A stretch of DNA of 49,588 nucleotides from Octopus bimaculoides (Eukaryota), in the NCBI RefSeq assembly GCF_001194135.2, contig NC_068985.1:76728453-76778040 (forward strand), written 5' to 3'. The notes beneath the pieces are model-generated. The model was not told where the DNA came from. It searched no databases and was given only the letters and a program-made list of their open reading frames with translations. Made by a program: the position numbers and the translations under genes. This document shows positions 1 to 49,588 of the stretch, in pieces. Position 1 is the first letter of the stretch. Each line of letters begins with the position of its first letter.

Positions 1-34
<34 letters not shown>

Positions 35-49
35 AAATATATTTACCAA

Positions 50-1294
50 CTAAATGTGGCGGTCCCATAGAAGATGATGTTACTGTTGTTTTTAGCCCCA
101 GGAAGACATCTGCTCCGGCTGGCTAACAACACACTGTCTGTTACCAATTAGTATTTGCGAGGGGAGGTCATCACTCCTATCTCTAGCCTTACATGGTACA
201 CTGAGACTCAGGTTTCTGGGTAGTTACCCATCTTTAGTGTGTGATAATCACCAGCTAATGATGAAAACTCATTCCACTTGCAAAATACTATATGCTTTTT
301 CCAGCAACAAACTGTCACTGATCTCGAACAAGGAGAAATAAGCCATATTAAATCTCTGAGTGAGATATAAACAGTAGCAGTACAAAATCATCATCCTCAT
401 CATCATCATCGTTTAACGTTTGCTTTCCATGCTAGCATGGGTTGGACAATTTGACTGAGGACTGGTGGACCAGGAGGCAACACCAGGCCCCAATCTGATT
501 TGGCAGAGTTTCTACAGTTGGATGCCCTTCCTAACGCCAACCACTCCGAGAGTGTAGTGGGTGTTTAATGTGCTACTGGCACGAGGGCCAGTCAGGCAGT
601 GCTAGCGACAGCCACGCTCGAAATGGTGTATTTTACGTTCCACCTGCACAGGAGCCAGTCCATCAGCACTGGCAACGATCTCGCTCAAATGTCTTTTCAC
701 GTACTACTGGCACAAGTGTCAGGGAGGCGACATTGGTAACGATCAATGGCCACGCTCGAAATGGTATATTTTACGTGTCATCTGCATAGGGGCCAGCCCA
801 TCGGAACTGGCAACGATCTTACTCAAATGTCTTTTCATGTGCCACTTGCACAAGTGCCAGGAAGGCGACGTTGGTAACGATCACGCTGGTGCAGTTCCAT
901 AGAAGATGATACTAATGTTTTTTGTTTTTTCTTAGTTGGCAAATATATTTTACAATTCCATACTGTTACTGTTTACCTCTTGCTCAGAGACTTAATATAG
1001 CTTATTTCTCGTTTATCGAAATCAGTGACAGTTTGTTGCAGGAAAAAGCACAGCAGTATTTTACGAGTGGAATGAGTTTTCATCACTAGCAGGTGATTAT
1101 CACACACTGAAGACGGGTAAGTACCCAGAAACCCAGGTCTCAGTCTATCACGTAAGGCTAGAAATGGGAGCGATGACCTCCCCTCACAAATACTAATCAG
1201 ACACAGACAGTGTGTTGTTAGCCAGCTGGAGGAGATGTCTTCCTGGGGCTAAAAGCAACAGTAACATCGTCCTCTATGGAACCGCCACATTTAG
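50..1294. repeat. Long inverted repeat: arms 50-382 and 961-1294
   Basis: Arms align end to end in reverse complement (e.g. ctaaatgtggcggt / accgccacatttag); spacer holds the 388-890 retroposon. Confidence 0.9.
388..890 (-). mobile_element. RTE-3'UTR-type retroposon copy
   Basis: (cat)n tail then gtttaacg...gatgcccttcctaacgccaacc; internal tandem ctggcaacgatctcgct modules; homologous to 8863-9270 in reverse. Confidence 0.85.
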
Positions 1295-1479
1295 CTATAC
1301 CCAGTTGCTTTTTACCATTAGCACCACCAAAAGTGAACAATATCAACATTAAAGGCATGAAATTGAAAGGATCTTTTGAACATTGACTGATGAAGAATTG
1401 GTTATGAATTTTCTGCTTGCTATGTTTTTGTAAAACTTTCTGTTTGTTGAGGTTTTATTAATTTTTTGAAATGTGTGTG

Positions 1480-1715
1480 TACGTGTATGTGTGCTGACAG
1501 ACAGAAACATACATACATGCAGACACACAGACACATGCACAGATATATACATACATACATGTATGTATATATATATATAGATAAATAGATAGATATGTAT
1601 GTATATGTATACATATATATAGATATAGATATATGTATGTATATGTAGACATATATATATATAGATATATGTATGTATATGTATATAGATATATAAATAT
1701 GTATGTATATATATT

Positions 1716-1796
<81 letters not shown>
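1480..1796. repeat. Compound (TA)/(CA)/(TG) microsatellite running into the gap
   Basis: Direct observation; other runs at 1-30, 21677-21724, 36582-36612, 39449-39500 and 49540-49588. Confidence 0.95.
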
Positions 1797-2466
1797 NNNN
1801 NNNNNNNNNNNNNNNNNNNNNNNNNNNNNNNNNNNNNNNNNNNNNNNNNNNNNNNNNNNNNNNNNNNNNNNNNNNNNNNNNNNNNNNNNNNNNNNNNNNN
1901 NNNNNNNNNNNNNNNNNNNNNNNNNNNNNNNNNNNNNNNNNNNNNNNNNNNNNNNNNNNNNNNNNNNNNNNNNNNNNNNNNNNNNNNNNNNNNNNNNNNN
2001 NNNNNNNNNNNNNNNNNNNNNNNNNNNNNNNNNNNNNNNNNNNNNNNNNNNNNNNNNNNNNNNNNNNNNNNNNNNNNNNNNNNNNNNNNNNNNNNNNNNN
2101 NNNNNNNNNNNNNNNNNNNNNNNNNNNNNNNNNNNNNNNNNNNNNNNNNNNNNNNNNNNNNNNNNNNNNNNNNNNNNNNNNNNNNNNNNNNNNNNNNNNN
2201 NNNNNNNNNNNNNNNNNNNNNNNNNNNNNNNNNNNNNNNNNNNNNNNNNNNNNNNNNNNNNNNNNNNNNNNNNNNNNNNNNNNNNNNNNNNNNNNNNNNN
2301 NNNNNNNNNNNNNNNNNNNNNNNNNNNNNNNNNNNNNNNNNNNNNNNNNNNNNNNNNNNNNNNNNNNNNNNNNNNNNNNNNNNNNNNNNNNNNNNNNNNN
2401 NNNNNNNNNNNNNNNNNNNNNNNNNNNNNNNNNNNNNNNNNNNNNNNNNNNNNNNNNNNNNNNNNN
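1797..2466. other. Assembly gap (670 N); 10-N gaps at 10882-10891, 22233-22242 and 42357-42366
   Basis: Runs of n in the sequence. Confidence 0.99.
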
Positions 2467-3261
2467 GCTCGGCGAAAGCCAAGGAAGGAAAGGATTATTG
2501 ACCGGAAGCATGTGACCATGCCGGTGTAAAGGGAAGAGAGAGAGAGTGGTAGAGGGAGAAACAAAGGGAGGAAGTAGAAGAATAGGTGAGCAACAAGAGG
2601 AAAAGAGAAAGAGAGGAAATACGAGGGGGAAAAAAAGAGATACGTAGTAGTAACAGAGGAAGAACGAGAGGGGTAAAGCGAGATACGTAGTAGTAAAGAG
2701 GAAGAACGAGAGGGGAGAAAGAGAAAGAGAAAGGGAGAGAGAGAGAGATAGAGTAGCGTCGGAGGATTATATATATATATATAGGCATAGATGTCACAGT
2801 GTAATAAAATGTTTGCTTCCCAACCACATAGTTTCAAGTTTGGTACCACTGTGCGGCACTTCTACTGTACCCCCAGGCTAATCAAATCCTTGTGAGTGGA
2901 TTTCATAGGAACAAAATCTTTAAAATGTCTGTTGCAGATGTATATATGTGTGTGTGTGTGTGTATATGTGTTGCTGTCTCCTTGCCTTGACTTTAGCTAA
3001 TAGCTGTAAAAGAGTTCCACTAGCAGTGTCTTGTGTTTCCAACCTTCAATGAGAACTTTTTGTCATGGGAAATATTACTTCACTTGGAAACAGCTGAAGG
3101 TTGGTAACAGGAAAGGCATCCAGTCATAAAAAATCCACCACAGAAAATCCTTCCAACCCATTTGAGCATTAAAAAAATGGACGATGATAAAATATCTTCA
3201 TTAAGAATGGCATTGAAATCAAAGTTTACATTTTTTAACCAATAGCAATCATAATATATAT

Positions 3262-3720
3262 AATGATAATAATAATAATAATAATAATAATGAACATGTT
3301 GTATTCAGTGCTCAAGTGCACTACAACTCATTAGGAAAAGTAACCAAACTGCATGAACAATACGTAGAATATGCAGAGGAGGTGAACAGTGAATAAGTCT
3401 TTAAAAAAATGAAAAAAAAAACCAGGTGGTGGGCATCAGGTGTATTGTTAACAAATTTCAAGAAGCATGGAAGCTTTGAAGTATGTAGTGTTCCGACAGC
3501 TAACAACAGATGCAGGTAGTTTATTCCATGCTTCAGCAATTCTGAGTGTGAACAAAAATGTTTCCGAAAGTCATGGATGTTGTGTTGGTCTTTTGATTTT
3601 GTAAGCATGTCCACAAGTGTTAGACAAATGGAATTGAAAAAGGTGCCGGAGGTTGTTCTTGGAAAGATGGTGGATAATGTTGAGGATGTCTATAAGCCAG
3701 TTGCCTTCCTTGAAATTGAA
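3262..3720 (-). mobile_element. CR1/L2-type LINE 3' end with (tta)n tail
   Basis: Minus strand encodes TLRIAEAWNKLPASVVSCRNTTYFKASML, the WNxLP..VV...FK motif of CR1-group RT C-termini; (aat)n run at 3262-3290. Confidence 0.6.
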
Positions 3721-4329
3721 TAGCTCATAATTCATTTTATCATTTTATGTTTAGTACCATCTCAACAATAGAAATGTCGAAAATATATAATACATAACCA
3801 TCTTGATTCATTGAAATTACACTGAGAAATGTATGATAGCATTTAAACACATTTTTTGGGGTGTATTGAATGAGGAATTGTTAAATATATATATATATAT
3901 ATATATACATATAACTAGGTGAACTTACTATTGTAAATAAAAAAGCAAGCTGATTTGAAAAGGATGTCCCAAAATAAACTTAAAAATTCATAGATAACAT
4001 GACAGAAAAACGGAGCGGTGGTATACGAGATTGATTGTTGTATTTTTGAGTTACTTCCCTTTAACCATTGGGTTGGATATCCTAACAAATTTGCCTACAT
4101 TGTTCATTCCCTTATATGATCAACGTTCCAAAGTTAAATATTGGTTCTCTCAGTTGATTAAAGAAGCCTCCAATAAAAAATAATAAAATTAATACCTAGA
4201 TATTTATAATAAACTTACTAACAAATCTTTTTGACTGAGTGTATTCAGGATAATAAGGAGACTAATTCTTTTAACTTCATCCTATGCTAATAGAATTTAG
4301 CTTCATCTAATGTTGCCTTAGCCCTTGGT

Positions 4330-6680
4330 TATGTTTTTGTAAGGCATGGTATAGACATGGTTGTACAGTTAAGAAGTTTTCATGAGCTACAGACGAAATC
4401 TGTTCTCAGAGCCTTCCTATTCATCATAGTCCTCCAGGCTATAAAAGAGAAATTTAAAACTGACTGTCTTTGGGAACTACTAGTAAATCTATGAATCTGT
4501 AGTAAAATTAGAAAAGAAATTCCAGGTGTAGTAGCAAAACCTGGAATTAGTAGGCCTTGCAATTATCTTAGCTAAGACCAAAGTTCTAGTTAACAGGAAA
4601 ACAAACAAGACTCTAACTCCTTTCGGGAAAATGGTCCTGTTTTGATATGTACGCAAGGTGTAGGTAGAAATTCCATCTGGTGTGCTCACTGCAAGCTATG
4701 GGCACTCAAGCGGTGCAGTGGAATCATAGGAACATTAACAGAGAAAGTAGCCTTTGTATGTGGCAGATGCACAGGAACAATAAACATTAAGAACACAGGG
4801 GAAATAGAATTTCTTGTATGTCCAGGAGGTTCCCTAAAAGTAGTAGTTTTTGTTACCTATGTGACCAAATTAGCAGTGGTGGAAGATGTCCTGAAAGTAA
4901 AGTTATTAGAATAAGAAGACAATGGAGGTAGTTCAGAGAGCTATTACCTTTGTTGGTGAGAAAAAGGTGTTTCAGCGTGAAAAGTATTAGGATGTCAAGA
5001 AAGTTCTTGCGGTTTTTAACCTTTAAATTCAGATGCACATAGCTCGGCTCAAACAAAATTTTATTAATCAAAATAAACACCATCAGAATCAACACACTTT
5101 TGTCAATGCGTAACAAGTTTATTTATGCCAGTAGCATAAAAATCCTGCGTTCTGGTGTCAATGAAGTCGTTGAAGGTGTGTTTGGCATCGTCTTGGTTTT
5201 TGAAGCATTTCTCACACAGGAAGTTGTCGAGATGCTTGAAAAAGTGGTAGTCGGTAGGCGAGAGGTCTGGTAAGTATGACAGATGAGGCAGAGTTTCGTA
5301 ACCCACTTCATTCAACTTCTGCAGGGTCAGTTGTGTGACATGCGGCTGAGAGTTGTCATGGAGAAGAATTGGTCCTTTTCTATTGACCAATGCTGGTTGT
5401 TGTTGTCGAAGTTTCTTATGCATTTCATCCATTTTCTGACAGTACTTCTCCACCGTAATGGTTTCACCTGGATCCAAAAAGCTGTGATAGATGAGACGGG
5501 CTGCAGACCACCAAACAGTCATCATGACCTTCTTTTGGTGCAACTTTGGCTTTGGGAAGTGCCGTAGAGCTTTGTCAGCATCCAATCATTGAGCTGAGCA
5601 TCGCTGGTTGTCATAAAGAATCCACTTTTCATCGCAAGTCACAATCCGGTCGAGAAACGGGTCGTTCTTGTTGCATAAAAGAAGGGAAGACGACACTTCA
5701 AAACGGCGTTTTTTTTGGGCTGTCGTTCAATTCATTTGGCACCCATTTCTCAAGTATTTTTGTTTTTCCAATCTCTTTCAAGTGGTTAGAAATTGTCTTA
5801 TACGTTATGTCTAATTCAGAAGCAAGCTCTCAAACATTTGTGTGTGGATTGGCTTCGACTAAGGCTCTTAGTTGATCATTGTCAACATCAGATGACCGAC
5901 CACTATGCTTATCATCTTCAAGTCACTCATCAACGCTATGAAATTTCTTGAACCACCATTGTGCTGTACATTCATTAGTGGTTTCTGGGCCAAATGCATC
6001 GTTGATATTGTGAGCTGTTTCAGCAGCCTTTCAGCCAAGCTTGAACTGGAATAAGAAAATTGTGCGAATTTGCTTTTTGTCCATGTTGTATTCAATGTTC
6101 CAGAAAAAAATGGCCTAATTATTCAAAAAGAAAAAGAGTAACAGGATTAGATAGAGTGAAAAACGGGCTTTAAAATTATATATAAAGTCAAAATAATTTA
6201 ACGAAAATTAATTTGAAAGTACATCATTTAAAACCCAAATTTAAAATTCCGCAAGAACTTTCTTGACAACCTAATAGATGGTATATGTACAAACAGCAGT
6301 GCTTCTTGGTAATGAGGTGTGGGTCATGAATACAGTGGACAAATGAAAGCAAGAAAGAAATGAAGCTAGTATGCTCCAGTGAGTGTGCAATATCAGTGTT
6401 TATGAACAACAGAGTACAAACTTGATAGAGAAAAATTGAGCACAAGAGAAATTAAATGTGATGTGCAAGAGAGAAGACTGCACTGGTATAGTCATATGAC
6501 ATGTACAGCTTTATGAAGAATTGCCAGTCATTATTGATGGAAGTTGTGGAAGACAAAGTCCCAGGAAAACATTGATGGAGTAGTGAAGGCTGATCTCAAA
6601 ATACTGAGCTTCAAAGAGGAGATGACAAAAAACTAAGATTATTGGAAATTTGATTTGCTCAAGAACTATCAATTTCAATG
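4330..6680 (+). mobile_element. Decayed RTE-clade LINE fragment, split by the mariner at 4987-6274
   Basis: Left part encodes GVGRNSIWCAHCKLWALKRCSG...CGRC and ELLPLL; right part continues TAVLLGNEVW...RRLHWYSHM, matching RTE C-terminal motifs (HGSETW, RLRWYGH) as recalled. Confidence 0.8.
4987..6274 (-). mobile_element. Full-length inactive mariner (Hsmar1/cecropia-like DD34D transposase pseudogene), 1288 bp
   Basis: TIRs ttaggatgtcaagaaagttcttgcgg / ccgcaagaactttcttgacaacctaa, TA on both sides (4985-86, 6275-76). Transposase 6084..5064: MDKKQIRTIFLFQF, WVPNEL, RIVTCDEKW, LLHDN, SPTDYHFF. Five in-frame TGA stops and a +1 frameshift near 5717. Confidence 0.95.
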
Positions 6681-8699
6681 AATGAGAAGTCCTAAAAGCA
6701 GTAGATTTACATCTATGCACTAACTGGGTCCTGCTCCTACACCCAATCTGTCACTTCAAGCATTTGCCATTTTTTCATCTTCTAAATTCCCAACCTTTCA
6801 AACTATGATGCTATTCAGTTGCTATGATCACATGAGAGCAGATATACACATATTTCATCCCCTTTTGTGCTATAGTTATTCCACCGCCTTTGGAACCACT
6901 CCCTTTTGAAATATATCTCTCGTTCTTATCCTTTTCCCCTGATTACAATTCTTTGTGCTTCAAGGTATCTTTCCTTTGGCTATGAGATATATTTTAGAAC
7001 TGTCATATTTAATCTTTAACACCTCCTCTCATTTGCTATCATTCTCCTCACCCTGTCTCATCTGCTGTTGATGGCCTCAGCCTGCCTTTTCCCTCCCACT
7101 CACTAGAGTCACCCCTGCATACTGCTAACATCCATCACCATACATTTCTCTCCCACTACCAACCCCTGCACATATCTCCATATTTACTAATCTACCTATA
7201 GGTTTATAGTACTGCTGCTTTCTTCCCTTCCTGTATTGCTACTAATCACCTTCCTCTGCCACTCATAATGTTTCACCTCCCACCTCCATAATGATATTCT
7301 TCTCTGATTACACCTCAACCCTTCTTTTGTTCACTGTTTAACCCCTACATGCATCTTTAACCATCTGTCACTCCTCTCACACTCTGATGAACATATCTAC
7401 TTACCCTTACTAATTTTTTGTCCACATTCTCACTTATATTTACCTTCCCATATCTTGATAGTTCACTCTGATACCTCATCACTGCCATCTATCCAACTAT
7501 TTGCACCCATCTTTATCTGATGTGACATAACCAAGTATCACCTCTATAGCAAGACACTGGTGTCAGTTCCTCTATAATATTTTAACTCTCAACATGTGGC
7601 ATGAAGCTACTTCCCTCTCTATTACAATCACTCGGTCAAGAGGTCTTTTTCTTTGTGCTGCAAGTTACTTATTGACCTCACTAGAACTGGTGTCATAAAA
7701 AATGCACCCAGTACACCCTGTAATGAGTTTGGGAAAGGCATCCAGCCAGGCCCATTGCCAAACTTTGGTGCCTGGGGGTGCTTTAAAATATTCTGGGTGG
7801 GCACTTATTTGTATTGATACTAAAGTGGAGTTTCAAAATAAGTGCATCACTGTAAATCTGAAGGTGAACCATTAAATAGTGAGGGCACAGTGCCATCCAG
7901 TGCACCCTCAGTGACAGGCATGCTTCCAGCCAGAGCAACCATTCCTAAACAGACATTGAAGCTTAAAAGAGTCATCTGGCTCATTGAATCCTGTCAAAAC
8001 TGTCCAATCTATGCCAGCATAAAAACCGGATATTAAATGATAATGATGATGATTTAGAACATTCAAACTACTTTGAAATCCAAGAATTCGAGATTCTCTT
8101 ACATCTCTGGCAAATATACTTAAGAACAGCACCAAACCTTGAAAGAAATTCACTAAAGTCATATAATGCCTGCTGCCACTCATCTGAACCATCTTTAAAT
8201 TGAAGAGATTAACCCATCCTTTATCAGGAAGTAATGAAAAGTTGTTTAGATCCTGGCAAGCTGACTTATAATTAAATATGTTCCAATTATGACCATACTG
8301 TTTATTTATTTCGGGCTCAGTGCCTTTTATTTCAAGCTATTTGAAAGATATTTGTAGATCTAGGTATGGAAAAATCTATTAGTATAGAAACCATGTTTAA
8401 TTTTCTATATCAGTGCTTCTCAGAGTAAACAATGAAAAATTGTATAGGAATGCTGAGGACAAAAGAAGCAATGATAAGGGACAGGGGTTGCAATAAATAC
8501 ATCTGTACAGCTTTATTTTAGTTTTTGTCTCCTAGTTAATTAATTGTAGAAAACATTTCAATGTAATAGTGTGATAAAGTGCTTGTTAGTCACAGTTACA
8601 AGAAGGAGAATAAGTAAGACATGAACAATAATGACAGTAATAACTGACTGAAACAAAAACAAATATATACTTTGTATTTAAATTATAAACTAATGTTGG

Positions 8700-9938
8700 G
8701 TAATGTCTAGCATGCTCCACTGGATGAGTAATGTGAAAGAAATGAAGCTAGCATGCTCCACTGGATGGGTAATGTTTGATAGAAATGAAGCTAGCATGCT
8801 CCACTGGATGGGAAATGTTTGAAAGAAATGAAGCTAGCATGCTCTGCTGGATGGGTAATGTTTGGAGCAAGATCGTTGCCAGTGCCCCTGGACTGGCTCT
8901 TGTGTGGGTGGCACATAAAATACACCATTTTGAGCATGGCCGTTGCCAGTACCGCCTGACTGGCCTTCATAGGATTTTCAAGCGAGATCGTTGCCAGTGC
9001 CTCTGAACTGGCTCTTGTGCGGGTGGCACATAAAATACACCATTTCGAGCATGGCCGTCGCCAGTACTGCCTGACTGGCCTCCGTGTGAGTGACACGTAA
9101 AAGCACCCACTACACTCTCTGAGTGGTTGGCGTTAGGAAGGGCATCCAGCTGTAGAAACTCTGCCAAATCAGATTGGAGGCTGGTGTTGCCATCCGGTTT
9201 CACCAGTCCTCAGTCAAATCGTCCAACCCATGCTAGCATGGAAAGTGTACGTTAAACGATGATGATGATGATGAAGCTAGCATGCTCCACTGGATGGGAA
9301 ATGTTTGAAAGAAAGGAAGCTAGCATGCTCTGCTGGATGGGTAATGTTAGTGTGCATGCATGACAGAATGTAAATGATTTAAGAGGAAAATTGTATATAA
9401 GAGGCATCAGATGTTGTGTGCAAGAGAGAAGGCTGCACTGGTTTTGGTCAAGTGATGCATATGGATGAGGACAGCTGCATAAAGAAGTACTGAGCTCTAA
9501 TTGTGGAGGGTACCTGTGGAAAGGATAGACCCAGGAAGACATGGAATGAAGTGATGAGAAAGGATCTTCAGATGCTGGGCCTCACCGAGGAAATGACAAG
9601 GGACTGGGAGATGTGGTGATTTGCTGTACTTGACAAGACATGTCAAGCTAAGTAAAATCGTTGTCTTCCACACATACAGGCTTGTCCTTTCAGGCACTGG
9701 TGCCACATGAAAAGTACCTGGACCAGTGTTGTATAAATGCACCCATGCCAGTGGCACATAAAAGGCACCCAGCACACTTGTTAAGTGGTTGGTCTTAGGA
9801 AGGGAATCCAGCCGTAGAAACCATGCCACAACAGACAGCTGGAGTCTGAACAGTTCCCTGTAAGCCAGCTCCATGTCAAACCGTCCAACCCAAGCCAGCA
9901 TGGAAAGCAGACATTAAACGATGGTGATGATGATGATT
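8700..9938 (+). mobile_element. Decayed RTE LINE 3' end (ORF C-terminus plus 3'UTR and (gat)n tail), with a 43-bp tandem amplification and a nested insertion
   Basis: ERNEASML motif, then RPRKTWNEVMRKDLQMLGLTEEM near 9530-9600, directly followed by the aggaagggcatccag-type 3'UTR and a gatgatgat tail at about 9920-9938. Confidence 0.8.
8863..9270 (+). mobile_element. RTE-3'UTR-type retroposon copy (5'-truncated LINE or partner SINE)
   Basis: Contains ggttggcgttaggaagggcatccagctgtagaaac and ends gttaaacgat(gat)n; flanked by 78-bp direct repeats (8785-8862, 9271-9348). Confidence 0.85.
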
Positions 9939-10996
9939 TTCACGTATGTAATAATGATAGCCACTGCAACTGTGGTATTAGGTAATGTTCCAACTGGAGT
10001 GTGTATAGTATAGATGTGTCTTAGTGTTTGTCCCCCACCACAACCACATGACAACCGCTTTTGGTTTGTTTACGTCCCTTTCAGAAAAAGAGACGGATTA
10101 AGTACCAGACTTTAAAAATAAGTACAGGGTTTGATTGCTTGACTAAAGCCTTCAAGGTGGTGCCCCAGCATGGCTACAGCCAGTGACTGAAACAAGTAAA
10201 AGCTATGTGCACGTATTTAATTTTAATGAATTTTAGCCAGCGGGAGGAGTTGAAAAAGTATTAGTAAAAGAAAGGAGGTGGGATGATAGCAAAAAAATCT
10301 GAGAAACACTGTTTTATATGTAAATTGAATGGAAGAGGTTGGATAGAGCTGATTTTAACATTGAATATATCCCCATGTAAACGCATAAGGTTTAAAGAAA
10401 GACCAATAATTTTTCCAGATAATGAAAACAACTTTCTTCTGACAATCCAGGAAATCCGGCACAAAAGATTCTTCTTATTAGCCCATTACAAGACATATTA
10501 CAGCTGCTTTCCTTTAATGGCAGTTTAGGCTTCTTCTCATCAGACTTAATTCAATACCAAGCACTAGATATTAAGTAGAATTTTTTTTTAATTCTCAATG
10601 CTATTAACACCACCACAAAAAGTGGGTATTTAAACCATGTAGATTATATTGTATATTTCAGAGAAAATAATTTTGCAAGGATAAAACTGCAAAACAGGAA
10701 AAGAATCATTGACTATTTTACTAGCAAGTTGATATTCAACCAACCCAAATAGCCAGGCTCTGGTGCAATGTTCAGTTTAAGTTAGGTTCTTTTTGTTTTA
10801 TTGTTTACTAATAAACACATATGCACAATTTGTATTTTGTTCCTTTTTCTCTATACTTCAATTTACTTGCTTAAAAATAAANNNNNNNNNNTGGTGTCTT
10901 TCTCCTGCATATTCTGGCGAAAGCTATATACATCAGCATGATAACTAATAAACAGTGCATCTGAACAAAAAATACCTTGTCATATATATATATATA

Positions 10997-11225
10997 TGGC
11001 CGTTGCCAGTACCGCCTGACTGGCCTCCGTGCAGGTGACACATAAAAGCACCCACTACACTCTCTGAGTGGCTGGCGTTAGGAAGGGCATCCAGCTGTAG
11101 AAACTCTGCCAAATCAGATTGGAGCCTGGTGTAGCCATCTGGTTTCACCAGTCCTCAGTCAAATCGTCCAACCCATGCTAGCATGGAAAGCGGACGTTAA
11201 ACGATGATGATGATGATGATGATGA
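10997..11225 (+). mobile_element. RTE-3'UTR-type retroposon copy (short)
   Basis: Close match to 9053-9275; ends in a (gat)n tail. Confidence 0.85.
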
Positions 11226-12600
11226 TATATAATACACATCCAAGTAGCTTCAACCTTGCCGCTCCTTGTCACACTCACCATGTGAAATGCAGCGAGTTTA
11301 TGACCTATTGCAAAACTTACAATCACAAGACACATGATCAGAAATTAAATAAACTAAGAAAGTAAGAAAAACAAATCCCAAACTAGGATGGTCAATGCTT
11401 ACAAGCCAAGTCTTTAAATTATTTATATACAACACTTATAACAAAGATACCATCCCAAAAACAAAATTATGCTTTTTGGTTTGTTTGTTTTTTTTAGTTT
11501 AAATCCTGTAACTAAAGGACCACTCCTTTATTGCAATAGTTGTCAACATTTAGTTACTAAAAATAAATTCAAGGTAATGACACCAAAACAATTAAAATGC
11601 TTTGCTACTAGGCTGATAATTTTGTTTTTGTTTTTCCTCTTTTAAGCATTTCTCTTGAATGCATTATACAATTTAGCAGTTGGTTGAGTCAAAAAGGATA
11701 CAGATCTCATGGTTTGTCATCGCACTCACATTGCATGTACATATAAATGCAAACAATGCAGTGCAGTTAAAAAGCTTGCTTCACAACCACCTGGTTTAGG
11801 GTTCAGTCCCACAATGCTGCATCTTGGGTTGTTGTCATCTACTATAGCCTCAGGACAACTAAAACCTTGTGAGTGCTTTTGGTAGACAGAAACTGAAAGA
11901 AGCCTATAGATAGACAGACAGACAGATAAAGACATATGTATACATACATATACACACAGATGTGTGTATGTGTTCCCTTGTCTTGACATGGTGCAATGGT
12001 TGTAAACAAACATAATTATGCTTGTTTACAAGCATAAAGTAGGAAATAAATTATAATTTATTTCCAAACTTTTGTGAAAAACCTTTAGTGAAAAGCAGGT
12101 CTGACCATGGGGGAAAATATTACCTTACTTCGAAACAGATGAGAATTGGCAAAAGAAAGGGTTTCAAGCCATAAAAAATCTACCTCAATTGATTTCATCT
12201 GATTCACGTAAGTATGGGAAAGTGGATGTCAAAACAATGATGATGTTGGTGATGATAACAACAGTTTATGTTCCCACGTTGGCATTTATACCCAGATCAG
12301 CTCTGACTGAGTAAAGCAGACTGATGACAAAAACTATTCTAGCTGTAATCTTGCCTTTTCTTCATATGTATAGCATCCGAGATTACATTACTGAATGTGT
12401 TCACTCTGTGTGTGTGTGTGTTTTTTTTTGTTTTTTTTTAAGATGGCCACAGTCCAATGAGTGAAACAAGTTAAAGATAAAAGATACAATATGAAAGAGA
12501 TTCAACTGTTATATTTAACAAGTCGGGTTCCTTCCCTAGTTTGTGTAAAATGCACATGATATAGACTGACTATTTCAGTAAAAATATGTATTGTTTAGAA

Positions 12601-12889
12601 CAGGGGTTCTCAAACACTTTTTACCTTTGGACCCCATTGATTCCTATTTATTTGGGTGGACCCCCATAGCCATTCAATGTTTAAAAAATCCTACAGTATT
12701 TTTATAATTAAATATTATTAGACCTTGTATAAAAATTGCTAAAATATTTTGTGTATTGTAGATGTATAAGAAATTTATTGCACATAAACATTACTAGTCT
12801 GAAGTACAATTTTTTCATGACCCCTGAAAAATTACAGTAGACTCCCAACTTGCTATATTGTATCCATGGGCTCCGGTTAAGAACCCCTG
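12601..12889. mobile_element. hAT (Charlie-like) MITE, 289 bp
   Basis: TIRs caggggttctcaa / ttaagaacccctg (12/13); flanks gtttagaa / gtttgcag are a partly decayed 8-bp TSD. Confidence 0.72.
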
Positions 12890-14601
12890 GTTTGCAGGGT
12901 ACATTTTCCATTCACTACTGTAGGGCAACAATAGTATATGCTCAATGGTTGAATCCTTACACTCGAACATGTCACATTTATGCAAATAAAATTAGTTTGT
13001 ATGATATACAAGCCTTCCATAAAGAGATTAGCAATTTCTAGGAAATGAAATGGCTACAACATTATTTATAACAGGACTTACTTATGAAAGTTGTTGTTGA
13101 GCCTTAGGTTAACTTTAGTCAGACATTCTAGACTTGACCAACCCAGCTTATTTTTAGAGAGTATCTCTAAAATTAGATTATGTAATGTATCCAGCCATTT
13201 TTTAAGATGATAGAGTATAATTTGAGGGATATTCAGCTATGTTTAGAAGGATGACTGACCAGAGATTCTCGTTGGCTTGCCACTACCAAATATTTAACTG
13301 AAGGCCATTCACTATATTCATCAAAATTAACAAGTATATTCATTACTACTGTTAGCTTGCACTAGATGATCTTAAATCTGCTTACAAGGCTTGTAGAAGG
13401 CAACAAGGAACCATTCTCTTGCATCCTGCTTTCAATCAATTCATGAAATGAATCTTTCAATCATGGCCCAATAAAACAATGTATTGTGTAATTTACCCCA
13501 TACTGAATTATATCACAGGCAATAACATTTTGTGACTCACATCTTAAATGATGTTTGCTACACACAAGCTCATCTAAGAATGCATACTAAGAAAACCACT
13601 CAACTGATATGTATGAAGTCACTCACCAACACAACGTAACTACTGGTCCAAAGACATACTGTTTCCTCTCTCTACCTTTTCTACAATAGCCTAGTCTTCT
13701 CTAAGCTTGCTAGTCTCATACTAGCTCTGTTCAAGCATTCTTTATTCACTCATCCCTCCTCCTCCCATTACCCATATTGTGCTAATCACAAACCACTATG
13801 TCCAGCCCTTTCTCATCAGAATTTCAACCCTCTAGAATTCCACTCCCACCCCACAAGCAGTCATCAACATCACAAAGGACCTGGGAAGGCCCTAGATGCA
13901 ACCTCTTCCTCAAGACCAAACCAACAAAAAGAAAAAAAAATGCTGGTATCTTTAAGCTTAAAGAAGGAAAATGAGCAATACTAATGTACTTGTATTTCCC
14001 CAATACCAACAGTAATCAAACTATAGCCCATGGGTCAAATTCAGCCAACCACTTTCATTGAATATTGCATACAAAAATTCTTTTATTTGCTTTATCTACC
14101 TTTGGTCAGTGAACAATATAATACAGTCATGACATATAAAACAAGTCTTATTATTGCAGTGGTCCCAAATAAATGTTTGTTTTGCAAACAACTCGCACAT
14201 GCAAGTGCTACCAGTCAAAAACTCCACATACCAGAAGCCAGCAAGTGTATGGGGTCATCAGGAGAGAATGCGCACCGTTTTGGGGCCTAACTCTCGATGG
14301 CATCAATGCGCACTGGCCACCCCCTCACTGATATGAGGCCACGCTTGCTAGATCAACTGGCCCCTATAATACAGTCATGACATAAAACAAGACTTATTAT
14401 TGCAGTGGTCCCAAATAAATGTTTTATATTAATACAAAAATTATAAAAGTGAGTTCCCTTCATTTTGTTAAAAACTAAAACTTACCCAAGGTGTGATATT
14501 TTAAGTAGTAAATATTTTCAGTTTCCTAAATTTCCTAAACAAATAAATCAACAAAAGCTAACAGCATTTCATACATTGTTGTAATATAGTTTACAGGAAT
14601 A

Positions 14602-14819
14602 AGGCAGCGAACTGGTAGAATCGTTAGCACACTGAGCAAGATGTTAAGTGGTATTTCATCAGTCTTTATGTTCTGAGTTCAAATTCAGCCAAGGTTGACT
14701 TTGCCTTTCACCCTCTCAGTGTCAATAAAATAAAGTACTGGTTAAACAAACACTAGAGCCAATGTAATCAACTTACCCACTCCTCCAAAATTGCTGGCTT
14801 TGTGCCGAAATTTGAAACC
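14602..14819 (+). mobile_element. tRNA-derived SINE (family C) with perfect 19-bp TSD
   Basis: A-box-like ctggtagaatcgttagc and B-box-like gagttcaaattc; aatatagtttacaggaata on both sides (14583-14601, 14820-14838). Confidence 0.85.
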
Positions 14820-15029
14820 AATATAGTTTACAGGAATACTCAATTCTAAGAAAGGAGGGGGGTAATAAAAAATATTTACTCGTCCAGGTAAATTGGCTCA
14901 TACCTTATTTATATGATAGTCACAATAACTGCACCATCCACCACTTTCAGCTTTAAAATGTTTTACTTCTTCATTGCATGATGCATCATGCATGGTACAT
15001 AACAATTTTAATGTCATTACATGTGTAGC

Positions 15030-16166
15030 AATTGCTTCCTTAGTTAATTTCTGTTTATTTTCAGATCATTATAATGGAATGTCAAGTTAAGAAAAACACC
15101 TCCTTCTTTTTGTTTTTAATCAAGGTTCTAAGGCTGCAAAGCTGCTCGCAACATTTCTGCTGTGTATAGAGAGGGTGCCATAGCTGAAAGAACCACTCGT
15201 GATTGGTATGCCAAGTTCAAAAATGGAAATTTTGACCTCAAAGACGCACCTCGTTCTGGCCGTCCAATTGAGTTCGATGAAGAGCGATTAAACCAACTTT
15301 TGCACGAAAATTCTCGTCAAATGACAAGGGAACTGGCAGAGAAAATGGAATGCTCCCACACAGCTATAGAGAAGCATCTTCCCTTGATGGGAAATGTTCA
15401 GAAGTATGGAGCATGGGTTCCACATGCTTTAAGTGACAACAACAAAAATCAACGAGCCACAATCTCTGCTGGTTTGCTTGCTCATCACTGCTCAACTTAT
15501 GGACACAAGCAACCATTTCTTTACCGAATCGTTACTGGCAACAAAAAATCGTGCCTGTACATCAATATGAAGCAGCATAAGGAATGGCTTAGTCCCGGTA
15601 AACGAGCAACACCACACGTGAAATAAGAACTTCATCCGCATAAAACGATGTTGTGCATATGATGGGACTGGGAAGGGATTATCCATTTTGAATTGCTTGA
15701 ACAGAACCAAACGGTCAACGCAGAACTCTATGTCCAACAGCTGGAATGACTCAACACGGCTATTCAAGAGAAAGGTCCTAATCGTCAGCATGGAGTTCTT
15801 ATGCTGCACGACAACGCCCGCCCTCACATCACCAATATGACCAAGGAATCCATTCAAACGCATGGCTGAGAAGTGCTGCCACACTCGCCACACTCTCCTG
15901 ATTTGGCAACAGATTTCCACCTCTTTCGATCTCTTCCAAATGCTATGCGTGGAATTTCGTTCAATATTGATGCAGAATTGAGAACTTGGCTGGATCAATT
16001 TTTCAAGTCAAAATCAGGTGATTTCTACCAACAAGGTATTGAAAATCTCGTTGAACGTTGGGAAGAAGTTGTAAACAACAAGGGTGAATACATTATTGAT
16101 TAATTAGTTGTTATTTTTTTTTATTAAACCTTTTAAAAAACAGCAGGAACTTAGTTGCCAACCTAA
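15030..16166 (+). mobile_element. 5'-truncated inactive mariner (probably mellifera-like)
   Basis: Transposase remnant from ATG 15074 to 16103: WVPHAL, RIVTGNKK, LHDNARPH, HSPDLATDFHLFRSL, ending GEYIID*. Several stops. Right TIR caggaacttagttgccaacctaa followed by TA at 16167; no left TIR found. Confidence 0.9.
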
Positions 16167-17478
16167 TATATCACTGCCACCAGCCAATCCTACTCTTTCC
16201 ATCCAGATCCTATACTATCCACTTGGTCAAATCTTTCCTCCTTAAAAACGTCAACTTGCTGGAACTCCATCTTTAGCCATATTTTTTCTGACTTGTATCT
16301 TGCACCCAAACCATAAAAAGAGGTAGCTTGAGAGCAAATTAAAATAAATATTTCTATCTTAAAATTGCAGAGATCGTTTGTTTTGTTTTTTTTATTTTAT
16401 CTAAATACAAAACCTGTTATAAAACAATATAAAAATTAAGAGGGCAAGGGCAACTTTTAAATTACATAGATTTGCTAAATAAATGAAAAGAGTTCTGTTG
16501 CAGTATTCAGGGTTAACTCTTAGATACATTTAAACTACCAGTTCATCTATTTAAAAAAAAACAGAAAGCTTTGGTGAATAAAACAACATCAAAAATATTA
16601 AGATAAACTGTAGTTTATTAGGAAAACATTAAAAAAATGTTTAAAATAATAAAAAGAGAATAAGAATAATAAATTATCTAGAAAGGAATGTTTTCTTAAA
16701 ACTGAAACTAAACATTCTAAGAAAACTCTATTTAGCCCTATTGATATAGTTCACACACAAAACTGCATTTTTGCAGAGATCAAAAACAGTGTCTACAAAG
16801 AAATATAAACTATTTAAAAGATGATTTTCAAATTACCAACAGTAGATATGGAAATACAAGCACACAAAGCTATTTTAATGTACATACATACACACACATA
16901 TTATTAACATATACACAGATCATATAAGAGATTAATATACAGCACAAAAAGAATTTCTTCAGTTCAAATCTACAGTAGGAAATGTTATTTACAAAGAAAC
17001 AAACTGTTCCTTACAAACAAGTGATTCATGAAGACAAACCACATGCTTCAATTCTGTACAAGCTTTTACCATATCTGTCTGTACTCTAGATGTATTTGGG
17101 TTCAACACATACAGCAAGTACATATATAAACAGATGCCATCATTTCTGAGCTAACTGTTAGGGAAGACTGATAGCTGCTCACAGATTCACAGCATTTAAC
17201 AGAAAACTTCAACTCAGGGGTTTGCCAATAACAATTTCTGCCAAAATGCTGAAAGAATAAGAAAAGAAAACACAATGTAAAAAATGTAGTATATTACATC
17301 TTTAGAATTGAAGGGAAAACTGCAACTACAACAGAAATCTATCTGACACTGAAATTATTATTCTTACTTAAGGTTATCTGAGATTTACAGGTTTCAGTTA
17401 GTGAAGCTCTCATAAAACAAGTTTTATTTAGAGAAGCTGCTTTCTCATATGTTGCCAAATGACAACTCAGATGAAGAT

Positions 17479-17784
17479 TCATCATCATCATCATCATCGT
17501 TTAACGTCCGCTTTCCATGCTAGCATGGGTTGGACAATTTGACTGAGGACTGAGGACTGGTGAAACCGGATGGCAACACCAGGCTCCAATCCGATTTGGC
17601 AGAGTTTCTACAGCTGGATGCCCTTCCTAACGTCAACCACTCAGAGAGTGTAGTGGGTGCTTTTACGTGTCACCCGCACGAAGGCCAGTCAGGCGGTACT
17701 GGCAACGGCCACGCTCAAAATGGTGTATTTTATGTGCCACCTGCACAAGAGCCAGACCAGGGGCCCTGGCAACGATCTCGCTCG
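17479..17784 (-). mobile_element. RTE-3'UTR-type retroposon copy about 500 bp downstream of the IkB-like stop codon
   Basis: Same family sequence with (cat)n tail; same orientation as the gene. Confidence 0.85.
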
Positions 17785-18278
17785 AGAAATCAATATTTTA
17801 ATTATTAATGTAGAATTGAAGAAAAGTCATAAATATCTTATACCAAAATTTGCCTAATTTCAAGTTTAGGTAAACTTTATTTGCTTTAAGAAAATCAAAC
17901 ATAATAAACAAGTAGAAATTAAAACTAAAAAGTGATGTAAATTATTACACTAGTTAACTATAAGCTATTAATAAAACAAAGTTCTGAATACATTTCGAAA
18001 AAAATTTTCTCATCAATTTTTCATTAAAACCATGACTTTAAGAAGTATCTTTGTACTGTGATATCATGTTATATCATAATGCATTTCTAAATATGCACAC
18101 AAGTCAGTCATTCTAATTAGTTATGATATAAGGTGTCACATGGCCATCAACAAGAGGCAGATGACACCGATGATGATGATATGATCAATACTAAGACAGT
18201 TTTTAAAACAGAGTAACAATAAAGATAAAAATAATGGTAATTAGAAGGATTTCTTCATAAACATACCAAATGATAGAA

Positions 18279-18634
18279 TCATTTGTTGAGTGACAAAATA
18301 CTGGTCAGCTTCCGATACACACTGGGGTCGTATTTACTTTGTAATTCTTCAGCAATCATACTACATGTTCTTTCACTAAATGTCGTTGCTGAGAGCATTT
18401 TCTGAAATTTTGCAGGATCTACATGTTTCATAATTGCTTCTATTAAATTAATGTCTTTGCGTTCAATTGCATGCATCAGGGGTGTCATACCATTTCGGCC
18501 ATCATATACCTCTGGATCAGCACCATTCTTCAGTAACAAAGACACATTAACACAGTTGTCAATCATGACATTTTTATTATTTCTGGAGACAATTTTTCCA
18601 TGTTCCATTATGGCACAGAGCAGTGGTGTTAGTC
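18279..18634 (-). CDS. Terminal coding exon 5 (ankyrin repeats 4 and 5, degenerate 6, stop)
   Basis: Acceptor tttattttatctag|. G|GA completes Gly of DGLTPLL. Reads to ...KLTSILSLNK-TGA at 18279; overlaps the 128-aa track ORF 18279..18665. Confidence 0.92.
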
Positions 18635-21600
18635 CTAGATAAAATAAACATGGCAGCATAAGCAAGCTTTGAAAACATCTTCAATTACATAACACAACTT
18701 AGAGAGTAGAGAATAAAACAGAATTCTACTATCATCAAACAAGTGGTCAATCTTGATATGTAGAAAACAAGTAAACAGTAACTTGATACTGCAAACCCAA
18801 TGCAAACTAATAGTCTACAAAAGATGCAGTGAGATCTGATGAAGGCTGACACAGAAGGAAAAATTTGTATTTAAAACACGTACAAGAGCAGTAAGCAATA
18901 AAAGCACACATGAAAGGCAATCATTCAACTGCTCAGAAGAGTTGCAAGATGTAGTTAAACAGCTTCTTTTACAAAGATGACTTAATCAATAGTGATGGTG
19001 AATGTTCAAAAAACATAGCAGCCAGAGTAAGGATATAGTGGGGAAATTTCAAGGAATTATTACTCTTATCGGCAACATAGTGCTCCCAGACTGTATGACA
19101 ATTGTGTACCAAGTACTATGAGGCATGATAGTAAGACATGGGAGCTGAATGTGGAGGATATGCAAAGGTTAGAAAGAAATGAAATGAGCAATCTCTGCTG
19201 GGCATGTGGTGTCAATATGATCGAACAATGGAGCAGAGCCAGGAGAAAGATGGGTATTAGGGGAATCAATGATAGTGTGCAAGTGAGAAAATTGCACTGG
19301 TATGGACAACTGAAGAGATGTCGAGATATTTAGGAGGAAGAAGTATGCAGTAAAGAAAGACCAGTTAAATTAAAGCTGGATTGCATGAAGGAAGCAACAA
19401 TGGACCACAATAAATGGCCAAACACTAGAGGGGAACAACACAACTAATGCCAGTATGCAAAAATGGGAGGAGGAGGAGGAGAAGGAGAATGATGACAATA
19501 ACAACAATTACTAGTGTTGCATTCTAGGCAAAAAAAAAAAAAACTGCTCATTTAAGTTTACTTGACAAACAAAACACATTTTATTCTTACAAAATTAATG
19601 GTTAATGATGAAGTAAAAGCATCAAACAGTAAAAATAATTAATCCAACTAAAATAATTCAGTTTTTGCTGACATGGAGAAATGGATGCAAAACAAGAAGA
19701 AAAATAACTGAAATTTGACATTCTTTATCTTAATTATTTTCACTGATATTGTATTTACTTTCAGCCATCTATTTTCTGATGAATTTTGTAAATGTATAGC
19801 ATTTATTACTAATTTTGTTTTTCATTAATTTTTTTTAAGGAAATTTCAGTGAATTTAAAATAATTCAGAATTTGATTCTTTCTAAACTAAACATGTAGAT
19901 TTTGATTGAAATTCTCCTTACCATCACTGTTCTTAATGTTTGGATCAATTTTCTTTGATTCAAAGAGTTGTTTCAATGTTAGGTTGAACTCTTTTCCCTG
20001 TGTAGCTGCACAATGTAGAGCACTGCGTCGTTTCTGTTTTTTTTTCCAGAAATAAAATAAAATGTTGATTAAAGATTTGCAACAATTTACAAAAAGACTG
20101 AAAACTATAAAAACACAATTTCTCCTGTCATTCTTTTTGAAACTTTTTTCTTTCTAACATGATTGTTTTACTCATGTATTCAACAATTCATTTAAAAATA
20201 TTTGGCTACATAACTTTAAATTTGAATGAGATTTACAGTAATTTTCATTCTACATAGGATCATTTTATTTATAAAAATATATTTATGAGGGTAGAAAATA
20301 TATTTATGAGGGTCTGTTGTGTCGCTGAATTTTTACTGAGAACATATATTTTTTTGTGGTTAGATGATTCGGCATCTATTTCTAGCATATAGGAGTCCAC
20401 TTTTGCTGGTCATCCCTCTTATTTTTGTAGTATCATTTTATTATAACACACCTCAAAAAAATTTTGGATTTATATACACAAAAGACATCTATGTTTAGCA
20501 GAGATTTATCTGAAATTAATAAAGTTATCTTCATGCATAATAGTTTAGTGTGTTGAGATTTGATAGGATTAATTTCAGTATCAAATACCTATATATTTAT
20601 TTGTATATAAAACACACTTGAGTATAATGTGCACCACTTATTATGGGCTATGAAATTCTAGTAAAATATGTCTTATATACAGTGACTTTGTTTAATGATA
20701 TTGTTAAAAATAGACGTGTTCAATTAGATTTATTATAATTGCAGTGTAAAATACACTGGAAAAATTACTGCATCCTGAAAGCAAAAAGCATATTCAAAAG
20801 TGGCCCGTGATCTTTGTCAATGTAAGCTGTAAAAGTGTATGTACTTCTAATGTAAAGCCAATCTTAGTTTTACTTCTTCAACAGTAGTGTATATAATGAT
20901 AGCCAATTATAATAATCATATATTTCAAGAACAGAAGTATTTATCTGTTTCAGTTGATGTTCACATTTCGATGATGACAATCTTTATGTATTATCCTTAT
21001 TGATTATTTATTAAATCAATCTTCCTATTAAATAATTAAAGTGGTATTTTCATTGATAAAGTTATTACATTCTGGTCTTCTATACTGAAGGTTGATGGCA
21101 GTAATTCTACAAGACCCGCATCTGTTAGTTGCGCAGAACATTGAATATATTAGAAAACGCATTAGAAATTTACTTACCTCTCCAGGTATGTTTGGATTGG
21201 CACCATTACGCACTAGTTCACACACAACAGCTGGCTTATTGTAACATACAGCTAAATATAATGGTGTCTATTTTAAAAACAAAGAAAATAAAGATATATT
21301 TAATCATTGAAATGTTCAGTAAGGTGTGGATGATCATATAAGTTGACATTTCATGATAATAAATAGCAGCTGGATACAGTTTAAATTGATAGAGTGTTTG
21401 AGGAGGATGAATTTAGATTCAATAATATTAACTAGCCACAATAACATACTGGATTAATTATTATAATTCATCACTACAATAATTATCCTTATTTAAACAA
21501 TGTAGCTGTTTGATGGTGTAAGTCAACTTGTAACTGAATAAGACTACTTCCTAAACTCAATAAATCCATGCAAATGTTCAGAGACCAAGAAGTTCCTGTG

Positions 21601-21674
21601 TGTGAATTTGTTTTGAGTAGACAAGAGAGAAATAGTGAAGGGAGTTAGTGGACAAGTGAGTCACAGGTGCATGT

Positions 21675-21726
<52 letters not shown>

Positions 21727-22197
21727 CTCCATGTGTATGTATAAATTGTATGATTATATGTAAATGTTTATGCAGATACAAGGTGTGTATTGATCTGTAA
21801 TTGCATGTATATGGTTAAAAGGCTGTGTATGCATGTGCATAACTAAAGACTACAGGTGTTTTGTTCTACGCTCTAATGATTCTGACAATCAACGCAAGAA
21901 TGTAAGAAAATTAAGATTATAAATTCTCTTTTGACAGACATATAATGAAATGCAAAACAAATAAGTCTAAATTGGACATTATTCATTTTTTGCAGCCATG
22001 CTAGAGCACTGCCTTTAGTTGAGCAAATCAGTCCCAGGACTTATTCTTTGTAAGCCTAATACTTATTCTATTGGTCTCTTTTGCTAAACCGCTAAGTTAT
22101 GGGGACATAAGTACACCAGCATCGGTTGTCAAGCAATGTTGGGGGGTACAAACACAGACACACAAACATATACACACACACATATATATACATATAT

Positions 22198-22232
<35 letters not shown>

Positions 22233-25200
22233 NNNNNNNNNNATCCACTCACAAGGCTTTTGTTAGCCCAAGGCTATAGCAGAAGACACTTGCCCAAGGT
22301 GCCACGCAGTGGGACTGAACCTGGAAACATGTGGTTGGTAAGCAAGCTACTTACCACCGAGAAGTTGAAAATGATTAAAAAAAAAAGGCTTGTTTCAAAG
22401 ACAAAGCTAAACAGATGTTTGAGTTGACATGTTTCAGAATGCTTATGAAAGATATATTTCATGTAGGTTTATTGAAACTAGATTTTTCTTTCTTTACAAG
22501 ATGATCAAAAGATGCACCTGTGCCTATAAGAGAAGATGAATTGGATATTTTAAAAAATATAATGAAGTTGTGAAGAGAAAACTTACTTGGTTTAAAGAAT
22601 TGCAGTCATTAATTATTTCAATTTTTTTTATCCGTTTAATTCTCTCAAGAAGAGCTTTAACCATGTTAACATCAGTTACGCACACAGCAGCATGGAGATA
22701 GTTGTTGCCATCAGAGTCAATAGCAAGCAGTTCCTCATCAGTCCTGGAAGCAACACAGCGGCGAGCTATTGTCTGATGAGATGTACCTTGAAAAACAATA
22801 TACAGAAAGGAAAAGATGAAACAAAAGAATTTATATTTGGATAAGGAATTTATTTTATTTTTATGTTAAGTTAGGAGAGAGTGGAGACAGTGCCTATGAT
22901 CTTTGCAAACCTTCCCAGACAGGTACAATTGCTGCACTTAACACCTGACTTGAATCTCTACAGGCCTAAGTCTGCAGTAAAAAATGGGACACAAAGGAAA
23001 ACAGGGAAAGGCACTCAAGAATCAGTGTATTGAGCATATTATCCAAAGTATGTTTTCAAATGACTGGGGATATTTGTAAAAGAATATTTAAACCAGCCAT
23101 GGACAATCTGTGGTGCACAGGACTTTTTGAATGACATGCCTAATGGAAAATTAGCCTCAAATTTTTTTTTTTAGTAGTGATGCCCATCTAATAATGGGCC
23201 ATGTTTCATATGGCCCACTTCTCAAAAAAAGTTGTCCGTGCCTGATTTAAGCCAAGGCACTTCTCATAGCTGAGCAACAATTTGCGAATATAGATATCTT
23301 AATGCATTAAGCTAATTAAGAAAAATATATTACACTATATCTGTATTAAATCTAATGGAAGGAAGATAGAACTTTCTAATTTGAGTGATAGTTTAGGTGT
23401 GATGAATCTAGTCAAATAGGTCATCAGCATTAACTTATGAGAAAACAGAATCGTGACATTCATACTTCTCCAAGGGCATTAAAAATATTGATTTCAAATA
23501 TTAGCACAAAACCAGCAGGTTTAGGGGAGGGGCTAAGTCAATTACATCAACCCCGAAAGGACGAGAGGTAAAAGTCAACCTTGGCAGAATTTGAATTCAG
23601 AACATAAAGACAGACAAAATGACACTAAGTATTTTGCCCAATGTGCTAATGATTCTACCAGCTTGCTCCCTAAGGACATTAAAAATGTGGATGACTTAAA
23701 TAAAGTGCAGTAAATGAAGTGAGTTAAAAGTAGAGGATGGACTCAATTCACTAAAAAGTTATAACTAATCAACAGCATTTAGAATAAGCTGTAATATATA
23801 TTATGCAAATGAACTTACAATACCAACAAACACAGCAACAAATAAGAATGTGACTAGTCTGTTATTCAGAAGTAAAAACCAGATTATATTTAAATATACT
23901 AAGCTTCTAGGTCAAAGTAAAAACTTGAGTAGTTGAGTAGATGCTAACATATATAATGCAGGGAATGCTTATAAAGTTAACTAGAATTAAGTCAATGAGG
24001 AATAAAACAATATTAGCTAACATATCTTTATTACTTTTACTTAGCCTTAGCTTTTTAATGCTTCCTATAATGAATATTAAACACTATCTAAACTATTGTT
24101 TTCCATCACTCTCAGCTTCATCAAATACCCAGAAATGGATAAATATTGCCCAACCACAAAACATCTGGAAAAGAATGTAGCATTGATTATATTTTGTTAA
24201 GTTGGAGCAGGTATTAACAGAATCATTAGAATGTTGGACAAATATGCCTTATGGCATGTGTTCTGACTCTTTATATTCTGGGTTCAGATCCTACCAAGGT
24301 TGACTTCACCTCTCATTCCTTCAGGGTCAATCAAATAAAGTACTAATCAAATACTGGACCTTGTACATATGTTAGAAATTATCTGAACAAAAACAATAAC
24401 AATTTCCAAGTTGGGCACAAGCTTCTGAGTTTTGATGAGAAGGGGTAAAGCTGAAAGGATTAACTTCAACATTATTTTATTGACACTAGAAGAATGTGCT
24501 ACTAATTTCTGCTATCCAGTGCTCTAACAATAATAACAATGATACATACAAGTGCCTAACAAATACCGTTATAAGCATTACCAAATATCCAGTCAAACAT
24601 GAAACTGATTTAGCAAATACATATCTACTATTCCTTTCTAAAGTAGCTATCTTCCTTAATCTTGATGAAGCACAAATGTTTTTGATATTCGAAAACAATG
24701 AGCACACAGGATACAAAACTGAATCATGAGTGCACTTAGTGATAATGGCTAGAAATATGAACAATGCCAATAAACTATAAGACATTTCAATGCATTACTA
24801 TCTTGACTATTGAAATTATTTATCCATGCCGATATGAAAAATGAAAACCATAGACATTACCATAGTACAGATTTGTGGAATCTTACCAATAATATATTTA
24901 ATTAGCTCTTAAATAGGAGTCTGACAGAATTTCAAGACTAAACAATTGTAAGAAAATTTGTTGTTTGTTTTATATGAAAGACACACCTCTAAACAAAACA
25001 TTACAGCCCACTAAAGCAACAAGGAAACCTCTAGTCACTTGACCTGGCAGAAATAGCAGCCAAATCAGACCCAAATAACAGCCAACCAGTTTTAAAAACT
25101 GAAGAACACACTGGATAATGTAGTCTTTGAAACACTATGTTTCATACTTCATACAAAAGGCAAAGTCGATGAAATCTGAACTCAATGTGAAGACAAAGTC

Positions 25201-28200
25201 CACCAACTCGCCACCTTAATAATAATAATCCTTTCTACTGAAGGCACAAGGTCTGGAATTTGGTGGGGAGGGAACTAGTTGATTACACTGACCCCAGTGT
25301 TTCACCAGTAATTTATTGACCCTGAAATGATGAAAGGCAAAGTCAACCTCAGCAGAATTTGAACTCAGAACACAAGGACAGACAAAATGCCACTAAGCAT
25401 TTTGCTCAGCATGCTAACGATTCTGCCAGCTCCCCACTTTACTACTAATAATAACAATCATTTCTTCTAAAGGAACAAGGCCTGAATTTTGCGGGGAGGG
25501 GGCCAGTCGATTAGATAAACCCCAGTATGCAACTGGCACTTAATTTATCGACCCCAAAAGGATGAAAGGTAAAGTTAACCTTGGCAGAATTTGAACACAG
25601 AACATAATGACAGACGAAATGCCACTAGGCATTTTGCCCAGCATGCTAACAATTCTGCCAGTTCACCTCAGGGTTTCATTAGTACTTAATTTATCAACCC
25701 CAAAAGGATGAAAGGCAAAATCAACCTCGGTAGAATTTGAACTCAGAACATAAGATGAACGGAATACTACTGAGCATTTTATTTGGCATGCTAACAATTC
25801 TGCCAGCTTGCCACCTTCATCATAATAATAATAATGATAATAATAATAATAATAATGATAATCCTTTCTACTAAAGGCACAAGGCCTGAAATTTCAGGGG
25901 AAGGGACTAGTCGATTATATCGACCTTAGTGTTTCACTGGTACCTCTAATTTATCGACCCTGAAAGGATGAAAGGCAAAGCCGACCTCAACGGAATTTGA
26001 ACTCAGAATGTAAGGACAGACAAAATGCCACTAAGCATTAGCCTGGTGTGCTAATGATTCTGCCAGCTCACCGCCTTCTTCATAATAATAATAATCTTCA
26101 ATCTCTCTGGTACTCATATGAACTTTCGTCTGTCTTAAAAAATGACAACATAATAATACTGACATTGGCACAGAGCAACACCAAATGACTAAACATTGTG
26201 CAGGGGTAAGCTGAAAAGCTAAGGAATTATACTAACCTAGCTGTTTAATTGTGGAAGCACATGACCTAGGGGTTAGAGCAGCAGACTCGTGGTCGAGGGA
26301 TTGCAGGTTCGAATTTCAGACCAAGCAATGTATGTGTTTATGAGCAAAACACCCAAGCTCCACACAGCTCCGGCAGAAGGTAATGGCAAACTTCTGCTGA
26401 CTCTTTCGCCACAATTTTCTCTTGCTCTTTCCTCCTGCATCTAGCAACTCACCTGCAATGGACCAGCGTCCCATCCAGGTGGGGAACCTATATGCCAATG
26501 AAACCAGGAAACCAGCCCTTATGAGCCAAGCATGGCTCGAGAAGGAACAAACAACAGCTGTTTAAGTAAAAACATGGTGAACTAGGCGCAACTGAACTGA
26601 TACACAACCATTTCTGTAAGGACACTGACAAATTACCAATAAAGGTAGATACAGGCACATTCAAGAAAATAGCAATACTAGGATCTGTTAATACTGTTTA
26701 AAATTTTCACACAGTATTTGTTAACCATAAACATATTTCTTAGTCTCAAACATTCTCATTAACTCTGAATACTTCTATACATATTTTCCATTAAACATAT
26801 TCACTAGCAATGGAGATTTTAGTTAATTAAAGGTTAACATTGTTGTTAACCTTAAAACATTTCTATTTCTGATTTAGGCACAGGGCCTGCAATTTGGGGG
26901 GAGTGGCAGGGGTAGATTACCCCAGTACTAAACTGGGACTTTATTTTAACAACTCCAAAATCATGAAAGCAATATGTCCAAAGTATAACTAACTCTTGTT
27001 TCAAGAAATATTTTTCTGACCCCTGAAAGAATGGAAAGTAAAGTTGACCTTGATGGAATTTGAACTCAGAAGACCTAAAACTTGGGGGAGGGGATAGTCA
27101 ATTATAATCAACTCCAAGAGTTGCACTGTATTTTATTTTATTGACCCCGAAAAGAATGAAAGGTAAAGTTAATTTAAGTGAGCTTTGAACTCAGAAATTT
27201 AAGAGTCAGAAGCCAGAACAAATATTGTAACAATACATAATTTCTGATTAGACACAGGGCCAGCAATTCTGAGGGGAAATGAGGGTAGATGACCCCAGTA
27301 CTAGACTGGTACTTTATTTTAACAACTCCAAAAATATGAAAGCCAAAGCTTGACCACCTTGAGATTTGAATTCAGAATATACAAAACCAAAACCAAAAAC
27401 AAACAAAAAATCATCAAAGGTATTTTTTCAACATTCAAACAATTTTGTCAGCTTGCCATCTTATTGATAATTATTCTTATTCTTTTTTTTTAAATTAAAA
27501 AAAAACATTTACAATAACAAATAATCTAAAAACATAGCATAAACAAACCTGGTTTGAGTCCATTAGTATCAGTATTGAAAACAGCTTTTCCCTTCTTGGG
27601 AGTGTTGAAATGCTTTGGGAAAACGTGTTCATCTGACAAAGGTGGTTTGATGTCTGATGCAGGAGGTTTGGGTAAAATTGGCTTTGGTAAAGATTTTGTG
27701 GTTGGTGTTTGTGGCTTTTGAACAAGGATAAGAGCATTTGAAGTAGGTGACATGATATACAGTGGTGGGGGGTTCAACACTAAGAGAGGAGTAGAAGAGA
27801 CTGCTGTTGATGTTAAGGTTCCTGGAGTTGTGGTTTGGTTAGGTAGTGCTTGTGTAACAACAGTAGGATTTTGTAGATTGGATGTGGTCCCATTTATTAT
27901 AACATGTGGCGATTGGGAAGAATAAACTTGACCGCCTTGTCCAACAAGTTCAGCAACAGGGGAATAAATCAGTGGGGATTTATTGGGATTTACCGTACAT
28001 GGTACCGAAACTGAAGGCAGATTTTGCCCTTCAAGAGAATTTATCCAGTTTTGCCGCATATTGACAGTCTGCGCTTGGCTGGTAGCATTCATTATAATCT
28101 GTTCTTGTTCATCATCATTCAAAATAGTTTGACTTGGGCTGTCAGCATTCAGAATGGTTTGATTTGGGCTCCCAGCATTTATGTTCTGATGTGGGCTGCC

Positions 28201-30213
28201 AGCATTCACTATGGTCTGACCAGGGCTCCCAGGATTTATAATGGTCTGACTTGGGCTGCCAGCATTCACTAGGGTCCGACCTGGGCTGCCAGCATTCATT
28301 ATAGTCTGACTTGGGCTGCCAGCATTCACTAGGGTCTGACTAGGGCTCCCAGCATTTATTATGTTCTGACGTGGGCTGCCAGCATTCATTATGTTCTGAT
28401 GTGGGCTGCCAGCATTCATTATGTTCTGATGTGGGCTGCCAGCATTCATTATGGTCTGATGTGGGCTGCCAGCATTCATTATGGTCTGATGTGGGCTGCC
28501 AGCATTCATTATGGTCTGATGTGGGCTACCAGCATTCACTAGAGTCTGACCTGGGCTGCCAGCATTCATTATGGGCTGACCTGGACTCCCCACATTCACT
28601 ATAGAGTGACCTGGGCTCCCAGCATTTGCTATAGTCTGAACTGGGCTTCCAGCATTCATTATGGCTTGACTTGGGATTCCAGCATTCATTATAACCTGAT
28701 TCTGACTATTAGGATTCATCATAATACGACCTTGGTTACCAGCATTTATCATAGTCCCAGCTGTGTTACGAGTATTCATTACATTTTGATTTGGTCTACC
28801 AGTATTCATTTCAGCTAGTCCTTGACAAACAGAACTAACTCTGTTCACTCTTTGGCCACTACCACTTATGGGTTGTTGTTGGCCAGCACTTCCATTTATC
28901 ATCTGTTCTTGGTCATAATTATGCAAGCCTTGCAACTGGTGGTCAGAACCCATTATCGTGGTACATTTGTCTAGGCCAATATTCATTACAGATTTCCTTT
29001 CACCACCAGAATTCCTTATAGATCTGATTTGGTTACTCTCATTCATTGCAATTTGCCCTTGGCTGCAGATATTGAGTAAGTTACCATCTATAAACTGCTG
29101 GCCCATATATGGAGGAGCATTTATGATGCTACATCCATTAGGTGTATCATTCTGCTTCAAAGAATTTAGCAAAACCTGTTCTTGAACGTTCTTATCCATT
29201 GAACTTGACCCACGGTTTTTCAGACCTGGCATTTGTTCATAAATGGCAGCCAGTCGATTTAAATTTTCTTGCTCAGTAATATTTACATTTAGACTTTCAG
29301 TCATCTCAAAGTTGGGACAATGCTGATCAAGAAGCTGAGGAACACACTGAGGAGGTGAAGCCTTATTATATTGATCCTCTATATTAAAAGTTTCTGGAAT
29401 ATTGTTAGGAGTGGATTCTTCGAAGCCATTCTTCAATGTTTCTTTAATGTTTTTTATATGAGAAATTTTAGAAGAACTAAAGTCCTCCTTACATATGGTG
29501 GGATACATATTTTTATTGTTATCTTCTTGTAAAATAGCCATCAAATCATCCAGTGTATTTTCTTGATTTAAAATGGCAAGATCACTCTGATTATCATTTT
29601 GATCAGGAGATCTTGAGCACTCTGAGAGTGTATATGGTGTACTTCGAGCACTGTCAGATTCATAATTTTCACCACTAACTGAAATTATTCCCCCATTTGT
29701 CACTGGAAAACTACTGCTGAGCCAAGGCTCATTCAATTCACAGGGTTTGCAAACAGGTCTTTGGTATTTATAGTATTGTACATCATGAGAATCATATGAT
29801 CGTTTAGATTTATTCTCAGTAAACACATGATCTTGGGAAGAGGCAAAATAAGCTTCATGAGTCCTTGAAAGACTGACTGGTACACCATTAGTTGGACCTC
29901 TTTTCAAGCTTTCACCTTTGTTCAAATTGTCATCGGTTTCCTCATCTGATTCTGATTCTTCTCCTGCAGAAGCTAATTCAACTGATTTCATTGAGGGATC
30001 TGATATAGTAAGATTTGAAAAATTCCTTTCGAGAACATCAGACTCAGAACCAACAGTTAATGAGTTTGGGGCTTTATATTCTTTAGGTTGTTCCTCTTCT
30101 TCACTAACATTACCCTCCTCACCAGAAAGAAACTGCTGGTCTCTTTCTAATGTCCTTTCTTCTGGTAATTTCCTAATTTCAGTCTTAGTTTCTTCTTTTG
30201 TCAATTGCCCCAT
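18279..30213 (-). CDS. Atypical/nuclear IkappaB-like ankyrin-repeat protein (IkBzeta/IkBNS/Bcl-3-like), 5 coding exons, 1140 aa
   Basis: Manual splice: join(27549..30213,22587..22786,21178..21267,19922..20033,18279..18634) = 2665+200+90+112+356 = 3423 nt, open throughout, intron phases 1/0/0/1, all GT-AG. C-terminal ankyrin repeats start DGNNYLHAAV, NQTPLYLAV, KRRSALHCAA, DGLTPLLCAI, RNGMTPLMHAI. The CAxxxH motif plus insertion in ANK4 and the DxRNG spacing before ANK5 match the IkB family as I recall it. Subfamily assignment is by recalled similarity only. Confidence 0.88.
18700..19330 (+). mobile_element. Decayed RTE LINE fragment in intron 4, antisense to the gene
   Basis: ORF 19118..19333 HDSKTW...RLERNEM...RKLHWYGQ matches the other RTE C-terminal remnants in this window. 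Confidence 0.75.
19922..20033 (-). CDS. Coding exon 4 (ankyrin repeat 3): KRRSALHCAATQGKEFNLTLKQLFESKKIDPNIKNSD(G)
   Basis: Acceptor ...aaacag| and donor GATG|GTAAGG. 112 nt, phase 0/1. Spacing from the preceding N-I-P-G-E fits the 33-aa ankyrin register. Confidence 0.9.
21178..21267 (-). CDS. Coding exon 3 (ankyrin repeat 2): TPLYLAVCYNKPAVVCELVRNGANPNIPGE
   Basis: Acceptor tttctttgtttttaaaatag| and donor GAG|GTAAGT. 90 nt, phase 0/0, canonical ankyrin pattern TPLxxAV...L...GA.PN. Confidence 0.92.
21992..22357 (-). mobile_element. CORE-like tRNA SINE (family B) in intron 2
   Basis: Reverse of gtggtaagtagcttgc...ggttcagtcccactgcgtggcaccttgggcaagtgtc (CORE-like accttgggcaagt); internal (ca/ta)n; spans a 10-N gap. 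Confidence 0.8.
22587..22786 (-). CDS. Coding exon 2 (ankyrin repeat 1): (G)TSHQTIARRCVASRTDEELLAIDSDGNNYLHAAVCVTDVNMVKALLERIKRIKKIEIINDCNSLNQ
   Basis: Acceptor ttgtttttcaag| and donor CAA|GTAAGT. 200 nt, open. Not present in the supplied ORF track. Confidence 0.92.
23094..23244. mobile_element. hAT (Charlie-like) MITE, 151 bp, in intron 1
   Basis: TIRs cagccatggacaa / ttgtccgtgcctg (11/13); 8-bp TSD atttaaac / atttaagc. Confidence 0.78.
23480..23675 (-). mobile_element. Family-C SINE copy
   Basis: aaagtcaaccttggcagaatttgaattcagaac...gattctaccagc. Confidence 0.75.
24205..24390 (+). mobile_element. Family-C SINE copy, inverted relative to its neighbours
   Basis: agaatcattag...ttctgggttcagatcctaccaaggttgacttcacc; older, diverged. 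Confidence 0.65.
25147..26080 (-). mobile_element. Head-to-tail cluster of at least 4 family-C SINE copies in intron 1
   Basis: Repeated aaaggcaaagtcaacct...agaatttgaactcagaac...tgctaacgattctgccagc units separated by (aat)n tails. Confidence 0.85.
26249..26555 (+). mobile_element. tRNA-derived SINE (family D) with 10-bp TSD
   Basis: tRNA-like head tgacctaggggttagagc...gcaggttcgaatt (A/B boxes); central cctgcaatggaccagcgtcccatccagg resembles a conserved SINE core domain as recalled; TSD agctgtttaa (26239-48, 26556-65). Confidence 0.8.
26870..27460 (-). mobile_element. Cluster of partial family-C SINE copies next to the exon 1 donor
   Basis: Repeated gaatttgaactcagaa / aaagttgacct / ggcacagggcc modules. 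Confidence 0.7.
27549..30213 (-). CDS. Coding exon 1 of IkB-like gene: 888-aa acidic/Q-N-S-P-rich disordered N-terminus
   Basis: 895-aa ORF in a window where no other intact ORF exceeds about 170 aa (longer track ORFs run through Ns). In-frame TGA 8 codons upstream of the ATG at 30213. Donor CCAG|GTTTGT at 27549/27548 (phase 1) joins in frame to exon 2. Confidence 0.9.
28065..28813 (-). repeat. Coding 30-bp minisatellite, about 25 units of consensus IMNAGSPHQT (18 Ser-Pro units at 28126..28660)
   Basis: Unit tgggctgccagcattcattatggtctgatg repeated on + strand; near-identical units in the centre (about 28370-28530), diverged at both ends; one unit is 27 bp. Confidence 0.95.
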
Positions 30214-30290
30214 TTTTTTTGCTTTGTTTTGTTTTCAAAATAATCACGTTGAAGTTGGTATGTAATACTTGAAGGTGTTAACCAAATAAA
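30214..30290 (-). other. 5'UTR portion of the large exon, implying at least one upstream non-coding exon
   Basis: Acceptor gccttcttttttaattgcag| ends at 30291, 77 nt upstream of the ATG; in-frame stop lies between them. Confidence 0.6.
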
Positions 30291-31949
30291 CTGCAATTAA
30301 AAAAGAAGGCAAAGATTAGAGATAACATGCAACTTAGGGACACTAAAAGAATACAATTTTTACTTAAAACATGACGCAATGTAACCAAAAAATTGTTACA
30401 AACAAATATACTAGCTAAAAAAAGGTTGAGATATGATTGCAACTTTCAAAACTGTGAAATACGACAAGAGGTACTTATCTTAATGCATAACTCATTTGTT
30501 AGTTAAGTAGTTAATTTACTTCTGAAATATTCTTCTCAACACAAAATTAAGCAATTGTCTAAGGAAGGACAATGCAATATAGTTCTAACTAAATATAATA
30601 TATTCTAAGAAACAATCCAACAGTCTATTCATAACGAACAGTATTTTATTTACTCAAAACTGTTAATAAGAAGACAAGAACTAGCAACACAAACAACTGA
30701 ACCAACTGAATAATATTATTGGAGAAAGAAAACTTCTATTTTATGCATTCATTACTATGAATTGCTTGAGGTATTTTTGCTTTCCTTTCACAATATTTAC
30801 CCCATACTGCAATCATAAACCATCACAGCTACTGTCACTTCTCACTGATCTACTTTCACTAACATGGCAAGATTTTTATAATTTTTATAGTAATTAAGAG
30901 TGGTAAATATTTATTTAGCAATTGCCTACTTTACCACCACTATTTCTTCTTCCAGAACTATATCATTTAGGCAACAGAATACAATTTTAGGAATTCTACA
31001 AACTTCACTATTTAGTTACAGCCTGGTCATTCTACAAATGAATATAGCACACTGAAAGTTGATTTTATGTAGTTTCACAGCAATCTGGTTACATCATTTG
31101 AGTGTACACTTTACATCTTATATACTATACACAATTTTTACAATGTAACTGAGATTTTGGTGTCTCTTACAATCAACTATATTATTGTAATGTCCACTAC
31201 ATTCAGAATTATTAACAGTAGCTATATTTTCTACAGCCTTAAGTTTGCCTCTGAAGTATGAACTTGATTTATCAATGTCACAAAGGACTCAAGATAAATG
31301 ATGAACAAGAAGTTTTGAGATTCAATACCTAAGTGGGATTCCTACCCATTATTAAGCCTCAAAAATGTGAAGTCATTTCCAAGTTTTTATCTCTCTCTCT
31401 CTCTGATGAAGAGACAGCCCTTGAAACCTCAGATTCCTCTTCTCTTTACAGCATACAAACTTAGCCAAATTCACAAACTTCACTATAATTCAGATTAATA
31501 TAGACCACAAGCAACACAGTAATATCAAGTGTCCTTTGTTTCCACACTTCTTTGATGGCCATTAAGAAATATTAACTTCTTGAGAAACAAGTTAGGGGTT
31601 GGTGAAAGGAAAGGCATACAGCCGTAGGAAATCAGCCTCAATGAAGTCCATCAGATCTGTGCAGGCATGGACAAGAACATTAAAATGATGATGATATATT
31701 ATGCACAATATATATATACATACAAATATACAGACATAGCATATACACACATTCAAAATATCTATACTTGGGTTTCTAGAACTTGATTTTGTGAGGATAA
31801 ATCCAAGACCTTACTATCAATTGATTTCTATATCAAGCACTTCAAATCAATTTTTGACCTTGATTGTACTGATTGCATATTTTTTCATTATTCATTAGTA
31901 TAGTCCAGTCATATTACAGATTGCCAGATGTTATGTTTATTGGCACACA

Positions 31950-32625
31950 GGCAAAGGCCAACTTGAATAACCACAATGTACTCCTGAAAAACTGCTACAA
32001 GCTTCTCAGTTTCCACTCTCAGTTTTTGAATAAGTAATCAACTTGAGCTTTTTGGGCCATTTTGGCAAATGTGTGTCCACAATTTAACATCATTTTCTAA
32101 AAGATAATATTTAAGCATGATAGTCCATTTTCTGAAAGAAATTCCTGAAAATGTTCAAATGGTGGTGTTTTAGTGGATTTTTGAAATTTGTGATTTCCAT
32201 TACAGCCAATTTATACTCTATATCTTGTCCTTTGATACTTTGATATTTGTCAAGTGAATGAGAATTTCCAAGACATATGTACAACTTTTTTGTTGCAGAT
32301 ATTAGTCTGACTATAGCAGGAGATCTCAGCTGTACAAAGATTGCTATTGAAAGTAACAATTATCTTCTCAGGAAAATCTTTTCAAACTTATTTAAAGACT
32401 TAGATGCTTGTAGTTTAAGAAGTATACCTACTCCACTAATTGATACAACAATAGTTTTTTCATGCAGAGGTACACAGAAGATTCTAAGCATTACCAATAT
32501 CATGATATTTGAGATCTAACTCATCATGAAGGAATCAATGTTCTTGAATACATATGACATTAATGTTGGAGGCAACTGCTCTCGCTGCTAACTCAGGAAG
32601 CTGATTGAATGCATTCATAATGTAA
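31950..32625 (-). mobile_element. Decayed LINE apurinic-endonuclease (APE) domain fragment
   Basis: Minus-strand reading QLPELAARAVASNINVICIQEH*...GVGILL; APE motifs with stops. Confidence 0.7.
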
Positions 32626-32632
32626 ACATTAA

Positions 32633-32855
32633 CCTTTTAACATCCGGATTACTATGTCAATTGTAATGCTTATTTATTCACATTGCTTTGAACTAATCAT
32701 GCATTATTATCTTGTAGCTTTGAGATATTGATGATTCGATTGTTTATTTTTAGACTGGCATAGTATGATAGATGTGAGAGGCTGGATCTGGCTGGTTTGA
32801 ACATAAAACAGGAAGAATATTTTGGCCAGACTTGGCCGGTTTAAATGGTAAAGGG
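32633..32855. mobile_element. Possible piggyBac-like MITE
   Basis: Ends ttaa-cctttt ... aaagggg-taa resemble TTAA|CCCTTT...AAAGGG|TTAA; degenerate. Confidence 0.35.
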
Positions 32856-33664
32856 GTAAGTGATGAAAATATCAGGGGACATATACATTTTAGTAGTTTT
32901 AGATTTGTTTGAATGTTTTTGCTCAGTAGTTTGCTTTTTTAACAATGTAGTAGATGCTGAAACCACAACAGAATGCTCTCCTTGATTGATCATGTGACAA
33001 CACAGGATAAACATCTACATGTTGATAACGTTATACAAAAAGACATCTATAATTACCAGTTCTATAGATGTTAGCAGTGGTTCAGCTTCAGAGTTAGGTG
33101 ATCCTGTCAATGTTGTTGCTATGATTCCATTTTTCAATAATCTTATTTTGTCATTGCTTAATTCTTCCACTGAAGCTATACATCCTGCCGGTTGCTTCCC
33201 AAGGTTTCTAATAGTCATTCTCATTTAGTATAATCACTTATTTCAAACATGCCCGGTGTCATTAGAATTGCTAGGAGTAAAAATCCTGCTGATATAGTTA
33301 TTTCAATCTTATGAATACGCAAACCCCACCACCATGACTTATAACTGTGATTTTCAGCAGTGGAGGCTGTGACTTCAAGTCTGAACAAAGATGTGGACTG
33401 CACAAACCATCATGAAAGTAGCCAACCAAAGAGAATAGTAACTCTGAATAAATACTTGCATGAGGGTGGGTAGACTTAGCCTCCATAAGCCATAGTGAGG
33501 GCAACTCATTTAAGAGAGTAGTAACTTTGAATAAAAATTAACACAGAGGAAACTTAAGTGCTGCAGACAAACTGATCAAACACAACCAATCAATGTTGTG
33601 AAGTACCAGCAGAAGGAAGATACCAGCTAGTAAAATGAGGCTGAAGTTAGATTTTTGTTTAGAG

Positions 33665-34746
33665 TTGGAGAAGTTGGAAATTCGTACAGTTTTGAAATAT
33701 GAGTTCTTTCTTGGGAATACAGAATTACAGACAGCTCGGAATATTAATGGAGCATTTCATTCTAATGTTATTACACAGCAGACAGTATCAAATTGGTTTG
33801 CAAAATTTCGTTCTGGTAACTTTGACCTCACAAATGAGCAACACGGTTGACCAGAAACAAAAGTGGATAATGACAAACTGAAAACCACCGTTGAGTCAGA
33901 TCCATCTCAAAGTATCCATGAATTATCGTTGTTTTCTGGTGTTAGCAAGCAAACAATATTGACACACCTAGTTCAAATCAGTAAAGTGAAAAAGGTGGAT
34001 AAGTGGGTTCCACATGAACTCAATGAAAATCAGAAACAGCAACGTTTAGAAGCCTGCATTACACTACTTTCTTGTCACAATAATGAATCATTTTTTAATC
34101 GAATTGTATCATGTGATGAGAAATAAATCCAATACAACAAGCATAAATGTTCAGCACAATGATTGGACAAAGACGAGCCACTAAAACATACCAAAAAGCA
34201 AAATTCATCAAAAGAAGCTGATGGTGTGTGTTTGGTGGTCTGGCGCAGGTGTGATCCATTATGATTTCATTAAACCGGGGTCATCAATCACAGCCCAAGT
34301 ATACTGCAGCCAAATGATGCAGAAACTTACAAAAAAACTGCCTAGATTAGTCAACAGATCCACTCTTATTTTATTGCAAGATAACATCAGACCACATATC
34401 ACAAAAATGACATTGGCGTAACTACAGTAGTTGGAGTTGGAAGTTCTCCATCATCCATCATACTCACCTTGTCTTGCACCCACTGACTACCACTTCTTCC
34501 AGAATTTGGATAACTTTGATAGGAAAAAAATTTAATTCCAACAATGCTGTAAAACAGGCCTTCCAAGATTTTATTGACTCTAGATTGCCAGGCTTTTACA
34601 GTTCCGGACTGGACAAGATACCACTGAAATGGCAAAAGTGTATTGACAATATGGGTGCATACTTTGATGAATAAAACTATTCCTTGTATTTATAAAACAT
34701 TAGTAAACTTTTTTTTCTTTTCTACAAATTTTATACTTGACAACCT
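33665..34746 (+). mobile_element. 5'-truncated inactive mariner (cecropia-like, distinct from the 4987 copy)
   Basis: Remnant KLEIRTVLKYEF...KWVPHEL...RIVSCDEK...VWWSGAGVIHY...LLQDNIRPH...APTDYHFF...WQKCIDNMGAYFDE* with stops and frameshifts; right TIR-like end ttatacttgacaaccta; no left TIR seen. Confidence 0.9.
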
Positions 34747-34749
34747 ACC

Positions 34750-35340
34750 TGTAATGCTAGAGCAGAGGTGTATAGATGTATGCAAGAGGTGGAATATAGG
34801 GAGCCTCAACCAAACTCCTAACAAGCAAAGAACACCAGTACAAATTCTTTGGTGTAGTAATAATACTGGTTTAGGTAGAGTAGGCATACATGTGAAAGAA
34901 AAATAAATAGTAACATGAGTGAAGTAGTCGGAACATGTTAACAGAATAGTTAAGCTTATACTACTTGTGGATAAAGCAACAGCAACAGCAATCATTTGTA
35001 CACCACAGTTCAGGCAGACAGATAAGCAAAAAGTCCTCTTGTGAACAATCTCAATAACAAATGACAGCAGCTTCGTTAACTTGACTGGTGATTTGAATGG
35101 ACAACTTGGATAGCACCATGAGGGGCACCCCAGAGTACATGGTGGCTATGGATATGGTTCAAGAAATGAAGAAGGATCAAGGTTTTTAGAGTTCTATGAA
35201 GCAAATGGGTCAACATTTGTCTACATGAATTTCGACTAACTAATCAGCTACTTGAACATTAGATAGACAGACAAGTCTTTCTCTGATGAAAAATGTGTCA
35301 TTCAACACAGGCTAGTGACCTTAGAATGAATGCTATATAA
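34750..35340 (+). mobile_element. Decayed RTE APE-domain fragment
   Basis: MLEQRCIDVC...WCSNNTGLGRVGIHV, resembling the RTE endonuclease N-terminus. Confidence 0.6.
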
Positions 35341-35589
35341 CTGAAAGATAAAAAAAGACTATCAAGAGATGGTGTGGAATGTAAAAGAACATTCCACTAA
35401 ATATTTTCAAGATGATAAATATTATGAGGACAAAATAGAGATCTCTATCATAAAGAACCGGAAATCTGTAGGAGACAAACACCAGAAGTAACAAACTAGA
35501 TCTGTGGCTTGCAGTCAATACAGTTGACTATTCCCTCTCCCCATACCATCAAATTTTAGGCTTCAACTGTGTTAGGTATATCATTATTA

Positions 35590-36200
35590 ATGGAGTGCTG
35601 AACTAAATGCCTTAATGTGTGTAAGTGTTTAGAGTCATGTCTCTTTACATTCTGCGTTTAAATTTCACCAAAGTCAGCTTTGCCTTTCGTCTTTCAGGAT
35701 CAGCAAAACAAAGTACTAGTAAGGTATTGAGGGAAAGTGGTTGACGTAACTGACTTACCCACTTCTTGCCCCTAAATTTGTAGCCTCTTTCCTATGTTAG
35801 TAACAACTATTATCAGTAGTAGTAGTTGTCGTAGGAAGGGCAGTGGAATGATTAAACTTTACAGCACTTAGTTTAAGTCTCTTTAAATTGTGAGTTCAAA
35901 CACTGCCTAGGTTGACATTGCCTTTCATCTTTTGGGGCCAATGAAATAGAACAGCAAATGCTGGGGTCGATATATTCAACTACACCATTCTCCCACTGAT
36001 CTGTAGCCTTGTGCCACTATCATAAATCATGATTATTATTATTAAAATGGCAAGCTGACAGAATCATTAGCACACCAGACAAAATGCTGAGTAGCATTTT
36101 GTTTGTCTTCATGTTCTCAGTAAAGTAGTGGGGTCAATGGACTCGACTAGCCCCCTTCCCTAAAATTCATTCCATGCCCTGTGCCTATAGTAGAATGGAT
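35590..36200 (+). mobile_element. Three tandem diverged family-C SINE copies
   Basis: Repeated ttgcctttc(a/g)tctt and ttctg/gagtt(c/t)aaa modules at about 35650, 35890 and 36110. Confidence 0.65.
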
Positions 36201-36249
36201 TATCTCCTAATATAATGATCGTAGTGTTTTTTATATTTGTATGTGTTGA

Positions 36250-36578
36250 TCATTACCAGCATCGCCTTACTGGCACGTGAAAAGACATTTGAACAAGGCC
36301 ATTGCCAGTGCCGCTAGGCTGGCTCCTGTGCAGGTGGCCTGTAAAATACACCATTTTGAGTGTGGCCATTGCCAGTACCACCTAACTGGCCTTCGTGCTG
36401 ATGGCACGTAAAAGCACCCACTACACTCTCGGAGTGGTTGGCGTTAGGAAGGACATCCAGCTGTAAAAATTCTGCCAAATCAGATTGGAGCCTGGTGTAA
36501 CCATCTGGTTCACCAGACCTCAGTCAAATCGTCCAACCCATGCTAGCATGGAAAGCAGACGTTAAACGATGATGATGA

Positions 36579-36583
<5 letters not shown>
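36250..36583 (+). mobile_element. RTE-3'UTR-type retroposon copy
   Basis: Same family sequence, with a (gat)n tail running into (ta)n. Confidence 0.85.
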
Positions 36584-36615
<32 letters not shown>

Positions 36616-37175
36616 GCCCAAAAACACAGGAGTGAGTAGTATAAGTGAAGGGAGAGAAGAGAAAATAGTAATTCAGTGAAGGAGAAGTAGTGAGAGTAAA
36701 AGCCTTGACTGAGAGGGAGTGAGAGAAAGCAACAGCAATGAGAGAGTGGAAGTGGCAAAGAGCACATCGTGCATCTTCTACTATAATAATACTCTTGTGT
36801 TTTTCTCCATCACAACATATGAATGAGAAGGGATAATAGAAGAATAATAAACGAAGGGGTGAAAAAAATCAGTGTTTCAACTCGGTGTGAGTACATGTAT
36901 GTGTGTGCATGTACAAGGGAAGTATGTGAATGTATGTGAACATTGACAGGTGTATTAATTTGATTTACCATCCTACTATAATAATACCCATGTATTTCTC
37001 CGTCACAACATATGAATGAGAAAGGGAGGGGTAATAGATGAATAAGGAAGGAAGGAAGAAGTGATGCCAAACTTGGTAGTGGGATAATGGAAGTTCTACA
37101 GTGAAAAAAAAAATCAAACAGCATTTCAACTCTGCATGAGTATATGTGTGTGTATGTAAAAGTGAGTCATGTGAA

Positions 37176-37208
<33 letters not shown>

Positions 37209-37506
37209 AATGGAAGTGGGACAGTGAACATTCAATGCTGAAAAGATAAATCAAACAGTGTTTCAGTTCTGTGTGAGTATACGTATGCATGTGCATGTAC
37301 AAGTGAAGTATGTGGAAGTTTGTATCTATGATTATTATGTACCTTATTTATATATAAAATACTACAATTAGCTGTCATTTTTGACGGCACAGAGCCAGCT
37401 AGTTATTATCTATAATACATTAAAAGTCAGTCTGAATCTTGCTTGCTTGCAATGTTACCCAGCCAAACTGGTGCATAAAGGGATATTTACAATGAATTAA
37501 GTTTAC

Positions 37507-37643
37507 CTTGAAATGTTAATACAAATGGAATAAAACAAGTTTTGGGTAAATCGGACAAGTAGTTTTATAGATATTAGAAGTTTTGGGGTATAAATACCCA
37601 AAACGGTGCATAATGGGAAAATATTCTGAAAATAATCTTCATC
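37507..37643 (-). other. Candidate non-coding 5'UTR exon of the IkB-like gene
   Basis: Acceptor gagtttcttccctttcag| and donor TTCAAG|GTAAAC bracket 137 nt of non-repetitive sequence; splice-signal inference only. Confidence 0.3.
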
Positions 37644-38640
37644 CTGAAAGGGAAGAAACTCTTGCCTTTCTATAAGACAGTGATTTGACAATGAAAAAAT
37701 AAATTTTTTATAGTAAATGTTTCTATTTTTGCTTTTGTTAAACAATAATTTTATTATTTAGAAATATTTTTAAGTGAATGTGATTTCAAGAATTTAAGCT
37801 GTTTGTACAGTATTTATATTTTAGACGTCTTTAAACAGACAATATTTTAATGTTTTGTTTTTTTAATTATTTTCAAGTGAATACCATTACAAAACTTTCT
37901 TTTGGCATATTTAAAAAATATTTTAAAGTGAAAATGACTTTCAAAATACAGCAAATATTTCATAAAAGACTTGTTCGTAACCTCAGTGTGAAATGATTTT
38001 TTTTCATTGGATTTTCTTGAGTGTACTCAACATATCTCACCTCCAAAGATTTGGCTGCTATTTCTAGCATGTCCTGCTACCACGTAACAGCCGTTTGCGA
38101 TAAAGGACCCAAAATACCTGTTACATGGTAGCAGGGCATGCCAGAAATAGTAGCCAAATCTTTTTTTTTCTGCAGAAAGGAGCCATTTATGTGTGATTTT
38201 GATGTCATATTCATTGAAAGCATGCAAAATAACCTGGAAAAGAAAAAACCACGAAACAAAACTCCGTTGCTGGGAAACTCAGAGTTTTCTGGTGACTGAA
38301 CAGGTCACGGGTAGCCTAGTTATAATATATATACATACATAAATACTTATGCATACATACCTATGCATACATATATACACACACACATATACACATACAC
38401 ACAAATATACACATGCATACACCCTCTCCACACACACATATACATATATCATTATATTAGTGTCCAATTCTTCAAGCTTGCATGCTTCAGGTAGAATTTG
38501 TTGCCATAAACTTTCTACAACTGGACACCCTCCAAGACACTTGCCTATTACCAAATATAGCAATATTTACCAATGGCCAGACATGCTTTTGAACATGTTA
38601 ATTTATAAATATATCCATATATTTAAGTACATACATAGAA

Positions 38641-39008
38641 TGGGTAAGTTTGCTTCTCAACCACATGGTTCTGGGTTCAGTCCTGCATGGCACCTTAGGC
38701 AAGTCTCTTCTACTAAAGCCTCAGGCCAACAAAAGCCTTGTGAGCAGATTTGGTAGACAGAAACTGAAAGAAGCCCATCATGTGTGTGTGTGTGTCTTTG
38801 TCCACACTATGACCAGCACCACTTAACAACCAGTGTTTGTTTGTTTATGACTCTATAACCGTGTGATTCAGCAAAAGTGATCGATAGAATAAGCACCGGG
38901 CTTAAAAACAAAAGCACTGGGGTCAATTCATTTGACTATAAATTCTTCAAGACAGTGCCCCAGCATGGTTGGAGTCTAATGGTTGAAACAAGTAAAAGAT
39001 AAAAGATA
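38641..39008 (+). mobile_element. CORE-like tRNA SINE (family B)
   Basis: ggttcagtcctgcatggcaccttaggcaagtc...gaaacaagtaaaagataaaagat tail. Related partial copies at about 2805-3000, 9995-10205, 11760-11990 and 39020-39230. Confidence 0.8.
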
Positions 39009-39442
39009 AGATGTGTGTGTATGTGTGTGTGTGTTTGTAACCCACCATTGCTTGTCAACCCGTGTTGGTGTGCTCAAATACCCATAACCTCATAGTTTAG
39101 CAGAAGGAACAGACACATTAAGTACCAAGCTTAAAAAAAGAAAATTAGCACTGGGGTCAATCCATTCACCTAAAAGTTATTCAAAGTAGGGCTCAAGCAT
39201 GGCTCATGACTGAAACAAGTAAAACATGAAAGATACATACACACACACTTCATGTCTGTAGCTCCAATGAAGCTATAGGGTGTTAATCAAGTACTCAACT
39301 ATGAGTGCATTGCACCTTATAGCAGAAACAGCTGTAAGCTAATGAAGTTCATAACATCCCAATTTCGTATTACCACTCTGTGTTTGACTGATGCTCCATA
39401 TACCATGTTATTAGCATTACAATGCCTAGGGAAAATATTAAA

Positions 39443-39480
<38 letters not shown>

Positions 39481-41039
39481 CAATGTGTGTGTGTGTGTGT
39501 GACTGACTATTACATTAATCCCACATAAAATCAATATTTTTCATACGATTTCGTTCACGCTTGGCAAATACATCACTTATATTCCACAGATGGTTCTACA
39601 CTCTTTCGACTTTTCACTTATGGAGTAAAGGAGCTTCTGGTGTCAGAAGGTCAGAAAAACCTTATACAATTACTATTGTGGACAAAAGAGGTAACTCTAT
39701 GTGAAGTAACAGTCAGAAATTGATTGTCTCCCTTACACCGGAAGATGTGTGTGTGTGTGTGTGTGTGGCCAACCGACTGTAACTCTTTGCATATTAAGCA
39801 CTTCCTTCTTCACACAGCCATGCAATTTAAATCAACTTTTAATTATATTTATATTTTTCAATCGCTTCTGAAATTAATCCATATTATATTCTCAGTGATA
39901 CAACTTTTACAATGTCCATTCACTGCAAACCGCCAGTATTTGCACGTTAGCACTTCCTTCATATAACTATACCAAGTTGTGACAGTTATACAGTTTTTAC
40001 AATGTCCATTCACTGCAAACCACCAATATTTGTGCGTTAGCACTTCCGTCACATAACCATCTTCAGGTAGCCATGCAATTTCAATCGACTTTGAATTATT
40101 TTTTTTAAAGTCTTCAAATTTTGCTTTTCTTTTTCATACATGACTTTCATTGAAAAAAAAGCTTCAATGAAGTTGTGCCAGGCATTACGAGAGAAATAAG
40201 AACATGATACGAAATGCTTCAAACTATAGGATCCCTAATGCCTACTGCAATTGCAATCTCATTTCATGGACTTTCATTTATTGCTAAGTGCCAAATCTGT
40301 GTTCAAAAAAATTTATTACCTAAGTTTCTTAATGCCATATCATAAACTGCAAATGAAAATGGTAATTATACATTTTACGCTTATCAACTTGAAATGACTT
40401 CTAACTGCGGGCTAATTCAACTTAAACCGCCCAAAAGTATAAATATATAAATACACACACACACACACATCATCATCATCTTCACCACTACCACCATTAA
40501 CATTTCCACATCCACTTTTCCTAGTTTACATGGTTCAGATGGAATTCACTGAAAGAGATTCCATAAGGCTGGATGCCTGAAATGTTACCAACCGAAATCT
40601 GTTTCCAAGTAATATAATTATCCTCCATGGACAGTCATGTTTTCATGTAAGACATATAGATATCTATACATGCATATATATATATACACAAATATAGACA
40701 TGCACACATAAATATGTATACATACATATATATAAGTATATAGCAAAACTGTCTGACAAACGGGAACATGACACTCTGAGTAACAGCTTTTGTCATATTT
40801 CTCCTGCTTTTAAATAAAGCATATTACTCTACCTCTGGTATTTGAGTACTCTTTTTTCCACCTTGTTTCACATTTATGTGCTTACTCTGGTATAAGCGTA
40901 TGTAGCAATGTGTGTATAGATATGCGTTTGTGTGTGTACGCATATATATCTATGTATACCTATGAATATATCTACGAATACATATATCTACATGTATATA
41001 TGCATATATATCTAGATATATGTGTATAAATGTATAATA

Positions 41040-41480
41040 ATATTAGGGACAAAATCCAAAATTACAGGTAAAAACTCAATTAAAATCAATTTATAAAAAA
41101 TCAAAATTAAATTGAGCTTTATAGATAAATATATATTTTCCCTAAAACTATATATTTTGTATAAACGTATATATAGTTTATGTGTATATATCCTATAAAA
41201 GGTAGCACAGAGGGATGAAAAAAAAAATTTATAAGAAAAAAACTAAACAAGCATAAACACAGCCAGCCCTTCATCAGTTAACAATCAAATATCATAATTT
41301 CAACACTTTCCAACAATCTGGCAATGAATCAATATAAGCTGCTATGAAACAGATGAACAGACATGACACATGAAAACAGAACAATGTTGACACAAGAATA
41401 GTAACATAAAACAAGATCTGCAGACCAACTGGTGTGAAAGCATGTCCATCTGTTTCAAATATTGTTGCTGCTAATTTGCA
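41040..41480 (-). mobile_element. Penelope-like remnant (AT-rich terminal repeat; second partial copy at about 44760-44990)
   Basis: agggacaaaatccaaaattacaggtaaaaactca matches 44766 agggataaaaatccaaatttacaagtaaaaactca; minus-strand ctgatgaaggg at 41267-41277 resembles Penelope terminal motifs as recalled. Confidence 0.4.
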
Positions 41481-41679
41481 TGATGGGTTGTATCAGGTAA
41501 TGTTTCTGCATGTTATATTTTAGGTTATAGGTGAAGTACTAATGTGTGTTAATTTTCTCATAAATTCTAGCTAAAACATCCAGGAATTTGGTGCAAGGAA
41601 GGTTGGAATCCAAAATATAAACCTTTGTTTATGTAATTTTTTGTTTTATATATAAAAACAAAATCCAAATGAATTTGGT

Positions 41680-41880
41680 CTCTGATTTAGGCACAACTCC
41701 AGCTATTTTTGAGGGCAACAGTGTTGATATCATCAACCCCAGTACTTGACTGGTACTTAATTTTGCTAAGCAAAGGGATTGAAAGTACTACTAACCTCAA
41801 AGAGATTTGAACTCAGAATGTAAAGAGCTGGAATACAAAATATTTTTTCTGATGCTCCAAGAATTCTGACAGCATGCATG
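41680..41880 (-). mobile_element. Family-C SINE copy
   Basis: ccccagtacttgactggtacttaatttt...gatttgaactcagaatg. Confidence 0.65.
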
Positions 41881-42366
41881 GATTAAAACTTGCATTAAAG
41901 AACATACTTTAAACTTTGAAACTGATGACAGCATAGACCAAACAGTAAAATGTCGTTTTCCTTGCCCTGTAAAACTTCCTTAGTTAAAACATGCCCTAAC
42001 ATTCATTCAGTAAAACTTTCTTATACAAAATCTTAGCAAAATGATTCTCATTTTTGTCTAAAACTCACTTTTTGAAAACACACACTAATATATTCACAGG
42101 AAAACTCGTATGAAAACTATAATTTTGTATCATTATTTTCATACATATAGAAATATTTACCTTCTTTGTTAAAAAAATAAACACGTTTTATTCAAATATA
42201 TATATACATAAATTTTTTGTAATTTTCAATTCATTACTTTTCTAAAAACACACATTGTTCAGCTTTATAGATGAATAATGAAAGAAAATGTCCTACTTTA
42301 TGTTTGAGCTTTATTTCTGCTTGTACCACACCTAACTATATGTATATCTATATCTANNNNNNNNNN

Positions 42367-42400
<34 letters not shown>

Positions 42401-43539
42401 ACATACACACAGACATGCAAGTGTGTGTGTGTGTGTGCACGCATCACTCGTTATTCATTTTTTTCAAGAAAGAAATCTCTTATTTCACATTCATTTGAAG
42501 GCATGGAGCATGTGGGTCATTTGTTGACAGGATGAACATCAACCACACCAATTGCAACAAATGACTTTCATAGATCCAAATGTAAACTAACACAGTCATG
42601 CACCTGATCTTCTTTAGAGTGACCAGTCTTCTAAGCATGTCAGAGGACTATACTTCACTCTCAAGTCATGTTTCTGACATAGGAAAGGAATTTTGCCATA
42701 GAAACTAACACATTACATAGTGTAAGGTGTAACACCTCATTTTTCTTGCACTAGTGAAGTTGCTTTATAGCCTGCATGACAAAAGAAACCTCACTACTCT
42801 AAGTAACCTTTGTTCTTCTAGGGTAAAAAAGACTAAGAGAATAAATAGTAGAGTATGACTGTAGAACATGAATTTGGGAGGGAGGGGAAAGAAGAGCAAG
42901 AGTATTTATGACAGGGAAGTGAACCAAAAAGGCAAGAGAAATAGAAGGGATATGGTAATGGAGAAGAGAAACTAATGGAAGCTTTATAGTTACTAAGAGA
43001 GAGAGGGAGAGAGAGAGAGAGAGAAAGAAAGCAAGTGGTGGATAGTCATAGGAATAGTCAATGGTAAAATACAATGAGATGTCAACAAATGAACTGGAGG
43101 AGTTGTAGCAGTAAAGGAGAGTAATTTTAACTGATAAGAGAGAGCATAAGTGATGAATAGTCAGAGCTGGGCAATTATATGAGAATGATGGCTGTGAGTA
43201 AGTGGTGACTTAGGAGTGAAGGGTAGTACAGGAGGATAAACGAAAGAGTGTATGAAGTATCAAAATCTGTTGCAATCCCTCATTACTCAAGTAACATGAT
43301 GGGAGGGAGAGAGGAGAGGTACAAATGATGATGGTGAGAGAATTAAGTATAGATAGATCTAATGATATGCCTCATTTTATAGATGACAATGAACAATGAA
43401 GAGGAGAAAGGCAAAGTGACAGATGGGATAGAATAAACATTAGAGGCAGCAAATGGAAATTAAGCAAGTTCAAAAGAGGCAAAAGCATAGACGCAGATAT
43501 TATACATACTATACGTTCCAGTCCCACCATCCCCCCATT

Positions 43540-44170
43540 TCAACATATGTTTTGCCATTCTTGCACAAGTGATTGGTACTTTTCAAGTTCTACATAACAT
43601 CAACCATCATAATTCTTTGTCATTTACACGAGGTGCAACAATGAGATCCATCTTTACCAATTTAAACTAAGTGTTCCTCAGTCTTCCTCTTCTACAGACC
43701 CCACCCACTTTCAGTGTTTAGACTAATCCATGCACATCATACATTCCAATCAGCACAGTACTCTTGCACACTGATTCCTCTTATATCCATTTATTCTCTC
43801 AACACATTAGTACTCCACAGTTCATTGTACACTATTGTACAGCTAGCATAGCAGGCTCACTTTATCATTTTCCAGTCTTTGCAAATCCTAAACTTCATAG
43901 ATGAGCATCATACAATTTGCTTTGCACTCCAAAGAATCTTCTTTTAACTTTTTAAACCCGTCTTTGCTCTAGCAAGTCAGAATATCCTCCTTCGTTGCTA
44001 ATTAGGTCACTTATTGACAACTTGGAAGACATGTGAACATTTGAAAGAATCTGTTTCCTATACTCCAGTGGATTAGAAGCTTTCTTCCCTGCTCATATGA
44101 AGTTTATTTTCCTGATTAGCCAGCCTTTGATCTTAAAACATTTCTTGTGCATTCAGATGATTTCAAAATG
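43540..44170 (-). mobile_element. Old RTE LINE fragment
   Basis: Minus strand reads DLQRLENDKVSLLC-like, homologous to the ERNEASML region elsewhere in the window; heavily decayed. Confidence 0.5.
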
Positions 44171-45239
44171 ATTTCATAGTATGTCTATAATATTACACAC
44201 ATACAAACACATATATAAAATTCATCTATTATATTCTTTATTTATTTCAACCTTCTTGACTGGCAATGCGGGAGTGCTACCATTAATTCTCCTTTATTTC
44301 TAGTTCTCCCTCTGTGGTTGATCTTTAGTGCACAACTCTCCCACTTTTATTTTTCTTATTTACTGCAGTGACATCAGTTCATTCATCAAGGATCTCCAAC
44401 AAAAGTTGTTCCAGCAAAACCATTAAGTTTTTTGTGGGAAGGGGACAGGATGTTGAAGAGTAGTAGGCATCTGAACTCTGCAGCATTGTGTACCAACTTT
44501 ATATGGAGAAGATGAGATTGCTGGCATTCTGCATTTACGTTCAGTTCAGGGACTGGAATTGCTCTCAGTCCAAAAGTTTGGCACTACACTCTCCAAGATT
44601 TTCCATTATGTGTGTATGTGTGTGTGTGTAACCTCAAAAATACTGGTATTGACAGTTGGAGTCATTAGGCTGTAGCTGGCATAGTACAAAAGGAGCTTTT
44701 ATATGCATATTCAAAATATATCTCATAAGCAAACTTAAAGGATATATATATATAATAATAATATAAGGGATAAAAATCCAAATTTACAAGTAAAAACTCA
44801 GTTAAATTCAATTTATTAAAAATTAAAATTAAATTAAGTTTCACAGTATAAAATATATAAATATATAGTTTTAGAGAAAAGAACCAAAGTTCATGAACTA
44901 ATCCATGAAAATCCAGTCACGTATAGAAAAATTAATAAGTAAAAACATGATAAATAAGTATAATATAATACAAAGTAAATATCATAAGATATATATATAT
45001 ATATATATATTGCGAAACTGAGTAATACCATCTGGTTGATAAATGATGAAGAATTAGGGATCTTCTGTCTCAGTCCCCCATCCAGTACATGTTATGCATT
45101 TTTCACCTGTCGTTTATTTGCAATACATTTTTCATTTATATATATATATAAATTTATATATATAAATATAGTTGAACTCGAAACAGATGAAATTATAAAT
45201 AATAAATACAATCTCGTCAGTAAAAAAAAATTTCTAAAA

Positions 45240-48060
45240 TGGACAGAGGAATCAAAGGATTACTTTGGTCCAATGGTAGAACGTCTGTTATATTTACAGA
45301 AGACATAGGTTAGCGTACAACGAGCAATCTCGAACTATTTCTATCCAAACGTTTCTAACTCAATATTTACACCCTATTTACACCTTAATCAACTTCGAGT
45401 TAAACTGTTAAAATCGAATTATTTCATGTTCTTTTGCAATTTCTAAATTTTTGACGTACACGGTACATATTTGATACAAACGTTAACAATGGTTTCATGC
45501 CGAAAGAATTTCCACAATCTTCAAATGATCCACTTAAAATGGCTAGTAAACGACAAGTCGATCGCTTGAGATTGTGGAAATTCTTTCCAATTGAAATTAT
45601 TGGTAGTGTTGTTAATCCACTGATAAGTATGAATATATATATATATATACATATATCAGTTCATTCAGTTTCTAGTAACTCATTTGATGAAATGATTAAT
45701 TTTGTAGTTTCTTATCCTTCCCACAGACACTGCAAAGACCCTAAAGCGAACACGAGTGGAGCAATGGCCGCTATTTATGACATACATACATAATGATAAT
45801 ATATATTTGATGTATGTTTGTTCGTAAATATCAAATAAATACATTGTGATATAACATGAAGAATATGTGTGTCTGTACATACATATTATCCCAAGTGTAC
45901 AGAATTCTATATATCCATTACAGCCGATCTTACCATTGGGTTCGTGATTGGTAAGATCGGCCGTTATCGATATATAATACTGTACACTTAGGATAATATA
46001 TCCACTCTATTGACAGATACGAGTTCATTTTTTCCTGACTTATGGACTCTTAGACGACTTACACATATATAGGCGGAGGTAAAACACGTGCATACACATA
46101 CTTGTGCGCTCCAATATGACTGCAACCACATGTCCTCGGCTTTCTTCCAATGCCCTCGGGCCCAACAAAGAGTTTGACCAAAGTACACACCCATCCCTAT
46201 AAGGCGGACACCCAACAAAATAAACTGTCTCCCACCACCCCAACATATACCCCTTCACACACAGAGACACACCGCACGCTAACATAAACCGCCACCCACG
46301 ACTTTATCCTTTACAGGAAGAAAACAGACCAACGAACAGCCATTTATACCTACAAGCCCAGAAAAAATTATGCATGACACCACTACACACCATCCCCACA
46401 GGAGAACCACACTTAATGCACACTGCCCCTACAAACGCTTTAAGACAACTCTTACCGGCTTCACAGAAAACCCAACCAGGGGGCATAACTCATAACCTAA
46501 CCCCACCGGCCCTTTTTCGTTTCACCATCCTTTTTCACAGCAGCCACTGACTGATTGTGATAATCTACCTCCGACAATTATTGTTACCTAACACTCCATT
46601 GTATTCCTTGCGCGAAACCGATTGGTAATATCAGTCGTAATGGATATATGATACTATATATATTTCTGATAATATACCCACTCTATTGACAGATATACGA
46701 GACGAGTGCATCTTTTCCCTGCTTTATGGTCTCTTAAATGACTCATGCACGTGTAATTCGTCTAACAGTGGGTATATTATCCGAAATGTATAGTATTTAT
46801 ATATCCACCACGGCTAACTCTGATGACCGTAAGGTTCTATCGGATTGTTACCTAACACTCTATTGTAAACCTCGCGCGAAACCGATTGATAAGATCAGCC
46901 GTGATGGATATATAACACTATATACTTCGGATTTTATATATATATATAATTCTCCATATCGTTATATTACGTATATATTTAAGGTAATCTTCAAGTTTAG
47001 GGGGATAAAAAAAATAAATAAAAATATTCAAGGGAAGTAACTGAACGTCTTACCAGTATTCTCCGTACATCTCTGTTTATAAATAAATCACACACGTGAT
47101 TTGATTGACGTTAGGGTTAGGGTGTGATTTATTTATAAACAGCTAGAAGAAAACGGATAATACTGGTAAGTCGTTCAGTTATTTCCCTTGAATATTTTTA
47201 TTTATTTTTTTATCCCCCTAAACTTGAAGATTACCTATATTTAATATATACGAACAAACATACATCAAATATATATACTTATTTTCACATATATTATCAT
47301 TATTACATGTGTACCCCAACCGTCAATAATAACGGAGATGCTGAAAAATGTACATGCTAATGAGAGTATGAGGATGTAAATATAAATGCCAAAATGATAG
47401 GAAAACAAGGAAATCATATTTATCATTCCCCAAATACTATACAGGTTTGATTACACGAGAGATAGAAAGAGAGGGAGAAGTTTGAGCAATCATTTATACT
47501 CCCGCTTACATTTGCACTCACACATACATAACTTAATAAAGTATAAAAATGTTCGTTTTCTTAGTAGCCAAAAAGGAAACTGACGAATTACATCTAAAAA
47601 TAAATATATAAATAAAAAAAATGTCCTAAGTAATGATTCGTTGTATTTTCTATTTCGAAGGAAAGAAAAACGATTTAGTTTTGCTAATGATATGTAGGCG
47701 TTGACTTAGCTGTTACGTCCTGCTTGTTATTTTACTGCAGTGACTGCAGTAAATAGCAGCAATGTCAATGCGTGCTATTAGTCAGTTCAGATACGATGGT
47801 AGAAGAAAAGAGAGAGAACACCAAGTAATTTATCTGTTGAATAAAAACATAAATAGATTTTTTGCGCGGGACATCTCTTCATCGTCGCCCGATTTACAGA
47901 AAATGACAATCAAATTTCAAACCCTAAGTTCGTCATTAGAATAAAAATAAGGAGATATTTGATAATGTAGTCGTAGTCTTTGGGTGCAGTGTATTCGAAA
48001 AAGTAATCGGATAGTCACGGTTCTTTGAGGGTAAGTGAGTTTTATCAGAAATGACTGGGA
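45240..48060. promoter_or_regulatory. CpG-retaining interval, candidate (bidirectional) promoter region
   Basis: Hand counts: 14 CpG in 45241-45600 and 13 in 47701-48060, versus 2 in 16201-16560. Strong + strand donor GAGG|GTAAGT at 48031. No TSS evidence available. Confidence 0.4.
45790..47303. repeat. Nested foldback/palindromic repeat complex
   Basis: Arms 46982-47093 and 47122-47236 are near-perfect inverted copies; 45800-45826 is a perfect reverse complement of 47249-47275; five copies of a ~60-bp motif in mixed orientation between 45883 and 46935. Confidence 0.85.
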
Positions 48061-49539
48061 AGCTAAATAAAGGCAACCAGTTATGGCCTACTGCCTAATT
48101 AAGTATTCATTAGTATGGATTTATGTAGGCACAGAAATACTCTTACACTGATTAAATATATTACCAGATGTTATTCTGTTCTAAATTTAATCCCCACTGA
48201 CTTTGAAACAAATAAACAGCATCAAACTTCTCAGAAAACTTTTATATAAGACATCGAACTTCTCGATTCGAAAAAAAAAATAATAATCTTCAAATATATA
48301 TGTCCGTGTGGGTGTGTTTTTCTCATACAATAAAAAAAAATCAATATTTGTATGTCAGTAATAGGAATTTTATAGGCGGCAGCAGGATGAAATGAGGCAT
48401 CGCCCAAAGAGATTTGAACCTGAATTCGAACCCCCAAAATATGTGAGGGGTCGAACTAGATATGGGAAATAAATAAATATATTGCCGAATATTTGTTTCG
48501 TTATGTACAGCCTTTCGTTACATCACTATTTATAAATAGATAGCGGATAAGTGGGTGATGTAAAGTAAAAATTGTTAAAAGTGAATAAATTTAATCAACG
48601 AATATGAGATATTGGCATAAAATAATACACATATCAAAGGTGATGAAATGGCCGATCAAAAGGCCAATTAATCTGTCATATTTCGTCATTAGGGCCAAGT
48701 GCGAGCTGTTTATTAGGGGCTTCAAAAGGTGTAAAAGTTAAAAGAAATAGACAACTTCAATAACAAAAATTTAAAAAAAATAAATAAAAGGTCATACCAA
48801 TTGCGCAATATCTAAACAAACATCATTACAATGTCGATATCCATAATATATTAGTACTAATTTTACAGATCATAATAAGTCAAATAAGAAAGGTAAGACA
48901 ACGTGTAAACGGACAGACGAAACTGATATATTTATATATTATATTTACCTTTAATTTCTTCGTTAATTAGTGTTTCATCCACATTTTTGATACGGCAGCT
49001 GCTTTGTAGTTCCTTTATTTGATTTGTAGTAAAAGGTTATAATTCATATTAAAAATATTATTAAATTAATTTTATTGAGATGTATATAAAAATTGACTAT
49101 CTTAGAGAGAGAAATTTACACAAATAAACTCTAGAAGAGAGCTTGATCTGGTGTTCAGTTTTAGACAGGAAAAAACAGTCATGACATCACTGCAATGTGA
49201 TTGGAGGAAATATTGCTGACGTAAAACTTGTAATTCCCAAGTGGGGTGTGAAGAGGAATGATGGGATGTTAGGAGAATGAAAGAAAAAAAAAACAAAAAG
49301 ACTCATGGTGTAAATAAATAAAATATTAATGTGGAATACAAGTATGGAAGGCATATATAACACAGGAACGAGGAAGAATGGTTATATTCATACACATATA
49401 CACGCACACGCACACACACAGAAGTGCAGACGGAATAGGAACAAGAGATGTGTTTGTAGACATATATAGATGTGTGACTGTATATTTATATATATGTATA
49501 TGCATGAGCACACATACACATGTAGAGAGTGAAAGAGAC

Positions 49540-49588
<49 letters not shown>

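Follow-up and report, generated by a model that had tools for sequence, protein, structure and literature searches.

The protein encoded by the Octopus bimaculoides gene LOC106877231 contains 18 tandem units with one Ser-Pro (S-P) each, and this array is an undescribed, selectively maintained module. It occupies positions 28126-28662 of the minus strand of the window, by which we mean the whole stretch of 49,588 nucleotides that was analyzed, and corresponds to residues 518-696, as deduced from the translation and its register. The array lies mid-way in an open frame of 895 codons (27526-30213, coding on the minus strand). The spliced gene model yields a product of 1140 aa, the length given in an earlier sequence-only reading of this DNA, and is identical to RefSeq XP_014781577.1, with no difference. 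The features of the gene are the following:

27549..30213, minus strand: coding exon 1 (2.7 kb; ATG at 30213, donor after 27549), from the open reading frame, splice sites and the RNA contig L001
28663..29133, minus strand: degenerate N-terminal units (hydrophobic-hydrophobic-N-x7, no S-P), residues ~360-517, from the register listing
28126..28662, minus strand: core array of 17 decamers and one 9-mer, from Tandem Repeats Finder, translation and motif counts
28063..28125, minus strand: two terminal degenerate units, ILNDDEQEQI and IMNATSQAQTV, residues 697-717, from the alignment
22587..22786, minus strand: exon 2 with the ARRCVA segment and ankyrin repeat 1, including a putative nuclear-IkB-type D-x-D-G, from splice sites, RNA contig and alignment
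21178..21267, minus strand: exon 3 with ankyrin repeat 2, from the splice model and RNA contig
19922..20033, minus strand: exon 4 with ankyrin repeat 3, from the splice model and RNA contig
18279..18634, minus strand: coding part of exon 5 with ankyrin repeats 4-6 and the stop codon, from the splice model, RNA contig and Pfam
16973..17245, minus strand: 3′ UTR exon, joined to about 18263, from BLASTN of L001 against the window

Exon 1 comprises the N-terminal motifs conserved in the family, the array, and a pre-ankyrin Pro/hydrophobic segment (residues 807-854, window 27652-27795); the array site is located between the conserved motifs and the C-terminal ankyrin domain. Exon 5 runs on as 3′ UTR to about 18263, and Pfam Ank_2 matched residues 991-1095. 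The exon junctions of the model are confirmed by L001, a spliced RNA-derived contig with the identifier SRR16213285_34179. For its first 24 bases there was no match in the window or at the O. sinensis locus, and no AG acceptor is present at the break (28027); we treated this start as an assembly end or a species difference and not as a sign that the array is spliced out. A word-indexed search with the array and its flanks gave no match and hence no independent RNA fragments across the array by this route. Because the frame is open, the model is identical to the RefSeq protein, interspecies indels are always multiples of 3 and keep the frame, and all four annotated O. vulgaris isoforms retain the array, it is real, coding, and translated.

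The core units follow the consensus (I/L)(M/V/I)NAGSP(H/G/S)Q(T/N). Tandem Repeats Finder reported a single array at 28116-28692 with a period of 30, 19.3 copies, 82% matches and a score of 636, which together with the translation bears out the 18 consecutive decamer-type units with one S-P each that the sequence-only reading had described. The 9-mer unit is INAGSPNQT, and the final core unit, ILNADSPSQT, contains the sole S-P without a Gly before it. In the O. bimaculoides array a script counted 18 S-P, 17 G-S-P, 13 SPxx[ST], 4 SPSQ, and 1 SPx[KR], the same numbers as had been claimed for SPxxT/S (thirteen) and SPSQ (four). The spacing to the ankyrin domain, previously put at ~200 aa, is 215 residues from the array end to the first ankyrin repeat (IDSDGNNYLH, 911-920) and 199 residues to the ARRCVA segment (896). 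The degenerate N-terminal units (e.g., VMNTRNTAGT, MINAGNQGRI, MMNPNSQNQV, and IMNAGIPSQA) weaken toward residue 361, and on the other side of the core the acidic unit ILNDDEQEQI was kept in all three aligned octopods. The Pfam family PF25296, "Decapeptide repeat region," scored 16.8 bits over residues 548-602, far under its curated cut-off of 45 bits, and membership was rejected. Five proteins from a search of 1.84 billion proteins (P0149, P0153, P0174, P0237, and P0253) matched the array only and were discarded as periodicity artefacts and not homologues; decapeptides of these unrelated proteins are TLVTCDEPSE, KLEEAGSVAQ, SLEATGAPVQ, and TVEGGSPLHQ.

Repeated S-P units are conserved among the orthologues of four octopods, with 18 units in O. 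bimaculoides, 19 in O. sinensis, 18 in O. vulgaris, and 15 in Argonauta, so that the comparison proposed in the sequence-only reading, namely which mollusc orthologues carry the array, identified the latter three species. The array was absent from Acanthosepion and from a decapodiform transcript, and cuttlefish or squid orthologues have a Gln-rich stretch at its position. No array was present in most of 20 other relatives examined; the relatives compared included decapodiforms, 16 further molluscs or relatives, and one brachiopod. In the orthologues the array region is plainly low-complexity Gln-, Ser- or Pro-rich sequence. The comparison showed that a ten-residue unit was amplified in tandem, specifically in octopods, within the low-complexity centre of the molluscan Bcl-3/IkB-zeta-like protein; judging by the sequences compared, the array is found only in octopods. 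Its presence in Octopus and Argonauta and its lack in decapodiforms and most other relatives agree with the lineage-specific module postulated before. The scallop (Argopecten) and land-snail (Bradybaena) orthologues contain other short arrays, MMQQ[AV]GSP and ELLGSP, in which GSP is paired with a hydrophobic doublet. In 24 family members, four independent tandem arrays were found, and three of them contain G-S-P; the chance of any shared tripeptide, computed post hoc, is about 1e-3. An ancestral family motif of the form hydrophobic-hydrophobic-x0-2-S-P was also considered, but it was only weakly enriched in non-array members (26 observed versus 16.3 expected, P about 0.03, uncorrected) and is not relied on.

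Within the array, S6 and P7 were invariant in all 48 regular units of three species, while the codons at these positions vary (AGC or AGT for Ser; CCA, CCT, CCG or CCC for Pro). The two residues withstand this synonymous codon turnover, and the S-P core is clearly under purifying selection. G5 was retained in 46 of the 48 units, with four codons used. More generally, the skeleton hydrophobic-x-N-x-G-S-P is held at period 10, and positions 2, 4, and 8-10 drift. In comparison with O. sinensis, dN/dS, which rests on small counts and for mid-array values also compares paralogous units, was 0.29 for the array and 0.15 for its N-terminal edge units (residues 518-567). The non-ankyrin regions around it gave 0.84, 3.0 (residues 391-517; 23 N : 2 S), and 0.69, and the ankyrin domain gave 0.13.

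The C-terminal ankyrin domain is, as assigned from profile comparisons, of the Bcl-3/IkB-zeta type; the ankyrin domain of the vertebrate relatives binds NF-kB p50. A profile of 20 family members searched against the PDB matched IkB-zeta (9bor) with 120.8 bits in one stretch, covering profile positions 10-249 of 259, and this was the top natural full-length match; only many-repeat and designed repeat proteins reached higher totals. Bcl-3 (1k1a), IkB-alpha, and p100 scored 102.9, 96, and 93.8 bits, respectively, with the same profile. hhalign gave a probability of 99.7 both to fish IkB-zeta and to BCL3, and when 119 ankyrin proteins were ordered by their best single-domain score, IkB-zeta came first and BCL3 fourth. 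Searches with single ankyrin sequences were swamped by many-repeat proteins, and only the profile searches and the single-domain ranking separated the IkBs. These results agree with the IkB-type ankyrin domain that the sequence-only reading had assigned to the host protein. Several mollusc orthologues carry the NCBI/UniRef name "NF-kappa-B inhibitor zeta," and one O. vulgaris isoform was automatically named "B-cell lymphoma 3." A 2013 survey regarded IkB-zeta and IkBNS as vertebrate-only (PMC3553144), and the mollusc family is therefore better termed a Bcl-3/IkB-zeta-like relative than an orthologue.

In mouse IkB-zeta, Asp-451 at the N-terminus of repeat 1 is required for p50 binding; nuclear IkBs conserve this residue, and cytoplasmic IkBs have another in its place (PMC11393961). 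In the hhalign alignment, the octopus sequence A-I-D-S-D-G-N-N was paired with M-Q-D-A-D-G-D-T of fish IkB-zeta, both having an Asp two residues ahead of the repeat-1 D-G. By this alignment, the octopus protein keeps the repeat-1 Asp that is specific to nuclear IkBs according to the literature. We take this residue to be the equivalent of Asp-451 on the basis of the review statement and of the sequence T-E-D-G-D that IkB-alpha has at that place. The vertebrate IkB-zeta domain is also collinear with the octopus profile, including the pre-repeat-1 segment and the repeat-4 insertion, and both proteins have a long, poorly conserved N-terminal part; in IkB-zeta a regulatory or activation region immediately precedes the repeats (PMC9574490). 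In the human protein the transactivation domain spans residues 321-394, on the N-terminal side of the repeats (PMC9574490), which is roughly the place that the array takes in the octopus protein.

IkB-zeta has seven ankyrin repeats, and the basic residues Lys-717/719 of repeat 7 serve promoter binding (PMC9574490), but the octopus and other mollusc proteins end after repeat 6 (...RKLTSILSLNK), without a seventh repeat or an equivalent of Lys-717/719. Among the sequences read, a seventh repeat was present in the relative from the brachiopod Lingula (P0217) and in the relatives P0244 and P0254. The OCA-type peptide in the N-terminal region is peculiar to IkB-zeta (PMC11393961); a pattern search, which is a weak method, found no [VI]KE[LI]L-type OCA motif in the octopus protein. 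Basic clusters are located at 873 (KKGK), 939 (KRIKK), and 986 (KRR). The designation of the protein as nuclear IkB-like, made in the sequence-only reading, is thus borne out in part: the Bcl-3/IkB-zeta-type domain with the aligned Asp would support it, whereas repeat 7 is absent and the pattern search gave no OCA-type peptide. Unlike the octopus protein, the fish IkB-zeta isoform P0019 has no decapeptide array.

We tentatively propose, with somewhat less than even confidence, that the array would act as a graded multisite Ser-Pro switch. Each unit would present one proline-directed phospho-acceptor (S-P) beside a short hydrophobic contact. The array would thereby make a flexible and multivalent region for co-regulation or activation, in which the number of S-P sites carrying phosphate would tune its interactions, stability or localisation. 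Phosphorylation of these sites is plausible, and purifying selection on the S-P core is what a phospho-acceptor array predicts. The RNA polymerase II CTD heptads, the NFAT SP repeats, and the neurofilament-H KSP repeats are multisite Ser-Pro regions that are phosphorylated experimentally. Like the octopus array, they consist of short tandem or clustered units with S-P as the conserved element and a lineage-variable unit number, but they mostly have a recognisable kinase context, whereas the octopus array keeps only the minimal S-P. In the case of Bcl-3, whose ankyrin domain fits the octopus domain equally well by hhalign, a Ser/Pro-rich tail outside the repeats is phosphorylated by GSK3, which changes activity and target-gene selectivity (PMC4931663); the title of a study cited there links this phosphorylation to degradation, too. 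The Bcl-3 region differs in being C-terminal, short, and non-tandem, whereas the octopus array precedes the repeats and keeps a strict period.

A comparison of CDK (SPx[KR]), GSK3 (+4 S/T), MAPK (P at -2), and SQ motifs revealed no conserved kinase-specific context across the octopods. GSK3 priming at SPxxS/T and ATM/ATR recognition of SPSQ, both suggested by the sequence-only reading, did not hold up in this respect: SPxx[ST] was present in 4 of the 15 Argonauta units, and SPSQ was found in none of them and in only two of O. sinensis. SPx[KR] occurred in 7 of the 15 Argonauta units; the CDK-type context is Argonauta-specific and the GSK3-type context Octopus-specific. In all species compared, position -2 is A or V and position -1 is G. 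Only the minimal S-P is conserved, and the sequence does not define the kinase. Exchanges of S to T or to D/E are common at phosphosites; none was found in the 48 units, which counts against the phosphosite reading. We know of no kinase or docking meaning for the skeleton hydrophobic-x-N-x-G. Kinase recognition does not account for the invariant Gly at -1, for the strict period of 10 or for the alternation by which positions 1, 3, and 5 are conserved; these features fit a strand-plus-turn repeat.

Such a repeat would fit the conservation pattern about as well as a phospho-acceptor array. The array would then be a beta repeat that is structured or associates with itself, in the form of a beta-solenoid or of a labile cross-beta assembly, with Q9-T10-I1-M2-N3-A4 as a strand carrying stacked Ile and Asn ladders and G5-S6-P7-x8 as a turn; G-S-P would be kept for geometry and not for a kinase, and any phosphorylation would break the turns. 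We consider this rather unlikely. In the top AlphaFold2 model, strands of six and turns of four residues followed the unit register with pLDDT values of 70-85 at the array centre, a fold instead of disorder that speaks against the flexible switch, but the array was folded in only one of five models (mean pLDDT 45, 37.5, 37, 32, and 27; 3-sequence alignment), and AlphaFold2 beta-solenoid predictions for repeats fall in a documented artefact class (PMC11795689). The antisense-frame repeat of the same DNA gave no AlphaFold2 structure (pLDDT 35.6), a control of 77 aa run as a single sequence and not length-matched, which neither validates nor dismisses a solenoid in the sense frame. The model would be closest to the left-handed beta-helix acyltransferases LpxD and GlmU, with which it would share alternating apolar and Asn residues and Gly/Pro turns, but Foldseek against the PDB found nothing significant (the best matches, left-handed beta-helices, had E values of at least 0.04 and TM below 0.25), there is no significant sequence match, and the prediction was not reproducible across models. 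Beta-branched residues abound in the Argonauta units (V-I-T-N-V-G-S-P-G-K), which also have S-P-G-x, a classic turn sequence; on the other hand, disordered sequence typically shows this density of one Pro and one Gly in every ten residues, and the region is of low complexity in the orthologues. That both ideas apply at once, the array being a phosphorylation-gated self-assembly device, seems quite improbable to us. A stack of strands with Ile and Asn ladders and of G-S-P turns would let the nuclear IkB polymerise or condense. The S-P turns would work as "melt" switches independently of one another, the degree of assembly would follow from how many units are phosphorylated, and the scallop and land-snail GSP arrays would be convergent solutions to the same need.

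An unlikely further explanation takes the array for a low-complexity region, serving activation or as a spacer, which simply replaced an ancestral Gln-rich stretch, phosphorylation having no regulatory role; what would matter is composition and regular hydrophobic "stickers" (I/M) kept apart by flexible G-S-P-x-Q-T spacers. The Gln-rich region of the decapodiforms, the adjoining hydrophobic-hydrophobic-N units without S-P, the pairing of hydrophobic doublet and GSP in scallop and land snail, and the drift of unit number among close species are all in its favor. However, a pure spacer would not keep S and P invariant in every one of the 48 units over the Octopus-Argonauta divergence amid third-position turnover, and the dN/dS of the array is below that of the surrounding low-complexity sequence. 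It is very unlikely that the array is just a selectively neutral minisatellite in coding sequence, which unequal crossing-over or gene conversion keeps homogeneous and which is tolerated because the region is disordered. The central units are indeed identical in DNA, the edges are orthologous between species with a turned-over middle, and exactly one unit separates the closely similar proteins of O. vulgaris and O. sinensis. Against neutrality, the array and its G-S-P core persist from Octopus to Argonauta despite an identity of only 58% between the whole proteins, per-site synonymous differences exceed replacements, and the frame is preserved without exception.

Nuclear IkBs such as Bcl-3 and IkB-zeta choose which NF-kB target genes fire, and the working of their disordered parts is poorly understood even in mammals. 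In the open literature we found no studies of the Bcl-3/IkB-zeta-like family in molluscs. The octopods represent a natural experiment, in which an otherwise conserved co-regulator carries a periodic G-S-P module of 15-19 copies and the sister lineages have a Gln-rich stretch. If the array were merely a tolerated repeat, it would be of local interest only. If the units fold or self-associate, it would be a rare structured repeat recently born from low-complexity sequence in a transcription regulator, and if they are phosphorylated, the array would be a clean multisite switch whose sites can be counted, and the species would provide a ready-made series of unit numbers.

The tandem ten-residue units with a Gly-Ser-Pro core are contained in an open frame of 895 codons on the minus strand (27526-30213). 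The gene model of LOC106877231 was assembled manually from splice signals, and its spliced product of 1140 amino acids is identical at every residue to RefSeq XP_014781577.1 ("uncharacterized protein LOC106877231", Octopus bimaculoides). All junctions from exon 1 to exon 5 are confirmed by L001, a spliced contig of 1549 nt from the public RNA run SRR16213285 (Logan), which showed 96-99% identity to the window when compared piece by piece.

Features of LOC106877231 in the window, with their basis
30213-27549, minus strand, exon 1 (splice signals and L001)
22786-22587, minus strand, exon 2 (splice signals and L001)
21267-21178, minus strand, exon 3 (splice signals and L001)
20033-19922, minus strand, exon 4 (splice signals and L001)
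18634-18279, minus strand, exon 5, to the stop codon (splice signals and L001)
28126-28662, minus strand, array, residues 518-696 (translation of the model)

L001 also contains a 3′-UTR intron (about 18263 to 17245, minus strand) that begins about 16 bases past the stop codon. Its match to the window starts at 28027, some 100 bases 3′ of the array, where there is no AG acceptor, and its first 24 bases, which include an in-frame TGA, are absent from the window and from the O. sinensis locus; this odd start may mark an assembly end, a difference between species, or the unusual 5′ end of an array-less transcript. Seven codons before the start codon, an in-frame TGA adjoins an A run (30235-30237, minus strand). 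The O. vulgaris isoform P0292 is annotated with a long extension at its N-terminus that reads through the corresponding region, and such an extension is not available to O. bimaculoides. Mariner/Mos1-type transposase fragments (5103-5585, minus strand; 15162-15626 and 33635-34126, plus strand; Pfam Transposase_1, 76.7 bits; HTH_48, 25.5 and 52.9 bits) appear broken and are scattered around the gene and within its introns. Assembly gaps lie at 1797-2466, the large one bordered by AT and TG microsatellites, and at 10882-10891, 22233-22242 and 42357-42366; one small gap falls within the exon 2-exon 3 intron, and the array is free of gaps. An element of about 115-138 bp, repeated as tandem pairs at several places (611-883, 8707-9081, about 10948-11154), probably represents an octopus short interspersed repeat.

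In the 1140-residue product Pfam recognized ankyrin repeats alone (residues 949-1095). Single-sequence searches were dominated by many-repeat ankyrin proteins, with Bcl-3 and IkB-zeta prominent among natural proteins of similar domain size. An exhaustive search of 1.84 billion representatives retrieved a family of 590-1340-residue proteins whose C-termini align as one stretch to octopus residues ~730-1136. It includes cephalopods (Argonauta, Acanthosepion), bivalves (Sinanodonta, Solemya, Argopecten, Mytilus), gastropods (Haliotis, Lymnaea, Bulinus, Biomphalaria, Patella, Lottia, Elysia, Bradybaena), the chiton Liolophura and the brachiopod Lingula; several members carry the automatic names "NF-kappa-B inhibitor zeta" or "NFKBIZ", and one O. 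vulgaris isoform is automatically named "B-cell lymphoma 3". Most of the members read, molluscs and brachiopod, conserve short motifs that octopus encodes at 29521-29907 and 27652-27795 (minus strand). In octopus these include R-G-P-x-x-G-x-P-V, K-R-x-x-D...Y-K-Y-x-R-P, S-G-G-x-V-x-V, an acidic L-x-D-L-x-x-I-L and, immediately before the ankyrin domain, a Pro/hydrophobic segment ending I-L-P-K-P-P.

A profile built from 20 ankyrin domains of the family (A1) scored 120.8 bits against IkB-zeta (PDB 9bor; profile positions 10-249 of 259) and 102.9 bits against Bcl-3. The hhalign probability was 99.7 for fish IkB-zeta and likewise for fish BCL3, the IkB-zeta alignment extending over the segment preceding repeat 1 and the insertion in repeat 4, and by best single-domain score IkB-zeta ranked first and BCL3 fourth among 119 ankyrin proteins. 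According to reviews, one Asp needed for p50 binding is specific to nuclear IkBs; the octopus Asp in A-I-D-S-D-G appears to align with it, although we partly inferred which Asp is meant. The octopus protein ends after repeat 6 and lacks the IkB-zeta repeat 7 with its two lysines, and a motif search did not find the OCA-type peptide of IkB-zeta. These comparisons justify the designation Bcl-3/IkB-zeta-like. Where the sequence-only reading had spoken of a nuclear IkappaB-like host, the IkB-like part is borne out by profile, hhalign and ranking, and a nuclear role is predicted from homology. A 2013 survey regarded IkB-zeta and IkBNS as vertebrate-only, and our search of the open literature yielded no study of the mollusc family or of the array.

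Tandem Repeats Finder reported one strong array at 28116-28692 (period 30, 19.3 copies, score 636). Recounting gave 18 S-P, 17 G-S-P, 13 SPxx[ST] and 4 SPSQ motifs, so that the earlier description of 18 Ser-Pro sites, 13 in GSK3-type and four in ATM/ATR-type context, was accurate in every count. Weaker hydrophobic-hydrophobic-N-x7 units without S-P precede the array from ~residue 360, and two more follow it C-terminally.

Comparison with mollusc orthologues, which that reading had proposed, found the array in Octopus and Argonauta. There are 18 S-P units in O. bimaculoides, 19 in O. sinensis (P0001, 91% identical), 18 in O. vulgaris (present in all 4 annotated isoforms) and 15 in Argonauta hians (58% identical overall; unit consensus I-T-N-V-G-S-P-G-(K/R/H)-(V/I)). 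Neither the cuttlefish Acanthosepion nor a decapodiform transcript has an array, and both show a Gln-rich stretch at the corresponding place; most other relatives examined likewise lack any array. Presence in octopods and absence from decapodiforms indicate that the array originated on the octopod branch, between the decapodiform split and the Octopus-Argonauta split, the latter on the order of 100 million years old. To judge from this distribution, it has been retained since its origin.

Between O. bimaculoides and O. sinensis the edge units are orthologous and the middle units have turned over, and exactly one unit separates O. vulgaris from O. sinensis, whose proteins are closely similar; such a pattern shows minisatellite-like dynamics. 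All length differences between species preserve the frame. Across the 48 regular units compared in three species, S6 and P7 never vary and are encoded by AGC/AGT and CCA/CCT/CCG/CCC; G5 is present in 46 (four codons used), N3 in 43 and a hydrophobic residue at position 1 in 46, and Octopus and Argonauta units differ at positions 2, 4 and 8-10. This conservation points to constraint on the array peptide despite unit turnover, and it is very improbable that the array is a neutral minisatellite.

Nei-Gojobori dN/dS, O. bimaculoides versus O. sinensis (indications rather than tests, because counts are small and the array middle pairs paralogous units)
Ankyrin domain: 0.13
Array: 0.29
Array N-terminal edge units, residues 518-567: 0.15
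N-terminal region: 0.84
Degenerate units, residues 391-517 (28663-29041): 3.0 (23 replacement, 2 synonymous)
Post-array region: 0.69

The degenerate units upstream show a trend opposite to that of the array; their high value could stem from relaxed selection, positive selection or the small counts.

Scanned systematically, 24 family members yielded four independent tandem arrays at non-homologous positions, the octopod one included. The scallop Argopecten irradians (P0141, residues ~362-447) has ~10 copies of the 8-mer [AV]GSP[MV]MQQ, and the land snail Bradybaena similaris (P0157) has ELLGSP(T/A/I)/ELLGSHR and SQQWASND arrays (residues ~322-569 and ~655-834). G-S-P stands beside a hydrophobic doublet in three of the four (octopod, Argopecten, one Bradybaena). 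Under tripeptide frequencies of array-free members, the post hoc probability of any tripeptide being common to three of four arrays is ~1e-3, which hints that selection has favored G-S-P units convergently, in a small sample of four arrays.

The kinase contexts proposed from the sequence did not hold across octopods. From O. bimaculoides to Argonauta, SPxx[ST] drops from 13 of 18 units to 4 of 15 and SPSQ from 4, through 2 in O. sinensis, to none, so that the GSK3- and ATM-type contexts are mostly gone; CDK-type SPx[KR] increases from 1 to 7. The minimal S-P, the sole one of these motifs common to all octopod arrays compared, is compatible with proline-directed phosphorylation, and the Ser/Pro-rich, GSK3-phosphorylated tail of Bcl-3 offers a family precedent. 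The position of the array also roughly matches that of the IkB-zeta activation domain. Stripped of its GSK3 and ATM details, a phosphorylation rheostat is a reasonable, if tentative, reading. We consider it unlikely that the array is a low-complexity activation or spacer region independent of phosphorylation.

The hydrophobic-x-N-x-G-S-P skeleton and the strict period of 10 would equally be expected of a strand-plus-turn repeat, and AlphaFold2, given a 3-sequence alignment, modeled a strand (Q9-A4) and a turn (G5-x8) with pLDDT 70-85 at the array center. However, only one of five models folded, Foldseek gave no significant match (best, left-handed beta-helices, E ≥ 0.04), and predictions of this sort belong to a documented artefact class (PMC11795689), so that we gave the model limited weight; a structured or self-associating beta repeat is possible but doubtful. 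The antisense-frame repeat from the array DNA, a shorter, single-sequence control, did not fold. Whether as a rheostat or otherwise, selection maintains this translated, octopod-specific array, a Ser-Pro tandem module that one lineage carries on a known family of regulators.
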